Source: Fidelibacterota bacterium (lineage in GTDB: Bacteria; Fidelibacterota; Marinisomatia; Marinisomatales; JACNKV01). From it: a DNA stretch of 57,541 bases. Made by a program: the position numbers and the translations under genes. Below the pieces are notes generated by a model, which saw only the letters and a list, made by a program, of their open reading frames with translations, was not told the origin of the DNA and made no database searches. The stretch covers positions 1-57,541 of the forward strand of contig JACNKV010000075.1 in assembly GCA_014381855.1 (NCBI GenBank). Direction: 5' to 3'. Positions 1 through 57,541 of the stretch are shown in pieces. Positions within the stretch are counted from its first letter, which is position 1, and the number at the start of each line of letters is the position of its first letter.

Positions 1-11
1 TGGATTTTAAT

Positions 12-797
12 TTACAGTATTGTATCTAATATTTCCTGAGCTTCACGACGAACGAGGTACGCAGGATCTCGTTCATCTTCTTCATTTATACCCAAAATAT
101 TTTCTGCGTATGTTCGAATTTCATTTTCTTGTACATCTATGCTAAATCCATAACGAACAAATTTGCCTAAACCTCTTATCGCTTTTGCACGAATAACATC
201 ATTGGAGTGAGAACATTTACTCATGAGCGTTGACGCTATTTTTTCCTTCATGTTTTCATCCAGAGAATTCTGATCCATACTTTCGCAAATTTTTCCAAGA
301 GCGCGGACAGCCGTATCTTCTGTTTCTTTTTTCGGGCTTTCTATTGCCTTCAAAATAGTTGGGAGTGCTTTTTGTATCTCGGGTGATTTTATTTTTCCAA
401 AAGCATAAAGCGCAAATGCCGTATCAATGGAATCATGCTTTTGATCGAAGACCTTCAATAATGGTTCGATCGCATCCTCGCCCATCAATCCGCATGTTTG
501 TGCAAACAGCAGTTCTGCTTTTATATCTGTGTCGTGAATTTTTTCTATAATCAAAGGGATTACAACATTGCCCAGCCTTGCGGTTGTTTTCTGAGCAAAC
601 CCTACCTCTGCAATCAGTTCCGGGCGATCAAATGTATCTACATAGAACAGAGATGTTAGCGCATCAAACACAATTGGGATATCCTCGGGGTCTACGCCGG
701 TTTGAATTTGAGAGTCTATTTCTTTAATTCCCTCTAAAATTACTTTGGGGTTTGCCGATGATAATTTTTTAAACGTCTTGTCCATGTTATCCTCCAT
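12..797 (-). CDS. HEAT/PBS-lyase-like repeat protein
   Basis: 261-aa ORF. Recurring helical repeat units contain motifs such as 'AVRALGKI' and 'AIRGLGKF'. Its start abuts the stop of the upstream gene. Confidence 0.5.
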   Translation of the reverse strand: MEDNMDKTFKKLSSANPKVILEGIKEIDSQIQTGVDPEDIPIVFDALTSLFYVDTFDRPELIAEVGFAQKTTARLGNVVIPLIIEKIHDTDIKAELLFAQTCGLMGEDAIEPLLKVFDQKHDSIDTAFALYAFGKIKSPEIQKALPTILKAIESPKKETEDTAVRALGKICESMDQNSLDENMKEKIASTLMSKCSHSNDVIRAKAIRGLGKFVRYGFSIDVQENEIRTYAENILGINEEDERDPAYLVRREAQEILDTIL

Positions 798-2087
798 CTA
801 TTTTAAGAACAGCTTGTGTGTTGTTTGTTTATCTGCAATATTAACTATCGTCGCTAACATTGCTTTTCCATTGTCTAATTTTTTCTTGTTTGAGTTAAAG
901 CAACGAAAGATTGGCTCCCCAATCTCTACCGAATCACCAATTTTTTTCAAGAATCTAATTCCGCTACTTGGGTCAACTGTGTCCGATGTTTTTTTCCTGC
1001 CACATCCTAATTCGACCGTGGCAAGTCCTATTTGGTAGGTATCCATCGATTGGATGATTCCGGTTTTTTCTGCAAGAACATCCACAAAATATTTCGGAGC
1101 ATGACATCGATCATTGGAGAAACAGTGCGTACTACCGCCTTGGGCTTTTACCATTTCCATAAATTTTTCATAGGCTTTCCCTGACGTGATTAAATGTTTT
1201 TGCAAGTCGATAGCTTCATCTTTTGTTTTGGCGATCCCGGATTGGATGAGGAGTTTCGCCCCTAATTCATAGGTGACTGCCATCGTATCAGCGGGTCCTC
1301 GTCCCTGCAGCCCGTCAACAGATTCCTGGATTTCGCACCACAGCCCGGCAACGTTACCAAGCGGTTGCGCCATACTGGTATACACGACATCGGTTTCCAC
1401 ACCAAAACTTTCTCCAATACGTGTTAGTTGCTCACCAAGTTTTTTTGCATCGGTAAGCGTTTTCATGAACGCTCCATTACCGACTTTTACATCCAAAACT
1501 AACCCGCGAATTCCCTCCGCAATTTTTTTACTCATGATCGAGCCGCAGATGAGTGGAATGGACTCTACCGTCCCTGTAACATCGCGCAAGGCATACATCT
1601 TACGATCTGCAGGACAAATATCTTCCGTCTGCCCAATCATGGCAATACCAACAGTTTTGGTAAGGTCTTCAAATTCATCCAAAGATACATCCACGCGAAA
1701 TCCCGGGATAGTTTCTAACTTATCCAGCGTCCCACCTGTATGTCCAAGGCTTCGCCCGCTGATCATCGGAATCGCCAAGCCGGCAGACGCCAGCAGAGGA
1801 CCTAAAATGATGGAGACTTTATCACCGACGCCACCAGTGCTGTGCTTATCTGCCGGATATGAATCCAAAGAAGAAAAATCCATTCGCTTACCGGAATTCA
1901 GCATCGTATCGACAAGTGAAGAAATTTCATCATCCTTCATCCCTTGAAAATATATTGCCATTAATAATGCAGACATCTGGCTATCGAGGATGGTACCGTC
2001 CAAATATGATTGAATAAATTGTCTGAGTTCCTTTTTAGATAAAGACTGTCCGTTTCGTTTCTGTTGTATAATTTCTGCTGGTATCAT
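798..2087 (-). CDS. deoA: thymidine / pyrimidine-nucleoside phosphorylase
   Basis: 429 aa. Family hallmarks are 'HSTGGVGDK', 'SGRSLGHTGGTLDKLE' and 'ALRDVTGTVESIPLI'. Length is typical for DeoA/Pdp. Confidence 0.9.
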   Translation of the reverse strand: MIPAEIIQQKRNGQSLSKKELRQFIQSYLDGTILDSQMSALLMAIYFQGMKDDEISSLVDTMLNSGKRMDFSSLDSYPADKHSTGGVGDKVSIILGPLLASAGLAIPMISGRSLGHTGGTLDKLETIPGFRVDVSLDEFEDLTKTVGIAMIGQTEDICPADRKMYALRDVTGTVESIPLICGSIMSKKIAEGIRGLVLDVKVGNGAFMKTLTDAKKLGEQLTRIGESFGVETDVVYTSMAQPLGNVAGLWCEIQESVDGLQGRGPADTMAVTYELGAKLLIQSGIAKTKDEAIDLQKHLITSGKAYEKFMEMVKAQGGSTHCFSNDRCHAPKYFVDVLAEKTGIIQSMDTYQIGLATVELGCGRKKTSDTVDPSSGIRFLKKIGDSVEIGEPIFRCFNSNKKKLDNGKAMLATIVNIADKQTTHKLFLK

Positions 2088-2309
2088 CGTTTCTATGTGG
2101 TTTTAGGATTTAAGAATCAGAATAATAAGTGAAAAATTAAGCAACTTGCCCATAGCCTTAAAAGAAAATTTGTAAGTTAATTTATCTCCCTACGCATCTT
2201 ATCTCATTAATTCATCAGCCGTTCCAGTAAAATCTATACATTCTTTGCAGAATAGTTTCACATTTCACAGGGTAAACTCCGGCTTGACGTGGAAGTGAAT
2301 CATTTTCAA

Positions 2310-2329
2310 CCCCGTACAAAACACGGGAT
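2310..2329. repeat. CCCGT/ACGGG hairpin repeat, copy A
   Basis: CCCCGTACAAAACACGGGAT. Its reverse complement is identical (20/20) to 55543-55562. Confidence 0.8.
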
Positions 2330-2575
2330 CTCAGCTACGCTTCGACTTTCACAATAATTCGTCTCCAGCTCATTATTGTACTCCAAAATCCTATCTTATA
2401 AAATGGGAATCCAACCGTAACGGAGGCGTTACCAACACTCCAGACTATAAGTGAAAGCTCGATAGAAAATACACTTATCCTCCGGCCCAAAGGCTGAAGT
2501 TAATCATCTTTTTCATTAACCATTAGCTTCCCACCGGTAGGTAGGCTAATCTTAATCCTCATCCAAATAACCGAT

Positions 2576-3247
2576 TTGATACTCTTGAAATCCGTTTTAC
2601 ATTTTAGGCATACTTTTAATAACAAAAAGGACGAAATCTCATTGAATACATGTGAATGCCAATTAAATAAACTCCCCGCACATACAAGCGACTTAACACT
2701 TTTTCAGTCTCTGCCCACAACACATATGCTTCGGACATTGATTCTGGAACATGCAAGGATTTTTGCATTTCTTAGTGAATTAAGTTCCGTTGAACAGCAA
2801 CTGGAATCCATGGATTCACTGGACGACAACCCGGATATTGCAGTACAGATGCGATATCTTGTCGACCACTTACTCCGCTCAGAACGTCACCACATTCGGG
2901 AAGAAAATGTCTTGATTCGACGCTTGGATAAAATGAAGGTGTATGCCCCGGGAAATGACATTCGGAAACAACATGATGTCCTTCGCGTTAAAAAACGTGA
3001 ATTGGAAAACCTTGTTTATCGTATTCACACAATGTATTTTACAGATTTTAAAAAAGAAGTCAAGCAGGCGATTTCACACGCGGTATCCGGATTGCAAGAG
3101 CATATCAAGCTCGAGGATTCTGTTTTATTTCCGACAGCACTGAAACATATCCCTGAAGACGAATGGGCACAGATGAAAAAAGAATGCGACACCATCGGAT
3201 ACTGTTGCTTTACACCAAATTCTAAGACGGAGCTTATTGAAATTTAG
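2576..3247 (+). CDS. hemerythrin (HHE cation-binding) domain protein; start uncertain
   Basis: His/Glu-rich helices ('ILEHARI', 'ERHHIREENVL', 'LQEHIKLEDSVLFP') fit the hemerythrin-like fold. The tracked start is TTG 2576. ATG 2726 (MLRTLILEH...) is an equally plausible start. Confidence 0.6.
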   Translation: MILLKSVLHFRHTFNNKKDEISLNTCECQLNKLPAHTSDLTLFQSLPTTHMLRTLILEHARIFAFLSELSSVEQQLESMDSLDDNPDIAVQMRYLVDHLLRSERHHIREENVLIRRLDKMKVYAPGNDIRKQHDVLRVKKRELENLVYRIHTMYFTDFKKEVKQAISHAVSGLQEHIKLEDSVLFPTALKHIPEDEWAQMKKECDTIGYCCFTPNSKTELIEI

Positions 3248-3260
3248 GTTGCTATGCTTT

Positions 3261-3857
3261 TTATTTTGTATTGATTGTTTTTTCAGCTTTTTTTAAATCA
3301 TCTGATGTATTAATATTTAAAAATTCCGGCTCTGTTTTTGGCTGCATATTGATATATGCTGTCTTTATACCTTCGAGGATATGGCTAAGACGATAATGAT
3401 TTTGATTCAATGATTCACGGAAATGTGGCATTACAGTTGAGCGATAAAACGAACAAATAGGTTGTGGTATTTTTCGGATTATCGGGATAACAGCACCTAT
3501 ATTTGAACTTCTATTAATTGCCATGGATTGTATGGTCTCTATCCTAATTAGAGGAATATCACATGAAATTACAAATGACCACTCAGTATCACTATGGTTT
3601 AAAGCGGTAATAATACCGTTTAACGCACATTGAATCGGAAATTTATCTTCAATAAAAGGAAATGGATGCGATGATGAGTCCTTCCCTACAATAAATGTAT
3701 TCTTAGCGACAGTTGATATTTTATCGTAGAGAATTTCCGTAAGCGTTCGGTTATTTAACTTAGCGATACTCTTATCAGAAAAAAATCTCCGGCTCTGTCC
3801 TCCCATGAGAATATATGCATTGTAGGGTGTGTGATTTATCCTGGATATATCCATCAT
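3261..3857 (-). CDS. mobA: molybdenum cofactor guanylyltransferase (MobA-like NTP transferase)
   Basis: 198 aa. N-terminal 'YILMGGQSRRF' nucleotide-binding loop and a size typical of MobA. It is the last gene of the sensor kinase / regulator operon next to a bis-MGD enzyme cluster. Confidence 0.7.
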   Translation of the reverse strand: MMDISRINHTPYNAYILMGGQSRRFFSDKSIAKLNNRTLTEILYDKISTVAKNTFIVGKDSSSHPFPFIEDKFPIQCALNGIITALNHSDTEWSFVISCDIPLIRIETIQSMAINRSSNIGAVIPIIRKIPQPICSFYRSTVMPHFRESLNQNHYRLSHILEGIKTAYINMQPKTEPEFLNINTSDDLKKAEKTINTK

Positions 3858-3860
3858 TGC

Positions 3861-5240
3861 TTACGATATTGTATATTTCTTGATATAATGATTCAAAGAT
3901 GTCCTTGGAATCCCAAGCAATTTTGCTGCTTTACTTCTATTATTTTCAGTTATATCCAACGCCTGTTCGATGAGTAACCTACGTGACAAGTGGAGCAAAT
4001 TGATATCTGGTTCCGGGTTGAGACTAATATTAAACAACCCTGTATTAGACAGCTCATTTTGGCTACGGATAATTTGCTGGTCATAATATTCATCTGGAGA
4101 CAAAATATCAGACTTAACTAATAGCATTTTTCTTTCGATATAGTTTTTCAATTCCCGGATATTTCCTGGCCAAAGAGAGGAAGTTAAAAACAACTCTGAG
4201 TCTTCGTTCAAACCTTTTACGTGTTTGTTGAATACCTGATTATATTCTTCTATGAATATTTTAGCTAAAGGAAGAATATCTTTATTTCGATCTCTTAAAG
4301 GCGGAATCTTTATTTCAGCTACATTTAATCGATAATATAAATCTGTACGGAATTGTTTTGAATCTAACGCTTTATTAAGATTTTTATTTGTTGCAGTAAT
4401 AATTCGTACATCAACTTTTGTTGGGCGTGTGCCTCCGACTTTATAAAACTCATTGTGCTCAAGTACGTGGAGTAATTTACTTTGCATCTCCAAACTCATT
4501 TCACCTATTTCATCTAAGAATAGGGTTCCGCCATGAGCCTGTTCAATTAAACCGCGCTTCCCTTTTCGCTTAGCATTAGTGAAAGCACCTTCTTCGTAAC
4601 CAAATAATTCACTTTCCAGAAGCTCGGATGGAATAGCTGCACAATTAATAGTGATAATCGGATTATGGAATCGATTGCTTTTTTTGTGAATATATTTTGC
4701 CAGCAGGCTTTTACCTGTTCCCGTTTCTCCGGTTAATAAAACAGTAGTGTCCGTTCTAGCAAAATCTTTATACAATTGAACGACTTGATGCATCTTTTTC
4801 GAGAAATATATCAAGTCAGGGAGGTTTGCTTCTTTTTGGCATTGAGACCGTAATTCATTCACCTCTTTCTTTAACTTCATCGTGTCTAAAGCTCTTTGAA
4901 CTGTATAAATGATATAATCGCTGTCTTCACCCTTTTGTAGAAAATCGAAGGCACCATATTTCATTGCAGATACAGCAATATCTACCGTTGCATAAGCGGT
5001 TAACATCACAATCAGCATTCCTGGATATTTCTTATGAACTTCTTTCAACACCGTTAATCCATCTGTATCCCCAAGATTATAATCTAATAAAACAAGATCA
5101 ATTGGTTCTTTCTTTAATATGTCTCTTGCACTTGTCAAATCGCTAACGGTTATAATATTCAAATTGTCATTTACCAAGATGCGCTTCAATGAATTACAAA
5201 CGAGGATTTCATCATCAAAAATTAAAATGTTAAACTTCAT
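3861..5240 (-). CDS. sigma-54-dependent response regulator (NtrC family)
   Basis: Receiver domain ('DLVLLDYNLGDTDG'). AAA+ domain with Walker A 'GETGTGKS' and the sigma-54 contact loop as variant 'GAFTNA'. C-terminal HTH 'AAKLLGIPRTSLNHYIKK'. ATGA overlap with the kinase gene. Confidence 0.92.
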   Translation of the reverse strand: MKFNILIFDDEILVCNSLKRILVNDNLNIITVSDLTSARDILKKEPIDLVLLDYNLGDTDGLTVLKEVHKKYPGMLIVMLTAYATVDIAVSAMKYGAFDFLQKGEDSDYIIYTVQRALDTMKLKKEVNELRSQCQKEANLPDLIYFSKKMHQVVQLYKDFARTDTTVLLTGETGTGKSLLAKYIHKKSNRFHNPIITINCAAIPSELLESELFGYEEGAFTNAKRKGKRGLIEQAHGGTLFLDEIGEMSLEMQSKLLHVLEHNEFYKVGGTRPTKVDVRIITATNKNLNKALDSKQFRTDLYYRLNVAEIKIPPLRDRNKDILPLAKIFIEEYNQVFNKHVKGLNEDSELFLTSSLWPGNIRELKNYIERKMLLVKSDILSPDEYYDQQIIRSQNELSNTGLFNISLNPEPDINLLHLSRRLLIEQALDITENNRSKAAKLLGIPRTSLNHYIKKYTIS

Positions 5241-7153
5241 TTTTCTATTCCTTTAGCCATTGGCAATCTAATGGTAAATGTGGTTCCGTAATCTGTTTCA
5301 CTGTTGATTGAATACCGTGCATTATGCTCTTCCAGTATCTTCTGCACTATGGAAAGACCAAGACCGGTTCCGTCCGAAAACGTAGAATAAAACGGATTAA
5401 ATATTCTATCTATTTCTTCCTTTGCAATACCACAGCCAGTGTCTTCTATTATCAAATGTACTTTCTTCGCATGATTGGCAGTCTTAATTGTTACTGTCCC
5501 TTTTGAGCCAATTGCCTGTTTGGCATTCAGGATCAGATTGACACAAACTTGTTCCAACTGATGTGAATCAGCCATAACTGTTTCCAAATTATTATCCAAT
5601 TGTTTCACAATTTTAATTGAAGATTTTTCTAATTGTTTTTTGATGAGTGTTAAACTTTTTTCAATGATTTGATTAACAGATATTTCTTTCAATTCAGGTG
5701 TATGAGGCTTCGAATAATCCAAAATTGTGGATACAATTCGATGGATTCTGTTTATGCTGTCTTTCAGGTCAGGATAAATATCATTGAAATAATCATTCTC
5801 GTCCAAATGACGATGTAAAAATCCAATATTATTATTGAGTGCGAACAAAGGATTTCGTATTTCGTGAGCAATCCCAGAAGATAATTGACCCAATGCAAAC
5901 ATCTTTTCGGTTTGAATAGCATACTTTTCCACTTGTTTTCGTTTACTCAAGTCCCGAACGTAGACAAACGAAAGGTCGCTTCTCACTCCCAGATTAAAGC
6001 CTTTAATACTATACACTTCAACTGGGATTCTCATATTATTTTGACTGAATAAAACCGTTTCATAATGTTCATTGCTTCCTGAAACATCAATGCTTTCTGA
6101 AGGCAGTGATTGTTTTTCTTTTTTATCTATCAGTTCAAAGAAATTTATCTGTTTCAGATTTGTGTTTGAATATTGAGTCAAAGCTGTCATTTTGCTGTTA
6201 GATTCAATTATTTTACCATGAGAGTCGATTACTGCAATCGATTCAAGTGAATTTTCAATCAAACTGCGATATTTGCTTTCAGAATTTTTTAATCTCTCAG
6301 TATCTCTCTCTATTTTCTCTGACATGGATTGGAATGCTTTCGCCAAGTGACCGATTTCATCTTTTGATTTAATATTCAATTTAATATTATAATTTCCATC
6401 TTCTATCTTCTGAGCAGAATCTTCGATAATTCTTAATGGTTTGATAATACTTTTTTGAATTGAAATAAATATTAGTATAACAAGTATTGTAACTGAAAAT
6501 ATTGCAAGCATAACAAAGATGATTATATTGCCTCGTTGTGCTTTTAATATAGATTCGATATTCATGATTACGCTGATTCCTCCGCGTAAATCACCTAATT
6601 TATATCCTTGCTCTGCATGGCAGTTTAAACAACTCTCTTCAGTGTATAGAGGAGCAAAGTATCTGAAATATTTTTCCCCTTCTTTATTCTCAACTCTATA
6701 ATATTCTTTTGCCTTCTCTCTCTTCGTAGAATCTTCAAAAAACAATAAGGCGGCAGATTCAAAAACATCCGGTTTGTTTTGTGTATTAATGTAATTTTCA
6801 CTTGCCAAGTGATACGAAAAATCACCACCCATGGATTGGCTTAATTCACTTAACTCCCGTGTCACCATCGCAGGATTCCGTAATAGTAGAGTGTCCCCGT
6901 CGTTGGTTATTAATTCCGGATGTTGTAAAAATAAATTTGGTTTCATTCCCGGCATTTTACGAACTAATACTCCATCGTGATCTGCCAGCCAATGACGTGT
7001 AATTACAACATTCTTATAAATTGAACGAGCCTTTGTAAGGATTTGTTCATCAATTTGAGATTCTATCCGAGTAATAAATATTACAAAAAGAGTTGTAATA
7101 ATTAACGTTACTATTAAACCGGTAATTAAGACTACTTTTACACCCAATCGCAC
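5237..7153 (-). CDS. sensor histidine kinase with heme-c-binding periplasmic sensor domain (DUF3365-like), HAMP and PAS
   Basis: N-terminal TM helix. Extracytoplasmic domain contains 'CLNCH' (CxxCH), then a second TM helix, HAMP and PAS. H-box 'GIAHEIRNP'; ATP-binding boxes 'DTGCGI' and 'GTGLGLSI'. GTG start. Confidence 0.88.
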   Translation of the reverse strand: MRLGVKVVLITGLIVTLIITTLFVIFITRIESQIDEQILTKARSIYKNVVITRHWLADHDGVLVRKMPGMKPNLFLQHPELITNDGDTLLLRNPAMVTRELSELSQSMGGDFSYHLASENYINTQNKPDVFESAALLFFEDSTKREKAKEYYRVENKEGEKYFRYFAPLYTEESCLNCHAEQGYKLGDLRGGISVIMNIESILKAQRGNIIIFVMLAIFSVTILVILIFISIQKSIIKPLRIIEDSAQKIEDGNYNIKLNIKSKDEIGHLAKAFQSMSEKIERDTERLKNSESKYRSLIENSLESIAVIDSHGKIIESNSKMTALTQYSNTNLKQINFFELIDKKEKQSLPSESIDVSGSNEHYETVLFSQNNMRIPVEVYSIKGFNLGVRSDLSFVYVRDLSKRKQVEKYAIQTEKMFALGQLSSGIAHEIRNPLFALNNNIGFLHRHLDENDYFNDIYPDLKDSINRIHRIVSTILDYSKPHTPELKEISVNQIIEKSLTLIKKQLEKSSIKIVKQLDNNLETVMADSHQLEQVCVNLILNAKQAIGSKGTVTIKTANHAKKVHLIIEDTGCGIAKEEIDRIFNPFYSTFSDGTGLGLSIVQKILEEHNARYSINSETDYGTTFTIRLPMAKGIEK

Positions 7154-7246
7154 AATCGTTCCTTTTCTCTCATTGATTTTGTTTTATTTTAAACCTTTAC
7201 CAGCGAGTCAGTTTACATTTTATTAGGTATATAATACTACATAAAT

Positions 7247-7264
7247 CTGACCGTATATGGTCAG
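7247..7264. promoter_or_regulatory. palindromic candidate enhancer (UAS) for the sigma-54 activator
   Basis: CTGACC-GTATAT-GGTCAG has perfect 6-bp arms. An extra GGTCAG half-site lies at 7278-7283. The centre is about 105 bp upstream of the -24 element. Confidence 0.55.
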
Positions 7265-7358
7265 TCCGCCAACTCACGGTCAGCTTACTATTAACCGCAC
7301 TTATCGGCAATAACCCCTAACTGTAATTATAACGACACGTAAAAAGAACATTATATAT

Positions 7359-7374
7359 TGGCACAGTATTTGCT
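7359..7374 (+). promoter_or_regulatory. sigma-54 (-24/-12) promoter
   Basis: TGGCACAGTATTTGCT matches the TGGCAC-N5-TTGC consensus at every conserved position. It lies about 60 nt upstream of ATG 7433, and a sigma-54 activator is encoded divergently. Confidence 0.85.
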
Positions 7375-7432
7375 CATATATACTCGTTGTACGTACAACA
7401 CAAATAAACAGAAACTAAGGAGTTAAATAATA

Positions 7433-8812
7433 ATGAAGAAAACAATCATATCACTTCTGGCTTTTATCGTTCTGATCGGATCATTATCTGCAACAGAATT
7501 CAAAGTCGGTGGTGTGTATACAGCTTGGGCACAAAACCAACAAGCTTTCAATCTTGATGCAGATAATTACAACATGAATTATGTTGTTCAGATGCTCCGG
7601 TTTAAAGTACAAGGAATTGCAAGCGAAAATGTGAAGTTTGTAACCCGTTTTGATATGGCACAAGGTTGGTGGGGTGTTGACAATATGCTCCGCGGAGTCG
7701 AACGATGGGAAAAGACAGGCGCGAGTAGTCTGTTTGACTTTAAAGACTCTAACTATTTGATGCATGTTGATCAAGCTTACGTAGATTTTAACATGGATGT
7801 TTATCATAAAATCAATGTGAAAATCGGTCGTCAGTGGTTTGGTTTAGGAAACAAATTAATGGTAGACAACAACTACGATGGTATTCAGTTAAATGCCAAA
7901 GGACTAACTCTTGGTTGGGCAAAAGTATCTGAAGGCGCTGACAATACGACTGATGAAGGATTGCACAATGGTGATTCAGATCTATACTTAGCTAACTACA
8001 AAAAAGCTATTGGTAGTTTATCATTGAATGCTTTTGGGTTTTTGTACAAAGAAAACATCACAGATGAAGATCTTACTGCATATATTTTAGATGATCTTCA
8101 ATTCTTTAGAAATCGTGACGCTGCAACCGTTACTGAGTTAACTGCTTTCGGATTGTCCGGTACATATAAAGCTGGTGCTTTAACAGCTGATTTTGAATTT
8201 GATTATCTGACAGGTAAAGATGGTATCAATGACTTAGACCTCAGTGGTTATAATGCGTACACCAAGCTTGGGTACAAAATGAGTGATAAAATCAAACTTG
8301 GCGGTATCTTTGGAATGGGTTCCGGAGATGATGCATCTGAAGTTGGTTATACAAATGTAAATAAACTTCGCACATCCGGTTTCTTCTATATGACTGAAAT
8401 TTGGGAAGACTCCATTATGCCGGATGAAGAAGGTATTACTCCACAAGGTCTCGGTGCACCTAACGTAAGAGCCTATCGCGAGCTCGAAAACACAACCATC
8501 CTTCAAGGAAATGTTGATTTTAAAGTTTGTGATAAAACTTCAATCTTTTTATCAGGTAGTTATATCTTAGCATCAAATGAGATTAAAGAAGCTGATGGTG
8601 AAGGTAACTACTTTGCAGGTGAAACTGGCTCTACTGATCTTGGGACAGAAGTTGACTTTAGGATTAAACACGTGATTCAAAAAGGTTTATTCCTGATGCT
8701 TCGCGGTGGATACTTCATTCCTGGTGATGCAGCCGGTTATTTGATTAATGGTCATGCTAATGACATGGATCCGGCTTATGAACTTAAAGGAATGGTTGTC
8801 TATAAGTTCTAA
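7433..8812 (+). CDS. outer-membrane beta-barrel porin-like protein
   Basis: 459 aa with a signal peptide (MKKTIISLLAFIVLIGSLSA). Alternating amphipathic strand pattern rich in G/Y/D/N. C-terminal 'VVYKF' aromatic terminus typical of OM barrels. Confidence 0.6.
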   Translation: MKKTIISLLAFIVLIGSLSATEFKVGGVYTAWAQNQQAFNLDADNYNMNYVVQMLRFKVQGIASENVKFVTRFDMAQGWWGVDNMLRGVERWEKTGASSLFDFKDSNYLMHVDQAYVDFNMDVYHKINVKIGRQWFGLGNKLMVDNNYDGIQLNAKGLTLGWAKVSEGADNTTDEGLHNGDSDLYLANYKKAIGSLSLNAFGFLYKENITDEDLTAYILDDLQFFRNRDAATVTELTAFGLSGTYKAGALTADFEFDYLTGKDGINDLDLSGYNAYTKLGYKMSDKIKLGGIFGMGSGDDASEVGYTNVNKLRTSGFFYMTEIWEDSIMPDEEGITPQGLGAPNVRAYRELENTTILQGNVDFKVCDKTSIFLSGSYILASNEIKEADGEGNYFAGETGSTDLGTEVDFRIKHVIQKGLFLMLRGGYFIPGDAAGYLINGHANDMDPAYELKGMVVYKF

Positions 8813-8828
8813 TTGGTTTTGAAAAATC

Positions 8829-8854
8829 GCAAGGGTGGCAATCGTCACCCTTGC
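8829..8854 (+). terminator. stem-loop (partial terminator or attenuator) after the porin gene
   Basis: GCAAGGGTG-N8-CACCCTTGC forms a 9-bp GC-rich stem followed by TTATTT. It sits 20 nt before the next start codon. Confidence 0.55.
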
Positions 8855-8876
8855 TTATTTCAAAAAGGAAGATAAT

Positions 8877-9254
8877 ATGAAAAACAAAAAATATGTGGTG
8901 GTAATAAGTTGTGCTGTCTTGGGGATGATTATAGGCTTATGGTCATGTTGTAATCCACCTGCACTTCAGGTGCAATCCACCGAAATTCACGAAGATGTTG
9001 ACTTCAGCCTTGGTTGTACAGAATGCCATGAAGAAGAGACACCTGACATTTTTGAAGATTGGGCAATCAGTGGTCACGGAGCAATGAATTATGGCTGTTA
9101 TATTTGCCATGGAGATGGAACTATAGAATTTTATCCTGAGCCTTCAATTGATGGATGTACATCCTGTCACGAATCTGCTGCTGGACATTTAATGAGAGTA
9201 GAGAATGATGGTTGTTTCGAATGTCATGACGGTCACTCTCTTGAACCATATTAA
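8877..9254 (+). CDS. small tetraheme c-type cytochrome (NapM-like), probable lipoprotein
   Basis: Four CxxCH motifs (CTECH, CYICH, CTSCH, CFECH). Hydrophobic N-terminus ends in 'LWSCC'. ATG 8877 is preceded by AAAAGGAAG. The tracked GTG 8835 start would run through the hairpin. Confidence 0.8.
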   Translation: MKNKKYVVVISCAVLGMIIGLWSCCNPPALQVQSTEIHEDVDFSLGCTECHEEETPDIFEDWAISGHGAMNYGCYICHGDGTIEFYPEPSIDGCTSCHESAAGHLMRVENDGCFECHDGHSLEPY

Positions 9255-9265
9255 GGAGAATAATA

Positions 9266-11548
9266 ATGAATAAAAAACAAACACGTAGAGAATTTATTAA
9301 AGTTACCGCAGCTGCTTCAACAGCAGCAGGAATTGGCGTTACGCTATTTCCCGGAATGACTTTTGCTGATCAAAAAAGCGGCACCAACTGGCATAAATCA
9401 GTTTGCAGGTATTGCGGAGTCGGTTGTGGTGTTATGATTGGTGAAAAAGGTGGCAAAATCGTTAAAGTAAAAGGCGACGCTCAAAACACGATTAACAAAG
9501 GTCATCTTTGTGTGAAAGCATTTTATCTGCCAAAAGCAGTCAATGCTAAAACAAGGTTGCACCATCCTATGATTCGGAAAAACGGTAAATTGGTCAAAGC
9601 TTCTTGGGATGAAGCAATGAAACTGGTCGCAACCAAATTTAACGATATCCGAAAAAATCATGGCGGCAATGCATTGGCATTTTATGGTTCCGGGCAAGCT
9701 GAGACAGAAGAAACCTATATGGCAAACAAATTGTTCAAGGGCTGTATCGGTACCAACAATGTCGAAGGAAACCCAAGACTTTGTATGGCAAGTGCTGTGG
9801 GTGGATATTTGACTAGTTTAGGGGCTGATGAACCCGCCGGAACGTATGAAGACATCGAAAAAACAGAATTGTTTTTTCTTGCCGGTTCAAATACTGCTGA
9901 GGCACATCCCATTGTGTTTGAGCGAATCATGCGGCATAAAGCGATGAATCCGAATGTTAAAATAATCATTTTGGATCCACGTAAAACACCGACAGATCAA
10001 GTTGCTGATTTGCACCTCTTTCCTAAACCGGGATATGACTTAGCCGTTTTTAATGCAATGGCACATATCTTGATAAAAGAAGGATTTGCAGATGATGCCT
10101 TTATCAAGAATCATTTGTTCTTTAAGGATAATAAGAAAAACAAACATTCCTTTGAAGAATACAAAAAGTTCTTAGAGGACTATACTCCGGAGATAGCAGA
10201 AGAAATCAGTGGCGTTCCTGCAAAGGATATTGTCAAAGCAGCCCGGATGTTCGGTAAAGCCAAAACGGCTATGAGTATGTGGACAATGGGTTTAAATCAG
10301 CGTAAACGCGGAGTATGGGCAAACAATCTGGTTCATAACTTACATCTTATTACAGGTAAAATCGGTGTGCCTGGCAGTGATTCGTTTTCACTGACCGGAC
10401 AGCCAAATGCCTGCGGTGGTGTTCGTGAAGGTGGTGGTCTATGTCATCTGCTTCCTGGGCATCATCTTGTCGTAAAAGAAGCCCATCGTGAAAAGGTTGC
10501 AAAAGTTTGGGGAGTCCCCGCAAGCAACATTCAACCTAAACCGGGTAAACATACAATAGCAATGTTCTCAGCTTTAAATGCCGGAGAGATTAAAGGAATG
10601 TATATCATGTGTACAAATCCTGCTCAATCTCTGCCGAATGCGAAAAAATATTGGAAAGGCTTGAAAGAACAGTTTATTGTGGTGGCCGAATCATTCTTCC
10701 CAACGATGACTACTGAATATGCTGATGTTGTTTTACCAGCTTCATTCTGGACCGAAAAAGAAGGGGTTTACGGATGTACGGAAAGACGCTCTCAGTATAT
10801 GCCTCAAATCACTGATCCGCAAGGCGAAGCAAAGTGGGATGCCTTCATCCTTCGTGACCTTGGTAAAGAAATGGGATTCGAAAGGGAATTTGCCAAATAT
10901 GAAACGGCAGAAATCATGTGGGACGAATATCGAGGTCTTACAAAAGGCAAAGATATGAACCTGATGGGAGCCTCTTATAATCGTTTGAAAAAAGTCCGTG
11001 GATTAGTATGGCCAGTTCCGACTGAAAATCATCCTGGAACCTACAAACGTTTTACAGATGGTGATCCAATTTACGATGCTCTCCCGGCTGAAAAGAAAAA
11101 GGGTCGTCGGATGTATTTCTACGGACCAAAAGCAAAAGATGGAAGGGCAACCGTTTGGATGCGTCCTCATGACGGTCCCGGAGAACCAACGAGTGCAGAA
11201 TATCCGTTCGCATTAACCACAGGCCGAATCCTGGAACAATGGCATACGATGACCATGACCGGTACGTCCCCTCAACTTAATAGGTCAGTACCTCATGCTT
11301 ATGTAGAGATTAATCCTGCAGACGCACGGAGTAAGGGAATAACGAATAAAGATCAAGTCATCATAGAGACTCGCAGAGGTGAAATGCAGTTTGAAGCACG
11401 AGTGATTGACAGACCAATCCCGGGTACAATTTTTGTCCCTTGGCATTGGCCTGATAAACCGATCAATGTGCTATGCAGCGATATCTTTGATCCGGGCTCT
11501 AAAGAACCGGAATATAAAGTCGCAGCTGCGAGAATCAGGAAAGTCTGA
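9266..11548 (+). CDS. napA: periplasmic nitrate reductase catalytic subunit, monomeric type (bis-MGD molybdoenzyme)
   Basis: Tat signal 'TRREFIKVTAAAS'. 4Fe-4S motif 'CRYCGVGCGV...C'. Mo-ligand region 'RLCMASAVGGY' as in Nap/Nas enzymes. 760 aa, followed by NapD/G/H-like genes. Confidence 0.85.
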   Translation: MNKKQTRREFIKVTAAASTAAGIGVTLFPGMTFADQKSGTNWHKSVCRYCGVGCGVMIGEKGGKIVKVKGDAQNTINKGHLCVKAFYLPKAVNAKTRLHHPMIRKNGKLVKASWDEAMKLVATKFNDIRKNHGGNALAFYGSGQAETEETYMANKLFKGCIGTNNVEGNPRLCMASAVGGYLTSLGADEPAGTYEDIEKTELFFLAGSNTAEAHPIVFERIMRHKAMNPNVKIIILDPRKTPTDQVADLHLFPKPGYDLAVFNAMAHILIKEGFADDAFIKNHLFFKDNKKNKHSFEEYKKFLEDYTPEIAEEISGVPAKDIVKAARMFGKAKTAMSMWTMGLNQRKRGVWANNLVHNLHLITGKIGVPGSDSFSLTGQPNACGGVREGGGLCHLLPGHHLVVKEAHREKVAKVWGVPASNIQPKPGKHTIAMFSALNAGEIKGMYIMCTNPAQSLPNAKKYWKGLKEQFIVVAESFFPTMTTEYADVVLPASFWTEKEGVYGCTERRSQYMPQITDPQGEAKWDAFILRDLGKEMGFEREFAKYETAEIMWDEYRGLTKGKDMNLMGASYNRLKKVRGLVWPVPTENHPGTYKRFTDGDPIYDALPAEKKKGRRMYFYGPKAKDGRATVWMRPHDGPGEPTSAEYPFALTTGRILEQWHTMTMTGTSPQLNRSVPHAYVEINPADARSKGITNKDQVIIETRRGEMQFEARVIDRPIPGTIFVPWHWPDKPINVLCSDIFDPGSKEPEYKVAAARIRKV

Positions 11549-11740
11549 CAACAGGTAAACTGCAGGAGGTTATAACAAACCTCATTTAGAGGTTATCTTT
11601 GGTTGTTGTGCGATTAATCGTTAAATAATCTCCTGCAGGATTTTCCGAGTTTACCTTGTTAATATCTAATTAATAACTGCTGACATACCTACGACATAAT
11701 GAATACGGTGAGCGTGGTTATGTCAGTTAATGCGAAATAA

Positions 11741-12316
11741 ATGACATCAGCTGATCATATCTCTCGCAGTGAATTTTTTAGTTCATTCATTACAAAAATA
11801 AAAAGTAGTTATTCCGGGACAGCAAAAAAGATTAGTGTTGTGGGTGATGTAGTTTTCCCCCCGGGTGTAACCGGCATTGATCACTTTTTATCGACGTGCA
11901 ACCGATGCGATAAATGCGTTGCTGCGTGTCCGCATGAATCCATTCGCATCTTACACGGAGACGAGGCAAAGTACTCAGGATATCCGATTATCGACTCTCA
12001 AATTCAGCCATGCTTTTTTTGCGGTGATTTTCCCTGTATTAGCGTATGCGATACCGGAGCCCTGATTAAACAAAATAATATGAAAATTGGTGTTGCCGAG
12101 ATTATCACAGAAAATTGTCTGGCACACTCCGGTAATTTTTGTCAAAGCTGCATTAACAATTGTCCGTTAATTGGGAAGGCAATTTTCTGCGGTACAAACG
12201 GAAAGCCGGAAATAAATAAAGAAGTTTGTAACGGCTGCGGGATCTGTGTTCAGGTTTGTCCCGCTGAGCCCGTTGGAATTATCATTAAACAAACGAAGGA
12301 ACTACCATGCCAATAG
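11741..12316 (+). CDS. napF: NapF-like poly-ferredoxin (4Fe-4S clusters)
   Basis: 191 aa with four Cys cluster motifs: 'CNRCDKCVAACP', 'CFFCGDFPCISVC', 'C..C..C...CP' and 'CNGCGICVQVCP'. A 'PPGV' motif precedes the first cluster. Confidence 0.65.
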   Translation: MTSADHISRSEFFSSFITKIKSSYSGTAKKISVVGDVVFPPGVTGIDHFLSTCNRCDKCVAACPHESIRILHGDEAKYSGYPIIDSQIQPCFFCGDFPCISVCDTGALIKQNNMKIGVAEIITENCLAHSGNFCQSCINNCPLIGKAIFCGTNGKPEINKEVCNGCGICVQVCPAEPVGIIIKQTKELPCQ

Positions 12317-12564
12317 CAGGTGTATTAATCTTAACCCAGCCAGAATTATCTGATAATGCGCTGGTAAAATTAAATAAAATGAACAAGGTTACTACCTACG
12401 GTATTCATAAAGAAAATTATATTATTGCCGTACTGGAGGGTAATTCCATATCCGAACTGGAGACCATTACCAATTCAATAACAAGCAAAATACCCGGTGT
12501 TATTGGGGTCTATCCGTCTTACGTGAATTATGAGGAAATAGAAACACAGGAATCCACAGAATAA
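12307..12564 (+). CDS. napD: NapD-like Tat-signal chaperone
   Basis: 85 aa. NapD-like pattern 'IAGVLILTQPE...IIAVLEG.S..E....I.....GVIGV'. Its position next to napA is typical. Confidence 0.75.
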   Translation: MPIAGVLILTQPELSDNALVKLNKMNKVTTYGIHKENYIIAVLEGNSISELETITNSITSKIPGVIGVYPSYVNYEEIETQESTE

Positions 12565-12576
12565 GGGTCTTTGTAA

Positions 12577-13092
12577 ATGTGGGATAACTGGTTAAACAAA
12601 TTAGCAGATTTAAGAGATCCTCTTAGACCTCCCGGTGCCGTTGAAGAAGATGAATTTCTTCAAAAATGTATCCGTTGCCGTAAGTGCGAAGAAGTGTGTC
12701 CTTTTGAATCTATCAAATCTGCGCATGGAGAATGGGGATTAAAAATGGGATCCCCGATTATTCACCCCAGAGATACTCCTTGTTATCTATGTGAAGATTT
12801 TCCTTGCATTGAATCTTGTCCAACGGAAGCTCTTGAGCCCATCAAGTCAAAAAATGATGTTAAAATGGGTATTGCTGTGATCGACAAAACACTCTGCTTT
12901 GCTTATAACGATATTCTGTGCCGCGCGTGTTTTGAGCGATGTCCAATACATAGAGAAGCGATAACGATGAAAGATGAATTATATCCGGTAGTAGATGAAA
13001 ATAAATGTGTCGGTTGCGGAATCTGTGAATATGTATGTCCTACTGAACAACCTGCCATTACTATCATTAGTTCACACAAGGTTGGCGGTTAA
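12577..13092 (+). CDS. napG: NapG-like poly-ferredoxin (4x 4Fe-4S)
   Basis: 171 aa. 'LRPPGA' motif, then 'CIRCRKCEEVCP', 'CYLCEDFPCIESCP', 'C..LCRACFERCP' and 'CVGCGICEYVCP'. Clear paralog of the 11741 gene. Confidence 0.7.
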   Translation: MWDNWLNKLADLRDPLRPPGAVEEDEFLQKCIRCRKCEEVCPFESIKSAHGEWGLKMGSPIIHPRDTPCYLCEDFPCIESCPTEALEPIKSKNDVKMGIAVIDKTLCFAYNDILCRACFERCPIHREAITMKDELYPVVDENKCVGCGICEYVCPTEQPAITIISSHKVGG

Positions 13093-13095
13093 AAT

Positions 13096-13944
13096 ATGAA
13101 GAAATTTGAAAAGTATCTAAATGACCATCTTCATATTTTAAGAAGGATGATGCAAGTGGGCACAGTTCTTTTTATTATCGCAGTTCCGTTACTGAATAAA
13201 ATAGGATATCATGGCGTAAACGGAACCTTTTACAGTTTAAGTATAGGTGAATTGAATATTGTAGACCCGGCTCTGGCATTGCAAACCATTCTACTGACAA
13301 AAAGTATATATCTACCATTAATTTTGGCAATTGTTTTGCCAATTCTTCTTGCTATGTTTCTTGGGAAAGTATTTTGCAGCTGGATGTGTCCTTATAATTT
13401 CCTCGCAGAGTTTACAGAAAAGTTTAGGAAACTAATCAAGCCGGTAGAAAAACAGAAAAATACGAATCCTAGCCCTCAATATTACTGGATAATTTTTGGA
13501 ATAATCCTGGTACTTTTAATGATTACCGGCATTCCGGTCATTACGTTGATTTCTATGCCAGGATTAATCACCTCTCAAATAGCAGATGGAATTCTCTACA
13601 ATGTTGTAGGTATCGAAATATTACTGATAGCATTGCTTTTAATCTTAGAAGTCTTTGTTGCACCAAGATTCTGGTGCAAATATGCTTGTCCGGTTGGAGC
13701 AACTTTATCCTTGGTTAAAACAAAATATGCACTCAAGATAAAATACAGCGCGAAAAGTTGTGCAGAATGTAAAGAAATTAAAGAAAATCCATGCAATCAA
13801 GTCTGTCCTTTGCAATTAAATCCTAAATCTGTGAAAATATATCCTTACTGTAATAACTGTTTTGAATGCATCACAACCTGTAATGATGTTGGCTGTCGTG
13901 CATTAAAAATTACTTTTCAACCATTGAAAACGAATAAACCATAA
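13096..13944 (+). CDS. napH: NapH-like membrane quinol-dehydrogenase Fe-S subunit
   Basis: 282 aa with four predicted TM helices. Two CxxxCP motifs ('CSWMCP', 'CKYACP'). C-terminal ferredoxin-type Cys clusters. Confidence 0.75.
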   Translation: MKKFEKYLNDHLHILRRMMQVGTVLFIIAVPLLNKIGYHGVNGTFYSLSIGELNIVDPALALQTILLTKSIYLPLILAIVLPILLAMFLGKVFCSWMCPYNFLAEFTEKFRKLIKPVEKQKNTNPSPQYYWIIFGIILVLLMITGIPVITLISMPGLITSQIADGILYNVVGIEILLIALLLILEVFVAPRFWCKYACPVGATLSLVKTKYALKIKYSAKSCAECKEIKENPCNQVCPLQLNPKSVKIYPYCNNCFECITTCNDVGCRALKITFQPLKTNKP

Positions 13945-13959
13945 GGAGGAAGAATCTAT

Positions 13960-14427
13960 ATGGTAAAGAAAAAGAAAGTGAAACTTAATAGAAGAGAGTT
14001 TTTCAAAAAGACCGGTTACCTTGGCATAATAGCCTTGGGTATTGGAGCTTTTTTGAAAAATATCTTCTTATATATCTCACCAGAACAGAAAGAAAAGACC
14101 TACCACAAGTATCTTGTTGGGAAGAAAAATCAAATACTTCCGGGTAAGGCAAAAGAGATCACCATTCAAGGTAAACCGGTGTTTGTTGTAAACCAAGGAA
14201 CGGAATTCAAAGTGTTTTCCGGTGTTTGCACACACCTTGGATGCATTATCAAATGGGAAGAAAACAACGACGGTTTTTATTGTCCGTGTCATCAAGGATT
14301 TTTTGATAAATCCGGACGTGTTGTCTCTGGTCCGCCACCGACACCGCTAACAGAATTCCCAGTTGTAGAAGAGAAGAACCTAATCTACATCCAGGTGGAA
14401 GATAAAAAGAAAGGACCCTGGGCATGA
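13960..14427 (+). CDS. Rieske 2Fe-2S protein (Tat-anchored)
   Basis: 'NRREFFKKTG' twin-arginine region plus a TM helix. Rieske boxes 'CTHLGC' and 'CPCHQG'. Confidence 0.88.
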   Translation: MVKKKKVKLNRREFFKKTGYLGIIALGIGAFLKNIFLYISPEQKEKTYHKYLVGKKNQILPGKAKEITIQGKPVFVVNQGTEFKVFSGVCTHLGCIIKWEENNDGFYCPCHQGFFDKSGRVVSGPPPTPLTEFPVVEEKNLIYIQVEDKKKGPWA

Positions 14428-15458
14428 GTACTACATGGACAAAGACACGCATCCCCATTGACGGTGGGAAAATAAAAGAAGCGATGTTTGGTGAGAAAAT
14501 TCCACTCCATATGAAGAATTGGGTTCTCGCAATGGGTACAACACCATTCATTTTGTTCCCATTACAAATTATCACCGGAATATTACTGGCATTATATTTT
14601 GTCCCTTCTGTGGAAATGGCTTACGAAAGTGTCCGGCATATTTCGCAGGATATTCGATATGGATTTTGGATACGAGGTATTCATCACTGGGGAGCAAATC
14701 TGATGGTCATTTCTCTATTTCTCCATATGATGCGAGTGTTTTTCACTCATTCATACAGAAAGCCACGAGAAATCAATTGGGTATTTGGATTCCTATTGCT
14801 GTCTCTGACATTGACAATCTCGTTTACCGGTTATTCTTTAACCTATAATCAGGTGTCTTATTGGGCTGCAACAGTCGGAACAAATCTTGTTAAGGAAATC
14901 CCATTAATCGGAGGATTTGTGCTCAGCCTTCTACGAGGAAGTGAAGGGGTTACGGCTCATACACTAACCAGGTTTTACACGTTGCATGTGTGGATATTGC
15001 CTGTAGTGATATCACTTATCATCGGTGCACATATCTTTTTAGTTCGGTCGCACGGTGTATCAGAACCTGATGGATTTGAAAAAGGTCACTACGATTTCTA
15101 TCCTGGACATTTCTACAAAATTATTGTTGTAACACTGTTCCTGATTTCGTTATTGAGTTTACTGTCTGTGGTCTTACCACCTGGACTTGGTGAACAGGCA
15201 GACCCGGCGAACACCCCGCTTCACATTAAACCTGAGTGGTATTTCTTCCCTGTGTTTTTGATTTTACGATTTGTCCCGTTACAACTTGGATTAGCCATCA
15301 CAGGACTGGCAATTGTTTTGATGATATTCTGGCCATTCATTGAGCCGATGTTATCAAAGAAGAAAAAATCACGCACAGTCATAGCAAACATCATTGGATG
15401 TATCGCGATTGTCATCTTAATTACACTTACAATCTTTGAAGCATTTTCAATCATTTAA
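14424..15458 (+). CDS. cytochrome b (b6 plus subunit-IV-like fusion) of a Rieske/cyt b complex
   Basis: 344 aa and polytopic. 'RGIHHWGANLM' and 'FYTLHVWILP' heme-ligand helices. 'PEWYF' motif as in the cyt b/b6f Qo region. ATGA overlap with the Rieske gene. Confidence 0.88.
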   Translation: MSTTWTKTRIPIDGGKIKEAMFGEKIPLHMKNWVLAMGTTPFILFPLQIITGILLALYFVPSVEMAYESVRHISQDIRYGFWIRGIHHWGANLMVISLFLHMMRVFFTHSYRKPREINWVFGFLLLSLTLTISFTGYSLTYNQVSYWAATVGTNLVKEIPLIGGFVLSLLRGSEGVTAHTLTRFYTLHVWILPVVISLIIGAHIFLVRSHGVSEPDGFEKGHYDFYPGHFYKIIVVTLFLISLLSLLSVVLPPGLGEQADPANTPLHIKPEWYFFPVFLILRFVPLQLGLAITGLAIVLMIFWPFIEPMLSKKKKSRTVIANIIGCIAIVILITLTIFEAFSII

Positions 15459-15476
15459 TAAGAAAGAGGAATAACA

Positions 15477-17090
15477 ATGGAAAATAAAAACATAACACAA
15501 TGGTTAATCGGCGTCTTTAGTCTTGTCATGATCGTTTCTTTGATGATCGTAGCCGGTTATGAAGTAAATAAAACAAAAGAACAAGGGCATGAGATTGACG
15601 TTGACAAAGTATCTGCCCGTTGTATCACGTGCCATGAAAAAGAAAACATTGCTGTGAAGCAAATTCACGCATGGGAAGAAAGTGAACATGCATTAATGGG
15701 CATCGGCTGCAACGAATGTCATGAAGCAAAAGAAGGCGATTTTGATGCCTTTTACTGCGAAAACAGCGATATGCTTGTCGGTCGTCATCCTACTCCAAAA
15801 GACTGTGAGGAATGCCACGATCAGGAAGTAAAAGAATTTGCGAACAGTAAACATGCCCATCAGTTCTGGCTTTTTGCTAATGCGGATAGGGCGACATTTG
15901 AAAATCCAATTTCTACCAGACATGGATGTGAACAATGCCACCAAATTGGGAATTTATGGCCTGACGGTAGTGTCGGAGAATGTGACGCTTGCCATTCCAA
16001 ACATTCATTCGATTTAGCAGTTGCACGTCAACCTGAAACATGCGGAGAATGCCACATTGGACCTGACCATCCCCATATTGAGATTTACAATGAATCTAAA
16101 CACGGAAATATTTTCAAAGCCAAAGGCAGCGATTGGGCCATGGATTATCATACAGACAACTTTGAACCCATCCCAATTGAAGCTCCGGTTTGTGCCACCT
16201 GCCATATGGATGGGAACGAAACACAACCCATGACACACGACGTCAGTGCTCGTTTGGCGTGGGAGTCTCAGTCTCCGTGGAGTTATAGAACTGTTTGGGA
16301 TGAAGAAAACCTTGGTAGCTGGGATATGAAACGTGGTCGCATGGAATCAATCTGCCAGAGTTGCCATGCACCTGATTTTGTTGATACATATTTGTTAACA
16401 GCTGATTTAGTCAATCTTCAGTATAATGAAATGCGAAGAAACTTTGTTTATTGGACAAAGAAATTGACCAATAATGGGACGATAGATCGGTTGAAAGCAA
16501 ATGGTGAATTTAAATCCAATCCTGTCCTCAATGGATGGGACGAAACACCGGAGCATGAAATGTATTATGCCTGGCATCATGAAGGTCGACGTTTTCGTCA
16601 TGGAGCTGAAATGATGGGAGCAGATTTCACCCAATGGCACGGCGTCTGGGAACTCCAAGAAGATATGGTTGAATTAATTACTTGGGCCGCAGAACATGGG
16701 GACCATGAAGCAGAAAAATGGGTTATTTCTAATCATCCTTCCAAGTTTGTTCCGTATGCACTTTACGACATCCCGGGCAATGCATGGGGTATTGGGGCAA
16801 AAACAAATACCACTCCGTTTGTTTATAACGAATACTCAGATTATTGGGATCGGGTCAAGGCAAATGTGAAGACAGCCTATGAGAAAGGACTGCTTACAAA
16901 AGATCAGTGGAATCTGTGGATGGATCGATACGAAAATAAGGACCATTATCTTGGATTAAAATATGCAAATGATCCTAAAGTCGTAGAAAAATGGGATTTC
17001 TACAAAGAACGTAATGCCATTGATACAAAGGCTTTCAAAGAACAAGCTGTTCAATTAAAGTTACCCGGAAAGCCCTTCTACACTAAATAA
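15477..17090 (+). CDS. membrane-anchored octaheme c-type cytochrome, hydroxylamine-oxidoreductase (HAO) family-like
   Basis: Eight CxxCH motifs (CITCH, CNECH, CEECH, CEQCH, CDACH, CGECH, CATCH, CQSCH). HAO-like segment 'CGECHIGPDHPHIEIYNESKHG'. N-terminal TM helix. Confidence 0.75.
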   Translation: MENKNITQWLIGVFSLVMIVSLMIVAGYEVNKTKEQGHEIDVDKVSARCITCHEKENIAVKQIHAWEESEHALMGIGCNECHEAKEGDFDAFYCENSDMLVGRHPTPKDCEECHDQEVKEFANSKHAHQFWLFANADRATFENPISTRHGCEQCHQIGNLWPDGSVGECDACHSKHSFDLAVARQPETCGECHIGPDHPHIEIYNESKHGNIFKAKGSDWAMDYHTDNFEPIPIEAPVCATCHMDGNETQPMTHDVSARLAWESQSPWSYRTVWDEENLGSWDMKRGRMESICQSCHAPDFVDTYLLTADLVNLQYNEMRRNFVYWTKKLTNNGTIDRLKANGEFKSNPVLNGWDETPEHEMYYAWHHEGRRFRHGAEMMGADFTQWHGVWELQEDMVELITWAAEHGDHEAEKWVISNHPSKFVPYALYDIPGNAWGIGAKTNTTPFVYNEYSDYWDRVKANVKTAYEKGLLTKDQWNLWMDRYENKDHYLGLKYANDPKVVEKWDFYKERNAIDTKAFKEQAVQLKLPGKPFYTK

Positions 17091-17149
17091 TTATTGTAGT
17101 GTTCAATTGAACGACTATGGTAATTTATACCGCTAAATAAAATAGAAGT

Positions 17150-17177
17150 GTTGGGGTTGTCAATTGGCAGCCCCAAC
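17150..17177. terminator. GC-rich hairpin after the octaheme cytochrome gene
   Basis: GTTGGGGTTG-N8-CAGCCCCAAC forms a 10-bp stem with one G-U pair. No T-tract follows on the + strand, so its terminator function is uncertain. Confidence 0.4.
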
Positions 17178-17180
17178 AAA

Positions 17181-17280
17181 ACTCCGAGTTCGACAACCTG
17201 TCCTCGTGTGAGCATGGTTTAGAACCGATAGGGTGGAGTTGGAAACGGCTTCGCCTCCCGCGCTTGGAAAGGAGCACATA
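17181..17280 (+). promoter_or_regulatory. candidate Moco (molybdenum cofactor) riboswitch, translational OFF type
   Basis: P1 pairs CUCC (17182-85) with GGAG (17271-74), sequestering the SD AAAGGAG. Internal helices are 17185-88/17203-06, 17216-26 and 17232-38/17249-55. The 3' core CUUCGCCUCCCGCGCUUGGAAAGGAG resembles the E. coli moaA Moco motif as I remember it; this was not computed. Confidence 0.6.
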
Positions 17281-19548
17281 ATGAAATACATACAAAAAAT
17301 ATCCTTAATTATATTATTCATCTTGTCGTATACATTCTGCAACACCGAAATATCCGGGATTGTAAGAGACGAACACAATAATCGACTGCTTGAGGGATGC
17401 AATATTACCCTGGAGGGTACGAAAATTGGTGTCACCACAAATCAATCCGGACACTATTGTTTCAACGATGTCGAACCGGGGATGTATACTCTTTGTGCAG
17501 AGTATATCGGTTACATAACCACCGTAGAAACTATTCAGGTAAATATAGACCAAACTTTGAATATTGACTTCTGCCTATCTCCTACTGTAATCAAAGGAAA
17601 TGAAGTGGTGGTCACTGCAACAAGAACAGAGCATAGATTAGTGGATATCCCCGGAAGAATAGATGTGGTTACACACGCTGAGTTAAATAGTCTGCCTACC
17701 CAAAATCTAGATGACATTCTAAAATACTTATCGGGTCTTAATGTCCATCGAACTTCAGGGATATTTGAGATCAGACCGGTTGTAAGTTTGCGCGGAGTTT
17801 CAGGAGATGAACCGGGAAGAACTTTGGTGTTAGTCAACAGCACTCCAATTAATAAATCTGATACTGGAGTGGCAAACTGGAACAGAATCAATGTAGCAAA
17901 TATAAAACAAATTGAAATCTTCAAAGGCGCCGGTTCATCTCTGTACGGGAATAACGCCATGGGAGGAGTGATAAATATTATCACTCAAACTCCAGATGAC
18001 AATTTTAGCGGAAAGGCTCATGCTTCATACGGAACCTATAATACATTGAGTGGAAACCAATATATTTCAGGCCGGAAGAATGCTTATTATTATAATTTTG
18101 GTTGGTTCACACGCAAAAGCGATGGGTATTATGACCTTCCTGATAGTTTACAGGATGACTATTCAGTCCCGCTATTTCTAGATGAAAAAGGGATATCAAC
18201 TACAGTAGGATTTAATTTTACTCCTAATAATACTTTTGAAATCATTTATGATTATTACGACGATAAACGAGGTGAAGGTGTAAAAATCGAAGAAAAAGAC
18301 GGAAAGCATCGCAGCTTCGATACAAATATGTTACAAGTAAAATTAACTGGGAAAAATAAAAAGTCCAGATACGAAATAAACGGATTTTATCAACATGAGA
18401 ATTATTTAAGAGTAAGTGAAGATTTTAAAAATGGCTCATATTATAAATTTGATGTCGCTTCAAACCGAATTGATAGAGGGGTGTTATTTAATTATACTCG
18501 TGATATAGGTAGCTATCATTTAATCACTGTTGGCTCAGAATTGAAATCCGGGAGTGTCGATGGTGGTGATTATTATGCCACGCCTGACACCACCCCGCGT
18601 GATACGGTTTTAAATCGTGGTAAAATGCAATTCAGAACATTATATCTGCAGGATGAGTTCAATCTTTTTGGCAACAAACTGCGGTTTGTTGCCGGAATCC
18701 GATATGATAATGTAAAATTCCATCAGGGATATTTCCATGCCAACCTGGAATCAAATCCTTTCTATTCTTACAATGGTCATCTTGATGAAAATGAGTGGAA
18801 TGCAATGAGTCCAAGAGTAGCCGTGAAATATCATTTTGGAAACCAAATGAGTGGTTATCTTTCTTACTCTCAAGGTTTCCGTGCTTCGATACTTGACGAT
18901 TTATGTCGTTCGGGGTGGATGCGGCTTGGACCGAAAGAAGCCAATCCAGACCTAGGTCCCGAAACAATAGACAGTTATGAACTTGGGTTAGATTATTCAC
19001 CGACTTCAAATGTAAAAATATCCCCTTCATTCTATTTTTCGAAAGGACACGATTTTCTATATTTTGTTGCTACCGGTGATTCACTTTGGGGTAGAAAGCC
19101 CATCTACAGAAGAGAAAATATAACCGGAGTTGATATTTATGGTGCTGAAATCGATTTTACATTCAGACCAAATCATAATATTTCGCTTCATGGTAATTAT
19201 TCGTATAATCACTCGACAATATTTGAATTTTCTAAAAACCCGGAATTGGAGGAAAACTATTTAGTTTACTCCCCTATTCATCAAGCCAATGCAACAATGC
19301 AGTGGAGGAACAAGTATTTAAACATTAATTTTGGAATTAACTATAAAGATAAACAATTCACTAACGATGATAATTCTGAAGAATTGGCTGCATATTATAC
19401 CATAGATGCCCAGCTGTCAAAAGTACTGTATAAAAAAGTCAACATAGCCATCGATTTTCAGAATATTACAGATATAAGACAGACAGAACATTTAGAAAGG
19501 CTTTCCCCTGGAAGATTAATCAATTTGATGCTATCATACGATTGGTAG
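17281..19548 (+). CDS. TonB-dependent receptor with N-terminal CarboxypepD_reg-like domain
   Basis: Signal peptide MKYIQKISLIILFILSYTFC. Plug domain ('VVVTATRTEH', 'IEIFKGAGSSLYGNNAMGGVINIIT'). Long beta-barrel ending in 'LSYDW'. The tracked GTG 17233 start lies inside the leader RNA structure. Confidence 0.9.
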   Translation: MKYIQKISLIILFILSYTFCNTEISGIVRDEHNNRLLEGCNITLEGTKIGVTTNQSGHYCFNDVEPGMYTLCAEYIGYITTVETIQVNIDQTLNIDFCLSPTVIKGNEVVVTATRTEHRLVDIPGRIDVVTHAELNSLPTQNLDDILKYLSGLNVHRTSGIFEIRPVVSLRGVSGDEPGRTLVLVNSTPINKSDTGVANWNRINVANIKQIEIFKGAGSSLYGNNAMGGVINIITQTPDDNFSGKAHASYGTYNTLSGNQYISGRKNAYYYNFGWFTRKSDGYYDLPDSLQDDYSVPLFLDEKGISTTVGFNFTPNNTFEIIYDYYDDKRGEGVKIEEKDGKHRSFDTNMLQVKLTGKNKKSRYEINGFYQHENYLRVSEDFKNGSYYKFDVASNRIDRGVLFNYTRDIGSYHLITVGSELKSGSVDGGDYYATPDTTPRDTVLNRGKMQFRTLYLQDEFNLFGNKLRFVAGIRYDNVKFHQGYFHANLESNPFYSYNGHLDENEWNAMSPRVAVKYHFGNQMSGYLSYSQGFRASILDDLCRSGWMRLGPKEANPDLGPETIDSYELGLDYSPTSNVKISPSFYFSKGHDFLYFVATGDSLWGRKPIYRRENITGVDIYGAEIDFTFRPNHNISLHGNYSYNHSTIFEFSKNPELEENYLVYSPIHQANATMQWRNKYLNINFGINYKDKQFTNDDNSEELAAYYTIDAQLSKVLYKKVNIAIDFQNITDIRQTEHLERLSPGRLINLMLSYDW

Positions 19549-19559
19549 GAAATTTGTAA

Positions 19560-20141
19560 ATGAGTCTACAAAAATATTTCACAAGAACAATACTGATGGG
19601 AACAATCTGGGGTTTAGTTGAAGTCTTTTTATCCCCAATCATAAAAAGTATTACACCACACTTATTTAGTGTAATCATGCCATCTATTGCAATTGTAATC
19701 ATTTTAATCGGGCGATATTTCGTTCCATATTTTGGTTCAACCATTTCAATGGGAATTATTGCTGCGTTTGTCGAATATATGCTCGGCGGGATGTTACTTG
19801 ACGGCGCATTTATGGCTATCATTTTAGAAGCTGTATTCTGTGAGTTGATTCTGTCAGTTGTTGGTTTCAATTTATGGTCATTTGTATTATCGTGCATTAC
19901 CATCCTTGACTATAGTGTTTTACATCCGTTAATCAAAAAAGGTGTTTCCTGTCAATCCATGCAACATATCTTTGTAAAGAACCTATTACACACATTGTTT
20001 ATTGTTGACAAATCTGTATTAACTGCTGTAGATATCACATTTATACTGTTGGCTTTTCATACTATAATTGGTATGTTTCTAGGCTTTCTGTTTTATTTCT
20101 TATTTCAGAAGATTTCCATAACAGAAAAGGAATTCGCATGA
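19560..20141 (+). CDS. small polytopic membrane protein, unknown family (paralog 1)
   Basis: 193 aa with about 5-6 hydrophobic helices. Shares 'GT.WGL.E..L.S', 'II.LI.R', 'GST' and 'IAA' blocks with the next gene. Confidence 0.7.
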   Translation: MSLQKYFTRTILMGTIWGLVEVFLSPIIKSITPHLFSVIMPSIAIVIILIGRYFVPYFGSTISMGIIAAFVEYMLGGMLLDGAFMAIILEAVFCELILSVVGFNLWSFVLSCITILDYSVLHPLIKKGVSCQSMQHIFVKNLLHTLFIVDKSVLTAVDITFILLAFHTIIGMFLGFLFYFLFQKISITEKEFA

Positions 20142-20713
20142 CCAAAACCTCCATCGCATACACCGCTGTTTTTGGAACACTTTGGGGGTTAGCTGAAGCC
20201 ACGCTTGGTTCGGTAATGCACTTGATAAATCTACCCTTATCCGGATCTGTGCTTTCAACAGTTGGGATGATCATCGTCCTAATCGCCAGAGGAGTCAACC
20301 CCCAACGCGGAAGCACGTTGATGATGGCATTAATTGCAGCCATGATAAAAATAATGAGTTTTGCAACTGTAAAACTTGGCCCTTTTGTCGGGATATTGCT
20401 GGAAGGCGTAATGCTGGAAATGATTCTCACAATATTTTCACCAAATTTTCTGGGATTCATGCTATCTGGGATTATTGTTTCAGTCTATCCGCTCATTCAG
20501 ACGCTCACGGTAAAAACAATTCTATTCGGAGCAGATTTTATTCCGGTTATTCTCGAAATGGCGGAGGGTTTTTCACATCGCATCGGTTTTGGAGCAGGAT
20601 GGTGGATTTTGGGTCTTTATGTGTCCATTCACTTTGTTTTCGGAGTCGGGGGAGCTTTATTTGCATGGCTCATAAAATCGCAACTTAACAAGAAAATAAT
20701 TAATGAATCTTAA
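20138..20713 (+). CDS. small polytopic membrane protein, unknown family (paralog 2)
   Basis: 191 aa. ATGA overlap with paralog 1. Same conserved blocks ('GTLWGLAEATLGS', 'IIVLIARG', 'GSTLMMALIAAM'). Confidence 0.7.
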   Translation: MTKTSIAYTAVFGTLWGLAEATLGSVMHLINLPLSGSVLSTVGMIIVLIARGVNPQRGSTLMMALIAAMIKIMSFATVKLGPFVGILLEGVMLEMILTIFSPNFLGFMLSGIIVSVYPLIQTLTVKTILFGADFIPVILEMAEGFSHRIGFGAGWWILGLYVSIHFVFGVGGALFAWLIKSQLNKKIINES

Positions 20714-21815
20714 ATCCCTAATAACATCGTTGCGGCTTGGGGTCTCTCTGCTCATATTCATCGGAGTCTTTTTCCTGCAAATAAGTCCCGTCGGAATCAC
20801 ATGTCTTATTTTCATTATTGCATGGATATACAATCACAATACGGTACGTCCATTAAAACGAATACCGTTTTGGGTCACCATCGGAATATTGGTGATTGCC
20901 GTTCCGATTTTCACAGGGATTCAAGATAAAACATTCTTAACAATAACGTATAGCAGTGTTCAATTATCAAAAACAATGCTGATGGCATTTAGGGGAATTT
21001 CTGTCTTCCTTCTTTTTCAGGTGATAACAATAAACCTGAACAGCGAAAAAGTTACAGCGCTATTTACAAAACTTGGCTTCAGCAATTTTAATTCTGTTTA
21101 CACTTTATCGAATAAAACCATGCCGCATCTCCGCAGCATTTTGTCTGCACGTGTTACGGAGCTTCGTGTTGAATGGAAGGCTCATCATCAACTCAAAAGT
21201 GTATTCGATTTTATTATTTTAGTATTACGAGATTTAATCCGATTGGCGGAATCTTTGGGGAGCGACACATCCGGCAACGAAAAAATCACACCTTTGGATT
21301 TCATTCAAGCACGCAAGAATGTAAACCCACCTTCATTAACCGTTATTACCGGTGAATCGGGAACGGGGAAATCCAGATGGTTAGCAAGTTTGGTGACTTG
21401 CCTGAACAGTGCCGGTAATAATGTGGACGGAATTATCTCAGAAAAACATCGAATCTCTGACAGCGATTGGCATCATAACCTTCTGCGAATAGAGACAGGA
21501 GAAAAGTGGCAATTAAATACGATGAGCAATTTTGATACGCACATCCATGTCGGCAAGTTTTTCTTTTACCCGGATGTCATCGAATGGGGTTGTAATCAAT
21601 TAATCGAATCCATCGATGCAAACTATCTGATTATTGACGAAATTGGAATTTTAGAATTTAATGGGGAGGGGTTTCTACCGGCGTTAAAAATAATCGATGA
21701 TAACTTTCAAGGATACCTTATCATCACAATTCGTCGTCAATTAATGAATCAACTGGACATATTTTTAAAAAGTCATCTTCCGACAATCAGCAAGTGGAAA
21801 AGAACAACCGTCTGA
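20703..21815 (+). CDS. fusion protein: EcfT/CbiQ-like membrane domain plus THEP1/DUF2478-like P-loop NTPase
   Basis: 370 aa. The N-terminal ~190 aa has 4-5 TM helices and an EcfT-like coupling segment 'LFTKLGF...MPHLRSILSAR'. The C-terminal domain has Walker A 'GESGTGKS' and Walker B 'LIIDEIGILEFNGEGF'. No ABC signature (LSGGQ) is present. 11-nt overlap with the upstream gene. Confidence 0.6.
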   Translation: MNLKSLITSLRLGVSLLIFIGVFFLQISPVGITCLIFIIAWIYNHNTVRPLKRIPFWVTIGILVIAVPIFTGIQDKTFLTITYSSVQLSKTMLMAFRGISVFLLFQVITINLNSEKVTALFTKLGFSNFNSVYTLSNKTMPHLRSILSARVTELRVEWKAHHQLKSVFDFIILVLRDLIRLAESLGSDTSGNEKITPLDFIQARKNVNPPSLTVITGESGTGKSRWLASLVTCLNSAGNNVDGIISEKHRISDSDWHHNLLRIETGEKWQLNTMSNFDTHIHVGKFFFYPDVIEWGCNQLIESIDANYLIIDEIGILEFNGEGFLPALKIIDDNFQGYLIITIRRQLMNQLDIFLKSHLPTISKWKRTTV

Positions 21816-21927
21816 ATTCACCTGCATTTTGGCCGATTTTACATATTACCTCAGGCTAACGGTTTTTAAAAGAATAGTTTCTAGGAGTTCACCGTAGTCA
21901 TTATACTTTATACTTTTAATATTAATA

Positions 21928-23178
21928 TTACAGCTTCCTAAAATCGGTCCCTGTAGGGTTTTGAAATACTTCAAGTTCAAATTCAGGGACTGCTGCAATA
22001 AAATGATCGAACATATCTGACATGATGCCTTCATATGTCACCCATTCCTGGCGATTGCTGAATGTATATATTTCGATTGGAAGACCTTTCTCTGTAGGAA
22101 GCAATTGCCTTACCATGCAGGTCATATTAAGATTAATATCAGGGTTATTTTTCACATAAGCTTCTGCATATACTCTGAAAATACCAATATTAGTTAAATG
22201 TTTTCCGTTTATTAAATAGGATTTATCTATCTTGTTTTCTTGATTGTACTCCTCAATTTCATTGCTTTTTTCTTCAATATAATCTTTTATCAGTTGAAAC
22301 TTTTTAAATCGTTCCAGCATTTCCAGTGTGCAGAATTTTATACTACTGATCTTAATATTTAAAGACCGTTTTATCCTTCTGCCTCCTGATTCTGACATTC
22401 CCCTCCAGTTCTTGAAAGAGTCTGAAATAAATGCATAAGTAGGGATAGTAGTAACAGTTTTATCCCAGTTTTGTATCTTTATGATCGTTAGGTTCATCTC
22501 AATAACATCACCATCTGCGCCATATTTTGGCATGGAGACCCAATCACCTATCCGTATCATATCATTTGCTGAAAGTTGTATGCTTGCCACAAATCCCAAA
22601 ATGGTGTCTTTAAATATCAATAACAAAACTACTGTCATTGCCCCCAAAGCACTAAAAAAGTATAACGGGGATTTATTCAGGAGGAATGATAGAATAATTA
22701 TACCACCTATAATGTAAATGGCGATTTTAACTAACTGGAAATAACTATCTAAGGGATTGTCTTTAAATAATTTTATGTTTTTGGAATAGTACTTGAGCGT
22801 ATTCAGAAAATTGATGATAACAATAATGAAAATAGTGCTGATATAAGCATTCACTAATCTCAAAATATAAGGAATTGCGCCGGCGAAATCCTCAAAAATA
22901 TAAGGAGTAGCCAAATAAATTACAATAGCCGGTGCAATATAAGAGAGTGAAATAATAACTTTATTTTCAATCAGAGCATCATCCCATACGGTTTTAGTTT
23001 TTTTGATTGCTAATCGGATAGAACGGATAAGAATCTTTTTTACAATGAGATTGGTAACATAAGAAATGATAAAAAGAATAAATAATAGAATTACTAATTT
23101 CAAATACATAGTGAAAGTTTCTCCAACTCCAATCCCAATTAGCCAATCTGTAAGCCATACCATCGATTCAGTGTTCAT
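21928..23178 (-). CDS. mechanosensitive ion channel (MscS family)
   Basis: 416 aa with several N-terminal TM helices. MscS beta-domain signature 'IRIGDWVSM..YGADGDVIEMNLTIIKIQNWD'. Confidence 0.85.
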   Translation of the reverse strand: MNTESMVWLTDWLIGIGVGETFTMYLKLVILLFILFIISYVTNLIVKKILIRSIRLAIKKTKTVWDDALIENKVIISLSYIAPAIVIYLATPYIFEDFAGAIPYILRLVNAYISTIFIIVIINFLNTLKYYSKNIKLFKDNPLDSYFQLVKIAIYIIGGIIILSFLLNKSPLYFFSALGAMTVVLLLIFKDTILGFVASIQLSANDMIRIGDWVSMPKYGADGDVIEMNLTIIKIQNWDKTVTTIPTYAFISDSFKNWRGMSESGGRRIKRSLNIKISSIKFCTLEMLERFKKFQLIKDYIEEKSNEIEEYNQENKIDKSYLINGKHLTNIGIFRVYAEAYVKNNPDINLNMTCMVRQLLPTEKGLPIEIYTFSNRQEWVTYEGIMSDMFDHFIAAVPEFELEVFQNPTGTDFRKL

Positions 23179-23211
23179 GCGTTTTTCCTTTCAAATCTTG
23201 GATTCAAGCAC

Positions 23212-23649
23212 TTATAAATCCAGCTTATTAATCCGTCTTTCGTGGCGGTCACCTTCAAACGGGAGTTTCATCCACATATCAATCATCTTAATGGCTTTTT
23301 CAGGGGATACAAATCTCGCTCCAAACGATAAAATATTGGCATTGTTATGCATCCGTGATAATTTCACAATTTCCTCCGGTCCATCATAAAATACGGCTGC
23401 CCTTACACCTTTTACCCGATTTGCCGCCATGGCTTCTCCCTGCCCCGATCCACCAAAAATAAACCCGCGATTCTCCCGACTCCCTGCAACAGCACGCGCT
23501 GCCGGAAGAATAAAATCAGGATAATCATCATCTCCGTCATAAGTAAATGCTCCAAAATCCTGAACCTCATATCCCTCTTTTTCCAGATGGGCTTTCACGG
23601 CTTCTTTCAAATGATATCCTGCGTGATCGGTGGCTAATATTATCTTCAT
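23212..23649 (-). CDS. rpiB: ribose-5-phosphate isomerase B
   Basis: 145 aa. 'MKIILATDHAGYHLKE...' and 'GSGQGEAMAANR' are typical of RpiB/LacAB. Confidence 0.92.
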   Translation of the reverse strand: MKIILATDHAGYHLKEAVKAHLEKEGYEVQDFGAFTYDGDDDYPDFILPAARAVAGSRENRGFIFGGSGQGEAMAANRVKGVRAAVFYDGPEEIVKLSRMHNNANILSFGARFVSPEKAIKMIDMWMKLPFEGDRHERRINKLDL

Positions 23650-23655
23650 CTTTTC

Positions 23656-25695
23656 CTACCTTAAATTGGATAAATGTTGTCTGACTCGATCTATCACTTT
23701 CTCTGCGGTAAATCCAAATTCTTCTGCGAGATCACCTGCCGGAGCCGATGCCCCAAAACGATTCAATCCGATATTGATTCCGTTAAGTCCGGTATATTTC
23801 TCCCAACCGCGGGTAATTCCGGCTTCGATAGACACCGTCAAACATCCGCGCATCGGAATAAGTTCACCTCGATACTCCATCGGTTGTGCATCAAATATTT
23901 CCATAGAAGGCATACTCACGACACGAACTCGTTTATCGGTCATCTTTTCAGCGACGTCCATCGCCAGAGAAACTTCCGAACCGGTAGCAACCATAACAAT
24001 CTCCGGGTTTCCGTCACAATCCAAGACCGAATACGCTCCTTTTCGAACACCGGATTCTATCTTTTCAATGTCAAAAGGAAGGACGGGTAATCCCTGTCTG
24101 CTGAGAAGTAATGCACTTGGCGTGGATTTTGATTCGACGGCCAACTTGAAACACACCGCCGTTTCTTTCGGGTCTGCAGGACGGAATATATACAGATTCG
24201 GGATGGTCCGTAACGCCATGATGTGTTCTACCGGCTGGTGTGTGGGACCGTCTTCTCCGACGTAAAAAGAATCATGAGTAAACTCATAGATTACCGGTAG
24301 TTTTTGCAAAGCGCTCAAGCGGATTGCCGGGCGGACATAATCTGAGAAAACCGCAAAAGTCCCGCCAAATGGGATTGCTCCGCCATGCAGAGCCATTCCA
24401 TTCATAATCGTTCCCATCGGAAATTCCCGCACACCAAAAGCAATATTTCGTCCCTTGCGATTGCTTTTATTAAAGTCACCCCATTTTTTGGCAAACCCTC
24501 CGGTATAATTGGACGGTTCTAAATCTGCGGAACCTCCGACTAAATGGGGAAGCTGTTCTGCAAATTTTTCCAAAACGGTTCCAAATGTTTTTCGGGTTGC
24601 CGATGAAGTCCCATCATCAAAATTGGGATATACCAATTCTTGCGGACCATTCTCCATTACTTGTGCCCATCGTTTTGCAATTACAGCATCTGTCTTTGCC
24701 CAATTAAGTTGGTCTTTCCACCGTCCCACAGATTCTCGAAGTTCACCAAATCGAGTCTGAAAATGGTTGACGGCTTCATCCGGGAGATAAAACTGTTCAG
24801 GAGCAAGACCCATTTTCTCTTTGGTGGCGTCGATCTCATCCTGCGGCATCGGTGAACCGTGTGTATTGTGATCACCTTCCAATCCGGCGGAACCATGAGC
24901 CATGATGGTTTTCCCAATAATAATGCTGGGGCGGTCAATCACTTGGGCTTTTTGGATTGCATCGCGGATTTTTTCATGGTCGTGTCCGTCAATTTCTTGC
25001 ACATGCCAGCCAAACCCGTCAAACACGGTTGCGATATTTGTAGAGTCGGAGCGATTCGTATGCCCGGAAATCTGTTTCTCATTGGAGTCATAGTACAGAA
25101 CAAGTCTGGACAGCCCTAAATGTCCAGCGATTGCAGCCACACCTAAAGCAACCGGCTCCTGCAGATCTCCGTCTCCGGCAATCACATAGGTAAAATGGTC
25201 AATTAAACTTCCCATTTCTCCTGAAAAATCCATTCGGTAACGAAGCATAGATTCGGCTAACGCCATTCCGACTGCCATCCCGACACCCTGTCCCAGCGGA
25301 CCGGTGGTTGCTTCCACGCCAGGAATTTCTACTTCGGGGTGCCCCGGAGTCCGGCTTTGCAGCTGACGAAAGGATTTTAAATCATCAACTCCCAGCCAAC
25401 CGGTGAGCGTTAACAAAGAATATAACAGCATAGACTCATGCCCGGCTGACAGTACAAAACGGTCACGATCTTTCCAATTCGGGTCATCAGGATCGATTTT
25501 TAGGAATTCAGTAAAAAGGATGGTGGCAAAATCGGCGGAACTCATTGCCCCGCCGGTATGACCGGAATTGGCGTTGCGAACACCATCCATGACCAAACCT
25601 TTGATAACATTCACTAAAAATAAGTCTTTGTCCTCAGCGGACCATAATTCAAATTCGGATATGTCTTTATATGTTCTCATGTTTTTTTCACTCAC
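23656..25695 (-). CDS. tkt: transketolase
   Basis: 679 aa. TPP motifs 'SGHTGGAMS' and 'GDGDLQEPV', plus 'THDSFYVGEDGPTHQP'. Confidence 0.95.
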   Translation of the reverse strand: MSEKNMRTYKDISEFELWSAEDKDLFLVNVIKGLVMDGVRNANSGHTGGAMSSADFATILFTEFLKIDPDDPNWKDRDRFVLSAGHESMLLYSLLTLTGWLGVDDLKSFRQLQSRTPGHPEVEIPGVEATTGPLGQGVGMAVGMALAESMLRYRMDFSGEMGSLIDHFTYVIAGDGDLQEPVALGVAAIAGHLGLSRLVLYYDSNEKQISGHTNRSDSTNIATVFDGFGWHVQEIDGHDHEKIRDAIQKAQVIDRPSIIIGKTIMAHGSAGLEGDHNTHGSPMPQDEIDATKEKMGLAPEQFYLPDEAVNHFQTRFGELRESVGRWKDQLNWAKTDAVIAKRWAQVMENGPQELVYPNFDDGTSSATRKTFGTVLEKFAEQLPHLVGGSADLEPSNYTGGFAKKWGDFNKSNRKGRNIAFGVREFPMGTIMNGMALHGGAIPFGGTFAVFSDYVRPAIRLSALQKLPVIYEFTHDSFYVGEDGPTHQPVEHIMALRTIPNLYIFRPADPKETAVCFKLAVESKSTPSALLLSRQGLPVLPFDIEKIESGVRKGAYSVLDCDGNPEIVMVATGSEVSLAMDVAEKMTDKRVRVVSMPSMEIFDAQPMEYRGELIPMRGCLTVSIEAGITRGWEKYTGLNGINIGLNRFGASAPAGDLAEEFGFTAEKVIDRVRQHLSNLR

Positions 25696-25796
25696 TAGCC
25701 ACTAATATCGCGAATAAACACGAAGATGATTATACTCAATGAGACCAAATCGGGCTTCGTCATAATTCGTAATATTCGTTTCTAATGAACAGTATG

Positions 25797-26471
25797 TTAG
25801 TTAGTAATTTTATTAATAAACTGCTGAATGGCTGCCACCGGATCATCCGCTCCGAATACAGCTGAACCTGCCACTAAAATATCTGCTCCGGCATTCGCAA
25901 CTTCTTTCGCATTATCAAGTTTGATTCCGCCGTCAACTTCAATTAGCACGCTGTCCTGAAGACATTGCTCCAATAATCGTTGTCTGATTTCAGCGATACG
26001 CTCCGTTGACCCCGGTAAATACCCTTGTCCGCCAAACCCGGGTTCCACGCTCATCACCAAGATCATGTCTACTTTATCGAAAAAGGGTTCAATAGCGCTT
26101 ACCGGCGTTTTCGGTTTTAGTGATATCCCAACTTGCTTTCCTGTTACCCGAATCAGGTCTATCACGTCATCGGGATTTTCCGCTGCTTCTATGTGAAAAG
26201 TGATTCCATCGGCTCCGGCACGGGCAAAGGGTTCAACCAAATTTTCGGGATTTGTGACCATAAGATGGACATCCAAAAACCGGTTGGTGTGCGGTCGCAA
26301 GGATTTCACCACCAACGGACCGATGGTCAGATTCGGGACAAAATGATTATCCATCACATCGACATGGATGTACTCAGCACCGCCTTTTTCACAAATATTG
26401 AGCGCTGAGCTGAGATTGGAAAAATCCGCAGATAAAATAGACGGGGCGATTATCACTGTTTTATTGCTCAT
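25797..26471 (-). CDS. rpe: ribulose-phosphate 3-epimerase
   Basis: 'IAPSILSADF', 'HVDVMDNHFVPN' and 'MSVEPGFGGQ'. I prefer ATG 26471 (MSNKT...) over the tracked TTG 26483. Confidence 0.93.
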   Translation of the reverse strand: MSNKTVIIAPSILSADFSNLSSALNICEKGGAEYIHVDVMDNHFVPNLTIGPLVVKSLRPHTNRFLDVHLMVTNPENLVEPFARAGADGITFHIEAAENPDDVIDLIRVTGKQVGISLKPKTPVSAIEPFFDKVDMILVMSVEPGFGGQGYLPGSTERIAEIRQRLLEQCLQDSVLIEVDGGIKLDNAKEVANAGADILVAGSAVFGADDPVAAIQQFINKITN

Positions 26472-26689
26472 AACGAAGTACAAGTTTACTTAATCAATCG
26501 GTATCGTTGAAAGAGACTTTATGTCTCTTTGGAATGCACCAGCCGTGTCGGTGTAATGTTAACATGATTAGCATACTCCATATTTCGTTTTTGTGGAAAT
26601 TTACTGTTGTTACTCTTTCAAAGGTGAACTTGTCTTAGCGTCGTGTCAAGTGTGTAGTGTGTAAAGCTGAACCCCCAACACAAAATTAA

Positions 26690-26768
26690 GTAGATTCCTG
26701 TTCGTACCTCATTTCGGAATGACACTGTCTTTTTGTAATTCTGACGAACGAAGTGAGGAAGAATCTAC
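26690..26768. repeat. 79-nt imperfect long hairpin (possible small RNA or MITE-like element)
   Basis: Terminal arms GTAGATTC/GAATCTAC pair perfectly. Inner helices are CCTCATTT/AAGTGAGG (one G-U) and TCGGAAT/ATTCTGA (one G-U). Confidence 0.5.
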
Positions 26769-26805
26769 ATCTTTAAGCTCTACACGAATGCCTAGTGTCG
26801 GGGAA

Positions 26806-26840
26806 CCCCGTAGAAAACACGGGGAATTAATCAGGCTATA
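26806..26840. repeat. CCCGT/ACGGG hairpin repeat with 16-nt flank, copy B
   Basis: CCCCGTAGAAAACACGGGG plus AATTAATCAGGCTATA. The 20-nt GGGGAATTAATCAGGCTATA is identical to 37142-37161. Confidence 0.85.
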
Positions 26841-26878
26841 TCACTATACACCATAAACTATCAACCATTAACTAATTC

Positions 26879-27223
26879 TCAATCCCATTCAAATCCGGCG
26901 GCTGTCCCTGACTTCAGGTTAATCTCAACGGAATTATAATCTCTAATTTCAGGAATATAATAATACAACATTTTAAATTCTAAATTATCATCCACCCAAA
27001 CAGAATCCGGTAAACCCAACGTTGACAGGACGGCTTGCTCGGTAGGTTTTTCAGTTAAGAAATCCCAAACATCATATTCGGTCATTAATCCCCGCGAAAA
27101 TGGGGTGGGAGAGTTTTGTTCAGGATGCGTTGACTTTGTGGGAGTGTTAACATCCATGGGTGGGGCTGTAGAGCAGGAGACCCAAAACAAATACGCAAAC
27201 AGGATAATATTTAACTTTCTCAT
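26879..27223 (-). CDS. small lipoprotein, unknown function
   Basis: 114 aa. Signal peptide plus lipobox-like 'WVSC'. I recognise no family. Confidence 0.45.
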   Translation of the reverse strand: MRKLNIILFAYLFWVSCSTAPPMDVNTPTKSTHPEQNSPTPFSRGLMTEYDVWDFLTEKPTEQAVLSTLGLPDSVWVDDNLEFKMLYYYIPEIRDYNSVEINLKSGTAAGFEWD

Positions 27224-27335
27224 TGTGCGAACCTACCCCCGTCAGATTATGATAATCAAGATGGTTTATTTTGAAATATTTTTAAATAGAACGAATTATT
27301 TGTACTAAATTATGTGCCAATTTTAAGGATATTTT

Positions 27336-28145
27336 ATGTTAAAAGATAAAACCAAAGATCGTTTTTATTTGGATAAAGATTTTCTTAGCAGCCCGGATAC
27401 GCGAACGCTCAGAATTTTGTCTGAGTACCTTGGCCCGCGTCAGCGCTTTTCGCGTAATCACGTTGAGGATACAATCGTGTTTTTTGGTTCAGCCAGGATA
27501 AAATCTAAACAAGACGCTGAACTGGCTTTGAAAGAAGCACCTGACAATCTTTCAAAGAATAAACGCCAACAATTAGAACATCATCTCGAAATGAGCCAAT
27601 TCTATGAATCTGCTCGTGAATTAGCAAAACGCCTGACAAAATGGAGTAAAAAACTCAAGAACAGTAAACACCGTTATATTATTACATCAGGCGGCGGACC
27701 CGGGGTTATGGAAGCCACCAATCGCGGAGCCTCCGAAGCCAAAGGATTATCCATCGGTTTAAATATCACTCTGCCATTTGAACAATCCGGCAACTCGTGG
27801 ATTACCCCCGATTTGAATATGCAGTTTCATTACTTCTTTATGCGAAAATTCTGGATGGCTTACCTGGCAAAAGCACTGGTTGCCTTCCCGGGCGGTTTCG
27901 GTACGCTGGATGAACTGATGGAAATACTCACTTTGATTCAAACGGAAAAAATCCACAAATCCATCCCTATTGTACTTTTTGGCAAGGAATTTTGGGGGAA
28001 TGTTATCAACTGGGACTATCTGGTGAAAGTCGGAACAATCGAAAGAAAAGACTTAAAATTATTTACAATTTGCGATACAGTAGATGAAGCGTTCGATGCA
28101 ATAACAACCAAAATAACCGGCGTACATACCGGGCCGAATTTTTAG
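27336..28145 (+). CDS. LOG-family (TIGR00730) nucleotide phosphoribohydrolase
   Basis: 'SGGGPGVMEATNRGA' and 'PGGFGTLDELME' motifs. Confidence 0.85.
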   Translation: MLKDKTKDRFYLDKDFLSSPDTRTLRILSEYLGPRQRFSRNHVEDTIVFFGSARIKSKQDAELALKEAPDNLSKNKRQQLEHHLEMSQFYESARELAKRLTKWSKKLKNSKHRYIITSGGGPGVMEATNRGASEAKGLSIGLNITLPFEQSGNSWITPDLNMQFHYFFMRKFWMAYLAKALVAFPGGFGTLDELMEILTLIQTEKIHKSIPIVLFGKEFWGNVINWDYLVKVGTIERKDLKLFTICDTVDEAFDAITTKITGVHTGPNF

Positions 28146-28194
28146 GGTTTAGCCGCAAGGTTCGCTAAGAGACACTAAGAATAGCACACAACAA

Positions 28195-28779
28195 ATGAAA
28201 TACAACTCTACCAAAGCCCGCTGTGACTGGCCAGGAGACAATCCGCTCATGATCGCTTACCATGATAATGAATGGGGAGTCCCGGTGCACGATGACCGAA
28301 AGTTATTTGAGTTTATAGTATTAGATTCTTTTCAGGCGGGTCTTAGTTGGGCGATTGTTCTGAACAAACGGGAAGGCTTCCGTGATGCATTCGACAATTT
28401 TCAACCGGAAGTCATTGCCTCCTACGATGAACAAAAAATCCAAAAGCTTATCCAAAACCCGGCAATTATTCGAAATAAACTGAAAATACGATCTACCATA
28501 ACAAACGCTCATGAATTTTTGGACATCCAAAAAGAATTCGGGAGTTTCGATAAATTTATCTGGCAATTTACCGGTGGTAAAACAATCACCAATCTGTGGA
28601 AAACTGAAGCAGAAATCCCGACCCGTTCCCCGGAATCGGATGCGATGAGCAATGAGTTAAAAAAACGTGGGTTTAAATTTGTCGGTACGACAATTTGCTA
28701 CGCATTCATGCAGGCGGCAGGAATGGTGAATGACCACTTGACGGGCTGTTTTCGATACCGTAAATGTGGAGTGGATTGA
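28195..28779 (+). CDS. tag: DNA-3-methyladenine glycosylase I
   Basis: 'YHDNEWGVPVHDDRKLFE...FQAGLSW' and the C-terminal 'NDHL..C' zinc region. Confidence 0.92.
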   Translation: MKYNSTKARCDWPGDNPLMIAYHDNEWGVPVHDDRKLFEFIVLDSFQAGLSWAIVLNKREGFRDAFDNFQPEVIASYDEQKIQKLIQNPAIIRNKLKIRSTITNAHEFLDIQKEFGSFDKFIWQFTGGKTITNLWKTEAEIPTRSPESDAMSNELKKRGFKFVGTTICYAFMQAAGMVNDHLTGCFRYRKCGVD

Positions 28780-28810
28780 CACAGGCAGGCAGTCCAATAC
28801 TATAAATTGA

Positions 28811-29584
28811 TTATCGTAAAAGTTTTTCATAAATCCGCATTAATTCTTTTGTCCGAGCACCCGGAGTGCTTTCCCCGATTATTGTCTTATCAATTTGGAT
28901 AATGGGAACAATCCCGGAGATACTGCCGGTTTGAAAAACTTCATCCGCTTTTTTTAGTTCATCCAGCGTAATGGTGTTATACTCCACGGGGAACGGAGAA
29001 ATCTCCAAAATGGTTTTACGCGTAATCCCCGGCAATACATCGCCTTTTCTTGTGTATAAAATTCCGTCAATAAACCAGAATAAATTAGACCGGGAGCCTT
29101 CGTAAACATTCCCGGCTTCATTGGTCAAGATCGCCTCAAAATATCCGTTTTTTCTGGCTTTCTGATAACTCAAATAGCACTCAAGATAAGACAGTGATTT
29201 CACTGATGGCAGTGAACGCTGCTGGACAACACTCATCACTTTTACTCCGTTTAGTGTAGATGAGTCCGGTTCAAGTTTAGAAGAAATCACAATGCAGTCA
29301 TCAGGTGTAACCACAATTTTCAGTCGTTGAAGGTCATGGTTTGATGCAGCGACAATCGTTTTTACCATTTGCCCAACCTCTTCCCGGGAATATCTCAAAG
29401 AGAGTTCAATTTTCTCAGCCGATGAGAATAGCCGTTCCAAATGATTTTCCAAACCAAATATCTTTCGATTTATGGTGGTCCGCATGGTTTCGAACACACC
29501 GGCACCATACATCACAGCATCAGAAAATATGTTCACCATCGCTTCTTTTTCTTCGACCATTCGATTATTGATCATTACCTGCAT
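28811..29584 (-). CDS. pabC: class IV aminotransferase fold, probable aminodeoxychorismate lyase
   Basis: 257 aa with a class IV fold pattern ('GVFETMR', 'LPGITR'). Last gene of a pabA-pabB string. Confidence 0.6.
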   Translation of the reverse strand: MQVMINNRMVEEKEAMVNIFSDAVMYGAGVFETMRTTINRKIFGLENHLERLFSSAEKIELSLRYSREEVGQMVKTIVAASNHDLQRLKIVVTPDDCIVISSKLEPDSSTLNGVKVMSVVQQRSLPSVKSLSYLECYLSYQKARKNGYFEAILTNEAGNVYEGSRSNLFWFIDGILYTRKGDVLPGITRKTILEISPFPVEYNTITLDELKKADEVFQTGSISGIVPIIQIDKTIIGESTPGARTKELMRIYEKLLR

Positions 29585-29615
29585 GTTGTTCTCCTAATTC
29601 TTAGTAAATGGGTAA

Positions 29616-29692
29616 ATGAGTAGACGGGTAAAAGAGTTGAAAGTTGAGGAGCAATCCCTAGTGTAACGAAACCCCGATTGAGAACCGTATCG
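29616..29692. repeat. bipartite intergenic repeat (module 1 + module 2), copy 1
   Basis: Module 1 is ATGAGTAGACGGGTAAAAGAGTTGA. Module 2 is AAAGTTGAGGAGCAATCCCTAGTGTAACGAAACCCCGATTGAGAACCGTATCG. Matched by hand to 42380-42490. Confidence 0.85.
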
Positions 29693-29760
29693 AGGTGGAA
29701 AGTCGAAAGTTGTCTCCCACCAATTCCTCAGACTATACATTCCCATATCTCCGTATTTTC

Positions 29761-30990
29761 TTATTCCCTAAAAGACTCAGCTTTTACCATGGTTTCATCA
29801 AATTCATCGGTTTCATTTGAGCCCAGTGTAATTCCGCCGCCAACACCCAGCGACAACCGATTCCCTTCCTGCACCACAGTTCGTATGGCAATATTCATAT
29901 CCAATTCACCATCAGGATAAATCACTCCTACCGATCCGGTATAGACTCCGCGGCGTTCATCCTCTAGCTCATCAATGATTTCTATCGCCCGTTTTTTCGG
30001 ACAGCCGGTTATCGAGCCACCCGGAGACATGGACAGCCACGCTTCAATCGGAGAAATATCATCCCTCAGTTCGCCTTCAATTGATGAAAATGTATGCCAA
30101 ACCGCCGGGAGTTTCTTCAATCCCTTTTTCTCAATAACGTTCACAGAGCCAATCTTACAAACTTTTCCCAGATCATTCCGTAATAAATCGGTAATCATGA
30201 ACAGTTCGGCTTCTTCTTTTTCGCTGTTCAGTAATTCCTGTTTCATTTTATTGTCATCATTATCAGATCTTGGACGTGTTCCCTTAATCGGTTCGGTAAT
30301 TATTTTTCGATCTTTGATACGAATGAATCTTTCCGGAGACATACTCATCACATTTCCGGCTTTTGTGGGGATGAATGCTGCAAAATCCACCGGATTATTT
30401 TTCAATAGGTTCAGAAATATATCTACCGGTTCGGCTTTGGACACTCCGTGTAACTGATGTGTATAATTTGCCTGATAAATATCTCCGTTTAGAATGTGAT
30501 CGATGATACGGCGAAAATTCTTGCCATACTGTTTTCGTTTTATTTTCGTCTCAAAATGCGGTAACACCACGGCGGTTGATTCGGGAGGGTCTTTTCGAAT
30601 TATTGCTTCAATTCGGTACCAAAATTCTTCATTCGTAAAATGTACAATCGTTTCCCTTTCGTTAAATTTCACCCAATTATCGTAGGCGTAAAAACAGATG
30701 TCCGGCAAATCAATTCGTGAGTGTTGTGAGGGGACATTCATCAACTCCATCCCCAGATCATACGAAATATATCCCACCAGTAATTTTCCGATGTTTTTCT
30801 CCACAAACCGGCTTAATGTGTTTCCGCCCGTCCCGCATTGGTAAACATACGCATCCGCAGGATTAAAGGCTAGTATCCGTTTCCAGCCGGAGTCCGAACT
30901 GCTCCACAGCATAACCGGATTAACCTCTGTTTTCGACACAATACGGAATATGGATCTGATATCCGTGGCCGGGAACGTACGTTTATCCAT
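29761..30990 (-). CDS. pabB: aminodeoxychorismate synthase component I (chorismate-binding enzyme)
   Basis: 409 aa. 'PGGSITGCPKKRAIEIIDELE' and 'RGVYTGSVG' chorismate-utilising motifs. Overlaps the amidotransferase gene by 8 nt. Confidence 0.8.
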   Translation of the reverse strand: MDKRTFPATDIRSIFRIVSKTEVNPVMLWSSSDSGWKRILAFNPADAYVYQCGTGGNTLSRFVEKNIGKLLVGYISYDLGMELMNVPSQHSRIDLPDICFYAYDNWVKFNERETIVHFTNEEFWYRIEAIIRKDPPESTAVVLPHFETKIKRKQYGKNFRRIIDHILNGDIYQANYTHQLHGVSKAEPVDIFLNLLKNNPVDFAAFIPTKAGNVMSMSPERFIRIKDRKIITEPIKGTRPRSDNDDNKMKQELLNSEKEEAELFMITDLLRNDLGKVCKIGSVNVIEKKGLKKLPAVWHTFSSIEGELRDDISPIEAWLSMSPGGSITGCPKKRAIEIIDELEDERRGVYTGSVGVIYPDGELDMNIAIRTVVQEGNRLSLGVGGGITLGSNETDEFDETMVKAESFRE

Positions 30991-31549
30991 GGAGGAGATT
31001 CCTCATCAAATCATCGCCAACTTCCGTCATAAAGGATTCGGGATGAAACTGCACACCGGAAAGCGAATATGTTTTATGCTGAATCGCCATGATCTCACCA
31101 TCTTTTCCATGTGCGCTAAGAATAAACCCATCGGGGACATCATCCACGGCAAGGGAATGGTAGAGCGCCGCATCAAATGGAGTGGGGAGATTTTGAAATA
31201 TCCCGGTATTATTGTGAAATGTTTTCCGGATTTTCCCGTGGGTCGGTCTATGGGCTTTACGGATTTTTGCACCAAAGACTCCTCCGATGCACTGCATCCC
31301 AAGGCATACACCAAAGATCGGAATGTCTTTATAAAAAGTACGAATCACATCATTGCTGATTCCGGCATTTTTCGGCATCCCCGGGCCGGGTGAAATGACA
31401 ATCTTATTCGGAGCCAGACTCCGAATTTCATCAAGAGTAATCCGGTCGTTCAGTGCCACGCGGGTACAAAACCCCAGCGATTCAATCTGCTGGTAGAGAT
31501 TGTAGGTAAACGAATCGTAGTTGTCGATAATAAGGATCATTCCAGTCAC
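30983..31549 (-). CDS. pabA: glutamine amidotransferase component II (PabA/TrpG type)
   Basis: 188 aa. 'ILIIDNYDSFTYNL', catalytic 'GVCLGMQ' and 'QFHPES'. Confidence 0.88.
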   Translation of the reverse strand: MTGMILIIDNYDSFTYNLYQQIESLGFCTRVALNDRITLDEIRSLAPNKIVISPGPGMPKNAGISNDVIRTFYKDIPIFGVCLGMQCIGGVFGAKIRKAHRPTHGKIRKTFHNNTGIFQNLPTPFDAALYHSLAVDDVPDGFILSAHGKDGEIMAIQHKTYSLSGVQFHPESFMTEVGDDLMRNLLHG

Positions 31550-31688
31550 CGGAATTTCGTACGAAAAACCGGCTGGAATTTACAAAAAAAAGGTGCTAGA
31601 GTGTTAAGGTGTTAATCTGTTCGGGGGCTACCGTGTTAGAGAGCTTGGCACCCCTGACACGTTGACGCTCCAACACATGAGTATGTTT

Positions 31689-32195
31689 CTATTTTCCGAT
31701 AAAGGTCAGGTGTTGATTTTCTGATTCAGTATAATATACTTTATAGCCTTGCTGCTCCATGGCATCGATCATTGGAATTGGGTGGAAATTGGTTTGGAGT
31801 AGAATACATTGTCCTTCTTTGATTTCGCTCATTGTCTGATTCACCAGCTGCAATGGATGTTCCCCTTGTTCCAGCATTTCGGTTCCGTTGATGGTGTGAA
31901 CAGGATCACCATGCACCCAATCAGGCACACCGACAGGAAGTTCAACAGATTTTGGTTCATCGTCAATTTCAAGAGCGGGCTGACCTACCGCTCTTCGACA
32001 CATATTTACAAATTTCATGACATCCAGCTTCCCGATTTTGGCGGCTTTTTCAATCGTGGCAAGTTTCCCGACGGTTCGTCTCAGCACCGGATTCTTTAGG
32101 TTCCGAAACGGAGGTGCAATATCCATCACTTTTTCTTCCAATTCCGGGAATTCCTGAAAAATATCAAATAATTTTGTTTTTGGTAGTATTTCCAT
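31689..32195 (-). CDS. DUF1858 plus DUF2249-like two-domain protein
   Basis: 168 aa. N-terminal 'ILPKTKLFDIFQEFPELEEKVMDI...TIEKAAKIG' (DUF1858-like). The C-terminal small alpha/beta domain is typical of DUF2249. It is a partner of the adjacent DUF438 gene. Confidence 0.55.
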   Translation of the reverse strand: MEILPKTKLFDIFQEFPELEEKVMDIAPPFRNLKNPVLRRTVGKLATIEKAAKIGKLDVMKFVNMCRRAVGQPALEIDDEPKSVELPVGVPDWVHGDPVHTINGTEMLEQGEHPLQLVNQTMSEIKEGQCILLQTNFHPIPMIDAMEQQGYKVYYTESENQHLTFIGK

Positions 32196-32310
32196 TTTTT
32201 ATCCTTTTTTTTACCCCTGAGTCACGGAGACTACAGAGAATATTTAAGTTATCAATAATCCGTTATCAGTTCTCTAATATCAATTTGTCTTTTCCTAAAC
32301 ACTTGAATAC

Positions 32311-33555
32311 TTAAACACTTTTCTTGTCGTATGTCAGCAACCGTCTTTCTCCGTCGATTTTCTTGATCTCGGTCAAATCCTGCGTAACTTCCAATGTTCC
32401 CATATACTCATCATTTTCACCGCGAAGAGCATAATACACAATGTAAATTAGCTTCGGTCCCATATTGATCCAAAACCGCGCCTGGTTTTGTGCGCCGGAT
32501 TTAAAATCCTCTAAAATCTTATTGACGATATTCACACTAGACGGTGGGTGGCAATACTGGACTTTTCTCCCGAGGATAGCGCGGGTACGGTCAAATATCC
32601 GTTCGGGACTATCACTGAAAAACTTGACATTATCATCTTTATCAACAAAAGTCATATCAAAGGGGAGTGTCTTGAACATCGCAATCATTTCTTCTAAGGT
32701 AAAGGCTCCTGTCGGCATTTGTATTTTACCGTCAATCTTTGGAGCGTTAATTACGTCTCTGTCAATCCCATCCGGCATCCATTCAAATTCCGGAACGTAC
32801 AAACAATATCCAATCTCCATCGTCTGAGAATAAATTTCATACCATTCCTGATCGGTTAGCAGATCCAGTGCGGTGGGTAAAAACACTTTCTCCTCTTTGT
32901 AAATCATTTCATCCGCTGCTTCAACCGCCGGGAGTACGGCCAGCAGATTGAACGCTTTGGCTTCCGCTCCGGTGATGCTGTCAATCCCCTGCAAGCCGGC
33001 AATGGTCGTTTTCAAGAGATTGCGGACTTCATCATCCTTGCCCCACATCACAGCAGGGACTCCGGGGACACCTTTTTTCTCAAAATACGGAAAGACTAAA
33101 TTCTCCTTACGGCGATAATGTTTATCTACATCCATGAGGTCATTTAAGTGCTGCTGGATTTCCCGCATTTTCGGAAGTGCGTCAGTAGCAGCATCCATTG
33201 TATCCATCTCAGAAATCAACAATTTAACCAATCCTGTTTTTTCGGTAATCGCAATATTCTCCTGGACAAATGTATGCACTGGATGGCCGGGACTGGTTTC
33301 CGGTGTTTCCTGAAGGTCAAGTTGTTTCCTCAATACGTGAGTATGCGTATCGCAGAGGTCCTGAATGCTCTCCTCAGGAATTCCTTCTTCAATCAGCTGG
33401 ATTTCCATCTTGAACACGTCGGAATAATCCGCATCTTTTAACATGGTTTCCAGCTGCTTCTTCACTTTTTCGGGGGCTTTGCCGTCATGAAGCTGGCGAA
33501 CCAGATTCTTCATAATCTCAATGCGTCTCTGTTGGTTGTTAATTATTTCACTCAT
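32311..33555 (-). CDS. DUF438 / hemerythrin-like / PAS-like domain protein
   Basis: 414 aa. N-terminal 'RIEIMKNLVRQLHDG...VKKQLETML' (DUF438-like). Central His-rich helical region ('DTHTHVLR', 'HPVHTF', 'DKHYRRKEN'). C-terminal PAS-like fold. Confidence 0.6.
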   Translation of the reverse strand: MSEIINNQQRRIEIMKNLVRQLHDGKAPEKVKKQLETMLKDADYSDVFKMEIQLIEEGIPEESIQDLCDTHTHVLRKQLDLQETPETSPGHPVHTFVQENIAITEKTGLVKLLISEMDTMDAATDALPKMREIQQHLNDLMDVDKHYRRKENLVFPYFEKKGVPGVPAVMWGKDDEVRNLLKTTIAGLQGIDSITGAEAKAFNLLAVLPAVEAADEMIYKEEKVFLPTALDLLTDQEWYEIYSQTMEIGYCLYVPEFEWMPDGIDRDVINAPKIDGKIQMPTGAFTLEEMIAMFKTLPFDMTFVDKDDNVKFFSDSPERIFDRTRAILGRKVQYCHPPSSVNIVNKILEDFKSGAQNQARFWINMGPKLIYIVYYALRGENDEYMGTLEVTQDLTEIKKIDGERRLLTYDKKSV

Positions 33556-33638
33556 TATTAATTCTCCAAATTTAGATTTTTTGATAAAATAGAATGCATT
33601 AAAGTTACAGAAGGATTTTTATAAATTAGAGAAACGAA

Positions 33639-33671
33639 TATCCTCCGGCGGGATAGTCCCCCCGGAGGATA
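33639..33671 (-). terminator. rho-independent terminator of the TetR-TBDT-lipoprotein operon
   Basis: TATCCTCCGG...CCGGAGGATA forms a perfect 10-bp stem that is extendable. A T-rich tract follows on the minus strand, 8 nt after the stop of the 33679 gene. Confidence 0.75.
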
Positions 33672-33678
33672 GAGAAGG

Positions 33679-34203
33679 TCAGTTACTCAGATATTTCCAT
33701 TGAATCGTGAACGAACCTGAGTTTCCTTGATCGTCGTAGTAATTTGTGACTTCAAATGCCGGAAACTTTCCATCGGCAGTATTTACGACATAAACATAAT
33801 CATTCGGTAAGACCATATGTGAATCTGTCATATAATACCACGCATCCGTTTCTGTGGTAAAACCAGAGACAAAACTTTCGGCGTCAGGGACCTCAGATAC
33901 CATCTCTAAGCTACCGGCATTCACCGCAGCAATCGTGATATTTTCTCCTGCTCCAATTCGTGGATCATTAATCGGGAACGGTGCTCCGGGAGGCGTATAA
34001 GACACCGAATAGAATTCGAGGTCATATAAACCGGAGGAGTCCGTCACCCCGGAGTTTGTTGAAAATGTGAAATATTCCGATCCTTCTGTTTTCACATTTA
34101 TCGTTGAATACGTATTATACTCCAATATATCATCATTATTTTCTTCTTCACAGGCAACCGCCAGTAACATGACTCCCAGCAGTGTAATCCATAGTGCTTT
34201 CAT
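33679..34203 (-). CDS. lipoprotein, possibly HmuY-like ligand-binding partner of the receptor
   Basis: 174 aa with lipobox 'LLAVAC'. The C-terminal 'VYVVNTADGKFPAFEVTNYY...GSFTIQWKYL' resembles the HmuY-family C-terminus as I remember it. Confidence 0.45.
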   Translation of the reverse strand: MKALWITLLGVMLLAVACEEENNDDILEYNTYSTINVKTEGSEYFTFSTNSGVTDSSGLYDLEFYSVSYTPPGAPFPINDPRIGAGENITIAAVNAGSLEMVSEVPDAESFVSGFTTETDAWYYMTDSHMVLPNDYVYVVNTADGKFPAFEVTNYYDDQGNSGSFTIQWKYLSN

Positions 34204-34217
34204 TTTAGTTCCTTTTT

Positions 34218-36338
34218 TTATTCGTTTTTAATCCGGAGACCAACATACCATTCTCGCCCCGGCATGGGTCCCCATACTTCGTCATAAACATCCGTGATAT
34301 TTTTTACCCCTGCATTCAGTTCAAAATACTTCATTACGGGAATACTGAAATTTGTATGCAAAAGCATATAATCGTCTAACCATTCTTCAACAAGCTCACC
34401 TTCCATTAATCCTTCTTCACCATAGTAACGTTCACCGATATATTGAACTCTGACGTTCATGGATATTTCAAATGGAAGTAGGCATCGAAAGCCGGAATTT
34501 GCCTTGTGTTTCGCTTTCAGGTTGATCGGACTTTCGTTGTCTACATCCCATGAATCTAAATAGCTGTAACCCACAGCCCACTCTACATTCGGAGTGAAAA
34601 ACCACGTAAAATCCATTTCCATTCCTTGTGTCCTTGCACGGTGAATATTGTCTGTTTTCCACTGATGTAGATTTAGCTCATCGTACCCGTCCGAGACATA
34701 ATCTATGAGATTATGAATGTGATTATAAAATAGATTGATCCGACTATGGTATCGACCGGAATTCCATCTCTCAATATCCAAAGAATAACTGTTCGATATT
34801 TCCGGTTCTAAATCCGGGTTGCCACGAATGTGGTAGCCAACCTGTAAATATGTAAAATCCAAAAACAATTCTTTAAAACTTGGAGCTCGAAAACCGCGGC
34901 CATAGGATAAACGGATTCTCGAAAATAATTCGGGCTTATACATGATGGCAATTTTCGGGGAAAGGTACGTGCTGTATAAAGAGTGACTATCCACCCTCAA
35001 TCCGGATAGTAGCGTAATTCGCTTGGTGACTTCCCAATCATCTTGACCAAATACATAAGATAAATCAGAACACATGGACCCTTTGGATATTCTAGCAGAC
35101 TCGATGGATTCTCCCATGAACCCACCCCCCCCATTCAAATGATGATTCCCAACTGAAAACTGAAAGACTGCATCAGCTTGAAATAAATCATCAATCGTTC
35201 GGTCGCTGGAGCGCTTATTTCCGGATGAAATTACAAATCGCTCATAAAGATGGTTGTAGTGAGAATATTCCACCCCGGTTGTGTATGTAATTGAAGAGCG
35301 ATTTGCTTCATACTCAACTCGCGTCATCCCGCGGTAATTATCGGTAACATCTTCGAAAATATTTTCGTTGTTCAGAATTTGGTTTTCTAAAAACGAGTCG
35401 TGAGTCAATCGTACAATCCCGCCGAAAAGCTGTTTTTTCTCAACATGGAAACCTGCATTATACTTATCATACTGACTGCCGTTTTCCCATAAACTGTTGG
35501 CATTGACGTTGTCTCCCCCATACTTTCGAAATCCCGCATAGACCTTAGACGCCCAATGTTGAATTCCACCCATCAAGAAGGCACTTCCGTTCATTCTTCC
35601 GTAACTCCCAAAATCGCCGGTGATCGATGTGGTAATATTTTTTCCGGGCTGTTTTGTGATAATATTGACCACTCCGCCCATGGCTTCACTCCCGTATAGT
35701 GCGGATCCTGCTCCTTTGACGATTTCGATTCTTTCGATTTGATTCGTTGCAATCTGTGATATATCCAATTGACCGTTTGTCCGCCCAATCATACGCATTC
35801 CATCCACCATCACCAAAATATGATCCGCATCAAATCCATTCAGCTCTATGCCAGTTCCAAACTGATTTTCAACAATAGCAACGCCGGTGAATTCTCCAAG
35901 TATTTTTGATATATCAGATCCACCCATTGTTTGCAACTTTTCTCCATGGATAACTTGAGTAGTGACCGGAACGTCTTTTAAATATCGCTCCGTCCGCGTT
36001 CCTGTTACTACGATAGAAGACATTTCAATCAAATCCTTCTGCATTTTTATTTCCAAATAGTTCTCCACCGGAAATTGCAGTTTGCGTCTCACGGTCTTAT
36101 ACCCCATCATTGAAACAACCAAAATTCCGGTCTCAAATGGAATCCCGGACAATAGAAAACCTCCGGATAGGTCAGAGACACTTCCAAAATCCGATTGTTC
36201 AAAGTAAATATTGGCATAGGGCAGCGGGTCACCGGTTTTTTCGTCAGTAACTCGTCCTTGAATAGTAAAAGTGTCTGCCGATAATACTATCGGTAAAAAG
36301 CAAATGATTGTGATGAGAGTTTTGTATAACTTAGTCAT
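34218..36338 (-). CDS. TonB-dependent receptor with CarboxypepD_reg-like domain
   Basis: 'FTIQGRVTDEKTGDPLPYANI', plug 'VVTGTRTERYLKD' and 'IEIVKGAGSALYGSEAMGGVVNIIT'. ATG 36338 (MTKLYKTL..., signal peptide) is preferred over 36395, which would overlap the TetR gene. Confidence 0.88.
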   Translation of the reverse strand: MTKLYKTLITIICFLPIVLSADTFTIQGRVTDEKTGDPLPYANIYFEQSDFGSVSDLSGGFLLSGIPFETGILVVSMMGYKTVRRKLQFPVENYLEIKMQKDLIEMSSIVVTGTRTERYLKDVPVTTQVIHGEKLQTMGGSDISKILGEFTGVAIVENQFGTGIELNGFDADHILVMVDGMRMIGRTNGQLDISQIATNQIERIEIVKGAGSALYGSEAMGGVVNIITKQPGKNITTSITGDFGSYGRMNGSAFLMGGIQHWASKVYAGFRKYGGDNVNANSLWENGSQYDKYNAGFHVEKKQLFGGIVRLTHDSFLENQILNNENIFEDVTDNYRGMTRVEYEANRSSITYTTGVEYSHYNHLYERFVISSGNKRSSDRTIDDLFQADAVFQFSVGNHHLNGGGGFMGESIESARISKGSMCSDLSYVFGQDDWEVTKRITLLSGLRVDSHSLYSTYLSPKIAIMYKPELFSRIRLSYGRGFRAPSFKELFLDFTYLQVGYHIRGNPDLEPEISNSYSLDIERWNSGRYHSRINLFYNHIHNLIDYVSDGYDELNLHQWKTDNIHRARTQGMEMDFTWFFTPNVEWAVGYSYLDSWDVDNESPINLKAKHKANSGFRCLLPFEISMNVRVQYIGERYYGEEGLMEGELVEEWLDDYMLLHTNFSIPVMKYFELNAGVKNITDVYDEVWGPMPGREWYVGLRIKNE

Positions 36339-36924
36339 GGGTTTTGATAAATTTTTCGAGAAATATTTCAATAGCATTTTCAGTGATTTTTTCACGATCT
36401 GCTCCCCAAAATATCATCCCGTGGAAAACACCCCCAAGTGCTTTGAGAACTAAATGACTGTCCATTTTCGGGAATTCATTTTTGTCCATCGCCTCTTCAA
36501 TTAACTGAAGAAGTGTATTATACAGTCGTACTTGAAATTGCTTCCATCCCGGTTCTTGCCCCTCTGAAGCCGGCAGGGATTGTGGAGCAAAAAATAAAAA
36601 TTCATACAGTGCCCGGTTCTCATTCACCATCTCTGCTAATTTTTTCAAGATGACAATAAATGTTTGACGCGGGGATTCAGTTTGGACGATATACTCTTCG
36701 ATGCCCTCCCATAATGACTGCCACCCATCAAATAAAATTGTATTAAATATTTCGTCTTTCGATTTGAAATAATAATATAAAGTTGCCTTACCAAAATCGG
36801 CTTTTTGAGCAATTTCATCCATCGTGGCGTGTTCTAATCCCTTTTCCTTAAAGACAGATAATGCGCTTTGAATGATGAGTTTTTTTCGAGCTTCCCGCTC
36901 AGTTTTTTTTCTTTCAGTAATCAT
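36331..36924 (-). CDS. TetR/AcrR family transcriptional regulator
   Basis: 197 aa. N-terminal HTH 'FKEKGLEHATMDEIAQKADFGKATLYYYFKSKDEIF'. Confidence 0.88.
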   Translation of the reverse strand: MITERKKTEREARKKLIIQSALSVFKEKGLEHATMDEIAQKADFGKATLYYYFKSKDEIFNTILFDGWQSLWEGIEEYIVQTESPRQTFIVILKKLAEMVNENRALYEFLFFAPQSLPASEGQEPGWKQFQVRLYNTLLQLIEEAMDKNEFPKMDSHLVLKALGGVFHGMIFWGADREKITENAIEIFLEKFIKTHD

Positions 36925-37126
36925 AAAATCTCTATTCTTTCGATTTGTCGGTTTATTATTCGAATGATGGGTCGAATATTAATACAAAAAAACATAAACT
37001 AACCAATGAAACTTTCCTGGATTATTCGCCACAAAAGGCGCCCCAGTACAGTCGTTCCTCCTTACGAGGCTGGCCCGCCTGCATTCTTTGTCGGGCAGGG
37101 TGTTCTTCGTGGCTGATGTTTTCAAT

Positions 37127-37161
37127 CCCGTGTTTTGCTACGGGGAATTAATCAGGCTATA
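37127..37161. repeat. CCCGT/ACGGG hairpin repeat with 16-nt flank, copy C
   Basis: CCCGTGTTTTGCTACGGGG plus AATTAATCAGGCTATA. The hairpin is inverted relative to copy B while the flank keeps its orientation. Confidence 0.85.
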
Positions 37162-37170
37162 ATTATGGGT

Positions 37171-38037
37171 TTAATTTTTGTTAAAACTATTAGAGCTTTC
37201 CGGTGTCAAAATCGTTAAAACCGTCACACCGACGAATGCCGCAAATATCAAGCCCATTTCAAGGGAATAATCCAAAGGGCTTACCCAGATCTCCTTAAAA
37301 AATCCCCAGCGCCCCAAGATCTCCACGCTATTCCAAAAAATAATGACCGTCGGAATGGCATAGCGAATCGCCCGCGCCGTTTTTTGGAATTTAATGAGCC
37401 GTATAAACAAATACAGCGACCAAACCAATGATCCGAAAAAGACAAAGTAAGTCGCAGGATGATAATCTCCGAAAAGGCGATTATCGTAAACAATCATTAA
37501 GAGGATATAAAACATCCAGAGGATGTACACGGTTTCCGTGGCGGTGATGATGGCAAAATTCCGTTTTCGCCCCGCATCGGTGGGCTGAAGTCCCATCTTC
37601 AGATTTCGATGAAACCAGTTAAAGAAATTGCATCGCGTCTCACGGCGAAAGAAGAAATACAAGACCGTGGCCATAAAAAGCCCGAGCGAAGATGGCAGGA
37701 TAAGATATTCCGGCTTAGTAACGACCTCACCGTTTTCCACTAAAGGCGCTACAAATAAATGCTCAGCGAAATAGACAAAGGAAAATTCCACCCATCCGGT
37801 CCAAATGAGGATACCGGCAAAAAACCCAAGCCACGTTGCAGGGGTTTCTTCATTTTTCTTAAATGCGATCACAAGCAGCGCGACCCCGCTAAATCCCAAT
37901 GCCGTTGCGGCAGGATATTGATATCCCTCACCGAAGATTTTTTCTACCAAGACCATAAGTGTATGACCTAACGGCATGGTGAACAGCACCACGATAAAGG
38001 CAGTAATTCCAACAAACGGTTTGCGATAAATACTCAT
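37171..38037 (-). CDS. polytopic membrane protein, unknown function
   Basis: 288 aa with about 8 hydrophobic helices. I recognise no family. Confidence 0.5.
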   Translation of the reverse strand: MSIYRKPFVGITAFIVVLFTMPLGHTLMVLVEKIFGEGYQYPAATALGFSGVALLVIAFKKNEETPATWLGFFAGILIWTGWVEFSFVYFAEHLFVAPLVENGEVVTKPEYLILPSSLGLFMATVLYFFFRRETRCNFFNWFHRNLKMGLQPTDAGRKRNFAIITATETVYILWMFYILLMIVYDNRLFGDYHPATYFVFFGSLVWSLYLFIRLIKFQKTARAIRYAIPTVIIFWNSVEILGRWGFFKEIWVSPLDYSLEMGLIFAAFVGVTVLTILTPESSNSFNKN

Positions 38038-38205
38038 TTCAACTCCAATTATTGAAGTGAATTTATATGTAATTGAGAATAAGTTGCAATAGCATTAATA
38101 AATAATAAAACAATAATGAGCCCACTCCGGAAAGGGGTTCCTACCCGTTCTCTTTATCTTGAATAATTTATCAGAATTCTCCTCATCTCCCACTCACTGT
38201 TTCTA

Positions 38206-40035
38206 TCAATTTTCCGCATATTTTTCTCTTTTGCGCTGGGAGTTACGTTTGTTCTTGTCTAATTCCATCTTTCGCAAACGAATAGTTTTGGGTGTTACTT
38301 CCACCAATTCATCTTCGGCAATAAATTCAATGGATTGATCCAGCGACAACAGTCTTGGCGGGCGAAGTGTCACCGTATTATCCGAACCGGCAGCGCGCAT
38401 ATTGGTCAACTTTTTCTCCCGCGTGATGTTCACCGCCAGATCATCGGAACGGTTTCGCTCACCGATGATCATTCCGTCATATACTTCTGTCCCGGTGCTG
38501 ATGAACAACTCTCCTCTGTCCGACATCCCGACACTGGCGTACGTGGTAACTTTTCCGTCACGATCTGCAACAAGTGCCCCGCTGATTCTTTGTGGAATTC
38601 TTCCAAACCAGGGTGCATAGCCATCGAATAATTTGTTCATTATTCCGGCACCTTGTGTATCCGTTAAAAACTGGCTTCGAAACCCAATCAATCCCCTGGA
38701 TGGGATGGAGAACTCCATCGACACACGTCCATGCCCGTGATTAACTAAGTTGGTCATTCTTCCTTTTCGGGTAGATAACTTTTCGGTTATAATTCCGACT
38801 TTATCTTCCGGAATATCTAAAAAGACATGCTCCATCGGTTCCATGGTTTTTCCGTTTTCTACATGGGTAATCACCTGGGGTTTTGAAACCATGAACTCAT
38901 ATCCTTCACGGCGCATGGTTTCAATCAACACCGCCATTTGAAGCTCACCTCTCCCGCGTACTTCAAATACGTCCGTTCGTTCAGTCGGGATAACCTGTAA
39001 AGACACATTACTTAAGATCTCCCTTTCAAGTCGGTCCTTAATGTGACGGGTTGTGAGATATTTTCCTTCCTTGCCGGCAAAAGGACTGTTATTCACATAA
39101 AACAGCATTGAAACTGTCGGTTCGTCGATTTGAATCCGTGGTAAGGGCTGTGGTGAATCATTGGCAGAAATCGTATCTCCGATGGTGATGTTTTCCAATC
39201 CGGCGACGGCAATAATATCTCCGGCTTCCAACGCTTCAACTTTGATTTTTTCTAATCCCTTAAACGTATATAACGCCGAAAATTTTTGATCATGGATGTT
39301 CCCGTTTTTCCCGCAGAGAGCATAAGATTTATTCATCTCCAGTGTGCCGTTATTCAGACGCCCAATTGCCACCTGTCCAACATAAGAATCATAATCCAAA
39401 TTGGTAATGAGAAATTGCGGGATGTGGTTATCGTCTGCTGTCGGTCCCGGAATTTTCGTTAAAATAGTTTCAAAAAGTGGATTTAAATCGTCAGAATTAT
39501 CGTTCAATTCATTGTGGGCTACGCCGGTTTTCGCATTGGTGTAGAGGATGGGAAATTCAATTTGTTCGTCTGTGGCTTCTAAGTCGATGAACAGATCATA
39601 TACTTCATTTACGACTTCATCCACCCGTGCATCCGAACGGTCAATTTTATTAATCACGAGGATAATCGGAAGGTTCTTATCCAATGCTTTTTTCAAAACA
39701 AATCTGGTCTGCGGCAACGGTCCTTCACTGGAATCTACCAGTAGCAACGCACCATCCACAAGATTCATACTCCGCTCAACTTCGCCGCCAAAATCGGCAT
39801 GCCCCGGAGTGTCCATAATGTTAATTTTTACATTGTTATAATGGATAGCGGTATTTTTTGCCGTGATTGTAATTCCGCGTTCTTTTTCCAAATCCATCGA
39901 ATCCATGACGCGTTCTTCGACTTCCTGATGCGCATGAAACGTTCCACTCTGCTTTAACATACCGTCAACAAGTGTGGTTTTGCCATGATCTACATGAGCA
40001 ATAATCGCAATATTTCTAAAATTAGTTTTTCTCAT
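38206..40035 (-). CDS. typA: translational GTPase TypA/BipA
   Basis: 609 aa. 'IAHVDHGKTTLVD', 'DTPGHADFGGEVER' and 'NKIDR', with EF-G-like domain order. Confidence 0.95.
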   Translation of the reverse strand: MRKTNFRNIAIIAHVDHGKTTLVDGMLKQSGTFHAHQEVEERVMDSMDLEKERGITITAKNTAIHYNNVKINIMDTPGHADFGGEVERSMNLVDGALLLVDSSEGPLPQTRFVLKKALDKNLPIILVINKIDRSDARVDEVVNEVYDLFIDLEATDEQIEFPILYTNAKTGVAHNELNDNSDDLNPLFETILTKIPGPTADDNHIPQFLITNLDYDSYVGQVAIGRLNNGTLEMNKSYALCGKNGNIHDQKFSALYTFKGLEKIKVEALEAGDIIAVAGLENITIGDTISANDSPQPLPRIQIDEPTVSMLFYVNNSPFAGKEGKYLTTRHIKDRLEREILSNVSLQVIPTERTDVFEVRGRGELQMAVLIETMRREGYEFMVSKPQVITHVENGKTMEPMEHVFLDIPEDKVGIITEKLSTRKGRMTNLVNHGHGRVSMEFSIPSRGLIGFRSQFLTDTQGAGIMNKLFDGYAPWFGRIPQRISGALVADRDGKVTTYASVGMSDRGELFISTGTEVYDGMIIGERNRSDDLAVNITREKKLTNMRAAGSDNTVTLRPPRLLSLDQSIEFIAEDELVEVTPKTIRLRKMELDKNKRNSQRKREKYAEN

Positions 40036-40038
40036 TCT

Positions 40039-41796
40039 TTATTTCCGACGGCCTTTGTTTTTACTGCGATTTTTTCGCTTCTTACGGAATCTGTCTTTCT
40101 CACCTTTTTTGTTGTCATAGAATTTTTCCTTTGATGAAGAGAACTTTCCCGACTTTCCTTTTGCCACTTCTACAAGTAACGGCACGCCATCATAGTTTTC
40201 TTTTTTCAATGCCTTGATCAGATAGTTTGTTACGCTCTCTTCTATTTCAAAAAAGGAGAATGATTTCAGAATTTCAATCTTGCCGATTACAGCATTTTTT
40301 GATCCAAGTGCCTTATTAATCAACCCCATTAATTTGACAGGATTCAGTCGATCTTTCGAACCAAGATTAATAAACAGTCTGGCAAATGATGACTTTCGCC
40401 GTTCATCTTTGCTTCGTTTTCGGTCTTGATTTTTTCCTCCGACAACATTGATATCTCTGGCATTTTTATAATAAGATAAGAATCGGTTAAACTCTGCAGA
40501 AACAAAATGTTTGATAAGTTTCTCTCTGTCAAGCCATTCCAGTTTTTCGTAGATGGCAGGTAAAAATGGTTCGATTTGCGCTTCATCCACTTCTACTTTT
40601 TCAATTTTATCAATAAGAGAGTATAATTGTCTCTGACAAACTTCTTTCCCGTTTGGAACAAGCTCTTTCTTAAAGGAGATCCCCGATATTCTTTCAATAT
40701 CTTTAATTTTTCGAATTTCCCGTGTATGAACAATGGCAATCGATATCCCGCTTTTTCCGGCCCGTCCTGTTCTTCCGCTCCGATGGACATAAATTTCAGA
40801 GTCATCCGGCAGATTGTAGTTGACGATATGTGTGAGACTGCTTACATCCAAACCTCGAGCGGCAACATCCGTGGCAACGAGCATTTGCAAACGACGACGC
40901 CTGAATTTTCCCATCACTTCATCACGCTGCGACTGAGACAGATCCCCGTGGATTGCATCCGCATTGTAGCCATCGTGCATCAGCTTGTTGGCGACTTCTT
41001 TCGTCTCCCTGCGAGTACGGCAGAAAACGATCCCGTAGATTTCAGGATTGCTGTCCGCAATACGTTTCAGCACTTCGTATCGGTCTTTCACATGGACCAT
41101 ATAATAAATATGGCTAACATTATCGGCAGCTTTATTAACATGTGCTACAGATATTTCCAATGGATTCTCCATGTACTCTTTTGTCATGGCGACGATTCTG
41201 CTTGAGATGGTTGCCGAAAACAAAAGTGTTTGCTTCTCTTGCGGGGTTTTTGATAAAATGTCGTCAAGGTCTTCTTTAAATCCCATGGATAACATTTCAT
41301 CTGCTTCATCAAGGATTAAACGCTCAACCTTGCTGATGTCCAGTTTTCTTCGTCGGATCAAATCTTTCGTTCTTCCCGGTGTGCCGATGACAATATGTAC
41401 GCCACTTTTTAATTTTTTTATCTGCGTATCGATGCTTGCACCGCCGTACACAGCGACAATATTTATGCCTTTTGTATATTTTGAATAATTAGTCAGATCT
41501 CGTGCTATTTGGACACATAACTCTCTTGTCGGACACAACACTAAGGTTTGAGGAATTTTGTTTTCAATTTGCGTCAGATGAATTGACGGCAGTCCAAACG
41601 CAGCGGTTTTACCCGTTCCTGTTTCTGCAGAAGCAATAACATCCTGTTTTGAAGATAATAAATGAGGAATTGTTTTTACTTGAATCGGTGTTGGTTTCTC
41701 AAAACCTAATTCTGTAATCGCTTTTTTTATTCCGCCATGTAAGTTTGTATCTGTGAAATGATTCATTTTTGTACTTTTTTTGTTGCCAATTGTCAA
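40039..41796 (-). CDS. DEAD-box ATP-dependent RNA helicase with DbpA-like C-terminal RNA-binding extension and basic tail
   Basis: 585 aa. 'AETGTGKT', 'DEAD', 'SAT' and 'HRSGRTGRAG'. Lys/Arg-rich C-terminus. Confidence 0.93.
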   Translation of the reverse strand: MTIGNKKSTKMNHFTDTNLHGGIKKAITELGFEKPTPIQVKTIPHLLSSKQDVIASAETGTGKTAAFGLPSIHLTQIENKIPQTLVLCPTRELCVQIARDLTNYSKYTKGINIVAVYGGASIDTQIKKLKSGVHIVIGTPGRTKDLIRRRKLDISKVERLILDEADEMLSMGFKEDLDDILSKTPQEKQTLLFSATISSRIVAMTKEYMENPLEISVAHVNKAADNVSHIYYMVHVKDRYEVLKRIADSNPEIYGIVFCRTRRETKEVANKLMHDGYNADAIHGDLSQSQRDEVMGKFRRRRLQMLVATDVAARGLDVSSLTHIVNYNLPDDSEIYVHRSGRTGRAGKSGISIAIVHTREIRKIKDIERISGISFKKELVPNGKEVCQRQLYSLIDKIEKVEVDEAQIEPFLPAIYEKLEWLDREKLIKHFVSAEFNRFLSYYKNARDINVVGGKNQDRKRSKDERRKSSFARLFINLGSKDRLNPVKLMGLINKALGSKNAVIGKIEILKSFSFFEIEESVTNYLIKALKKENYDGVPLLVEVAKGKSGKFSSSKEKFYDNKKGEKDRFRKKRKNRSKNKGRRK

Positions 41797-42020
41797 TTTA
41801 TGGTATTTTAAACAGCAAAGAAGGTACGACTAATACTGTATATCAATTACAAACCGCGTTGTCTATTTTATCTAGGGGAAAAGTGGGATAAATCAGAATC
41901 TAGAAACAGACAATTTCATTAATACCAGGTCACAACCTTTCAAAGATTTTCCTCCAAAATACAGGCGAACGAGAAAACCTTTGAAAGGTTTAGCTCAACA
42001 CTATCTGTGAAAAATTTAAT

Positions 42021-42353
42021 CTATTTATATATATCTTTGAACTGGCCACGATTCAACAAAAACGCAGAACCAAAGGTAGCAACGACGACAATCCCCAAAA
42101 TAATTGCCAATCGTAGCCACGGCTCACCGGTATCCATCCGTTGAGAAACAAAGTGAAGAGTGGTACGAATCCATTCTGCCCCCGCAAGCACCATAAACAC
42201 TTGCACAATCTGGATGGATATTTTGTTTTTATGGAACAGAACAAAGGGGATGAGTAAAACCAATATAGACAAAAGACCCAACCCTGCCCGTGAACAATGA
42301 GCGGCTAATGTAATCGTGTTAAGTCCGAGTAGCATGTAGGTGAATTTTTTCAT
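42021..42353 (-). CDS. small membrane protein, unknown function
   Basis: 110 aa with 3-4 hydrophobic helices. Confidence 0.4.
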   Translation of the reverse strand: MKKFTYMLLGLNTITLAAHCSRAGLGLLSILVLLIPFVLFHKNKISIQIVQVFMVLAGAEWIRTTLHFVSQRMDTGEPWLRLAIILGIVVVATFGSAFLLNRGQFKDIYK

Positions 42354-42379
42354 TTGAGAAATCCTTGTGATATGAGTTT

Positions 42380-42490
42380 ATGAGTAGATGGGTAGAAGAG
42401 TTGATGTGTTTCTAACATAAGAAGGCTTTGCAAAACCCGATACGTTTCTCAATCGGGGTTTCGTTGCACTAGAGATTGCTCCTCAACTTT
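42380..42490. repeat. bipartite intergenic repeat, copy 2 (module 2 inverted)
   Basis: Module 1 (42380-42404) is 23/25 identical and in the same orientation. Module 2 (42438-42490) is 50/53 identical but reverse-complemented. Confidence 0.85.
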
Positions 42491-43289
42491 CCATCGCAGT
42501 ATAATCTAACTCTGAACCCAGCACACTATGCGGAATGAGATATACCGCCAGTTGCACGATTGCCGCAATCACTACCCATCTCCATGCTGTTTCCGGTGTT
42601 TTTTTCAAACGCCAAATCGCCACCGCCCACATAATAAATGCCACAGCAGATTTGTTGTCCGTCAGGTCATGCCCGAAAGGCCATCCCGTCCAATACGCAC
42701 CAAAAGCATATTTTTGAACGATGGGTCCCATCAATAATCCGCCGAGACCCAACGTGAGCATCGTGATTAATGCATATTTGAATTGGCGTTCGTGTCTGGC
42801 TAATGCCTCAATTCCGGCGCGGTTGGCGAAAAACATGGATGTAAACATCAGTAAAATATGCGGAATCAATACTGTTGCGGGCACCGGACCTTTGAACCGA
42901 ATTATGACCGGTTCTTCGGTTAATTCATACCGGGTATTTTCGCCGTCAACTAAACGAACCCTGTACATCACTTTTCCTGCCGGGGGCTGCTTTGGTATCG
43001 ACGCTTCTAAGGCGCCATTCACCTTTTGCATCGGAAGCATTTGCCATTCGTCATGGCTTCGAAACCGGCGAAAGTCATATTCGCCCGAGATATCTGCTCC
43101 GTTAGTCTCAATTCGTATGACGGCATCGTCTGTGGAATTATGACTCCGCAGTAATTTGTAGTTTACCGCCTGACCCGCAATTTCGATCGAACCTTTCACG
43201 GGATAGGTCGGGCCCGTTTTCCGCTGATAAATAACGGAGGAGAGTGTAATAACAATCGCCATAATCCAAAAGATAATTTGATTTTTCAT
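42483..43289 (-). CDS. membrane protein, unknown function (N-terminal extracytoplasmic domain plus 4 TM helices)
   Basis: 268 aa. Signal-anchor, a ~120-aa soluble domain, then a hydrophobic C-terminal half. Confidence 0.5.
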   Translation of the reverse strand: MKNQIIFWIMAIVITLSSVIYQRKTGPTYPVKGSIEIAGQAVNYKLLRSHNSTDDAVIRIETNGADISGEYDFRRFRSHDEWQMLPMQKVNGALEASIPKQPPAGKVMYRVRLVDGENTRYELTEEPVIIRFKGPVPATVLIPHILLMFTSMFFANRAGIEALARHERQFKYALITMLTLGLGGLLMGPIVQKYAFGAYWTGWPFGHDLTDNKSAVAFIMWAVAIWRLKKTPETAWRWVVIAAIVQLAVYLIPHSVLGSELDYTAMES

Positions 43290-43340
43290 TGGTTACATCC
43301 TTTCTACATTTTTATTAAAATTTTACCAGACTTTTACACA

Positions 43341-45137
43341 TCACAGTTCTACAATGAGTGTAATGTTTTCTTCACCACGCTGAACGGTAACGGTAATCCG
43401 TTGCCCGGGTTTAAAATCTGCCAGCCGATGCATATATTCATAAATTCCGTTAACGGATTTACCATCCATGGCGATGATGACATCTCCCTTCTTCATCCCT
43501 GCAAAATCAGCCGGGCGGTTTGGGACGACACCGTCAACGCGCAATCCATTAGCTTCGGTTGATGCAACATCGGGCATAATTCCAAGTGTGACTTTGAACC
43601 TGCGGCGACCGGAAGGACGTGATTTTGGTCCGGCTTCTGTGTACACCAATTTATCATCCTGATTGGCGAACCCCACCAACACGTCGCTGACAAAATCGGC
43701 AACTGATTTTTCCCCCTCAAAATTGATCTTCTCTGTGTCGTCTGCCGGTGTATGGTAATCTTCATGGACGCCGGTGAAGAAGAACAGCACAGGAATATCC
43801 TCGATATAAAAACTAGCATGGTCGGACGGCCCCATTCCGCCGGGAGATGTTTTTGCAACAATGTCATGTCCTTGAGCTAATGCGGTGATTTTGTCACTTA
43901 ATCCATTTGCTGTTCCTGTTCCGCCGATTGTTAACGCCTTTGTCTCCTGATTCAACCTGCCAACCATATCAAGATTGAGCATTAGGTGTATATCGTTCAA
44001 ATCAATGAGCGGATTTTTGGTAAAATACTTCGATCCAATCAGCCCCATTTCTTCTGCTCCAAACGACATAAAAAGCACACTGCGCTTAAGCGGTTGATTG
44101 CGCTGAGCAATCTTTTCGATGATCTCAAGAATGGCCGCTACGCCGGACGCATTATCATCTGCGCCGTTGTGCACAGCGACCGTATCGGGCTTACGGGAAC
44201 CGGAATGCGGTCCGCCAAAGCCAAGATGGTCATAGTGGGCTCCTAAAATGATTATCTCATTTTTCAGGATTGGATCAGCCCCTGGGAGCATCCCAATCAC
44301 ATTTTGAGTGGTTACTTCTTTCTTTTTCACTGACGTACAAATCGCAATCTTTTCGCTAAGTAAAAAACTATACGGTTTTTGTGTTTCGCTTAATGTTTTT
44401 TCAAGTTCAGCAATATTTTTCCCGGATGATTTTAGTATTTTATCCGCTACAGGGCGTTTTATTTGAACGATTGATAATCCGGCATCCGCTTGGCCGGGAT
44501 TGTGTATTAACGGTATCAATTCATCTTCCATGTCAAAATTTTCGCCGGAGATGAATAAGACCCCTCCCGCTCCATTGTCTTTGGCAACCATAACTTTTTT
44601 CAGGAGTGAATTGTGTTGATCGAACGCTTCATCTTCACCCGGCTCCCCGCGTAAAATTATTACCCATTTGTCGGTCACATCGATATCAGCATAGCTTTCC
44701 CAAGTGATACTGTCCGTTGTAAAATCAAATCCATATCCCGCAAACGCTATTTCGGCAGAGAGTGAACTGTTCGATGAAAATGCCAACGGCACATAATCTT
44801 CATTCAATCGGAATGTTTCATTTGAAAAGACAATACTGTTATTTTCACCCTGGCTAATGGATGTTACTACTTCAAAATACTGGAAGCCATCATCCCCCAT
44901 CGGGAGCAACCCTAATTGAGCTAATTCTTCCGCTATATATTCTGCGGCAATTTTGCCTTCTTTCGTACCGGGTTTGCGTCCTTTCAGAGAATCAGATGCG
45001 AGGAAAGCAATATGGTCATACAGTTCCGGGACTGTGATTGCAGTTGTATCCTCTGTCCGGTGATTTATTGGTAAGTAGCATCCGCTGAAAATCACGGCTG
45101 CTAAGATTATTTGGATTGGTTTCTTTAGGATAATCAT
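43341..45137 (-). CDS. M28 family aminopeptidase with PA domain and C-terminal PDZ domain
   Basis: 598 aa. Zn-ligand motifs 'HYDHLG', 'GADDNASG' and 'FGAEEMGLIGS'. C-terminal 'GMKKGDVIIAMDGKSV' is PDZ-like. Confidence 0.85.
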   Translation of the reverse strand: MIILKKPIQIILAAVIFSGCYLPINHRTEDTTAITVPELYDHIAFLASDSLKGRKPGTKEGKIAAEYIAEELAQLGLLPMGDDGFQYFEVVTSISQGENNSIVFSNETFRLNEDYVPLAFSSNSSLSAEIAFAGYGFDFTTDSITWESYADIDVTDKWVIILRGEPGEDEAFDQHNSLLKKVMVAKDNGAGGVLFISGENFDMEDELIPLIHNPGQADAGLSIVQIKRPVADKILKSSGKNIAELEKTLSETQKPYSFLLSEKIAICTSVKKKEVTTQNVIGMLPGADPILKNEIIILGAHYDHLGFGGPHSGSRKPDTVAVHNGADDNASGVAAILEIIEKIAQRNQPLKRSVLFMSFGAEEMGLIGSKYFTKNPLIDLNDIHLMLNLDMVGRLNQETKALTIGGTGTANGLSDKITALAQGHDIVAKTSPGGMGPSDHASFYIEDIPVLFFFTGVHEDYHTPADDTEKINFEGEKSVADFVSDVLVGFANQDDKLVYTEAGPKSRPSGRRRFKVTLGIMPDVASTEANGLRVDGVVPNRPADFAGMKKGDVIIAMDGKSVNGIYEYMHRLADFKPGQRITVTVQRGEENITLIVEL

Positions 45138-45336
45138 TGCTTGTGTTTCTTGGTTTAGGCAGAGAATTTACATTGTTTTATATACTTGGTTACGAATGAT
45201 TATCAGATTTGATATGTGCGAGTAGGTGTATGAATTCGGGTTTAAAAACTGTTTTCTGACTGCACCACCCTTGTCAGCATCTGAATTGACACAACCAGTC
45301 CGTTCCATAGCCATACCACGGTTTTGATCTAGGAAG

Positions 45337-45708
45337 TTAATTCGGCAGGTTTTTAAATTCGGGGGAGCGCATAATATCACTGAATTTCTCAAAATCGGTA
45401 TCGCCCTGAGACATCTGTAATTCTCCATTCAATTGTGTCACCGTTTGTTCAACCATCAGTCTCAAATCTGTAAATTGCTCGATGTTGAGTTTCATATAGA
45501 TTGAATCTGCCACCAATGCCAGAACCACTCTCCCGCCATACCCTTTCTTTTCGATTAGTTTTTCAACGTTCAAGTTAAAGATATATTTTCCCAATTTAAA
45601 AAATTCATTGATATTCATTTTCAAACTGGTTGAGCCCACTTCGATATGGACCTTATTGCACTTTCCACATTGCCGGACCATCCCCGATTTCGTTGATATT
45701 TTTTTCAC
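45337..45708 (-). CDS. hypothetical protein
   Basis: 123-aa ORF divergent from the TetR/fad operon. No recognisable motifs apart from an N-terminal 'CGKC' pair. Confidence 0.35.
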   Translation of the reverse strand: MKKISTKSGMVRQCGKCNKVHIEVGSTSLKMNINEFFKLGKYIFNLNVEKLIEKKGYGGRVVLALVADSIYMKLNIEQFTDLRLMVEQTVTQLNGELQMSQGDTDFEKFSDIMRSPEFKNLPN

Positions 45709-45879
45709 GATGAAGTCTCCCTCGTATCCATTACGTGTTACTTATATTTGTTATTGCGTCCCATTCCCAATAAAGAAATTACGACTTAATCAATCCTATA
45801 TCAAACTTTCTTTTCTTTTTTCTTGTACACATATTATCTTTCTTCGTAAACTAGACCGACCAGTCGGTTTAGTTTACGT

Positions 45880-46479
45880 ATGAATCAGGATAAACAACAG
45901 AAACGAAAAGCGCAAATTCTGGATGCTGCCTTGCGTGTCCTTGTACAAAAAGGATATGACAGTAGCCGCATCGATGATATCGTCAAAGAATCCGGGATGA
46001 GTAAAGGCGCTATCTATTGGTATTATAAATCCAAAAAAGAAGTCTATCTTGCTCTTGTCGATCACTGGGTGCATCGGTACAGTGTCACCTTAAATCACAT
46101 TGTCGAGGAAAAACGCCCTGCTGCTGACGAGTTAAAGGACCTCTTTAACTTTTTTATCGCACAGTATGAATCTGACACAGTTGTATTTAAAGCGTTACTT
46201 GAATTCTGGTCATTAGCCGGACGAGACGAAGATTTTCATCAAAAACTTCAGTTAGTTTATTCGGATTTTCTTTATCTTATCCAAAAAATTCTAGAACTTG
46301 GGAAAAAATCAGGCGAGTTCAAAGATATTGACATCACAGCAACCGCTCTGTCCATCATGATTAATATTGAGGGGATGATTTGGTTTACACTGTTCGATGT
46401 TAATGATCTCACTCCCCGGCGATACATCCAAACCATTACCGACTTTATTTTAGCTGGATTACAAAAAAAATCACATTAA
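45880..46479 (+). CDS. TetR family regulator (probable fatty-acid degradation repressor)
   Basis: HTH 'LVQKGYDSSRIDDIVKESGMSKGAIYWYYKSKKEVY'. First gene of the beta-oxidation string. Confidence 0.85.
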   Translation: MNQDKQQKRKAQILDAALRVLVQKGYDSSRIDDIVKESGMSKGAIYWYYKSKKEVYLALVDHWVHRYSVTLNHIVEEKRPAADELKDLFNFFIAQYESDTVVFKALLEFWSLAGRDEDFHQKLQLVYSDFLYLIQKILELGKKSGEFKDIDITATALSIMINIEGMIWFTLFDVNDLTPRRYIQTITDFILAGLQKKSH

Positions 46480-46491
46480 CAAGGGATCAAT

Positions 46492-48273
46492 ATGAGCAAT
46501 GAAACACACGTTCAAACCGGTGGGCAATTTCTAATCACCCCTATTTCAGAAGCCAAGGTGTTTTCAAGAGAACAATTCTCCGAAGAACACCAAGATATCG
46601 AAATGATGGTAAAAGAATTTGCCACGGATCGTATCCTCGCAAACAAGGAAGATTTGGAAAAATTAGATAAAGACCTCAGTCTCCAACTTATGAAAGAACT
46701 GGGCGAATTGGGCCTGGTCGGGTTAGATGTTCCGGAAAAATATGGTGGAATGGAAATGGATAAAATCACATCCGCCATTGTGGCTGAAGCATTATCCACC
46801 GGTTTCTGTGCCTCTTTTACGGCGACCTATTCCGCCAATACCGGAATCGGGACACTGCCGATTGTCTGGTTTGGCACAGAAGAACAGAAAGCCAAATATC
46901 TCCCAAAACTTGTTTCCGGGGAATGGCTGGGTGCTTACGGACTTACCGAGCCCTCCGCAGGATCTGACGCACTTTCCGGGAAAACAAAAGCTATATTATC
47001 CGAAGATGGAAAACACTACATCCTAAATGGCGAAAAAATATTTATCACCAATGGATCTTGGGCTGAGGTCTTCACCGTTTTTGCCCAGGTGGACGGAACC
47101 AAATTCACCGCATTTATCGTCGAAAGGGGCACCCCGGGATTTGAGATAGGTCCTGAAGAAAAAAAGATGGGGATGAAAGGATCTTCTACGACTTCCCTGA
47201 CGTTCACCGACTGTAAAGTCCCGGTAGAAAATGTTCTCTATAAAGTCGGTAAAGGAGCGAAAATCGCGTTCAATGCTCTAAATTTGGGGCGGTTTAAACT
47301 TGCTGCTGCTGACCTTGGCGGATGTAAAGAGGTCATCATCACTGCTGTACAATATGCCCTAGAACGACGTCAGTTTGGACAACCCATCGCTCACTTTGAT
47401 GCTATCCGTGGAAAAATAGCGGATATGATTGTGCGAACTTATGCCGCCGATACCATGATATACCGCACAATTGGGATGGTTCAGGATGAAATCAATACTT
47501 TGGACAAGTCCGATCCCGAGTACCATATTCACGTCGGGGAAGCCATGGAAAAATTTGCCATCGAACTCTCCATGACAAAAGTCTTTGGCAGTGAATCCTT
47601 TTTTATCTGTACGGATACCGGAATACAAGTCCTTGGCGGATATGGTTTTATCGAAGAATACCACATCGCCGGAGCATTTCGAGACACACGCATCGATAGG
47701 ATTTGGGAAGGCACAAACGAAATCAACCGGCAAATCATTGCAGGGTACATGATGAAAAAAACACTACTCGAAGAATTGGGAGTGCGAGACGCAACACTGA
47801 ATGTTGATGAATTCCTTGCAACTCCTCCCCAGCAAAACGATCATCACTTAGCCCATGAGGCTGATGCGATTGAAACCGGGAAGCGGTTGGCGCTTTACCT
47901 CTTCCATGAAGCCCTGTGTGAGTTTGGTCAGGATCTAAAACATGAACAGCAATTAACTGAAATCCTTGCAGATATCTTTACCGATCTTTACACTGCCGAA
48001 AGTGTGGTTGTTCGCGCACAACAAGCATCAAAATCCGGTATCAGCGAAAAAACTATCGAAAATATTGCCAAAGTGTACACTGCGGAAATGATTATCCGGC
48101 TTCTCAATAAGGCCTTAACCGGATTAAACGGAATTTACAAAGGTCATTTGTCAGAAAACATAATCGATCATCTACGAAAATTCCAGGCAAGAATGTTGCT
48201 CAAAACCGATATCATCGGGTTAAAACGGGATATCGCAGAACACGCCTATTTAAGAAAAACATACTCATACTAG
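46492..48273 (+). CDS. fadE: long acyl-CoA dehydrogenase
   Basis: 593 aa. 'YGLTEPSAGSD', 'GGYGFIEEY' and 'RIWEGTNEI' ACAD motifs plus a C-terminal extension. Confidence 0.88.
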   Translation: MSNETHVQTGGQFLITPISEAKVFSREQFSEEHQDIEMMVKEFATDRILANKEDLEKLDKDLSLQLMKELGELGLVGLDVPEKYGGMEMDKITSAIVAEALSTGFCASFTATYSANTGIGTLPIVWFGTEEQKAKYLPKLVSGEWLGAYGLTEPSAGSDALSGKTKAILSEDGKHYILNGEKIFITNGSWAEVFTVFAQVDGTKFTAFIVERGTPGFEIGPEEKKMGMKGSSTTSLTFTDCKVPVENVLYKVGKGAKIAFNALNLGRFKLAAADLGGCKEVIITAVQYALERRQFGQPIAHFDAIRGKIADMIVRTYAADTMIYRTIGMVQDEINTLDKSDPEYHIHVGEAMEKFAIELSMTKVFGSESFFICTDTGIQVLGGYGFIEEYHIAGAFRDTRIDRIWEGTNEINRQIIAGYMMKKTLLEELGVRDATLNVDEFLATPPQQNDHHLAHEADAIETGKRLALYLFHEALCEFGQDLKHEQQLTEILADIFTDLYTAESVVVRAQQASKSGISEKTIENIAKVYTAEMIIRLLNKALTGLNGIYKGHLSENIIDHLRKFQARMLLKTDIIGLKRDIAEHAYLRKTYSY

Positions 48274-48282
48274 GAGAATCTC

Positions 48283-49416
48283 ATGAATAAATCACTCATC
48301 ATTGATGCAGTCCGTTCCCCCATCGGAATTAAAAATGGGAAACTTGTCGGAATCCGTGCGGATGACCTTACCGCTCAAGTGGTCAAAGGTCTCCTCAAAA
48401 GAAACCCTAATCTCGATCCGGAAATGGTCGAAGACGTTGTCGTCGGATGTGCCTTCCCCGAAGGTCCACAGGGGATGATTATCGGTCGATCCGTTGCCAT
48501 ATTGTCCGGGCTTCCGAAAGAAGTCCCCGGGAAAGTCGTAAACCGTTTTTGCGGCTCCAGCATGGATGCCCTCCACCAACTTTCTACTGCCATCGAAGTC
48601 GGCGATATTGATGTCGGAATTGCGGCAGGTGTCGAAGATATGTTTTCCGTTCCTATGGGCGGATTTGCCCCCGATTTTCATCCTGAATTAGCCGAGCAGG
48701 AGTATTACATCGGGATGGGTGAAACCGCCGAAATTCTTGCCGAGGATGGAAACATCAGTAGGGAAGATCAGGATACATTTGCTATCGAGTCTCACCAAAA
48801 AGCATTGAAAGCAACCACTGAAGGTAAATTTGATAACGAGCTGATTCCCATCGATGTTTACGGTGAGCATACCGTGGATAAAGATGAAGGTCCGCGTGAA
48901 CCGGATGTGGAAAAAATTAAAAGCCTGAACCCTGCATTTACTCAGGACGGGACGGTCACGCCTGCCTCCAGCAGCCCAATTTCTATCGGGGCAGCTGCCA
49001 TCCTGATGGTGAGTGACAGCTTCGCCGAAAAGCATGGATTAAAACCACGTGCCGAAATTGTCTCCCGTGCCGTTGCCGGCGTAGACTGGACTCGTATGGG
49101 AATGGGGCCGATCCCTGCCACAGAAAAAGCATTGAAGAAAGCCGGCCTTACCATGGATGATATCGATATCTTTGAACTCAATGAAGCATTTGCAGCTCAA
49201 TCACTTTACGTGATTCGCGAAGGGGGTTTTCCTACCGATAAAATCAATTTGAACGGTGGTGCGATCGCATTGGGACATCCGCTGGGATGTTCGGGCGCTA
49301 GAATTCTGACCACACTCCTCAATGTGATGGAACAGAAAAACGCCGGATTGGGACTGGCCACAATGTGTATCGGCAGCGGACAGGGAATTGCAACCATTAT
49401 TAAACGTACAGCCTAA
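48283..49416 (+). CDS. fadA: acetyl-CoA C-acyltransferase (thiolase I)
   Basis: 377 aa. Active-site '[10 protein letters not shown]', '[19 protein letters not shown]' and 'CIGSGQG'. Confidence 0.9.
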
Positions 49417-49433
49417 AACCGGGAGAAACCATC

Positions 49434-51785
49434 ATGACACAAAAAATTGAAAAAGTTGCCATCCTTGGTGCAGGCGTGATGGGCGCACAACTTGCCGGAC
49501 ATTTGGCTAATGCCGGTATCCCTTCGCTCTTGTTTGACATTTCTCAAGAGTTAGCAGAAAATGGAGTGAAATCTTTGACCTCCCTAAAACCTGCTCCCTT
49601 ATTTAAACCAAAAAATGCGTCGTTAGTTACTCCATGTAATTACGATGAGCACATCGAAAAACTCCAGGAAGTAGATTGGGTTCTGGAAGCGGTGGCAGAA
49701 CGATTGGACATTAAACATACGGTGTACCGAAACATGACCCCTCATTTGAGGCCATCAGTCATTATTACCTCCAATACATCCGGTATCCCACTGTCTGATT
49801 TGACTTCCGTCCTTCCGGAATCCTTTAAGAAACGCTTCATGATTACTCACTTCTTCAATCCGCCACGCTATATGCATCTTTTGGAACTTGTCCGTGGACA
49901 GGATACCGCCGATGACGTATACGATACGATGGTTGATTTTGGTGAAAAGGTGCTAGGGAAAGGGATCGTCCACGCCAAGGATACACCAAATTTTATCGCA
50001 AATCGTATTGGTGTCTTTGGAATGATGGCAACCATCCGCACCGCTCAGAATATGGGGCTGACTGTCGAAGAAGTAGATAAACTCACAGGGACCGTCGTTG
50101 GACGGGCAAAGAGTGCTACTTTTCGCACTGCCGATATTGTTGGGCTGGATACGTTGGCGCATGTGGCGCAAACCGGTTACGACCGAGGCGAAAACGATGA
50201 AGCCAGGGAGATGTTTCAGATTCCCGATATCCTCTCCTTGTTAATCAAAGACGGTCGGCTGGGGCAAAAATCTAAAGCAGGATTTTACCAGAAAACCAAG
50301 GATAAAAAAATCCTGTCTGTAAACCTTGAAACGGGTGAATATCAAGAACAAAAAAGAGTTCGGTTTGATGGTTTTCGTCTTGCAAAAGATCGTCAGCAAA
50401 CCGGTGATAAAATTGCTGCAATGGCATGGAGTGAAGACAAAGCCGGAAAATTTTTCTGGGAAGTTTTGTCCCAAACTCTCATCTACTCCGCCAATCGTGT
50501 CCCTGAAATTAGCGACGATATTATCAATGTAGACAATGCAATGAAGTGGGGGTTTGGTTGGGAACTGGGTCCTTTTGAAATCTGGGATGCTATCGGAGTT
50601 GAACGCTCGATAAACCGGATGCTGGACGAAGGGAAAAAAGTCCCACAATCTATTTTAGATATGTTAAAATCAGGACAGACTTCATTCTACGGTGTTGATG
50701 GTGAAAACCGAACGTATTTTGATTTCCTCTCCAAATCAACAACTACTGAACCTTCCCACGAGAAAAACATCAATTTGACGCTTCGTAAGTCTGCCGGGAA
50801 TCTAGTCAAACGTAGCTGGAGTGCCAGTCTTATTGATTTGGGAGACGGAATTTTGAACGTTGAGTTTCATTCGATCCTGCAGCCGACACTTAACCCAATT
50901 GACGGATCCGTACTTGATATCATTAGCGAGGGTTTGGACAGATTGGATTCCGGTCAATACCAAGCCATGGTGATGAGTCATAATGGTATGCATTTCAGTG
51001 CCGGAGCCAATATTGCCGGAATCTTATCCATGTGTGAGGCGGGACAGTGGGAAAAATTGGAAACCACCATTAGGGTATTTCAAGATCTCACCCAAAGGAT
51101 TCGCTTCTCCAAATCCCCTGTAGTCGCTGCCCCATTCAATCTCTGCCTTGGAGGTGGGTTTGAATTTATCGGACCCGCAGCTCACCGGGTTGCTTCTGCT
51201 GAACTCTACATTGGTGCAGTTGAAGTTGGCATTGGTGTTATTCCGGGGGCAGGGGGAAATCTCAGACTTTTGCTAAATCTTATGGAAAACAGTGGGAAGA
51301 CAGGAATGATTAACGTCTTTCCTATTGTACAAAAAGCTTTTGAAACTATCGGATTTGCTAAGGTTGCTACCAGTGCAGATGAAGCTAAATTCGTGGGTTA
51401 CCTTTTAAAAACAGATACGGTCGTCATGAATAATGACCATCGCATATGGACGGCAAAACAAAAAGCTATCGAAATCGCAGAGGGTTACACACCGCCAACA
51501 TATCGAGATGACTTGAAACTCCCAGGCACAGGCGGACGTTTAGCAATGACGGCCGCACTGAAAGGATTTAAGGCAAAGGGTGTAATTTCCGATCATGACG
51601 AAAAAATTGGCGGAAAACTAGCCTACGTGCTGACAGGCGGTGAAAAAGCCGGGCTCACGAAAAAAGTGGACGAGCAATATCTTCTGGACATTGAACGGGA
51701 AGCTTTCCTTTCTCTGGCGGCCGAACCTCTATCGCAAGACAGAATACGCTTTATGCTGAAGAAAGGAAAACCGCTCCGAAATTAA
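49434..51785 (+). CDS. fadN: bifunctional 3-hydroxyacyl-CoA dehydrogenase / enoyl-CoA hydratase (FadN-type order)
   Basis: 783 aa. N-terminal Rossmann 'VAILGAGVMGAQLA' and 'HFFNPPRYM'. C-terminal crotonase-fold region. Confidence 0.85.
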   Translation: MTQKIEKVAILGAGVMGAQLAGHLANAGIPSLLFDISQELAENGVKSLTSLKPAPLFKPKNASLVTPCNYDEHIEKLQEVDWVLEAVAERLDIKHTVYRNMTPHLRPSVIITSNTSGIPLSDLTSVLPESFKKRFMITHFFNPPRYMHLLELVRGQDTADDVYDTMVDFGEKVLGKGIVHAKDTPNFIANRIGVFGMMATIRTAQNMGLTVEEVDKLTGTVVGRAKSATFRTADIVGLDTLAHVAQTGYDRGENDEAREMFQIPDILSLLIKDGRLGQKSKAGFYQKTKDKKILSVNLETGEYQEQKRVRFDGFRLAKDRQQTGDKIAAMAWSEDKAGKFFWEVLSQTLIYSANRVPEISDDIINVDNAMKWGFGWELGPFEIWDAIGVERSINRMLDEGKKVPQSILDMLKSGQTSFYGVDGENRTYFDFLSKSTTTEPSHEKNINLTLRKSAGNLVKRSWSASLIDLGDGILNVEFHSILQPTLNPIDGSVLDIISEGLDRLDSGQYQAMVMSHNGMHFSAGANIAGILSMCEAGQWEKLETTIRVFQDLTQRIRFSKSPVVAAPFNLCLGGGFEFIGPAAHRVASAELYIGAVEVGIGVIPGAGGNLRLLLNLMENSGKTGMINVFPIVQKAFETIGFAKVATSADEAKFVGYLLKTDTVVMNNDHRIWTAKQKAIEIAEGYTPPTYRDDLKLPGTGGRLAMTAALKGFKAKGVISDHDEKIGGKLAYVLTGGEKAGLTKKVDEQYLLDIEREAFLSLAAEPLSQDRIRFMLKKGKPLRN

Positions 51786-51881
51786 TCATTGGTTTTTCGC
51801 AAGACAGAATGAACGAATTCAGCCTTTGGTTCCTCCTTTTCCAGGGGCTGAATTATTTAAAAACCCTAGAACCGAGATATC

Positions 51882-53579
51882 ATGATGTTACTCAATCCAA
51901 AAACAGAAACCTTTGACCAATTTGATCCGCACACCAAAGAACTGTTATTAAAAACGGTTCGGTGGTTTGAAGCCAAAGGAAAACAAAAAATCAAAGACGA
52001 TGACCACGAACGCGTGTGGTACGCCGACTTCTTGGATTTTGTCAAACAGGAAAAACTGTTTGCGACGTTTCTCACTCACGGCGATTACGGAAATGAAAAC
52101 TCCCGATGGGACACATATCGCAATGTCGCCCTGAATGAGATTTTCGGATTTTACGGTCTGGCCTATTGGTACACGTGGCAGGTCACCGTCCTTGGACTGG
52201 GACCAATTTGGATAAGCAAAAATGATTATGTAAAAAACCAAACTGCTCATCTGCTGGATAAGGGAGAAATTTTCGCTTTCGGGCTTTCTGAAAAAGAACA
52301 TGGTGCGGATATTTACGCATCTGACATGATGCTAAAACCCCAGCCGGACGGTACGTATCTTGCCGAAGGAGACAAATACTATATCGGGAACGGGAATGAA
52401 GCAGCGCTGGTTTCCACGTTCGGGCGAATCGAAAATACGGACGATTATGTGTTTTTTGTTGTAAATCCGAATCACGACAAATATGAATGTGTGCAAAATA
52501 TATGCAACTCCCAAAACTATGTAGCAGAATTTAATCTAAATGACTACCCGATCAGTGAAGGAGATATTTTAGCAAAAGGTCGTGATGCTTGGGATATGTC
52601 CCTTAATACAGTGAACGTTGGTAAATACAATTTGGGCTGGGCATCGATCGGAATGTGCTCCCATGCTTTTTACGAAGCGCTGAATCACGCCGCTCACAGA
52701 AACTTATTCAAGCACACTGTAACCGATTTTACACATATCAAACAGTTGTTCGTCGATGCATATTCACGGTTGACGGCCATGAAGTTGTTTGCGCTACGTG
52801 CCTCCGATTATATGCGTGCTGCTTCTCCAAAAGACCGGCGGTATCTTCTCTACAATCCGACTGTGAAAATGAAAGTGACTATGCAAGGCGAAGAGGTAAT
52901 CAACCTGCTTTGGGATGTCATCGCGGCTAAAGGATTTGAAAAGGATATGTTTTTTGAGATGGCCGCCAGGGATATCCGTGCCCTCCCGAAATTGGAAGGA
53001 ACCATCCATGTAAATATGGCGCTAATCATCAAGTTCATGGCCAATTATTTCTTCCGTCCTAAATCTTTCCCTGAAACACCGCTTAGAGATGAACCGTCCA
53101 ACGACGATTTTCTGTTTAACCAAGGCGCAACCAAAGGTTTGGGAAAGATAAAATTCCATGATTATCGTCTAGCATACAATAGTGTAGATTTACCGAATAT
53201 CCGTATTGTTAAAAAACAGATCGCCACGCTAAAGAAGTTATTGCTCTTTGCGCGACCGAATAAAGAACAAATCAAAGATTTCGATTTTCTGCTAAATTTA
53301 GGTGAATTGTTCACGCTCGTCGTGTACGGACAGCTCATCATCGAAAAATTCATCATGGATGATTTAGACCATGATCTTTTAGATCAAATATTCGATTTTA
53401 TTATTCGAGATTTCTCGAAGTATGCGTTAATCCTCTATTCGAAAACCAGCAGTACAACCTTACAAAAGTTCTTCTGTAAACGGATACTCCGAAAACCAAC
53501 CGTAAATCCTGAACGGTTCAATCGGGTTTTGAATAAACATGTTTATTCGTTGACAGATATGTATGAAATGAAGCTGTAA
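51882..53579 (+). CDS. acyl-CoA dehydrogenase family protein (second, divergent)
   Basis: 565 aa. 'GLSEKEHGADI' and an ACAD-like middle domain. Located in the fad operon context. Confidence 0.7.
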   Translation: MMLLNPKTETFDQFDPHTKELLLKTVRWFEAKGKQKIKDDDHERVWYADFLDFVKQEKLFATFLTHGDYGNENSRWDTYRNVALNEIFGFYGLAYWYTWQVTVLGLGPIWISKNDYVKNQTAHLLDKGEIFAFGLSEKEHGADIYASDMMLKPQPDGTYLAEGDKYYIGNGNEAALVSTFGRIENTDDYVFFVVNPNHDKYECVQNICNSQNYVAEFNLNDYPISEGDILAKGRDAWDMSLNTVNVGKYNLGWASIGMCSHAFYEALNHAAHRNLFKHTVTDFTHIKQLFVDAYSRLTAMKLFALRASDYMRAASPKDRRYLLYNPTVKMKVTMQGEEVINLLWDVIAAKGFEKDMFFEMAARDIRALPKLEGTIHVNMALIIKFMANYFFRPKSFPETPLRDEPSNDDFLFNQGATKGLGKIKFHDYRLAYNSVDLPNIRIVKKQIATLKKLLLFARPNKEQIKDFDFLLNLGELFTLVVYGQLIIEKFIMDDLDHDLLDQIFDFIIRDFSKYALILYSKTSSTTLQKFFCKRILRKPTVNPERFNRVLNKHVYSLTDMYEMKL

Positions 53580-53646
53580 TTTTATTTTTTTGTTTTTCCA
53601 ACGTTCTTTTTTCTCTTTAACTTTTTTATCTTCGAAACGATGATAA

Positions 53647-54804
53647 ATGAATAACTTGCCGATTCAATCACGACCTTCTGTTTATCAGAACTGGATGAAT
53701 GTTCTGAAGGTTTTTGCTGTTTTGTTTATTTTGTACACGTTTTTGGTCAGCATTGGGATGATCGGTTCCGCTTTCAAAGGACTTGGAAAAGGCTTTGCCG
53801 AAACGCTCATCAATAGTTCTGCTGGTCCGCTCATCGGTCTTTTTATCGGAATACTTGCCACCAGCCTGATTCAAAGTTCCAGCACAACCACATCTCTCGT
53901 CGTGGGGATGGTCGCTGCCGGAACGTTCGGAGATGACCCGCGCATTGCAGTCGCCGCCGCCGTTCCGTACATCATGGGGGCAAACATCGGAACCAGCATT
54001 ACAAACACCATCGTTTCTCTTGGGCATATAATCAATAAACAAGAATTCCGAAGGGCATTTTCTGCATCAATTGTCCATGACTTTTTCAATGTAATTGCAG
54101 TTATAATTCTCTTCCCGTTACAGCTTTACACCGGATTTATCAGCAAAACCGCAAACTGGTTGACCGGGTTTTTTATTGGTACGGAAACCATTACATTCCA
54201 TAGTCCCGTAAAAACGATAACCAAACCCGCCGTACACTTCATTTCTGATCTATTTAAACAGCAGGAAATAATCGATGCATATTGGCTTCTGCTCATCGCT
54301 GCACTAATCTTGCTGTTCTTGTCGTTAAAATATTTAACGGTGATGATCCGCAGCCTGGTCATTAGCAAATTAGAGACGTTCTTTGATTCCCACATTTTCA
54401 AAACATGGATTCGTGCCATGCTTTTCGGAGCACTCATCACTGTTCTTGTTCAAAGTAGTTCCATCACAACTTCGTTAGTCGTTCCGTTGGCAGGTGCAGG
54501 GATTTTGAATCTTCGCCAGATTTTCCCATACACACTTGGAGCAAATATCGGTACGACGGTAACTGCCCTCTTAGCAAGCCTTGTTGCCGGCACTCATGCT
54601 CCATTGGCGGTGGCATTTTCACACTTACTTTTCAATATTTTTGGAATTCTTCTAATTTGGCCAATTCCAAAGATACGCCATACACCCGCACGCCTGGCAG
54701 AATGGTTCGCTGAACTGGCAATCCGTAATCGAATTTTCCCAATTCTATACATAATTATTGTTTTCTTCTTAATCCCATTATTCTTAATCTTCATAGTGAG
54801 GTAA
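53647..54804 (+). CDS. Na+/phosphate cotransporter (NptA/PNaS family)
   Basis: 385 aa. Duplicated 'QSSSTTTSLVV' / 'QSSSITTSLVV' repeat motifs are typical of Na/Pi cotransporters. Confidence 0.88.
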   Translation: MNNLPIQSRPSVYQNWMNVLKVFAVLFILYTFLVSIGMIGSAFKGLGKGFAETLINSSAGPLIGLFIGILATSLIQSSSTTTSLVVGMVAAGTFGDDPRIAVAAAVPYIMGANIGTSITNTIVSLGHIINKQEFRRAFSASIVHDFFNVIAVIILFPLQLYTGFISKTANWLTGFFIGTETITFHSPVKTITKPAVHFISDLFKQQEIIDAYWLLLIAALILLFLSLKYLTVMIRSLVISKLETFFDSHIFKTWIRAMLFGALITVLVQSSSITTSLVVPLAGAGILNLRQIFPYTLGANIGTTVTALLASLVAGTHAPLAVAFSHLLFNIFGILLIWPIPKIRHTPARLAEWFAELAIRNRIFPILYIIIVFFLIPLFLIFIVR

Positions 54805-54807
54805 ATC

Positions 54808-55482
54808 ATGACACTTTTTCGCGACATTTTAAATCTCTGGAAATCCGAAGGTTTGCTTGAACAAGCCTGGAAGGAATCTTACGAAATGCTGCAGCTCTCC
54901 CGAGAGATGTTTGTGCAGGCGGTAAAATATCTGCGTGAAGGCAGCAATATTAACACATTGATCGCTCTGAAAAAACGTGATAAGGAAATCAACGTCTTTC
55001 ACCGTGATGTCCGAAGAAAAGTCCTGACACACTACGCCGTTTCCCAAGATACGTCTGACCTTGCCAATGGATTAATTTTGGTTAATATGGTTGTCGATAT
55101 AGAACGGCTTGGGGATTACACAAAAAACATCCTTGACCTTGCAATTAACCAGCCGGAACGACTAATAGCAGAAGATATATCTGTAGATCTTCATGAAGTA
55201 GAAAATGAAGTATTAGACAGATTTGACAAAACGCTTGAGGCAATTCATACCCAAGATTCTGATATAGCCAAGTCACTTCTTGCGACATATAAAGAAGAGG
55301 TTTCGGGTCATTCGGACTCTATCGTAAATCGAATTATTTCCGGTGAGTTGGAGTTTGGTTCTGAGAAAAAGACTGCTGCAGTGGCACTTTACGCACGTTA
55401 TTTAAAACGAATCGGCGGGCACTTGAAAAATGTTACGACTATTTTAGTTAATCCTTTTGAATCAATCGGGTACACGAGGTAG
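54808..55482 (+). CDS. PhoU-domain regulator
   Basis: 224 aa helical protein. 'VDIERLGDYTKNI' and 'LKRIGGHLKNV' repeats are typical of PhoU. Adjacent to the Na/Pi transporter. Confidence 0.75.
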   Translation: MTLFRDILNLWKSEGLLEQAWKESYEMLQLSREMFVQAVKYLREGSNINTLIALKKRDKEINVFHRDVRRKVLTHYAVSQDTSDLANGLILVNMVVDIERLGDYTKNILDLAINQPERLIAEDISVDLHEVENEVLDRFDKTLEAIHTQDSDIAKSLLATYKEEVSGHSDSIVNRIISGELEFGSEKKTAAVALYARYLKRIGGHLKNVTTILVNPFESIGYTR

Positions 55483-55544
55483 TGATTGTCGTAACGTAGT
55501 GGAGACCCCCCGTGTGCTTGTGTTTACATCCCGCGTGCTTGCAT

Positions 55545-55563
55545 CCCGTGTTTTGTACGGGGG
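55545..55563. repeat. CCCGT/ACGGG hairpin repeat, copy D
   Basis: CCCGTGTTTTGTACGGGGG, preceded by two degenerate direct repeats of its 5' half (55506-55520 and 55530-55541). Confidence 0.8.
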
Positions 55564-55822
55564 TGATCGGGTACCTCATCTCTTCTCCTCTTTTCAACCT
55601 CTCCGTTTCTCTCAGATTTTTTAAGCTAAATATTTATTTTATCTGTACTTTTTCTTTTCAATCTAATTTGTTTTATTGATTAAATTCGGACATATTAATC
55701 CTGTTATAATTTTAATACTCAGAAACAGACACTATTATCTGGCAGAAAACAACAAAGACGGAAATGATTTATTTCACCATTATTAATCCAACAACAAACC
55801 TAAAACTCAAGAGGTTATCATC

Positions 55823-57088
55823 ATGAATAGCGGAGGAACTCTCTCCAATCGCTGGCTGGTTGTCGTCGGCGCAATTCTCATTCAACTTTGTCTGGGCGCC
55901 ATTTACGCCTGGTCAGTATTCACTAAACCGCTGGTCGAAGCAGGCTGGACAAAAACCGAAACACAGGCAGTGTTCGCGGCAGGATTAGCACTCTTTGCCA
56001 TTGTGATGGTCATCGCCGGACGACTGATGCCGAAAATCGGACCACAAAAATTAGCTATATCGGGTGGCATCGTTCTTGGACTCGGATACTTACTTGCCGG
56101 TCTTTTTGGCGGAACAAGTTTTTGGCTCATTTTCATCTTTATCGGTATCATCGGTGGTTCGGGAATCGGATTGGCTTACGTCGTCCCGATTGCCGTCGGT
56201 ATGCGGTGGTTCCCGGATAAAAAAGGGTTAATAACCGGGCTGGCTGTAGCAGGATTTGGTTTCGGGGCGACCCTCTGGGTCAAACTGGCGGGTACTTGGG
56301 GAAGTCTGATTTCTATTTATGGCCTAAGTTCCACCTTTACCATTTACGGAGTCGTGTTTTTTATCGCGGTTCTGGTGGGCAGTTTTTGGATGGTTTTTCC
56401 TCCTGAAGGCTGGAAGCCCGAAGGATGGACTCCTTCTGAAACAACTGCCAATTCTCCCACCGGGAACGGCGAGGTTCATTTTGACAGTGGACAAATGCTA
56501 AAAACACCGCAATATTATATGATTTTACTGACCTTTGCCTTTGGTGCAAGCGCCGGACTGATGAGCATTGGTCTCATGAAACTTTTCCCGATGCAGGCTT
56601 TGCAAGCATCAGGAATCGAAAAAGCCGTTGCATCAGGAATCGCCGGGACAGCGATGGCAGTGTTTTTCTCGCTAGCTAACGGATTCGGACGGATCGCCTG
56701 GGGCGCAATCAGTGATAAACTTGGACGAAAAAACTCCATTGTTCTCATGATGGCAACTCAGGGAGTTTTTGTTATTCTCTTCCAGTGGATGGCAGGAACT
56801 CCTGCACTTCTCTTTTTGGGTGCTACACTCATCGGATTCAATTTTGGCGGGAATTTTGCTCTCTTCCCGACAATCACAGCTGATACATTCGGTACAAAAT
56901 ATGTCGGTCAGAATTACGGCTGGGTTTTCCTTGCCTATGGTATCGGCGGAATATTTGGTCCAATCCTTGGCGGAAAATTGGGCGACATGGGGAATTTCCC
57001 ATTAGCATTCATTATATGCGGAGTACTGTGTTTGCTCGCAGCCGGAATTATATCCGGCGTAAAACCGCCACAAAAAACAACTGCATAA
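55823..57088 (+). CDS. MFS transporter, oxalate/formate antiporter (OFA)-like
   Basis: 421 aa with 12 TM helices. N-terminal 'RWLVVVGAILIQLCLGAIYAWSVF' is typical of OFA-family MFS proteins. Confidence 0.8.
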   Translation: MNSGGTLSNRWLVVVGAILIQLCLGAIYAWSVFTKPLVEAGWTKTETQAVFAAGLALFAIVMVIAGRLMPKIGPQKLAISGGIVLGLGYLLAGLFGGTSFWLIFIFIGIIGGSGIGLAYVVPIAVGMRWFPDKKGLITGLAVAGFGFGATLWVKLAGTWGSLISIYGLSSTFTIYGVVFFIAVLVGSFWMVFPPEGWKPEGWTPSETTANSPTGNGEVHFDSGQMLKTPQYYMILLTFAFGASAGLMSIGLMKLFPMQALQASGIEKAVASGIAGTAMAVFFSLANGFGRIAWGAISDKLGRKNSIVLMMATQGVFVILFQWMAGTPALLFLGATLIGFNFGGNFALFPTITADTFGTKYVGQNYGWVFLAYGIGGIFGPILGGKLGDMGNFPLAFIICGVLCLLAAGIISGVKPPQKTTA

Positions 57089-57113
57089 TTTCTCATCCCT
57101 CCTCACAAAAAAA

Positions 57114-57140
57114 GGCAGGACGATTTTCGTTCTGCCTTTT
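57114..57140 (+). terminator. rho-independent terminator
   Basis: GGCAGGACG-ATTTT-CGTTCTGCC is followed by TTTTGG and preceded by an A-tract. Located 25 nt after the MFS stop. Confidence 0.8.
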
Positions 57141-57280
57141 GGTTCATCGCAATAATCCGCACCTAAAATGTTTTTTTGCACACTTGCCCGCCTTTGGAGG
57201 GCCGCCCTCGGCAGACGGGAAGGATTAACTATTTTTGATTTTGAAATTTTATATAACCACCCAGCCCCCTTTGACAAGGG

Positions 57281-57358
57281 GGAATAAAAAGGGTACAGAA
57301 AGTCCCCCTTAATAAATGTGGAATAAAAAGGGCACAGAAAGCCCCCATTAAAAATTGT
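57281..57358. repeat. 39-bp tandem direct repeat (2 full units plus a degenerate third to about 57390)
   Basis: Unit 1 (57281-57319) and unit 2 (57320-57358) match at 34/39 positions by hand. G5/C5 hairpins flank the array at 57265-57282 and 57372-57395. Confidence 0.8.
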
Positions 57359-57541
57359 GGATTGCCTAAAAAATCCCCCTTAATAAAGGGGGATTTAGGA
57401 GGTTGTTAATGAGCTCATATCCATTTTTGTAAATAGTGTTGAAACCGCTCATAATAATTTAAAAACCTGATAAATACGAATTACACAAAGTTTTTTTGAC
57501 TACCAATTTTCCCGACACTAAGTGTACGGGGCATTTTGCGG

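What the first reader, a model, noticed from the sequence alone, without database searches (positions are those of the whole stretch)
8877..17090. Composite nap cluster without NapC/NapB but with an appended Rieske / cytochrome b / octaheme module
Seen directly: nine co-directional genes, with gaps mostly of 30 nt or less or overlapping. The one exception is the 192-nt napA-napF spacer.
- Gene order: tetraheme cytochrome, Tat-dependent NapA (760 aa), NapF-like, NapD, NapG-like, NapH-like, Rieske, cytochrome b, octaheme cytochrome.
- No NapC/NrfH-type tetraheme quinol dehydrogenase and no diheme NapB is encoded here.

Established knowledge: monomeric NapA with a NapM tetraheme partner and NapGH is known from the Desulfovibrio napCMADGH cluster. 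Rieske/cyt b complexes genetically linked to HAO-like octahemes are, as far as I recall, a hallmark of anammox bacteria (Kuenenia R/b clusters).

Inference: two quinol-oxidising modules (NapGH and Rieske/cyt b) feed a nitrate reductase and a putative nitrite- or hydroxylamine-converting octaheme enzyme. One regulon could therefore take nitrate to ammonium, or handle other N-oxide chemistry. The combination looks unusual.
Basis: partly seen in the sequence, partly recalled or inferred. Interest (0 to 1): 0.78.

Follow-up and report, generated by a model that had tools for sequence, protein, structure and literature searches.

The report
Nitrate-to-ammonium respiration gene island
An uncultured marine bacterium (Marinimicrobia) carries a gene block for a periplasmic nitrate reductase followed by a membrane quinol-oxidising complex with an eight-heme enzyme that probably reduces nitrite; the block is real and widespread, but the same layout was described in Caldithrix abyssi in 2017.

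Summary
Nine co-directional genes lie at 8877-17090: NapM-like tetraheme, Tat-NapA, NapF-like, NapD, NapG-like, NapH, Rieske, cytochrome b and an HAO-family octaheme. The 57.5-kb window holds no NapB, NapC/NrfH or NrfA.

The layout is not new. Kublanov et al. 2017 (PMC5317091) described the same nine-gene order in Caldithrix abyssi (Cabys_2564-2556). They proposed Nap plus a Rieske/cyt b-fed octaheme nitrite reductase.

Comparison of 80 related loci adds the following:
- The block is two modules, [porin-napM-A-(F)-D-G-H] and [Rieske-cyt b-octaheme]. They are fused in Marinimicrobia, Calditrichota and KSB1, and separate but neighbouring in Ignavibacteria. The triad stands without nap in Thermodesulfobacteriota.
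- All 59 Rieske/cyt b-linked octahemes keep a conserved N-terminal membrane helix. Unlinked relatives have cleavable signal peptides.
- The window's octaheme has Phe where hydroxylamine oxidoreductase has its cross-linking Tyr467.
- A conserved sigma-54 promoter sits upstream of the porin gene. A divergent haem-sensor kinase and NtrC-type regulator lie next to it.

Best reading: a sigma-54-controlled nitrate-to-nitrite-to-(probably) ammonium pathway, in which the octaheme takes the cytochrome c1 slot of the Rieske/cyt b complex. This is a new member of a known but biochemically untested kind.

The parts
3261..3857 (-). MobA-like NTP transferase, probably Mo-cofactor guanylyltransferase for the bis-MGD cofactor of NapA. 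It lies downstream of the kinase and regulator genes.
   Evidence: PF12804, 83.9 bits. The functional link to NapA is an inference.
3861..5240 (-). NtrC-type response regulator: receiver domain, sigma-54 AAA+ activator domain and Fis-type HTH.
   Evidence: PF00072, PF00158 (232.9 bits) and PF02954.
5237..7153 (-). Sensor histidine kinase with a periplasmic Tll0287-like domain that carries one CxxCH haem motif, then HAMP, PAS, HisKA and HATPase domains. It is divergent from the cluster.
   Evidence: Pfam and the CLNCH motif. Homologues lie divergently next to the cluster in most related loci. One also lies next to the nap-less triad in L056.
7359..7374 (+). Sigma-54 -24/-12 promoter element TGGCACAGTATTTGCT, ending 59 nt upstream of the porin ATG.
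   Evidence: It is the only zero-mismatch match in the window. An equivalent element lies upstream of the porin gene in 25 of 34 loci, against 0.3% per locus in shuffles.
7433..8812 (+). Outer-membrane beta-barrel porin, the first gene of the unit. It is conserved immediately upstream of napM in every phylum examined.
   Evidence: Weak PF13372/PF07642 hits, synteny, no PDB relative. A role in nitrate/nitrite passage is an inference.
8829..8854 (+). GC-rich hairpin (11 pairs) followed by TTATTT. It looks like a terminator, attenuator or mRNA-stabilising element between the porin gene and napM. Only 22 nt remain before the napM ATG.
   Evidence: A hairpin at the same place, with a different sequence, occurs in Marinimicrobia and Calditrichota loci. 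It is absent in Ignavibacteria.
8877..9254 (+). NapM-like periplasmic tetraheme cytochrome c. It has a probable lipoprotein signal (LWSC).
   Evidence: 4 CxxCH; PF14537. It sits before napA as in published napM clusters. Lipobox-like Cys in Marinimicrobia orthologues.
9266..11548 (+). NapA, a Tat-exported monomeric-type periplasmic nitrate reductase (Mo-bisMGD, one 4Fe-4S cluster).
   Evidence: Best NCBIfam hits are NapA. PDB 2NAP/2JIO at E 1e-234 over the full length; Cys173/Met174 and the NACGGVR Arg align with Cys140/Met141/Arg354.
11549..11740 (+). Structured 192-nt napA-napF spacer of unknown role.
   Evidence: MFE -58 kcal/mol, z = -4.87. The long CTGCAG...CTGCAG stem is kept in L027 although the spacer as a whole has diverged (74% mean column identity, with indels). 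No Rfam match.
11741..12316 (+). NapF-like poly-ferredoxin, probably cytoplasmic.
   Evidence: Fer4 domains. The N-terminus is SRSEFF (SRKxFF in orthologues) with no hydrophobic region, a vestigial Tat-like motif. The comparison with E. coli NapF is from memory.
12307..12564 (+). NapD, the Tat-signal chaperone of NapA.
   Evidence: PF03927, 35.1 bits against a cut-off of 28.
12577..13092 (+). NapG-like four-cluster ferredoxin without any signal peptide.
   Evidence: Best NCBIfam hit is NapG at 158.9 bits, below the cut-off of 269. The N-terminus starts just before the RPPGA motif in all orthologues.
13096..13944 (+). NapH-like integral membrane Fe-S protein with two CX3CP motifs and C-terminal Cys clusters.
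   Evidence: TIGR02163 at 119.9 bits (cut-off 213) and PF12801. Motifs read from the sequence.
13960..14427 (+). Rieske 2Fe-2S subunit with a Tat motif and membrane anchor (NRREFFKK...).
   Evidence: PF00355. CTHLGC...CPCHQG motifs. The RR motif is conserved in orthologues.
14424..15458 (+). Cytochrome b, a fused b6 plus subunit-IV type. It has PEWY and four His ligands. It has no Cys for haem ci.
   Evidence: PF00033 and PF00032. PDB b6/b hits at E about 1e-47. Motifs read from the sequence.
15477..17090 (+). HAO-family octaheme cytochrome c with an N-terminal transmembrane helix. It occupies the cytochrome c1 gene slot. Putative nitrite reductase.
   Evidence: 8 CxxCH and PF13447. Fold matches only HAO-family structures, best 6H5L and 4QO5. 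Asp197-His198 are invariant; Phe384 aligns opposite Tyr467. The conserved TM helix occurs only in Rieske/cyt b-linked members.
17170..17290 (+). Molybdenum/tungsten-cofactor riboswitch. It marks the start of the next, separately regulated unit and so bounds the cluster.
   Evidence: RF01055 at 70.4 bits against 36, E about 1e-15, full length. It is conserved after hao in 7 related loci.
17281..19548 (+). TonB-dependent outer-membrane receptor under the riboswitch. The true start is ATG 17281, which lies inside the riboswitch 3' end.
   Evidence: Pfam Plug and TonB barrel domains. The riboswitch alignment covers the SD sequence and the ATG.

Best explanation
This is a nitrate-respiration island of an uncultured Neomarinimicrobiota (Marinimicrobia) bacterium, and it is built from two modules.

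Module 1 comprises the porin, NapM, NapA, NapF-like, NapD, NapG-like and NapH genes. It makes a NapB- and NapC-independent, Desulfovibrio-type monomeric periplasmic nitrate reductase that reduces nitrate to nitrite. NapD and NapF mature NapA. NapM is the periplasmic haem donor. NapH with NapG connects to the quinol pool by a route that is still unclear.

Module 2 comprises the Rieske, cytochrome b and octaheme genes. It is a bc-type quinol oxidase in which the gene slot and role of cytochrome c1 are taken by a membrane-anchored, non-cross-linked HAO-family octaheme. Electrons would flow from menaquinol to the Rieske cluster, then through the octaheme haem chain to catalytic haem 4. There nitrite is reduced, most likely to ammonium. 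The step could conserve energy through a Q cycle.

Regulation: a haem-containing sensor kinase and an NtrC-type regulator drive a sigma-54 promoter upstream of the porin gene.

Shown here: gene identities, conserved active-site residues, synteny, promoter conservation, and the correlation between the membrane anchor and Rieske/cyt b linkage.

Inferred: substrates and product, physical association of the octaheme with Rieske/cyt b, proton-motive operation, the signal that is sensed, and co-transcription.
For: Gene identities:
- Pfam and NCBIfam domain calls.
- NapA matches monomeric D. desulfuricans NapA at E 1e-234 with the Mo-ligand Cys and the Arg conserved.

The octaheme is a reductive-type HAO-family protein:
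- Its structural matches are exclusively HAO family. The best are the 'reducing HAO-like' Kustc0458 (6H5L) and IhOCC (4QO5).
- The Asp-His catalytic pair is invariant.
- The residue aligned with cross-link Tyr467 is Phe in the window. It varies freely across the family, Y 80 and F 39 of 119.

The block is modular:
- The nap and Rieske/cyt b/octaheme genes are contiguous in about 21 loci.
- In Ignavibacteria the triad and the porin-nap block are separate.
- In about 12 Thermodesulfobacteriota-type loci the triad stands alone without nap.
- napMADGH occurs without Rieske/cyt b in Deferribacter. Its relative D. autotrophicus, with the same cluster type, ammonifies nitrate.

The octaheme belongs to the Rieske/cyt b complex:
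- No other c-type cytochrome gene accompanies Rieske/cyt b, and hao sits in the petC position.
- All 59 Rieske/cyt b-linked octahemes share a conserved 20-residue N-terminal TM helix.
- Unlinked relatives (about 52% identical) have cleavable signal peptides. Two unlinked close relatives have replaced N-termini.
- The structure model shows one long N-terminal helix.

The context is nitrate/nitrite respiration:
- Besides nap, a signal-peptide variant sits next to NarI, two MFS transporters and an Rrf2 regulator.
- C. abyssi, which has the identical cluster and no NrfA, reduces nitrate to ammonium.

Regulation:
- The response regulator is a sigma-54 activator.
- The sigma-54 element lies upstream of the porin gene in 25 of 34 loci.
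- It is never found upstream of napM, napA or hao.
- It lies upstream of Rieske only where the triad is separate: 12 Ignavibacteria-type loci have it, and 0 of 26 fused loci do.
Against: - No biochemical or transcript data exist for any member of this clade.
- The NapG-like protein lacks an export signal in every locus. How NapH/NapG would deliver electrons to periplasmic NapM/NapA is therefore unexplained.
- The alignment around Tyr467 is of low confidence, and two thirds of the family do have Tyr there.
- The closest structural relative, Kustc0458, makes NO rather than ammonium according to the literature cited.
- A Rieske centre is a high-potential donor, whereas the haems of reductive multihaem enzymes are usually low-potential. 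A classical Q cycle is therefore not guaranteed. This point rests on established knowledge, not on a test here.
- A conserved terminator-like hairpin follows the porin gene, so co-transcription of nap and hao with the sigma-54 promoter is not certain.
- NapG and NapH hits are below NCBIfam equivalog cut-offs.
Confidence: 0.6

Rival explanations
1. The Rieske/cyt b complex is the quinol dehydrogenase for both enzymes, passing electrons to NapM (and on to NapA) as well as to the octaheme. This is one of the options proposed for C. abyssi. The signal-less NapG-like and NapF-like proteins would work with NapH on the cytoplasmic side, in maturation or redox balancing rather than in respiratory electron delivery.
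For: - NapG-like and NapF-like proteins have no functional export signal in any locus.
- E. coli NapH carries its Fe-S clusters on the cytoplasmic side. This is recalled from the literature and was not checked here.
- nap and Rieske/cyt b are contiguous, or within about 4 kb of each other, in all FCB loci.
- Kublanov et al. proposed this route.
Against: - The triad occurs without nap in about 12 loci.
- napMADGH occurs without any Rieske/cyt b in Deferribacter.
- In Ignavibacteria each module has its own sigma-54 promoter.
- The conserved TM helix ties the octaheme, not NapM, to Rieske/cyt b.
Confidence: 0.25
2. The octaheme is not an ammonifying nitrite reductase. Either it reduces nitrite only to NO, as reported for Kuenenia HAOr/Kustc0458, or it mainly detoxifies hydroxylamine and NO. 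In that case the island is not a complete nitrate-to-ammonium pathway.
For: - Kustc0458 (6H5L) is the top structural match and the second-best profile match.
- The literature describes it as NO-forming. Its homologue Kuste4574 is a subunit of an anammox Rieske/cyt b complex.
Against: - C. abyssi, with the same cluster and no other nitrite reductase, produces ammonium.
- The window holds no nor or nos genes.
- IhOCC (4QO5) is the best sequence match. It is reported to reduce nitrite and hydroxylamine to ammonium; that is my recollection and was not checked here.
Confidence: 0.12
3. The octaheme is a genuine oxidative hydroxylamine or hydrazine oxidoreductase that feeds electrons into the quinone pool. 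This is what automatic annotation ('hao', 'hdh') implies.
For: - KEGG-style labels in metagenome studies of Marinimicrobia and JGI names.
- A weak NCBIfam hit to hydrazine dehydrogenase, 64 bits against a cut-off of 900.
Against: - Phe stands at the position aligned with the cross-linking Tyr.
- The window holds no ammonia monooxygenase or hydrazine synthase genes.
- The gene is embedded in nitrate-reductase loci.
- Rieske/cyt b complexes oxidise quinol. This point rests on established knowledge.
Confidence: 0.03

Closest known systems
Caldithrix abyssi nap/Rieske-cyt b/epsilon-Hao cluster Cabys_2564-2556 (Kublanov et al. 2017, PMC5317091)
   Same: It has the same nine genes in the same order, with no napB or napC. 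The published model is also the same: Nap reduces nitrate, the octaheme reduces nitrite, and Rieske/cyt b oxidises quinol. A Caldithrix MAG locus (L016) is syntenic, with 75% octaheme and 76% NapA identity.
   Different: - The phylum differs (Marinimicrobia).
- NapM here has a lipoprotein-like signal.
- A Moco-riboswitch-controlled TonB receptor follows hao here.
- I read the first Fe-S protein as NapF-like, with a vestigial Tat motif and no hydrophobic region. The second scores as NapG-like. The paper names the first one NapG and assigns it a Tat signal.
Desulfovibrio desulfuricans napCMADGH (monomeric NapA; PDB 2NAP)
   Same: It shares a monomeric-type NapA (E 1e-234), a NapM tetraheme, NapD, NapG without a Tat signal, NapH, and the absence of NapB.
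   Different: - The window has no NapC.
- The window has an extra NapF-like gene.
- A porin gene and the Rieske/cyt b/octaheme genes are appended.
Epsilon-Hao of Campylobacterota (Nautilia, Campylobacter, Caminibacter), the 'reverse HURM' nitrite reduction
   Same: It is an HAO-family octaheme without an obligatory Tyr cross-link, genetically linked to nap, and proposed or shown to reduce nitrite and hydroxylamine to ammonium.
   Different: - As far as I recall, those enzymes are soluble and are not encoded with a Rieske/cyt b pair.
- Here the protein is membrane-anchored and always follows Rieske-cyt b.
- Phylogenetic membership in the epsilon-Hao clade was not tested.
Anammox Rieske/cyt b complex R/b-3 (kuste4569-4574) with HAO-like subunit Kuste4574
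   Same: A Rieske/cyt b complex that includes a membrane-bound HAO-like octaheme, presumed to reduce nitrite. Activity is unproven there too.
   Different: - Anammox complexes carry further subunits and are thought to yield NO for hydrazine synthesis.
- There is no nap linkage.
- The octaheme here is only about 20% identical to the solved homologue Kustc0458.
NrfAH / NrfABCD cytochrome c nitrite reductase systems
   Same: They do the same overall job expected here: quinol-dependent six-electron reduction of nitrite to ammonium in the periplasm.
   Different: - The catalytic protein is unrelated in family (pentahaem with a CxxCK haem).
- The quinol dehydrogenase differs (NrfH or NrfBCD).
- It has no Q-cycle-type complex.
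- No nrf genes lie in the window.
IhOCC of Ignicoccus hospitalis (PDB 4QO5)
   Same: It is the best sequence match among solved structures (E 2e-25 with the single sequence, 3e-40 with the profile). It is a non-cross-linked HAO-like octaheme.
   Different: - It is archaeal.
- It is about 20% identical.
- Any genomic link to Rieske/cyt b or nap was not examined here.

Membership tests
Periplasmic nitrate reductase, monomeric NapA / napM-type cluster | NapA has a Tat signal, an N-terminal 4Fe-4S Cys motif, a Mo-ligand Cys and the active-site Met/Arg. | tested here: met
   TRREFIK motif. Cys173/Met174 and the Arg in NACGGVR align with Cys140/Met141/Arg354 of 2JIO.
Periplasmic nitrate reductase, monomeric NapA / napM-type cluster | NapA is closer to the NapB-independent Desulfovibrio NapA than to heterodimeric NapAB enzymes, Nas or Fdh. 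| tested here: met
   2NAP/2JIO at E 1e-234 over the full length, against 2NYA at 3e-146, 3ML1 at 3e-141 and FdhF at about 1e-135. The NCBIfam NapA score of 644 bits is below the equivalog cut-off of 904, which was trained on NapAB-type enzymes. No tree was built.
Periplasmic nitrate reductase, monomeric NapA / napM-type cluster | The NapD chaperone is present. | tested here: met
   PF03927 at 35.1 bits against 28.
Periplasmic nitrate reductase, monomeric NapA / napM-type cluster | A NapM tetraheme is encoded next to napA. | tested here: inconclusive
   Four CxxCH, a signal sequence and the correct position. It is 33% identical to the Deferribacter protein that occupies the napM position. No curated NapM model exists to score against.
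Periplasmic nitrate reductase, monomeric NapA / napM-type cluster | A NapC/NrfH-type quinol dehydrogenase is present, as in D. desulfuricans napCMADGH. | tested here: not met
   No membrane tetraheme lies anywhere in the 57.5-kb window. The rest of the genome could not be tested.
NapGH quinol dehydrogenase | NapG is exported by the Tat pathway; NapH has CX3CP motifs and Fe-S clusters. | tested here: not met
   NapH features are present. The NapG-like protein has no signal peptide here or in any orthologue. Both score below NCBIfam cut-offs: 159 against 269, and 120 against 213.
Reductive (non-cross-linked) HAO-family octaheme, such as epsilon-Hao, IhOCC or HAOr | Eight CxxCH motifs and the HAO fold. 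| tested here: met
   8 motifs. PF13447 at 80.9 bits. All 11 significant Foldseek hits are HAO-family proteins, with TM about 0.5. Model pLDDT is 82.
Reductive (non-cross-linked) HAO-family octaheme, such as epsilon-Hao, IhOCC or HAOr | Catalytic Asp-His pair distal to haem 4. | tested here: met
   D197-H198 align with D267-H268 of N. europaea HAO. They are invariant in 119 family members.
Reductive (non-cross-linked) HAO-family octaheme, such as epsilon-Hao, IhOCC or HAOr | The cross-linking tyrosine (Tyr467 of N. europaea HAO) is absent. | tested here: inconclusive
   Tyr467 was located in the GGWTYTEGW motif. Profile-profile alignment puts window Phe384 opposite it, but in a low-confidence stretch where the loop is 9 residues shorter. 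The position is Y 80 and F 39 across the family. The window protein cannot form the link at that site. The free Y/F exchange argues against an obligatory link in the clade.
Reductive (non-cross-linked) HAO-family octaheme, such as epsilon-Hao, IhOCC or HAOr | Nitrite and/or hydroxylamine reduction activity. | not testable with these tools
   This needs enzyme assays. Only indirect support exists, from C. abyssi physiology.
Epsilon-Hao clade in the strict (phylogenetic) sense | The protein branches with the Campylobacterota enzymes. | not tested
   No Campylobacterota sequences were retrieved. The nearest named relatives are from the FCB group, Thermodesulfobacteriota and Deferribacteres.
Rieske/cytochrome b (bc1/b6f-type) complex | A Rieske protein with 2Fe-2S ligands and an anchor; a cytochrome b with four haem-ligand His residues and the PEWY Qo motif. 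| tested here: met
   CTHLGC...CPCHQG, the RR motif, the His pairs and PEWY were read. Supporting family hits: PF00355, PF00033 and PF00032; PDB b6/b at E about 1e-47.
Rieske/cytochrome b (bc1/b6f-type) complex | A dedicated mono- or dihaem cytochrome c subunit (c1, f or dihaem c). | tested here: not met
   No such gene is present. The third gene slot holds the octaheme. The complex therefore works like a bc complex but is not a canonical one.

The most novel reading that the evidence does not exclude
The Rieske-cyt b-octaheme triad encodes a distinct respiratory enzyme: a proton-motive menaquinol:nitrite oxidoreductase. In it a membrane-anchored HAO-family octaheme replaces cytochrome c1 and reduces nitrite to ammonium. 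This would make the nitrite step of ammonification energy-conserving, unlike NrfAH. It would also define a widespread, overlooked route in Marinimicrobia, Calditrichota, KSB1, Ignavibacteria and Thermodesulfobacteriota, one that current surveys mislabel as hydroxylamine or hydrazine oxidation. The idea was raised for Caldithrix in 2017. It has never been tested, and its breadth and anchor signature have not, to my knowledge, been described.
Probability: 0.45. Interest if true: 0.7.

Novelty: new member of a known kind. Interest (0 to 1): 0.4.

Why it matters
Marinimicrobia are abundant in oxygen-deficient seawater, where the fate of nitrate (loss as gas or retention as ammonium) matters for the marine nitrogen budget.

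If this module reduces nitrite to ammonium, nrfA-based gene surveys miss these organisms. Their 'hao' and 'hdh' annotations (for example) would then be read the wrong way round.

Mechanistically, a bc-type complex with a catalytic octaheme in place of cytochrome c1 would make nitrite reduction proton-motive.

None of this is new as a hypothesis (PMC5317091). What is useful here is the comparative evidence that sharpens it, together with the cultured organism C. abyssi in which it can be tested.

Tried and rejected
1. I tried to obtain a full-length N. europaea HAO by searching the large protein collection with a 243-aa fragment. The search returned only proteins of 425 aa or less. I rebuilt residues 124-544 from PDB alignments instead.
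2. Single-sequence and profile searches against the PDB stop before the Tyr467 region. Only a global profile-profile alignment reaches it, and with low confidence.
3. A strict sigma-54 pattern (..TTGC[AT]) found only 3 of 34 loci. Reading the sequences showed a looser TGG[CT]A[CTG]-N5-TTG element.
4. The longest uncharged stretch did not separate anchors from signal peptides. The distinction rests on reading the sequences: the conserved helix followed by E-x-K-K, against an AxA cleavage site.
5. An Rfam search of the napA-napF spacer and the porin-napM hairpin found nothing above threshold.
6. The porin has no relative among solved structures.
7. Literature searches for 'epsilon Hao' with Rieske, and for the Moco riboswitch with TonB-dependent receptors, returned nothing.
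8. I considered that the NapA-like enzyme might be an assimilatory nitrate reductase or a formate dehydrogenase. I rejected this on the Tat signal, the NapD gene, the active-site residues and the much stronger match to NapA.

Full report
**1. Observation**

The nine genes are present as described.
- 8877-9254: tetraheme cytochrome with 4 CxxCH.
- 9266-11548: NapA, 760 aa, with the Tat motif TRREFIK.
- 11741-12316: an Fe-S protein.
- 12307-12564: NapD.
- 12577-13092: a second Fe-S protein.
- 13096-13944: NapH-like protein.
- 13960-14427: Rieske protein.
- 14424-15458: cytochrome b.
- 15477-17090: cytochrome with 8 CxxCH.

Pfam and NCBIfam agree with these identities. The intergenic gaps are 11, 192, -10, 12, 3, 15, -4 and 18 nt.

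A six-frame scan of the whole window for CxxCH finds only these two multihaem proteins, plus a single haem motif in a sensor kinase. The window therefore encodes no NapB, NapC/NrfH or NrfA. The remaining large ORFs are housekeeping or unrelated metabolism.

**2. Prior description**

Kublanov et al. 2017 (PMC5317091) described Cabys_2564-2556 of Caldithrix abyssi as follows:
- The gene order is napM, napA, an Fe-S gene, two further genes, napH, Rieske, cytochrome b and an octaheme 'epsilon-Hao'.
- NapB, NapC and NrfA are absent.
- Rieske/cyt b and/or NapGH oxidise quinol, and the octaheme reduces nitrite to ammonium.

C. abyssi grows by reducing nitrate. Related napMADGH-hao clusters without NapB or NapC are described for Deferribacter.

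A recent paper notes that Kuste4574 is an HAO-like subunit of an anammox Rieske/cyt b complex whose activity is unproven.

**3. Who carries it**

The octaheme has 4895 detectable relatives in the protein collection. The closest named ones are Marinimicrobia (79-80% identical), KSB1, Calditrichia and Melioribacteraceae.

A scan of one genome per species returned 80 loci. L027 is 96% identical. L001 is an unnamed MAG, and L002 and L003 are named Neomarinimicrobiota MAGs. All three are 79-80% identical and share the flanking genes. On this basis I assign the window to that phylum.

**4. Two modules**

I searched the window's proteins against the 80 loci with tblastn.
- The order [kinase, divergent] porin-napM-napA-(napF-like)-napD-napG-like-napH-Rieske-cyt b-hao is contiguous in about 21 loci. 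These are labelled Neomarinimicrobiota, Calditrichota (including a Caldithrix abyssi MAG, L016), KSB1 and a few others.
- In eight Ignavibacteria/Melioribacteraceae loci, Rieske-cyt b-hao comes first. The block porin-napM-napA-napD-napG-like-napH follows about 4 kb later. A membrane protein, a PAS kinase and a sigma-54 regulator lie in between.
- In about 12 Thermodesulfobacteriota-type loci the triad stands alone, with cytochrome b split into b6 and subunit IV. It lies next to a kinase with the same haem sensor domain and an OmpR-type regulator.
- Octahemes about 52% identical (Deferribacter, Denitrovibrio, Desulfuromonadales) lack Rieske/cyt b. In Deferribacter the gene is divergent from napMADGH.
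- One close relative (L023, 71% identical) lacks Rieske/cyt b. It sits after NarI, two MFS transporters and an Rrf2 regulator.

In the loci where the neighbouring genes were examined or matched, the octaheme sits in nitrate/nitrite-respiration contexts. Rieske/cyt b travels with the octaheme rather than with nap.

**5. The nitrate reductase**

NapA matches the monomeric D. desulfuricans enzyme (2NAP/2JIO) end to end at E 1e-234. E. coli, Cupriavidus and Rhodobacter NapA score about 1e-146 to 1e-135, and formate dehydrogenases score lower still.

Mo-ligand Cys140, Met141 and Arg354 are conserved as Cys173, Met174 and the Arg of NACGGVR. This fits the absence of NapB.

The first Fe-S protein begins SRSEFF (SRKxFF in orthologues) and has no hydrophobic region. 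I read this as a vestigial Tat-like motif, as I recall for cytoplasmic E. coli NapF.

The second Fe-S protein scores better as NapG (159 against 94 bits). It starts directly before the RPPGA motif and has no signal peptide in any locus, including Deferribacter.

How NapH/NapG reach periplasmic NapM/NapA therefore remains open. Hitch-hiking of NapG on NapA is a possibility that I could not test.

**6. The octaheme**

- Sequence searches against solved structures hit IhOCC (4QO5) best, then Kuenenia and Nitrosomonas HAO-family proteins.
- An AlphaFold model (pLDDT 82) matches only HAO-family structures. The two best matches are 6H5L, titled 'reducing HAO-like protein complex', and IhOCC, which I recall as non-cross-linked. 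TM is about 0.5.
- The Asp-His pair aligned with Asp267-His268 is invariant.
- I located the cross-linking Tyr467 of N. europaea HAO in the motif GGWTYTEGW.
- A global profile-profile alignment places window Phe384 opposite Tyr467. That stretch is of low confidence, and the loop there is nine residues shorter.
- Across 119 family members the position is Tyr in 80 and Phe in 39, and it changes between close relatives.

This argues against an obligatory haem-tyrosine cross-link and so for the reductive type. It is not proof.

**7. The octaheme as the c-type subunit of Rieske/cyt b**

No other c-type cytochrome gene accompanies Rieske/cyt b, and hao occupies the position that petC/c1 has in bc operons.

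All 59 octahemes that follow Rieske/cyt b share an N-terminal 20-residue hydrophobic helix (consensus QQWLIGIFSxLLIVxLxIVAG) followed by E-x-K-K. None has a signal-peptidase site.

The unlinked relatives, about 52% identical, have classical cleavable signal peptides (for example ...SSAYA|A). Two close but unlinked relatives (L023, L036) have replaced N-termini.

The helix is more conserved than its flanks: mean column identity is 0.60, against 0.39 and 0.45.

The cytochrome b has the b6-type 14-residue His spacing in helix D and a PEWY motif. It has no Cys for haem ci.

That the complex runs a Q cycle and is proton-motive is an inference. The mismatch between a high-potential Rieske centre and the typically low-potential haems of reductive multihaem enzymes is a caveat.

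**8. Regulation**

The divergent operon encodes three proteins:
- a kinase with a Tll0287-like haem-c sensor domain;
- an NtrC-type sigma-54 activator;
- a MobA-like protein.

TGGCACAGTATTTGCT at 7359-7374 is the only perfect -24/-12 match in the window.

The distribution of an equivalent element across loci is informative:
- It lies within 200 nt upstream of the porin gene in 25 of 34 loci, against 0.3% per locus in shuffles.
- It is never found upstream of napM, napA or hao.
- It is absent upstream of Rieske in all 26 fused loci.
- It is present 55-70 nt upstream of Rieske in 12 Ignavibacteria-type loci, where the triad is separate.

This fits one sigma-54 regulon, with a single promoter in the fused arrangement.

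Against a simple single transcript, a GC-rich hairpin with a weak T run follows the porin stop codon at 8829-8854. Hairpins of different sequence occupy the same place in Marinimicrobia and Calditrichota. Only 22 nt separate the hairpin from the napM ATG, so napM must be reached by read-through or from a promoter inside the porin gene.

**9. Boundaries and extras**

- Downstream of hao lies a full-length Moco/Tuco riboswitch (RF01055, 70.4 bits) at 17170-17290.
- Its 3' end covers the SD sequence and ATG 17281 of a TonB-dependent receptor.
- The same riboswitch follows hao in all seven related loci that have this receptor.
- The 192-nt napA-napF spacer is strongly structured (z = -4.87) and partly conserved in L027. 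It has no Rfam match.

**10. Verdict**

The finding is real, and its functional reading largely agrees with the published model. It is a new, uncultured-phylum member of a known but biochemically untested cluster type, not a new kind.

The comparative results here favour a dedicated Rieske/cyt b-octaheme nitrite reductase alongside a self-contained NapM-type nitrate reductase, under sigma-54 control. Those results are modularity, the anchor signature, the Tyr/Phe site and the promoter pattern.

Confidence is about 0.6 for the overall mechanism. It is high for gene identities and moderate for product and complex formation.

Noticed in passing
window 17170-17290 (+) and 17281-19548 (+); also L001, L002, L005, L008, L011, L012, L027: A complete Moco/Tuco riboswitch (RF01055, 70.4 bits, P3 stem missing) overlaps the SD sequence and start codon of a TonB-dependent receptor directly after hao. 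The same pairing is conserved in seven related loci. It suggests cofactor-responsive outer-membrane uptake of Mo or W. A literature search for this pairing found nothing.
   Followed up: partly
window 5237-7153 (-); L056 6579-8207 (-); L077: The sensor kinase has a periplasmic Tll0287-like domain with one CxxCH haem motif. A kinase with the same motif (…RNPAMVTR…C-L-x-C-H…GYK…LRG) lies next to the nap-less triad in Thermodesulfobacteriota and near nap-hao in Deferribacter. It is a candidate nitrite, NO or redox sensor.
   Followed up: partly
window 7433-8812 (+): A 459-aa outer-membrane beta-barrel protein is always the first gene, directly before napM, in every phylum examined. It has only weak Alginate_exp/BBP2 hits and no solved relative. 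It is possibly a nitrate/nitrite porin.
   Followed up: partly
window 8829-8854 (+); the same position in L001-L026, L039, L072: A terminator-like GC hairpin lies right after the porin stop codon. Its position is conserved but its sequence is not. It is absent in Ignavibacteria, where the gap is 13-22 nt.
   Followed up: partly
window 11549-11740 (+): The 192-nt napA-napF spacer folds far better than shuffles (-58 kcal/mol, z -4.87). A long CTGCAG/CTGCAG stem is retained in L027 although the spacer as a whole has diverged. All related loci except three (L033, L038, L062) keep a gap of at least 54 nt after napA. There is no Rfam match.
   Followed up: partly
L023 5186-11590: A 71%-identical octaheme has a signal peptide instead of the membrane helix and has no Rieske/cyt b. 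It sits after NarI, two MFS (NarK-like) transporters and an Rrf2 regulator. This is independent support for a nitrite-related role.
   Followed up: partly
window 3261-3857 (-), 2576-3247 (+), 32311-33555 (-): A MobA-like gene lies downstream of the kinase and regulator genes; it would make the MGD cofactor of NapA. There is a hemerythrin-domain protein next to the island, and a DUF438-hemerythrin-PAS protein further away.
   Followed up: no
window 19560-20141 (+); L038 11649-12230: A 193-aa polytopic membrane protein after the TonB receptor is weakly similar (E 1e-5, 21% identity) to a 193-aa protein encoded between hao and the kinase in an Ignavibacteria locus. It has no Pfam family.
   Followed up: partly
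window 8877-8960 (+) and orthologues in L003, L005, L006, L011, L027: NapM of the Marinimicrobia group carries a lipobox-like Cys (LWSC, LISC, IAAC, IVSC), suggesting a lipid-anchored tetraheme. Calditrichota NapM has an ordinary signal peptide.
   Followed up: no
literature and database names: Metagenome studies and automatic pipelines label Marinimicrobia homologues as hydroxylamine oxidoreductase, hydrazine dehydrogenase or 'nitrate/TMAO reductase-like tetraheme cytochrome'. These labels probably misstate the direction and role of the enzyme.
   Followed up: no
protein collection search: A search with a 243-aa fragment of N. europaea HAO returned no protein longer than 425 aa and no 100% match. 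Full-length canonical HAOs appear to be missing or unreachable in that index.
   Followed up: no

Follow-up and report, generated by a model that had tools for sequence, protein, structure and literature searches.

The E. coli moaA riboswitch controls a Moco biosynthesis operon and carries its ribosome-binding site in the 3' strand of the closing helix P1, an arrangement predicted to act as a translational OFF switch (PMC2408646). Terminator platforms and platforms that sequester the Shine-Dalgarno sequence have both been described for the Moco motif, as has a tetraloop receptor in the bulge of P2 (Regulski et al. 2008, PMC2408646). Of 176 Moco-motif RNAs, 58 are without helix P3, those of Syntrophomonas, Moorella and Pelobacter among them; sensing of a tungsten cofactor (Tuco) has been tentatively proposed for these P3-less RNAs, which in Firmicutes and delta-proteobacteria were associated with molybdopterin synthesis, tungsten enzymes or oxyanion ABC transporters (Regulski et al. 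2008, PMC2408646). Riboswitches of another family, with another ligand, operate on TonB-dependent receptors. In the cobalamin riboswitch-btuB and TPP riboswitch-TonB operons of Caldithrix and Bacteroides, a cofactor-sensing OFF switch governs a receptor together with an inner-membrane partner, and the cargo is the sensed cofactor (PMC5317091).

The leader described here lies in a 57.5-kb window (the whole stretch of DNA analysed) from an uncultured, probably FCB-group host, whereas E. coli is a gamma-proteobacterium, and it precedes the gene of a TonB-dependent receptor rather than a Moco biosynthesis operon. It is a genuine member of the Moco/Tuco riboswitch family, of the subtype without P3. 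A scan of the entire window, on both strands and with all 4227 Rfam families, returned a single match, RF01055 (Moco/Tuco riboswitch) at 17170-17290 (+), with a score of 70.4 bits, nearly twice the gathering score of 36, and an E value of 5.3e-15. The initial annotation, which had described the region as Moco-riboswitch-like, is thus upheld. The covariance-model alignment spans model positions 1-135 of 135, so the aptamer is not truncated, and places helices P1, P2, P4 and P5 around a conserved multi-stem junction, as RF01055 requires. P1 pairs CUCC (17182-17185) with GGAG (17271-17274), the latter being also the Shine-Dalgarno-like element and, by sequence and alignment, the expression platform. 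P2 (17188-17225) contains an internal bulge and pairs a 5' strand at 17188-17198 with a 3' strand at 17216-17225; a small hairpin within it, P2a, pairs CCUC (17202-05) with GAGC (17210-13). P4 (17231-17256) is a hairpin of 17231-17241 with 17246-17256, closed by a GAAA tetraloop (17242-17245), and the single-sequence MFE fold agrees with it. P5 (17257-17267) consists of CC (17257-58) and GG (17266-67) around a short 7-nt loop. All of these elements are on the plus strand. The conserved CCUCCC core comprises CCU of the P4 3' strand (17254-17256) and the start of P5, and runs into GGAAAGG (17266-17272). All core blocks are kept, namely CCGAG, AGGG, the GAAA tetraloop, CCUCCC and GGAAAGG. At the aligned positions, the P2 bulge reads CCUGU...CAUGG against CCUAAG...UAUGG in the model consensus, a comparison made with the consensus only. 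Model positions 59-75, which correspond to P3, are deleted, leaving only CGAUA (17226-17230) between P2 and P4.

The window aptamer and the E. coli moaA riboswitch share P1, P2, P4 and P5, the GAAA tetraloop of P4, the CCUCCC...GGAAAGG core, near-identical 3' halves and the ribosome-binding site in the 3' strand of P1 (PMC2408646), and differ in that the E. coli RNA has P3. The E. coli 33-mer with which the initial annotation had compared the leader proved exact, with 100% identity in 5425 E. coli genomes, where it is annotated as riboswitch and moaA. Of the four helices proposed there, two survive: CUCC/GGAG, whose coordinates and 6-nt distance from the ATG were right, is P1, and GGUGGAG (17232-38) with CUUCGCC (17249-55), including its two G-U pairs, is the core of P4. 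The other two are not conserved pairings. CGAG (17185-88) comprises the end of P1, J1/2 and the first base of P2, while CUCG (17203-06) lies in P2a; the GGUU-UAG-AACC stretch (17216-26), read as a hairpin, is really the 3' strand of P2, whose partner is GUUCGACAACC at 17188-17198. The suggestion that the U-G and G-U changes are compensatory must also be given up, as the P4 changes are only one-sided relative to E. coli.

The leader recurs upstream of orthologous receptors, where the initial annotation had proposed to look for it. Relatives were found with Rfam and with a custom clade covariance model, R1, and model-based alignments were used in place of MAFFT, which misplaced the 3' end of the window copy. 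A P3-less aptamer precedes the orthologous receptor gene in 15 loci including the window, the 14 others being L001-L005, L011, L081-L085, L091, L130 and L170. The receptors so linked form one clade in the receptor tree; at default filters, R1 found no match at the other loci with homologous receptors, 74 from genomes and 73 from metagenomes. A second R1 match in the window itself (2933-3019 (+), 13 bits, E 0.69) lies inside a hemerythrin ORF, where Rfam is silent, and was dismissed as chance. The RF01055 alignments show that P3 is missing also in L002, L004, L005 and L011, and its absence from the other copies is deduced from their full-length matches to the P3-less model R1. The P5 loop of L002-L005 and L011 holds a covarying hairpin of 20-25 nt, absent from the window and L001; an extra hairpin of this kind is present in most members of the clade. 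Because of this 20-25 nt insertion, the strict pattern CCUCCC...GGAAAGG missed the relatives and gave no match in 80 related loci. L001, the closest relative, has CUUCAC in place of the CCUCCC core and scores 49.9 bits with RF01055 and 27 bits with the clade model.

Covariation was evaluated in alignment A8, which holds 12 distinct sequences and, being model-based, is fitted to the model. In A8, 92.1% of cells are paired, compared with 34-47% in slid-partner controls, and 23 of the 36 consensus pairs show compensatory changes, compared with 6-11 when slid; the observed value was reached by none of 500 shuffles. Helix covariation, one of the checks proposed in the initial annotation, is strong. 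The inner four pairs of P1 hold in all 12 sequences, two of them with compensatory changes. P2 has 11 pairs, nine of them changed on both sides, and 98.4% of its cells are paired. In P4, compensatory changes affect 7 of 11 pairs and 92.4% of cells are paired.

The genomic position is typical of the family, with a NapA cluster upstream, an uptake-type receptor downstream and mobA in or near the operon of relatives; the initial annotation was right about the bis-MGD enzyme cluster, the receptor and the mobA gene of the window. The published P3-less RNAs have the same core and both platform types (PMC2408646), but the clade is set apart by its link to a TonB-dependent receptor and to the NapA island. 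A nitrate-respiration cluster at 7433-17090 (+) encodes a porin-like protein, a cytochrome c, NapA (9266-11548, +), Fe-S proteins, NapD, a Rieske protein, a cytochrome b and, as the last gene before the aptamer, a multihaem cytochrome (15477-17090, +). In each of the 14 loci with sequence 5' of the riboswitch, the multihaem gene is its immediate neighbor on that side, and NapA is encoded upstream wherever the retrieved sequence reached far enough. A gene for the Moco guanylyltransferase MobA occupies the far end of the island (3261-3857, -).

The first regulated gene (17281-19548, +) encodes the TonB-dependent receptor of 755 aa, which comprises a signal peptide, a CarboxypepD_reg domain, a plug and a barrel (PF13715, PF07715, PF00593). 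It is followed, 11 nt past its stop codon, by memA (19560-20141, +), which encodes a 193-aa membrane protein and is a conserved partner of the receptor: orthologues lie 3' of the receptor gene in L001, L003, L005, L081, L082, L085, L170 and L171, making nine loci with the window. The AlphaFold model of MemA has a pLDDT of 95.2 when built from 71 sequences (61 with only 4 sequences). Its top Foldseek match in the PDB is YkoE (5EDL), with TM scores of 0.65/0.64 over the full length, a probability of 1.00 and an E value of 0.15, and a profile search against PDB sequences again retrieved 5EDL (E 0.81). The model thus predicts a small integral membrane protein of about six helices with a fold resembling that of ECF S components.

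The next gene, memB (20138-20713, +), is by sequence comparison a paralogue of memA (26-34% identity) and the usual partner of the TM-NTPase gene, which overlaps it (20703-21815, +) and with which it is probably co-transcribed. The TM-NTPase, of 370 aa, carries a THEP1-type NTPase domain (PF03266; PDB 1YE8, E 8e-10) behind an N-terminal membrane domain. MemB is 52-67% identical to the product of the membrane gene adjoining the TM-NTPase gene in L161, L163 and L165, and in other organisms the two are fused as a single protein. No CbiQ/EcfT or ABC_tran domain is encoded near memA and memB, the partner being instead the THEP1-type NTPase with its fused membrane domain. As there is no EcfT or ABC-type EcfA partner, MemA and MemB are referred to as S-component-like and not as ECF components. 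Membership of memB and the TM-NTPase gene in the riboswitch regulon was considered and rejected, since neither Rfam (run on L161, L163 and L165) nor model R1 found a Moco motif in other genomes that have the pair. By synteny, the pair belongs to the backbone that adjoins the nap island. The core regulon is therefore the receptor and memA only, and the presence of memB and the TM-NTPase gene in the operon may be an accident of the island insertion site. Other operon partners are seen in relatives: mobA lies inside the riboswitch-receptor operon in L003 and L004, and in L011 a periplasmic binding protein is encoded 330 nt downstream. The latter resembles sulfate-binding proteins, which are its best matches, so that assignment as ModA, TupA or WtpA was discarded.

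In the window, the GGAG of P1 ends 6 nt before ATG 17281. The burial of a Shine-Dalgarno element in P1, pointed out in the initial annotation, matches what has been reported for E. coli moaA (PMC2408646) and is found in the window and in L001; a terminator of the type seen in L002-L005 has been lost in the window. In L002-L005, which are four of the five distinct genome relatives, an intrinsic terminator lies 3' of the aptamer (z -3.4 to -6.0). Complementarity to UUGGAAAGGAG that could form an anti-terminator amounts to -17.5 kcal/mol in L002, a value reached by 0 of 500 shuffles, and to -12.9 in L004 (4 of 500). One orthologous gene would thus have acquired two independent expression platforms, both apparently of OFF design. 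When the pterin cofactor is plentiful, it would bind the aptamer and lock P1. As GGAG is the 3' strand of P1 and lies 6 nt from the AUG, we propose that locked P1 blocks initiation of receptor translation. When the cofactor is short, P1 would open and the receptor would be made, probably along with the products of the closely spaced genes memA, memB and TM-NTPase, and in L002-L005 the same OFF logic would operate through the terminator after the aptamer. Because GGAG is conserved for aptamer reasons, it is only the spacing that suggests its ribosome-binding role, and Shine-Dalgarno use looks variable in this lineage. In L003, L004, L005, L011 and L170 the aptamer starts 10-29 nt past the stop codon of the multihaem gene, and the riboswitch thus appears to gate read-through from the nitrate-respiration genes into the receptor gene. 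In such a position it would conditionally end one operon and conditionally begin the following one; placed inside a nap-cytochrome unit, it would let the uptake genes follow only at low cofactor. Taken together, the element at 17170-17290 is probably a functional Moco-family OFF switch acting on receptor genes whose products would take up a Mo/W source for NapA.

A two-membrane uptake route could be formed by the receptor, in the outer membrane, and the S-component-like MemA, in the inner one. Its cargo would be the source of Mo (or W) to load NapA, either the oxyanion or a metal complex; a pterin precursor is less likely. The riboswitch is absent from receptor homologues outside the clade, and the three that were examined sit in metal-uptake operons, two of them with NikR; the likeliest cargo would therefore be Mo, W or a Mo/W complex, imported when the cofactor is short. 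The nearest of these homologues (42-46% identity) belong to Bacteroidota NikR-linked operons, which encode a receptor, Peripla_BP_2, FecCD, an ABC ATPase and TrmO/FmdE and are of a metal or metal-chelate uptake type. The N-terminal domain layout of the receptor is kept in two of the three examined, and the third is without CarboxypepD_reg. In contrast to the present clade, these operons have a NikR-like protein repressor and not an RNA, other inner-membrane partners and receptors on a separate branch of the tree. The sulfate-binding-like protein of L011 gives at best a faint hint of an oxyanion cargo. A bolder reading, with somewhat less than even odds, is that the receptor and MemA constitute a previously unrecognised, dedicated TonB-dependent route for Mo/W, as oxyanion or metallophore, that is wired by the riboswitch to nitrate respiration. 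If so, P3-less aptamers would not be tungsten-specific.

That the leader resembles the Moco motif by chance has a negligible probability. Its single-sequence folding energy is unremarkable, being no more stable than that of shuffles (z = -0.67), but chance resemblance is already refuted by the Rfam match (E 5e-15 against all Rfam), by the relatives, whose 14 loci keep the element at the orthologous position, and by the compensatory changes these contain. In favor of decay, the window copy no longer has the terminator or the P5-loop hairpin of its relatives, and its sister copy L001, with its low scores of 49.9 and 27 bits, carries core substitutions; the sub-lineage of the window and L001 may be relaxing riboswitch control. 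A decaying relic with no regulatory role is nevertheless quite improbable for the window element, which keeps every conserved core block, has the highest RF01055 score (70.4 bits) of the seven copies scored with Rfam, and positions GGAG relative to the ATG as in the functional E. coli moaA riboswitch (PMC2408646).

Whether Moco or Tuco is the sensed molecule is uncertain, because the P3-less subtype has been tentatively given to the tungsten cofactor. A Tuco-specific aptamer, with an operon that serves tungsten acquisition or tungsten/molybdenum discrimination and not the supply of Mo to NapA, would accord with the absence of P3 from all 15 copies (partly inferred via model R1) and with the tungsten-related genes carried by 17 of the 19 organisms that have P3-less RNAs (Regulski et al. 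2008, PMC2408646). We consider it unlikely, since the link between P3 and Tuco is a correlation with acknowledged exceptions (PMC2408646) and the copies lie beside a NapA-type periplasmic nitrate reductase, with mobA in or near the operon. Furthermore, neither the 57.5-kb window nor the short flanks of the relatives showed a tungsten enzyme, tup or wtp gene; modABC, tupABC and wtpABC are all absent from the window. Nap enzymes carry molybdenum as bis-MGD, and the surroundings, with NapA and mobA, agree with Moco more closely than the P3-less subtype label does. To our knowledge, direct ligand binding has not been demonstrated even for the E. coli RNA, the ligand being unstable. Doubtful, too, is a genuine riboswitch whose receptor and MemA import a pterin or Moco precursor or another metal that the respiratory cluster needs, for instance Ni or Fe. 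The usual ligands of ECF S components are organic cofactors, vitamins or their precursors, or Ni/Co, and YkoE, to which MemA is similar, serves as S component for a thiamine precursor. B12 and TPP riboswitches control receptors that import the cofactor itself. The Caldithrix examples are of this kind (PMC5317091), and outside the clade the closest homologues of the receptor are linked to NikR. Against these points, a nickel or iron cargo would be illogical under a Moco-class riboswitch, and the riboswitch-linked receptors form their own clade with different partner genes. Salvage from the environment is unlikely for Moco and its precursors, given their extreme lability. In the proposed Mo/W route the cargo is more probably the metal than the sensed cofactor, which sets it apart from the cobalamin and TPP systems.

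The aptamer family is known, whereas its regulon, consisting of the receptor and memA, is new. In the literature searched, no paper was found that links a Moco riboswitch to a TonB-dependent receptor, in agreement with the initial annotation, which knew of no such case; nor was there one on TonB-dependent Mo/W uptake or a dedicated outer-membrane receptor for it, or on the function of DUF2478 or FmdE in this context. Few guides to transporter function are as reliable as riboswitch regulons, and a Moco-class riboswitch on one receptor clade makes the testable prediction that Mo/W passes the outer membrane by this means in some bacteria. As the copies accompany a Nap-type nitrate reductase and mobA, they also run counter to the idea that P3-less RNAs sense Tuco, or at least allow it to be tested. 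The contexts of more distant members of the MemA family were uninformative, their contigs being too short. An exhaustive profile search of a library of 1.8 billion proteins gave 632 representatives of this family, compared with 3 in a word-indexed search, and the riboswitch supplies a first functional context for this unannotated S-component-like family.

An Rfam scan of the whole window, covering 4227 families on both strands, returned a match to RF01055, the molybdenum/tungsten-cofactor riboswitch family, at 17170-17290 (+), spanning the full model with a score of 70.4 bits (E 5.3e-15) against a gathering score of 36, and no second match. The initial annotation had called a Moco riboswitch here with the help of an E. 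coli moaA sequence, which it quoted exactly; this sequence occurs at 100% identity in 5425 genomes, annotated as riboswitch / moaA. Direct reading also reproduced the leader sequence and its coordinates, with CUCC at 17182-17185, GGAG at 17271-17274 and ATG 17281 lying 6 nt past GGAG.

The RF01055 model alignment places helix P1 at 17182-85 / 17271-74, P2 at 17188-98 / 17216-25 with a small hairpin inside it (17202-05 / 17210-13), P4 at 17231-41 / 17246-56 with a GAAA tetraloop at its tip, and P5 at 17257-58 / 17266-67, all on the + strand. Two of the four helices originally drawn are found in this fold, CUCC/GGAG as P1 and GGUGGAG/CUUCGCC (17232-38 / 17249-55), with its two G-U pairs, within P4. 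The other two, CGAG/CUCG and a "GGUU-UAG-AACC hairpin", correspond to parts of the junction and of both P2 strands, with no conserved pairing in the model alignment. The P3 stem is absent from the window copy; model positions 59-75 are deleted and the P2-P4 linker consists of CGAUA alone. RF01055 has been split into P3-containing and P3-less RNAs, the latter making up 58 of 176 (Regulski et al. 2008, PMC2408646). The folding energy of the window leader, taken as a single sequence, is not better than that of shuffles (z -0.67), and the case for a riboswitch is one of family membership and comparative data rather than thermodynamics. The window RNA passed the sequence-based tests of RF01055 membership on model score, helices, core nucleotides, covariation and gene context. 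It is a new member of the family; its P3-less subtype is a known one, and its platform type is among those described before.

Homologues of the downstream receptor number in the hundreds, and 80 genome and 80 metagenome loci were searched with Rfam and with a clade-specific, P3-less covariance model (R1) built from the first matches. The aptamer was found in 14 further loci (L001-L005, L011, L081-L085, L091, L130 and L170), giving 15 copies with the window, each on the same strand as the receptor gene and directly 5' of it. With default filters, R1 gave no match in the remaining 74 genome and 73 metagenome receptor loci, mostly from Bacteroidales, and Rfam was likewise negative in five of these. 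A weak R1 match within the window at 2933-3019 (+) (13 bits, E 0.69) lies inside a hemerythrin ORF, has no Rfam counterpart and was judged to be a chance match. In a neighbor-joining tree the riboswitch-linked receptors form one clade apart from the others. Metagenome-assembled genome labels in this clade include Neomarinimicrobiota and "Marinimicrobia", and Type IX secretion-tail domains in neighboring genes also indicate an affiliation with the FCB group.

The P3 deletion was seen in the five copies whose RF01055 alignments were inspected, and the remaining copies gave full-length matches to the P3-less clade model. The helices were assessed in an alignment fitted to the model, with 14 copies (all but L170, a later find) and 12 distinct sequences. 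Standard pairs fill 92.1% of the cells, and sliding the 3' partner by 1-3 columns lowers this to 34-47%. Both-sided changes occur in 23 of 36 pairs, compared with 6-11 after sliding; none of 500 shuffles equaled the observed values. The original observation is real and its interpretation supported, with corrections to two helices and the subtype. Most relatives (L002-L005, L011, L081-L085, L091, L130 and L170) carry an additional 4-bp covarying hairpin in the P5 loop (CAGG/CCUG, CGGG/CCCG, CCCU/GGGG), an insertion of 20-25 nt relative to the Rfam model (for example L004 5866-5892) that shows compensatory changes and is missing from the window and L001 copies. The aptamer of L001 (5890-6010), the closest relative, has CUUCAC in place of CCUCCC at otherwise invariant positions and two further changes that weaken P4, and scores 49.9 bits compared with 70.4 in the window. 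These substitutions may mean that the switch is decaying in this lineage, or they may be an assembly error.

Two types of expression platform accompany the aptamer. Loci L002, L003, L004 and L005 have a strong hairpin followed by a U-tract 40-70 nt past the aptamer (z -3.4 to -6.0). The 5' arm of this terminator is complementary to UUGGAAAGGAG, a segment used in the folded aptamer, in L002 (-17.5 kcal/mol, 0/500 shuffles) and L004 (-12.9 kcal/mol, 4/500 shuffles); the complementarity is weaker in L003 (30/500 shuffles), and none was seen in L005. The arrangement in L002 and L004 is that of a classic anti-terminator, in which ligand binding would allow the terminator to form and turn the gene off. 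No terminator follows the aptamer in the window or L001, where the P1 3' strand GGAG is a Shine-Dalgarno-like element 6 nt before the ATG, the same placing of the Shine-Dalgarno in P1 as in E. coli moaA (PMC2408646). That a single orthologous gene is fitted with OFF platforms of two kinds is good evidence that the RNA works as a regulator.

As the initial annotation had described, the aptamer lies between a bis-MGD enzyme cluster and a TonB-dependent receptor gene. The upstream cluster is one for respiratory nitrate reduction and encodes a porin-like protein, a small cytochrome c, NapA (9266-11548), Fe-S proteins and NapD, followed by Rieske, cytochrome b and, up to 17090, a multihaem cytochrome of 537 aa. 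The mobA gene (3261-3857, -) is divergent from this cluster, as are genes for a histidine kinase and a sigma-54 response regulator. The multihaem gene precedes the aptamer in every locus with upstream sequence. P1 starts 10-29 nt past the stop codon of this gene in L003, L004, L005 and L011 and 12 nt past it in L170; L002 has a spacing of 61 nt, and the window and L001 have the longest, at 87-89 nt. The short spacings leave little room for a promoter, and in most members the riboswitch would lie within the nap-cytochrome transcript and gate transcription into the receptor gene. The longer spacer of the window contains, just 5' of P1, an 11-bp hairpin at 17151-17176 (UUGGGGUUGUC AAUU GGCAGCCCCAA), which is kept in L001 with a U-G to U-A change. 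As it has no U-tract it is not an obvious terminator, and it could stabilize the nap transcript at its 3' end or mark a site of processing.

Four genes follow one another closely downstream, separated by 11 nt or slightly overlapping: the receptor (17281-19548, +; 755 aa, with CarboxypepD_reg, plug and barrel domains), memA (19560-20141, +) and memB (20138-20713, +), paralogous membrane proteins of about 190 aa each without a Pfam match, and TM-NTPase (20703-21815, +; 370 aa), a protein that joins a membrane domain to a THEP1-type NTPase. A memA orthologue follows the receptor in the window, L001, L003, L005, L081, L082, L085, L170 and L171, and L172 has a memA-like gene and then a mobA-like gene. 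Gene mobA itself comes after the receptor in L004 and after memA in L003, and a periplasmic binding protein of the sulfate/molybdate superfamily follows the receptor in L011 and L084; L002 has no partner gene there. The two paralogues are distinct orthologous groups, memA having 41-58% identity to the receptor-linked membrane gene of relatives and memB 52-67% to the membrane gene that accompanies TM-NTPase in other genomes. The memB-type gene and TM-NTPase of L161 and L165 occupy the opposite island end, where the window has mobA, and in L163 they occur with the flanking genes of the window, the island being absent. Neither Rfam (L161, L163, L165) nor R1 detected a Moco motif in these loci. 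The core regulon is therefore taken to consist of the receptor and memA, with memB and TM-NTPase as neighbors that are probably co-transcribed.

An exhaustive profile search assigned 632 members to the memA/memB family, some fused to TM-NTPase. Among known structures, a confident predicted model of memA (pLDDT 95.2) matches the ECF S component YkoE best (5EDL; TM 0.65, probability 1.0, E 0.15), an entry also weakly matched in a sequence-profile search (E 0.81). No EcfT or ABC ATPase is encoded near memA/memB, so these proteins are termed S-component-like and no more. The memB-TM-NTPase pair (20138-21815) is a conserved module in which a THEP1/DUF2478-type P-loop NTPase is combined with two membrane domains, the first of them S-component-like; in some organisms it is fused into single proteins of 570-620 aa (P0204, P0301). 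Its membrane parts fall in no Pfam family, and the module may be an ECF-like transporter that uses an unconventional ATPase.

The three out-of-clade receptor homologues examined (L167, L168 and L169) all lie in one operon type, strikingly conserved in Bacteroidota, that encodes a TonB receptor, Peripla_BP_2, FecCD, an ABC ATPase and a TrmO_N+FmdE fusion and, by its gene content, is of the metal or metal-chelate uptake type. A NikR-type regulator gene precedes the operon in L167 and L169 and a convergent gene in L168. In the riboswitch clade, a Moco-class RNA has taken the place of such a metal-sensing repressor. Together with the NapA/mobA company, this replacement is most simply read as a receptor system that would import molybdenum or tungsten and be on when the cofactor is short. 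A pterin precursor is a possible cargo as well, in keeping with the S-component-like partner memA. For the molybdenum or tungsten uptake system, the sensed ligand may be either the tungsten cofactor or Moco. P3-less RNAs were proposed to sense the tungsten cofactor on a genomic correlation with listed exceptions rather than on biochemical proof (PMC2408646), and the subtype label points that way, whereas the NapA/mobA context favors Moco.

TonB/outer-membrane genes and Bacteroidetes-group organisms are unmentioned in the founding paper (PMC2408646), and such genes are likewise unmentioned in a comparative RNA-regulon study. The Caldithrix genome paper describes B12- and TPP-controlled receptors, and its Moco motif precedes an MFS transporter (PMC5317091). 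A full-text literature search found no link between a Moco riboswitch and a TonB receptor; the pairing may have been noted before in other places, such as database annotations. The apparently new element is the regulated gene, for which no record was found. Ordinary as a riboswitch, the system is useful, conserved and testable as a regulon, and offers leads on Mo/W uptake by a TonB-dependent route and on what the unannotated membrane-protein family of memA does.

A second TonB-dependent receptor in the window (34218-36395, -) shares the domain layout but has just 28% identity in the N-terminal region, and the Rfam scan gave no RNA family match near it. The multihaem protein encoded with Rieske and cytochrome b at 13960-17090 is weakly similar to the hydroxylamine/hydrazine oxidoreductase family, and its full-length copies (L001-L005, L011) share 74-95% identity, compared with 44-85% for the receptor. 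The nap genes and the Rieske/cytochrome b/multihaem set suggest a nitrate-to-ammonium respiratory module. Locus L163 shares the left flank of the window (HEAT protein, pyrimidine-nucleoside phosphorylase, hemerythrin) and its right flank (membrane gene and TM-NTPase, rpiB, transketolase and later genes) and lacks the whole mobA-nap-cytochrome-receptor block (window 3261-19548). In L161 and L165 this block adjoins the membrane gene and TM-NTPase in the orientation opposite to that of the window. From the synteny with these three loci, the block behaves like a movable nitrate-respiration island of ~16 kb with a preferred neighbor.

What the first reader, a model, noticed from the sequence alone, without database searches (positions are those of the whole stretch)
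17281..21815. Four-gene operon behind the riboswitch: candidate new Mo/W or pterin-related uptake system
Seen directly: four tightly coupled + strand genes.
- Spacing: a 11-nt gap, then a 4-nt ATGA overlap, then an 11-nt overlap.
- Products: a TonB-dependent outer-membrane receptor, two paralogous ~190-aa polytopic membrane proteins, and a membrane-domain/P-loop NTPase fusion.
- Absent: any periplasmic binding protein, ABC ATPase, ModABC, TupABC or WtpABC homolog.

Established knowledge: Moco riboswitches regulate molybdate/tungstate transport and cofactor synthesis genes. TonB-dependent receptors import scarce metal chelates. Catecholate metallophores of Azotobacter are known to bind molybdate.

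Inference: the operon sits between a nap cluster and a Moco-like leader. This suggests an energy-coupled import route for molybdate or tungstate, possibly chelated, or for a pterin intermediate. The inner-membrane machinery would be of an undescribed type.
Basis: inference. Interest (0 to 1): 0.88.

Follow-up and report, generated by a model that had tools for sequence, protein, structure and literature searches.

The report
Riboswitch-controlled ECF-like molybdenum/tungsten uptake system
A four-gene operon behind a molybdenum-cofactor-sensing RNA encodes an outer-membrane receptor and a vitamin-type (ECF-like) inner-membrane transporter whose usual ABC motor is replaced by a THEP1-type NTPase; it is most likely an undescribed route for importing molybdenum or tungsten, or their cofactor.

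Summary

The membrane proteins can now be identified. The two ~190-aa paralogs are ECF-transporter S components with a YkoE-like fold. The N-terminal half of the fourth protein is a divergent EcfT/CbiQ T component. Its C-terminal half is a THEP1/NTPase_1 P-loop NTPase, where ECF systems normally have ABC ATPases.

Across 65 related loci from several phyla, S, T and NTPase occur as S | T-NTPase, S-T-NTPase or S-T | NTPase. A canonical relative (L090) pairs the same S and T families with a double ABC ATPase.

All eight Moco riboswitches found in 1.34 Mb of related DNA sit in front of this system. Of the 65 loci, 37 carry Mo-linked neighbours (DUF364, MobA-like, XdhC, molybdoenzymes). TonB-dependent receptors are adjacent in at least 12.

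The Mo/W or Moco link is therefore well supported. The exact substrate and whether the NTPase is the motor remain inferred. No description was found in the searchable literature. I rate it a new variant of a known kind, of high interest.

The parts
17149..17178 (+). 13-bp GC-rich hairpin immediately 5' of, and overlapping, the first bases of the aptamer. It may be the 3' end or insulator of the upstream nap/eHao transcript, or a 5' stabiliser.
   Evidence: MFE and centroid folds of 17140-17300. No T-run follows it, so it is not a classical intrinsic terminator.
17170..17290 (+). Moco/Tuco riboswitch aptamer, the P3-lacking variant. P1 includes the SD of the first gene, so it should act as a translational OFF switch.
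   Evidence: RF01055 at 70.4 bits, E 5e-15, with P3 columns deleted. My own covariance model R1 scores it 124.7 bits. P3-less variants correlate with tungsten-cofactor metabolism in Regulski 2008 (PMC2408646).
17281..19548 (+). TonB-dependent outer-membrane receptor (755 aa) with an N-terminal carboxypeptidase-regulatory-like domain and a signal peptide.
   Evidence: Pfam CarbopepD_reg_2, Plug and TonB_dep_Rec_b-barrel. All NCBIfam specific models score far below their cutoffs. The nearest PDB sequences are PhuR, CirA and BtuB, all weak.
19560..20141 (+). memA: ECF S-component paralog (193 aa), a rare clade always found behind a Moco riboswitch.
   Evidence: Paralog of memB. Weak PF09819 hit. 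The clade with L001 8799-9380 and L006 4494-5117(-) is riboswitch-linked in 3 of 3 cases. L087 8859-9440 was not in that tree; it holds memA's position in a riboswitch-led copy of the cassette. Only 3 close relatives exist among 5.8 bn proteins.
20138..20713 (+). memB: ECF S component (191 aa), the conserved partner of the T-NTPase gene.
   Evidence: The AF2 model has pLDDT 90. Its top PDB fold hit is 5edl, an ECF S component (deposited title; identified as YkoE from memory): prob 1.00, TM 0.60, 196 of 197 columns. PF09819 gives weak hits in 16 of 25 family members. It sits directly upstream of the fusion gene in 16 of the 18 distinct two-gene (S | T-NTPase) loci; the other two contigs are cut just upstream.
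20703..21284 (+). T-component (EcfT/CbiQ-like) membrane domain of the fusion protein, residues 1 to about 194. Conserved RG (R97-G98) and AR (R150) motifs lie in the long helices.
   Evidence: Profile A5 finds 502 relatives. Of 50 tested, 15 hit Pfam CbiQ. P0130 and P0136 score above the gathering cutoff over profile positions 16-206 and 20-201 of 216. Weak Foldseek hits to EcfT chains 7nnu_D and 7nnt_D.
21315..21815 (+). THEP1/NTPase_1-type P-loop NTPase domain, residues about 205-370. Walker A (G217, G222, K223) and Walker B (D312, E313) are invariant.
   Evidence: PF03266 at 1.7e-13. PDB 1ye8 at E 3e-7 by sequence and 9e-6 by fold. Invariant columns are listed.
3261..3857 (-). MobA-like nucleotidyltransferase (context). 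In relatives this gene lies next to the S/T-NTPase module (divergently in L007, L088 and L089).
   Evidence: PF12804 at 1.9e-23. MobA-like genes lie next to the module in 11 loci, plus L088 and L089.
8835..17090 (+). Context: periplasmic nitrate reductase (Nap-type molybdoenzyme at 9266-11548), ferredoxins, Rieske/cytochrome b, and a multihaem eHao-like cytochrome. These are the local consumers of Mo-bisMGD.
   Evidence: Pfam. The same cluster type is described in Caldithrix abyssi (PMC5317091).

Best explanation
**What it is.** The operon encodes a two-membrane uptake route for a molybdenum or tungsten species. Expression shuts off when the cell has enough Moco or W-cofactor.

**Regulation.** The riboswitch binds the cofactor and closes P1. 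This hides the ribosome-binding site of the first gene. Translation of the three downstream genes is coupled through the short gap and overlaps.

**Transport.**
- The TonB-dependent receptor carries the scarce substrate across the outer membrane.
- In the inner membrane, two S-component paralogs (memA and memB) bind substrate.
- Both share one T component (CbiQ/EcfT-like). That T component is fused to a cytoplasmic THEP1-type P-loop NTPase, not docked to two ABC ATPases.
- NTP hydrolysis by this domain is proposed to move the T-domain coupling helices and topple the S component, as in ECF transporters.

**Substrate.** My preferred substrate is molybdate or tungstate, free or chelated. In other phyla the module replaces ModABC as the translationally coupled partner of DUF364. 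The two S paralogs may separate Mo from W, or free from chelated forms.

**Shown:** riboswitch identity, gene coupling, S fold, T homology, NTPase family, fusion patterns, and the genomic link to Mo genes.

**Inferred:** direction of transport, substrate identity, and the motor role of the NTPase.
For: 1. **Riboswitch.** RF01055 at 70 bits, with the SD inside P1.
2. **S component.** The memB model matches the YkoE S component 5edl (prob 1.0, TM 0.60) and the folate S component. PF09819 gives weak hits in 16 of 25 members. JGI names homologs 'thiamin/HMP transport permease'.
3. **T component.** A TM-domain profile retrieves proteins that Pfam calls CbiQ above threshold. L090 shows the same S family (mem HMM 7e-36) and T family (tm HMM 1.5e-23) in a canonical operon with a double ABC ATPase and a TonB-dependent receptor.
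4. **Rosetta-stone fusions.** S | T-NTPase, S-T-NTPase (~570 aa, 39 aligned) and S-T | NTPase all occur.
5. **No ABC motor nearby.** No ABC ATPase lies next to the S/T-NTPase modules. L020's is MlaEF; the only other candidate, in L041, lies about 4 kb away and was not examined.
6. **Active-site residues.** Walker A and B residues are invariant.
7. **Mo link.**
   - 8 of 8 Moco riboswitches in 1.34 Mb precede the system, in Marinimicrobia-like and Ignavibacteria loci and in both P3-minus and P3-plus forms.
   - DUF364 is overlapping or adjacent in 14 loci.
   - MobA-like genes are present in 11 loci, plus 2 more (L088, L089).
   - XDH-type enzymes occur in 8 loci and MopB enzymes in 8; XdhC in 3, one of them (L070) a stand-alone-NTPase locus.
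   - DUF364 is otherwise conserved beside modABC (bioRxiv 10.1101/2024.03.05.583561).
8. **Outer-membrane partner.** TonB-dependent receptors are adjacent in at least 12 loci, often within 20 nt.
Against: - No experiment exists, and no binding-site chemistry points to an oxyanion.
- ECF S components are known for vitamins and for Ni/Co cations, not oxyanions.
- Molybdate normally crosses the outer membrane through porins, so a receptor suggests a larger or chelated ligand.
- The same NTPase clade is fused to, or adjacent to, a genuine ABC ATPase in Chloroflexi FecCD-type importers (L045, L068, L077). It can therefore coexist with an ABC motor and may have a different job.
- The window protein itself does not hit Pfam CbiQ directly. 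The T assignment is transitive, supported only by weak fold hits (E 0.02).
- Only 8 of the 57 module-bearing loci scanned with Rfam and/or my own model R1 carry the riboswitch, and 28 of 65 loci show no Mo-linked neighbour among the categories I labelled.
- The receptors next to different modules are only 21-27% identical, so they are not clearly orthologous.
Confidence: 0.6

Rival explanations
1. The machinery is the same, but the cargo is a preformed pterin: Moco, W-cofactor, MPT or cPMP salvaged from the environment. The receptor handles a ligand too large or too scarce for porins. The S components bind it as they bind other vitamins. The adjacent MobA-like enzyme converts imported Mo-MPT into the dinucleotide form needed by Nap or XDH-type enzymes.
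For: - ECF S components typically bind organic cofactors; the closest fold is the S component 5edl, which from memory is thiamine-binding YkoE.
- TonB-dependent receptors typically import large ligands (about 400 Da and above), and they are adjacent in at least 12 loci.
- MobA-like genes (11 loci plus 2) and XdhC insertion chaperones act downstream of finished Moco and are the commonest biosynthetic neighbours. No moaA, moaC or moeA cluster emerged among conserved neighbours.
- No Moco biosynthesis gene other than the MobA-like one was found in the 57-kb window.
- Conserved Trp, Arg and Lys residues in the S component (W16, R51, K126; K71, K79, W155 and W156 nearly invariant) would suit a phosphorylated pterin.
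Against: - Moco and MPT are extremely oxygen-labile, and free pools in nature are undocumented.
- DUF364, the tightest partner in Bacteroidales, is otherwise linked to molybdate ABC transporters.
- Whole-genome absence of moa/moe genes could not be tested.
- Absence of moa genes from my neighbour clusters is weak evidence, because only clusters found in 3 or more loci were annotated.
Confidence: 0.22
2. The NTPase is not the motor. It is a cytoplasmic cargo-handling factor, such as a metallochaperone-like or activating NTPase that hands Mo/W to the cofactor pathway, tethered to the transporter. Transport itself would be facilitated diffusion through the S components (as for solitary BioY or BtuM), or would be driven by EcfA/A' proteins encoded elsewhere.
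For: - In Chloroflexi the same NTPase clade is fused to the C-terminus of a bona fide ABC ATPase (L045: ABC_tran 3e-34 plus NTPase_1 3e-22). In L068 and L077 it follows one, within PBP2/FecCD importer operons.
- As I recall the literature, THEP1 and NTPCR are slow, non-specific NTPases with no known motor role.
- Stand-alone NTPases also sit beside MobA-like, XDH and XdhC genes without any S or T gene detected (L014, L060, L070).
- 24 of 39 triple fusions give weak MobB P-loop hits.
Against: - A T component has no known function other than coupling an ATPase to S. Here it is retained, conserved, and covalently joined to the NTPase directly after its long cytoplasmic helices.
- The canonical relative L090 has an ABC ATPase exactly where the NTPase-type systems have none.
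- The MobB hits are P-loop only and below threshold.
Confidence: 0.3
3. The system imports a nutrient unrelated to Mo or W, such as thiamine/HMP (as YkoE does), haem or iron, or cobalamin. The Moco riboswitch association would then be incidental to this lineage.
For: - The closest solved fold, by my recollection of entry 5edl, is a thiamine-binding S component, and JGI labels homologs as thiamin/HMP permeases.
- The receptor's best NCBIfam and PDB similarities are to haem, siderophore and B12 receptors.
- A cobalamin riboswitch lies just downstream of the module in L006.
- 28 of 65 loci have no labelled Mo neighbour.
Against: - No TPP, cobalamin or other riboswitch precedes the module in any of 88 sources, while 8 Moco riboswitches do, in two phyla and two architectures.
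- Identity to YkoE is 18%.
- All specific receptor models score far below their cutoffs.
- The neighbours DUF364, MobA-like, XdhC, XDH and MopB are all Mo-specific themes.
- The L006 cobalamin riboswitch faces the next gene, not the module.
Confidence: 0.06

Closest known systems
Group I ECF transporters of the YkoEDC type (S = YkoE, T = YkoC/CbiQ family, A = duplicated ABC ATPase YkoD)
   Same: - An S component with the same fold (5edl, TM 0.60).
- A compact ~190-aa CbiQ-family T component.
- Dedicated operon organisation.
- Riboswitch control of a cofactor-related importer.
- A direct canonical relative of both the S and T families, with a double ABC ATPase, exists in L090.
   Different: - There is no ABC ATPase. 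The T domain is instead fused to a THEP1/NTPase_1 P-loop NTPase.
- There are two S paralogs.
- The regulator is a Moco riboswitch, not a TPP riboswitch.
- The genomic partners are Mo/W genes.
- An outer-membrane TonB-dependent receptor is part of the operon.
CbiMNQO / NikMNQO metal ECF transporters with TonB-dependent receptors (for example the NikR-regulated loci of Caldithrix abyssi, PMC5317091)
   Same: An ECF-type inner-membrane system for a trace metal, combined with a TonB-dependent receptor in a Gram-negative FCB-group or related bacterium, and regulated by the metal or cofactor status.
   Different: - The S component is not CbiM/NikM-like.
- The cargo would be an oxyanion or a pterin, not a cation.
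- The motor is not CbiO.
ModABC, TupABC, WtpABC and MolBC-A molybdate/tungstate ABC importers
   Same: - The same physiological niche: supplying Mo/W for Moco.
- Also controlled by Moco riboswitches in many bacteria (PMC2408646).
- DUF364 is a shared neighbour.
   Different: - No periplasmic binding protein.
- No type I or type II permease.
- No ABC ATPase.
- No ModA homolog within 10 kb of any module.
THEP1 (Aquifex aq_1292, PDB 1ye8) and human NTPCR (2i3b), Pfam NTPase_1, with the related DUF2478
   Same: The C-terminal domain matches by sequence and by fold, including Walker A and the DEIG Walker B motif. 25 of 39 triple fusions also hit DUF2478.
   Different: The known members are soluble stand-alone proteins of unknown cellular role. 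Here the domain is covalently attached to a transporter T component, or in Chloroflexi to an ABC ATPase.

Membership tests
Moco RNA motif riboswitch (RF01055) | Covariance-model score above the Rfam gathering threshold, with P1, P2, P4 and P5 and the conserved core | tested here: met
   70.4 bits against 36, model positions 1-135. Seven further examples at homologous positions.
Moco RNA motif riboswitch (RF01055) | P3 stem present (Moco-type) or absent (proposed W-cofactor type) | tested here: not met
   P3 columns are deleted in the window and L002 (alignments); L001 and L087 are inferred to lack it from their length (121-122 nt). P3 is present and extended in L028, L038 and L063. What this means for ligand specificity is only a correlation (PMC2408646).
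Moco RNA motif riboswitch (RF01055) | Ligand-dependent control of expression | not testable with these tools
   Only the SD-in-P1 architecture is seen.
ECF transporter (type III ABC importer) | S component with the six-helix S fold | tested here: met
   The AF2 model (pLDDT 90) matches 5edl at prob 1.00, TM 0.60, and 9kym_D at TM 0.47. PF09819 gives weak hits in 16 of 25 members.
ECF transporter (type III ABC importer) | T component of the CbiQ/EcfT family | tested here: met
   Met transitively. Profile A5 leads to P0130 and P0136 (E 1e-17 to 1e-18), which lead to Pfam CbiQ at 31-35 bits against a cutoff of 25. A direct Pfam scan of the window protein is negative. Foldseek to EcfT chains is weak (E 0.02).
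ECF transporter (type III ABC importer) | Two ABC ATPase subunits (EcfA/EcfA') as the energising module | tested here: not met
   No significant ABC_tran match in the four proteins (only a P-loop-level hit at E 0.049, 14.7 bits against a cutoff of 25). Among module loci only L020 and L041 have an ABC-like ORF within 5 kb; L020's is MlaEF and L041's was not examined. An ATPase encoded elsewhere in the genome cannot be excluded.
TonB-dependent receptor | Plug domain plus 22-strand barrel domain, with a signal peptide | tested here: met
   PF07715 at 1e-22 and PF00593 at 8e-35. The N-terminal MKYIQKISLIILFILSYTFC is read directly.
TonB-dependent receptor | Assignment to a substrate-specific subfamily (haem, siderophore, B12 and so on) | tested here: not met
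   All NCBIfam equivalog and subfamily models score far below their cutoffs.
ModABC / TupABC / WtpABC | Periplasmic oxyanion-binding protein plus type I permease plus ABC ATPase | tested here: not met
   No such domains in the operon. tblastn with E. coli ModA and ModB found no ModA in 1.34 Mb around the modules. There is one ModB-like permease, 8 kb away in L005.
THEP1 / NTPase_1 (PF03266) | Pfam score above the gathering cutoff, with Walker A GxxGxGK[ST] and Walker B hhDEIG | tested here: met
   51.2 bits against 23.9. 1ye8 at E 3e-7 and fold E 9e-6. G217, G222, K223, D312 and E313 are invariant.
MobB (PF03205) | Full-length match above the gathering cutoff | tested here: not met
   Only P-loop-level hits, E 2e-4 or worse and below the cutoff, in 24 of 39 triple fusions. 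There is no hit for the window protein.

The most novel reading that the evidence does not exclude
Bacteria of the FCB group and their neighbours salvage preformed molybdenum or tungsten cofactor, or its pterin precursors, from their surroundings. They would do so through a dedicated receptor and an ECF-like transporter. That transporter would be driven by a THEP1-family NTPase, not an ABC ATPase. This would be both the first bacterial Moco uptake system and the first non-ABC motor on an ECF scaffold. It would also give the enigmatic THEP1/NTPCR family a cellular function.
Probability: 0.15. Interest if true: 0.95.

Novelty: new variant of a known kind. Interest (0 to 1): 0.8.

Why it matters
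- **Mo/W acquisition.** Outside the ModABC, TupABC and WtpABC systems, Mo/W uptake is poorly understood. My loci, which come mostly from FCB-group bacteria, show no ModA near their molybdoenzyme genes.
- **A widespread module.** This work identifies a module with 502 representative clusters for the T domain. It is tied to Moco by riboswitches and gene neighbourhood, and it can be tested directly by complementing E. coli mod or moa mutants.
- **Mechanism.** It would be an ECF-type S/T pair whose ABC ATPases have been displaced by an unrelated P-loop NTPase. That challenges the view that ECF transporters are by definition ABC transporters.
- **THEP1/NTPCR function.** It offers a first functional context for this family.
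- **Annotation.** It gives names to hundreds of 'hypothetical' membrane proteins and 'THEP1' genes in metagenomes.
- **Tungsten.** The P3-minus versus P3-plus riboswitch split offers a handle on tungsten biology.

Tried and rejected
- **Direct family scans.** Pfam and NCBIfam scans of memA, memB and the TM domain gave nothing above threshold. Pfam on 39 triple fusions likewise saw nothing in the TM parts. PDB sequence searches with profiles A1 and A2 found only the NTPase.
- **Fold search on the fusion.** Foldseek with the whole fusion model gave only weak EcfT hits, because the NTPase domain dominates.
- **Literature.** Searches on Moco riboswitch with TonB, DUF2478, S-component with THEP1, CbiQ with THEP1 or PF03266, and ECF with molybd* found no description of such a system. 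The A. baumannii molybdate paper and the Geotalea paper were not relevant.
- **One receptor orthogroup?** Rejected. The module-adjacent receptors share only 21-27% identity with the window receptor.
- **ABC ATPase in L020.** I considered it as an EcfA and rejected this. It is MlaF, with MlaE beside it.
- **L060 ORF.** The 354-aa ORF between the NTPase and the MobA-like gene showed no similarity to the S-T profile.
- **memA relatives.** The search returned only 3 close relatives, so no wider memA-type survey was possible.
- **modABC anti-correlation.** A genome-wide test could not be run. Only local absence was checked.
- **Promoter and terminator scans.** These were uninformative, with counts at shuffle level.

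Full report
**1. Observation**

Rfam places a full-length Moco RNA motif (RF01055) at 17170-17290 on the + strand. It scores 70.4 bits against a gathering score of 36, and the P3 stem is deleted. The AGGAG ribosome-binding site of the first gene is part of the 3' strand of P1, 8 nt before the ATG at 17281.

Four + strand genes follow:
- TonB-dependent receptor, 17281-19548
- memA, 19560-20141
- memB, 20138-20713
- membrane/NTPase fusion, 20703-21815

The junctions are an 11-nt gap, an ATGA overlap and an 11-nt overlap. Pfam confirms CarbopepD_reg_2, Plug and barrel domains in the receptor and NTPase_1 (PF03266) in the C-terminal half of the fusion. memA and memB are paralogs (34% identity, E 1e-17). 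No binding protein, ABC ATPase or Mod/Tup/Wtp component is present.

**2. What the membrane proteins are**

*S components.* An AlphaFold model of memB (pLDDT 90) has one clear PDB match, 5edl. That entry is deposited as 'an S-component of ECF transporter'; identifying it as the YkoE S component of a group I ECF vitamin transporter, in complex with thiamine, rests on my memory of the literature. The match has probability 1.00 and TM 0.60 over 196 of 197 columns. A folate S component is a lower hit. Sixteen of 25 family members give weak hits to PF09819, the YkoE-type family. JGI labels some homologs as thiamin/HMP permease.

*T component.* The N-terminal ~190 residues of the fusion have no direct Pfam hit. 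I built a profile of this domain (A5) and searched it against 1.84 billion representative proteins. It found 502 relatives.
- Fifteen of 50 sampled relatives match Pfam CbiQ, the EcfT family.
- Two stand-alone ~199-aa relatives (P0130, P0136) score above the gathering cutoff over almost the whole CbiQ model.
- The genomic context of P0136 (L090) is a textbook group I ECF operon: a double ABC ATPase, an S component that matches my memB HMM at 7e-36, the CbiQ protein that matches my TM HMM at 1.5e-23, and then a TonB-dependent receptor.

*NTPase.* The C-terminal domain is THEP1-like by sequence (1ye8, E 3e-7) and by fold (E 9e-6). Its Walker A and Walker B residues are invariant.

The system is therefore an ECF-type S/T pair in which a THEP1-type NTPase stands where the ABC ATPases normally are.

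**3. Distribution and architecture**

Genome searches returned 80 loci, and look-ups added more.
- In close relatives (Marinimicrobia/Fidelibacterota-like MAGs), the conserved core is one S gene plus the T-NTPase gene.
- In Bacteroidales, Ignavibacteria, KSB1, Thermodesulfobacteriota and Acidobacteria, the homologous system is usually a single ~570-aa S-T-NTPase protein.
- In some loci it is an S-T protein plus a separate NTPase.

These fusions link the three parts functionally. Essentially no ABC ATPase genes lie next to the modules. The one in L020 is MlaF.

The full cassette with receptor and memA occurs only in the window, L001 and L087. In all three it follows the same nap/eHao cluster and carries the riboswitch. 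Compared with L081, the window has about 16.9 kb extra between the hemerythrin gene and memB. This extra stretch holds the MobA-like gene, a sigma-54 two-component pair, nap, eHao, the riboswitch, the receptor and memA.

**4. Link to molybdenum and tungsten**

*Riboswitches.* Rfam scans of 56 sources, plus my own covariance model run over 88 sources (1.34 Mb), found eight Moco riboswitches. All eight lie directly in front of this system:
- before the receptor in the window, L001 and L087;
- before memB in L002;
- before a memA-type paralog followed by a MobA-like gene in L006;
- before the triple-fusion gene, followed by a receptor (and, in L028 and L063, DUF364), in three Ignavibacteria-type loci (L028, L038, L063).

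No other riboswitch class precedes the module.

*Neighbours.* Neighbour clustering with Pfam annotation shows:

| Neighbour | Loci |
|---|---|
| DUF4213/DUF364, overlapping or adjacent | 14 |
| MobA-like transferase | 11, plus L088 and L089 |
| Xanthine-dehydrogenase-type molybdoenzymes | 8 |
| MopB-type molybdoenzymes | 8 |
| XdhC | 3 (one, L070, is a stand-alone-NTPase locus) |

In all, 37 of 65 module loci have at least one Mo-linked feature within 7 kb. DUF364 is reported as conserved next to modABC. No ModA homolog occurs in the 1.34 Mb.

*P3 variants.* The window riboswitch lacks P3. Regulski et al. correlated this variant with tungsten-cofactor metabolism (PMC2408646). The Ignavibacteria examples retain P3.

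**5. Mechanism and open points**

The best-supported model has three parts:
- cofactor-repressed translation;
- TonB-dependent passage across the outer membrane;
- ECF-like import with two alternative S components sharing one T-NTPase.

Two steps are inferred.

*First, the substrate.* The DUF364 parallel with ModABC favours molybdate or tungstate, possibly chelated. The receptor, the vitamin-type S fold and the MobA/XdhC neighbours keep Moco or pterin salvage alive as an alternative.

*Second, the role of the NTPase.* Its position after the T coupling helices, the absence of ABC genes, and the canonical L090 relative all argue that it is the motor. Against this, the same NTPase clade is fused to a real ABC ATPase in Chloroflexi FecCD/PBP2 importers (L045). 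An accessory, cargo-handling role therefore cannot be dismissed.

**6. Novelty**

Nine full-text searches found no description of an ECF-like S/T system with a THEP1-type NTPase, nor of an ECF-type Mo/W or Moco importer. It fails the ABC-ATPase criterion for membership of the ECF family but plausibly works like one. I classify it as a new variant of a known kind, with high interest.

Noticed in passing
L045 6110-10471 (also L068 434-4925, L077 31-3273, L058, L080): In Chloroflexi, the same THEP1-like NTPase clade is fused to the C-terminus of an ABC ATPase (L045: ABC_tran plus NTPase_1 in one 447-aa protein) or follows one. These sit in PadR / Peripla_BP_2 / FecCD type II importer operons. This may be a MolBC-like Mo/W system with the same accessory domain.
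   Followed up: partly
L090 3081-6732: A canonical ECF operon (double ABC ATPase, S, CbiQ-type T) built from the same S and T families as the window system, also followed by a TonB-dependent receptor. No Moco riboswitch was detected by my model R1.
   Followed up: partly
window 7433-17090: A Nap-type nitrate reductase cluster: porin-like protein, tetrahaem cytochrome, NapA-like enzyme, three ferredoxins, Rieske, cytochrome b and a 537-aa multihaem eHao-like cytochrome. It resembles the Nap/eHao cluster described for Caldithrix abyssi. A sigma-54 regulator and a sensor kinase lie at 3861-7153 (-).
   Followed up: partly
window 3261-20137 compared with L081 8758-10011: Relative to a syntenic relative (HEAT, thymidine phosphorylase, hemerythrin | memB, fusion | RpiB, transketolase), the window carries about 16.9 kb extra. 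The extra stretch holds the MobA-like gene, the regulators, nap/eHao, the riboswitch, the receptor and memA. It looks like an island gained or lost as a unit next to the core module.
   Followed up: partly
window 17149-17178: A perfect 13-bp GC-rich hairpin immediately upstream of, and overlapping, the first bases of the riboswitch match, with no T tract after it. Its role is unknown.
   Followed up: no
L006 11222-11405: A cobalamin riboswitch (65 bits) lies immediately downstream of the T-NTPase gene and faces the next gene. It is unrelated to the module but could mislead context-based annotation.
   Followed up: no
L015 146-1033, L018, L068 3463-4317; L066 917-1549 and four others; L029 11442-12710 and seven others; L046, L072, L073, L020, L078: Recurrent non-Mo neighbours of the module: two families of SAM methyltransferases, a thioredoxin/thioredoxin-reductase fusion, OsmC, DUF134, and YeeE-type Sulf_transp plus rhodanese proteins. 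The sulfur and redox theme might relate to thiomolybdate handling or cofactor sulfuration.
   Followed up: no
L003 1872-3029: The T-NTPase gene is split into two ORFs (1872-2150 and 2166-3029) in this MAG contig. This is either a frameshift or pseudogene, or an assembly error.
   Followed up: no
window 33679-36924 (-): A second TonB-dependent receptor (34218-36395), with a gene syntenic to the HmuY gene of L081 (33679-34203; the window ORF itself was not scanned) and a TetR regulator (36331-36924). It is probably a haem uptake locus. The same trio lies next to the module in L088.
   Followed up: no
L028 2728-2796: A DUF805 RNA motif (RF03081, 75.8 bits) on the minus strand of an Ignavibacteriaceae locus.
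   Followed up: no

Follow-up and report, generated by a model that had tools for sequence, protein, structure and literature searches.

A short CbiQ/EcfT-like membrane domain fused to a THEP1-type NTPase in a putative ECF-derived membrane system of a Fidelibacterota bacterium

The genes at positions 19560 to 21815 of a 57,541-nt stretch of Fidelibacterota DNA (the whole of which is referred to as the window) appear, on balance, to encode a membrane system derived from ECF transporters, composed of two S-like proteins, a T scaffold and a THEP1-type NTPase as the putative motor. A molybdenum- or tungsten-related (Mo/W) cargo is the weaker part of this reading. ECF transporters are defined by ABC ATPases that act on the coupling helices of their T component, and the window operon contains no ABC gene; its central gene encodes a protein (T-N) in which a short CbiQ/EcfT-like T domain is joined to a THEP1-type NTPase. 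The genes of the system and the context genes in the window are as follows.

3261..3857, - strand: MobA-like molybdenum cofactor guanylyltransferase (context; the family also adjoins the module in other genomes)
9266..17090, + strand: NapA-like molybdoenzyme, NapG/NapH-like ferredoxins, Rieske protein, cytochrome b and multihaem cytochrome (context, outside the module)
17233..19548, + strand: TonB-dependent outer-membrane receptor with plug and beta-barrel domains (Pfam)
19560..20141, + strand: S-like membrane protein, paralog 1, 193 aa, a divergent extra copy
20138..20713, + strand: S-like membrane protein, paralog 2, 191 aa, with about six hydrophobic helices
20703..21815, + strand: T-N fusion gene, 370 aa, an intact ORF with an ATG start, a conserved architecture and a structural model

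Since the stop codon of the TonB receptor gene lies 11 nt before paralog 1, the receptor gene is probably in the same operon as the S-like and T-N genes. The genes of the two paralogs overlap by ATGA, paralog 2 and the T-N gene share an 11-nt overlap, and the window genes are translationally coupled.

The T-like domain and its S-like partners

The membrane half of the T-N protein and two conserved positions in it that align with EcfT are located as follows.

20703..21272, + strand: T-like membrane domain (aa 1 to ~190), approximately four TM helices and, after them, the equivalents of CH1-CH3
20991..20993, + strand: codon of Arg97, which is Arg in 165 of 166 family members and aligns with Arg116 in TM4 of L. 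brevis EcfT
21123..21125, + strand: codon of Pro141, which is Pro in 163 of 166 members and aligns with Pro169 in the 'RFVP' of EcfT, at the start of CH2

An initial annotation made from the DNA letters had described the first ~190 residues as hydrophobic and helical. This was borne out by the AF2 model, which has helices at residues 3-26, 29-43, 45-52, 54-70, 85-109, 114-123, 129-161 and 165-186, and by a simple hydropathy scan, which gave three strong peaks in the N-terminal half. We read this half as about four membrane helices, after which come amphipathic ones. The T domain stops at about residue 190, where a linker of ~20 residues leads to the NTPase, and the C-terminal TM segment that follows CH3 as the last TM helix of EcfT is missing from it. 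The segment at residues ~119-150, which had been flagged as resembling the coupling-helix region, aligns with EcfT from shortly before CH2 into the start of that helix. In addition, position 155 is Arg or Lys in 137 of the 166 members.

The same annotation had proposed a kinship with CbiQ/EcfT, and this kinship was upheld by three lines of comparison, with no direct match to the Pfam CbiQ model. The window protein showed no match to CbiQ (PF02361) at E ≤ 1, CbiQ was not found when the protein was scanned against Pfam and NCBIfam, and Pfam gave no match at all in the N-terminal ~190 residues. When PDB sequences were searched with an HMM profile of the T domain, no EcfT was obtained, and both this search and a phmmer search with the whole protein returned chance matches only; these included phage tail-tube proteins and GPCRs. 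Two stand-alone T relatives, P0095 and P0110, passed PF02361 with 35.0 and 31.4 bits (cut-off, 25), and the window T domain matched them in phmmer with E values of 1.5e-15 and 2.2e-13, respectively. The domain is thus tied to CbiQ/EcfT by similarity to member proteins and does not itself reach the PF02361 threshold. In the profile-profile comparison (hhalign), the combined T family matched EcfT with Prob 64.9 and E 6e-5, while the controls gave E values of 0.03-0.6 (0.03-0.1 for reversed sequences). The stand-alone T subset matched EcfT with Prob 93.1 and E 3e-7 over a region spanning CH2 and CH3; the T-N-only subset (E 0.07) and the subset of S-T-N proteins (S-like protein, T and NTPase in one chain; E 0.14) were non-significant against a narrow EcfT profile from Lactobacillaceae. 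The signal stems from the combined family and the stand-alone T members. A comparison with a two-sequence EcfT profile (Prob 1.3) was too weak to decide.

In the Foldseek search of the PDB with the full-length model, the NTPase domain dominated and EcfT appeared at rank 20 only; the N-terminal domain was for this reason modelled separately. The top nine matches of the separate model were then all ECF T components, with weak scores (E 0.013-1.0; TM-score 0.28-0.38), and the pLDDT of the model was 70 (55-72 in the coupling-helix region). The order of its helices agreed with the hhalign alignment to EcfT, and the organisation of a T component, a four-TM N-terminal bundle followed by cytoplasmic coupling helices, was recognisable in it at these weak scores. 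Taken together with the operons of relatives in which the family is accompanied by ABC and S genes (described below), the phmmer matches to CbiQ-positive relatives, the EcfT profile match and the Foldseek result support the placement of the window N-terminal domain as a short, divergent CbiQ/EcfT T component.

The two proteins encoded upstream are true paralogs (34% identity, E 1e-17). Every T-N gene is preceded by a conserved partner gene, of which paralog 2 is the orthologue: it is 52-66% identical to the products of the upstream genes in four related loci (L001 and L003-L005), and shares 29% identity (E 4e-17) with the N-terminal module of P0028, an S-T-N protein. The closest relative, L006, also has a second S-like copy. 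PF09819, the family of the S component YkoE (PDB 5edl), matched paralog 1 with a sub-threshold 16.2 bits and did not match paralog 2, and collinear matches of 16-22 bits (cut-off, 25.2) were found in four of eight S-like members. In hhalign, neither YkoE alone nor a profile of 118 of its homologues from Bacillaceae (E 0.017-0.5) gave a significant match to the S-like family, and nothing was found when PDB sequences were searched with S-like profiles. Gene context and the sub-threshold PF09819 matches (16-22 bits) are what links the family to known S components. In many species it forms one chain with T-N (the S-T-N proteins), and it lies between a double ABC gene and a CbiQ-type T gene in L089, L092 and L093. 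The paralogs also have the build of S components, being small (~190 aa) with roughly six TM helices and adjoining, or in relatives being fused to, a T protein and an ATPase. The suggestion that they are S-like thus gained support from fusions and gene order, the match to S-component sequences being sub-threshold, and the upstream paralogs are assigned with this support to an S-like partner family.

The THEP1-type NTPase domain

The C-terminal half of the T-N protein carries the following features.

21318..21812, + strand: THEP1/NTPase_1-type P-loop NTPase domain (aa ~206-370), identified by Pfam, Foldseek and a PDB profile search
21351..21374, + strand: Walker A GESGTGKS (aa 217-224), read from the sequence, with G217, G222 and K223 invariant
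21627..21647, + strand: Walker B LIIDEIG (aa 309-315), followed by LEFNGEGF, with D312, E313, G315 and E318 invariant

Both Walker motifs were found where the initial annotation had placed them, and their key residues proved to be invariant. Its assignment to a THEP1/DUF2478 pattern held for THEP1, while the DUF2478 match of the window protein was weak (E 0.09). Pfam NTPase_1 (PF03266) matched residues 214-347 with 51.2 bits (cut-off, 23.9). In Foldseek, the top matches of the NTPase domain, which was modelled with a pLDDT of 85-95, were Aquifex aeolicus THEP1 (1ye8, 6.3e-6) and human cancer-related NTPase (2i3b, 1.5e-5), and the family profile retrieved 1ye8 from PDB sequences at 3.7e-15. DUF2478 was matched by 16 of 30 S-T-N relatives, with a best E value of 2.6e-7. 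The absence of an ABC signature was confirmed, since neither LSGGQ nor SGG occurs anywhere in the window protein and ABC_tran (PF00005) reached 14.7 bits (cut-off, 25) in the P-loop region only. By its sequence and predicted fold, the C-terminal domain is of the THEP1 type and not an ABC domain, and nucleoside-triphosphatase activity is predicted for it.

The Walker A, the 'DEIG..E' Walker B and the fold are common to the window domain, the THEP1/NTPCR proteins of PF03266 and the related DUF2478 family. Unlike the known THEP1/NTPCR proteins, the domains found here are fused to, or encoded beside, a membrane transporter scaffold. To our knowledge, the known members are small soluble proteins without an assigned physiological partner, and we know of none that drives a transporter or acts as an ABC-like dimer.

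ABC-partnered relatives and the exchange of the ATPase

The search with the T-domain profile yielded 504 clusters at 50% identity. Among 176 collected family proteins, 66 were T-N, 52 S-T-N, 52 T alone and 6 S-T, and the genes occurred across hundreds of species as S|T-N, S-T-N, S|T|N or S-T|N (a vertical stroke separates genes; a hyphen marks a fusion). The gene order was S, T, N, except for one case (L020) in which N lies upstream of S-T. The spread of the fusion, which the initial annotation had left to be surveyed, is thus wide: 27 protein clusters with identities of 35-99% have the ~370-aa architecture. Carriers of the module include the cultured Prolixibacter denitrificans DSM 27267, whose locus L045 encodes an S-T-N protein at 7290-9035, as well as MAGs assigned to Draconibacterium orientale and Paludibacter propionicigenes. 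The annotation knew of no precedent for such a system, and no description of this T/THEP1-NTPase system was found in the open-access literature.

Three loci (L089, L092 and L093) contain double ABC|S|T operons, in which S and T were confirmed by the family profiles and the ABC protein scored 280 bits on ECF_ATPase_1; the ABC-partnered variant was seen in these three loci only. In L088, S|T is directly followed by an NTPase_1 gene, and in L091, S|T is followed by a TonB receptor gene and then by an NTPase_1 gene; neither locus has an ABC ATPase. None of the loci examined combined an NTPase gene with a double ABC ATPase gene.

In canonical ECF transporters, the EcfA/A' ATPases dock at the C-terminal end of CH3 of T, and Ala-Arg-Gly signatures at the C-terminal ends of the coupling helices contact them. 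The NTPase of the fusions is joined to the C-terminal end of the CH3-like helix. The motif R[GS]G after the conserved Pro was present in 0 of 64 T-N, 1 of 47 S-T-N and 6 of 43 stand-alone T proteins; it was found in all three ABC-partnered T proteins and in neither of the two NTPase-partnered stand-alone T proteins. In the signature region, the window protein reads 'ELRVEW', and the ABC-partnered relatives read 'KLRGGF', 'RSRGGF' and 'ILRGGF'. The Ala-Arg-Gly-type coupling signature is thus missing from all 64 T-NTPase fusions and kept in the three ABC-partnered T proteins. Since the loss of the Arg-Gly signature tracks the exchange, a functional replacement is favoured over an added accessory. 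By this comparison, the ABC pair is replaced by a THEP1-like NTPase, the putative motor, in this lineage and many others. The idea that an unrelated NTPase stands in for the ABC ATPases had been raised in the initial annotation, and is now carried by the comparison of relatives with ABC and relatives with NTPase.

The closest known systems are the Group I (dedicated) ECF transporters, e.g. YkoEDC of Bacillus subtilis and CbiMNQO/NikMNQO, in which an S component and a T component of the CbiQ/EcfT family are combined with the ABC ATPases EcfA/A'. As in these, a T scaffold is encoded alongside a small S-like protein of several helices, the T domain shares homology with CbiQ/EcfT over TM1-4 and CH1-CH3, close relatives hold the full canonical set, including a tandem ABC ATPase of the ECF type like that of YkoD, and the neighbours of the module point to uptake of a trace nutrient or metal. 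Unlike the Group I transporters, the window operon lacks an ABC ATPase and has a THEP1-type NTPase covalently attached to T; the T domain has ~190 aa as against about 265 aa (full-length T components span about 250-270 aa), without the C-terminal TM helix and the Ala-Arg-Gly signatures; there is one NTPase domain per T as against two ABC domains; the S-like family is above threshold in no Pfam S-component model; and the module, in Gram-negative bacteria of the FCB group, is coupled to TonB-dependent receptors.

Cargo, mechanism and alternative readings

DUF364/DUF4213 genes lie immediately upstream of the module in about 20 of 85 loci, and MobA-like genes occur in about 8-12 loci, mostly adjacent or close, as well as in L088 and L091. 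TonB receptor genes were found beside the module in about 11 of the 85 clustered loci and also in L091-L093. In the ABC-type variant L089, the module is adjoined by a bona fide ModA gene (216 bits; cut-off, 62.5), and the window itself holds the NapA-like operon and MobA. DUF364 has been tied to molybdate and tungstate transport operons (PMC2954201; bioRxiv 10.1101/2024.03.05.583561). By guilt by association, the recurrence of DUF364, MobA, ModA and TonB neighbours and the NapA-type operon of the window suggest, less firmly than the assignments above, that the cargo may be Mo/W-related, i.e. molybdate, tungstate, or a Mo/W chelate or cofactor precursor. The gene company of DUF364, MobA, ModA and molybdoenzymes is shared with the Mo/W importers ModABC/TupABC/WtpABC; unlike these, the module shows no homology to ModB/ModC and has no periplasmic binding protein of its own. 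Two observations speak against a molybdenum cargo: molybdate has no obvious need of a TonB receptor, and DUF364 is absent from the whole 57 kb window.

If the reading of an ECF-derived system is correct, the S-like subunit would bind cargo delivered via the adjacent TonB-dependent receptor, and would then topple against T in the manner of ECF transporters. The fused NTPase, possibly once dimerised, would bind and hydrolyse NTP and thereby move the CH2/CH3-like helices and reset the cycle, and the cargo would serve the NapA-type molybdoenzyme of the same gene cluster. More tentatively, the module may represent an unrecognised class of primary active importer, in which ECF-type S/T is driven by a THEP1/NTPCR-type NTPase for TonB-linked uptake of Mo/W or a related cofactor precursor, and which would be widespread in Bacteroidota, other members of the FCB group and anaerobes; we regard this generalisation as a possibility worth stating rather than as the expected outcome. 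If true, the toppling mechanism of ECF transporters can run on a motor other than ABC ATPases, and the THEP1 family would acquire a first physiological role. The loss of the Arg-Gly signature along with the ABC partner would offer a natural experiment on the evolution of mechanical coupling. The reading also provides a testable cellular role for the THEP1/NTPCR and DUF2478 families and added context for DUF364, and may show by what route many Bacteroidota, Ignavibacteria and related anaerobes acquire a Mo/W-related nutrient to supply nitrate reductase and other molybdoenzymes. The cultured carriers make the idea directly testable.

The membrane part may be ECF-like while the THEP1-type domain is not a motor. 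Some S components have been reported as solitary facilitators; the S-like protein could likewise be one, with the NTPase serving as a gate, a regulator or a MobB/G3E-type chaperone that hands the metal or cofactor, once imported, to partners in the cytoplasm, e.g. MobA or DUF364. MobA-like proteins and DUF364 are indeed the commonest direct neighbours, and the S-T-N proteins gave weak matches to MobB in 14 of 30 cases and to CobW/HypB/UreG in 10 of 30. Furthermore, THEP1 enzymes are slow, non-specific NTPases for which we know of no mechanical role, and a single NTPase domain per T faces the two ABC domains of ECF transporters. Nevertheless, the MobB/G3E matches are far weaker than the THEP1 matches, the NTPase is attached where the ABC proteins dock and never shares an examined locus with the double ABC gene, and the loss of the Arg-Gly signature follows the exchange; we therefore consider a non-motor NTPase unlikely.

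Much less probable still is that the system is no nutrient importer and that a membrane-anchored P-loop NTPase has reused an EcfT-like scaffold for signalling, export, stress or phage defence. In window-type relatives, the module genes directly follow a sigma-54 two-component system, which would suit such a role, as would the P-loop region's weak similarity to STAND/KAP and PtuA models. Membrane-spanning P-loop NTPases that act in defence have been described (PMC13001434). The PADLOC matches are confined to the P-loop region at 13-19 bits, and the defence-system reading was rejected as P-loop noise. The neighbours are metabolic and transport genes and not defence islands, and in relatives the genes belong to canonical ECF operons that hold ECF-type ABC ATPases, TonB receptors and ModA, which argues against this alternative.

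Finally, an assembly or frameshift fusion of two genes, or a degenerate ABC domain at the C-terminus, is hardly credible: stand-alone T and N genes exist in some genomes (e.g. L042 and L088) and the T-N gene is split in the MAG L007, but the same ~370-aa architecture recurs in 66 of the 176 family proteins from many independent assemblies, down to 35% identity, and the ABC alternative was rejected on the missing signature, the sub-threshold ABC_tran score and the THEP1 proteins as the best fold and sequence matches.

Architecture and spread of the fusion gene

In what follows, S denotes the upstream S-like membrane protein, T the CbiQ/EcfT-like domain and N the THEP1-type NTPase domain; a hyphen joins domains of one polypeptide and a slash separates genes. 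L and P numbers denote loci of relatives in other genomes and collected family proteins, respectively. The genes under study were:

19560-20141 (+), paralog 1, S-like membrane protein
20138-20713 (+), paralog 2, S-like membrane protein
20703-21815 (+), T-N fusion gene, intact ORF of 370 aa

The start of the T-N ORF overlaps the stop of paralog 2 by 11 nt, paralog 2 overlaps paralog 1 by ATGA, and the stop of a TonB-dependent receptor gene lies 11 nt before paralog 1. Because of these overlaps and the 11-nt gap, the four genes appear to form a single translationally coupled unit. The two ORFs preceding T-N are paralogs of each other (34% identity, E 1e-17), and the N-terminal ~190 residues of the T-N protein are hydrophobic and helical. 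The fusion is not an artefact of this assembly, since the ~370-aa architecture was present in 27 protein clusters (35-99% identity) from independent assemblies. At L007 (1872-3029), which comes from a MAG, the T-N gene is broken into 92-aa and 287-aa fragments, probably by a frameshift or assembly error and not by a real split.

The C-terminal half contains both Walker motifs, A (GESGTGKS) and B (LIIDEIG). The T-N protein scored 51.2 bits on Pfam NTPase_1 (PF03266; gathering score 23.9) and only 14.7 bits on ABC_tran, in the P-loop region; neither LSGGQ nor SGG was found in it. The AlphaFold2 model of the protein (mean pLDDT 79.8; NTPase domain, 85-95) had its best PDB matches in Aquifex THEP1 (1ye8, E 6e-6) and human cancer-related NTPase (2i3b, E 1.5e-5), which the family profile detected among PDB sequences at about 1e-15 and 1e-14, respectively. 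These results bear out the initial annotation, which had read the domain as THEP1-type and non-ABC; it falls squarely within the THEP1/NTPase_1 family, which is not known to have an established cellular role.

Home-made HMMs were built for S (upstream membrane protein), T (N-terminal domain) and N (NTPase). Exhaustive HMMER searching with the profile of the N-terminal domain yielded 504 clusters at 50% identity (E ≤ 1e-3), and scanning a single genome for each GTDB species yielded at least 355 relatives. The 176 family proteins collected comprised T-N (66), S-T-N single polypeptides (52), T alone (52) and S-T (6). In 80 loci kept from the GTDB-species scan, the arrangements were S/T-N, S-T-N, S/T/N (L042), S-T/N (L062 and L020) and S/N, and the gene order was S, T, N throughout except at L020, where N lies upstream of S-T. 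The window's own form, S/T-N, occurs in MAGs; the closest of these, L006 (78% identity), likewise carries two S paralogs. The 573-aa S-T-N proteins begin with a module homologous to window paralog 2 (29% identity, E 4e-17). This single-polypeptide form is frequent in Bacteroidales, Rikenellaceae, Prolixibacteraceae (among them the cultured Prolixibacter denitrificans DSM 27267), Marinilabiliales, Ignavibacteria and KSB1, and is scattered in Clostridia, Desulfuromonadales and Acidobacteria. At two Dehalococcoidia loci (L057, 7252-8561; L072, 7276-8531), an S-like gene of 235-243 aa is directly followed by an NTPase gene and no T domain was detected by the T profile; either T is too divergent to detect there or this is a two-module variant.

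Relationship of the N-terminal domain to CbiQ/EcfT

The N-terminal domain belongs to the CbiQ/EcfT superfamily, as had been proposed from the sequence, and was placed there by four independent lines: CbiQ-positive relatives, hhalign comparisons, fold matches and operon context. A direct Pfam CbiQ match of the window protein, the check initially envisaged, was not obtained: Pfam and NCBIfam scans returned no CbiQ match, and direct sequence and profile searches with the window protein and the T domain returned no EcfT among PDB sequences. The stand-alone T proteins P0095 and P0110 pass Pfam CbiQ (35.0 and 31.4 bits against a gathering threshold of 25), and the window domain matched them by phmmer at E 1.5e-15 and 2.2e-13. 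When 166 T domains were aligned by hhalign with an EcfT profile, made from the EcfT sequences recovered from PDB and 120 homologues, the match had Prob 64.9 and E 6e-5 over 149 collinear columns, while reversed-sequence and cross-family controls gave E 0.03-0.6. The 42 stand-alone T proteins gave Prob 93.1 and E 3e-7, the 151 aligned columns extending to the end of coupling helix CH3; the T-N or S-T-N subset alone was not significant (E 0.07 and 0.14). The AF2 model of residues 1-196 (pLDDT 70) was compared with 350,542 PDB chains, and all nine top matches were ECF T components, namely EcfT of L. delbrueckii and L. brevis and CbiQ of Rhodobacter (E 0.013-1.0; TM-score 0.28-0.38). The scores of this model-based comparison are weak; its exclusivity to T components is striking.

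Arg97 (165/166 in the family) aligns with Arg116 in TM4 of L. brevis EcfT, and Pro141 (163/166) with Pro169 of the EcfT 'RFVP' motif at the start of CH2. The T domain spans TM1-4 and CH1-CH3 and then ends, the last TM helix of EcfT being missing. Since the NTPase is joined on at this point by a linker of about 20 residues, it is attached to the end of a CH3-like helix, the docking site of EcfA/A' in solved ECF structures.

Two partner types and the S-like proteins

The partner contexts of stand-alone T genes were read from a small sample of five loci. At L092 (P0095), L093 (P0110) and L089 (P0083, below the Pfam CbiQ threshold), a tandem double ABC ATPase gene is followed by S-like and T-like genes, the arrangement canonical for dedicated ECF transporters (e.g. 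YkoEDC), and a THEP1-like gene is absent. With the two NCBIfam models for ATPases of ECF transporters, the L089 ATPase reached 280 and 276 bits, and the S and T genes of the ABC-type operons were confirmed by the S HMM (1e-41 to 1e-47) and the T HMM (1e-24 to 1e-26). The other two loci, MobA/S/T/NTPase_1 (L088) and MobA/S/T/TonB receptor/NTPase_1 (L091), encode the THEP1-like NTPase as a separate protein and have no ABC gene.

The Ala-Arg-Gly signature of EcfT contacts the ABC subunits. Scored as R[GS]G no more than 30 residues beyond the conserved Pro, it occurred in 0/64 T-N fusions, 1/47 S-T-N proteins and 6/43 stand-alone T proteins; it was present in all three ABC-partnered T proteins ('KLRGGF', 'RSRGGF' and 'ILRGGF') and in neither of the two NTPase-partnered stand-alone ones. 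The simplest reading is one ECF-type S/T module with two alternative nucleotide-hydrolysing partners, replacement of the ABC pair having been accompanied by loss of the coupling motif. The suggestion that an unrelated NTPase replaces the ABC ATPases thus gained support from the operon types and the signature split at these five loci. The architecture, the T-domain homology and the existence of two partner types can jointly be claimed with high confidence. As judged from sequence, the NTPase probably energises ECF-like import; the main rival explanation, that it serves instead as a gate or a cargo-handling chaperone, seems unlikely. The system descends from dedicated ECF transporters and would work like them. 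Unlike a canonical ECF transporter, the window system has no ABC ATPase, its T is truncated and without Ala-Arg-Gly signatures, and its S family is recognised by no curated model. Searches of the open-access literature yielded no account of this S/T subfamily or of a T component linked to a THEP1-type NTPase. L020 (about 1300-4462) was the only locus seen with an ABC gene adjoining a THEP1-like gene: the separate N gene, which is followed by S-T, has a single-domain ABC ATPase gene 26 bp upstream, and this ABC gene may be part of an adjoining system.

The S-like proteins are about 190 aa long with about six hydrophobic helices. Paralog 2 shares 52-66% identity with the upstream genes of relatives and is the orthologue of the conserved partner, paralog 1 being a divergent extra copy. 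The initial annotation had considered both as S-component-like modules. Position and fusion favour this assignment, because S sits between an ECF ATPase and a CbiQ-type T in three operons and stands N-terminal to T in fusions; sequence comparison did not secure it. PF09819, to which the ECF S component YkoE (PDB 5edl) belongs, gave collinear, nearly full-length matches to 4/8 S-like proteins at 16-22 bits, below the cut-off of 25.2, and hhalign against YkoE homologues was not significant (E 0.017-0.5). The proteins are therefore regarded as putative S components, mainly from position and fusion.

Genomic neighbours and candidate cargo

Neighbouring ORFs of 85 loci were clustered and the cluster representatives annotated. 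The commonest neighbour was a DUF364/DUF4213 protein ('putative heavy-metal chelation'), encoded immediately upstream in about 20/85 loci, all of S-T-N type, and usually overlapping the S-T-N gene start (e.g. L017, L023, L026 and L029). This looks like a new, tight partnership for the orphan DUF364 family, which is absent from the 57-kb window and window-type loci. DUF364 has been reported to associate with transporters of molybdate, tungstate and other rare metals (PMC2954201), and in Methanococcus it lies in a modABC operon co-fit with nitrogenase (bioRxiv 10.1101/2024.03.05.583561). MobA-like nucleotidyltransferases occurred near the module in about 8-12 of the 85 loci, plus L088 and L091, and TonB-dependent receptors in about 11, plus L091-L093 and the window. 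At L089, a bona fide ModA gene (4826-5593; TIGR01256, 216 bits against a cut-off of 62.5) directly follows T, and neither modB nor modC lies nearby; it is unexpected to see a periplasmic binding protein beside an ECF-type module. Because of the DUF364, MobA, ModA and molybdoenzyme neighbours, a Mo/W-related cargo is a reasonable guess by association, offered tentatively, and the TonB receptor suggests a cargo larger or scarcer than free molybdate.

Upstream of the module, the window carries:

within 3261-8812, MobA gene, sigma-54 two-component system and AlgE-like porin, upstream of the next run
9266-17090 (+), same-strand genes for a NapA-like molybdoenzyme, ferredoxins, Rieske protein, cytochrome b and multihaem cytochrome

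The second run, which the S/T-N module closes, is an unusual nitrate/nitrite respiratory cluster combining Nap with a Rieske/cytochrome b module. Its molybdopterin oxidoreductase scored 644 bits on the NapA model, below the equivalog cut-off; its ferredoxin-type genes encode two NapG/F-like ferredoxins and a NapH-like protein, and its 537-aa multihaem cytochrome weakly matched hydrazine dehydrogenase/HAO-type models. The flanks of L003, L005, L008 and L010 carry a similar set: a molybdopterin oxidoreductase, small c-type cytochrome, porin, kinase and regulator. Nap ferredoxins, Rieske/cytochrome b and MobA are missing from it, and S and T-N come directly after the regulator. A conserved set comprising a Tll0287-like/HAMP/PAS histidine kinase, sigma-54 response regulator, Alginate_exp-type porin and molybdopterin oxidoreductase travels with S/T-N in at least five genomes (these four loci and window 3261-8812, where a MobA-like gene is added), which suggests a common regulon. 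Downstream, rpiB, transketolase and ribulose-phosphate 3-epimerase genes (window 21928-26483, minus strand) are syntenic with L001 (9114-12268), where a single S gene follows a hemerythrin gene in place of the TonB receptor; the window has, in addition, a convergent MscS-type channel gene (21928-23178).
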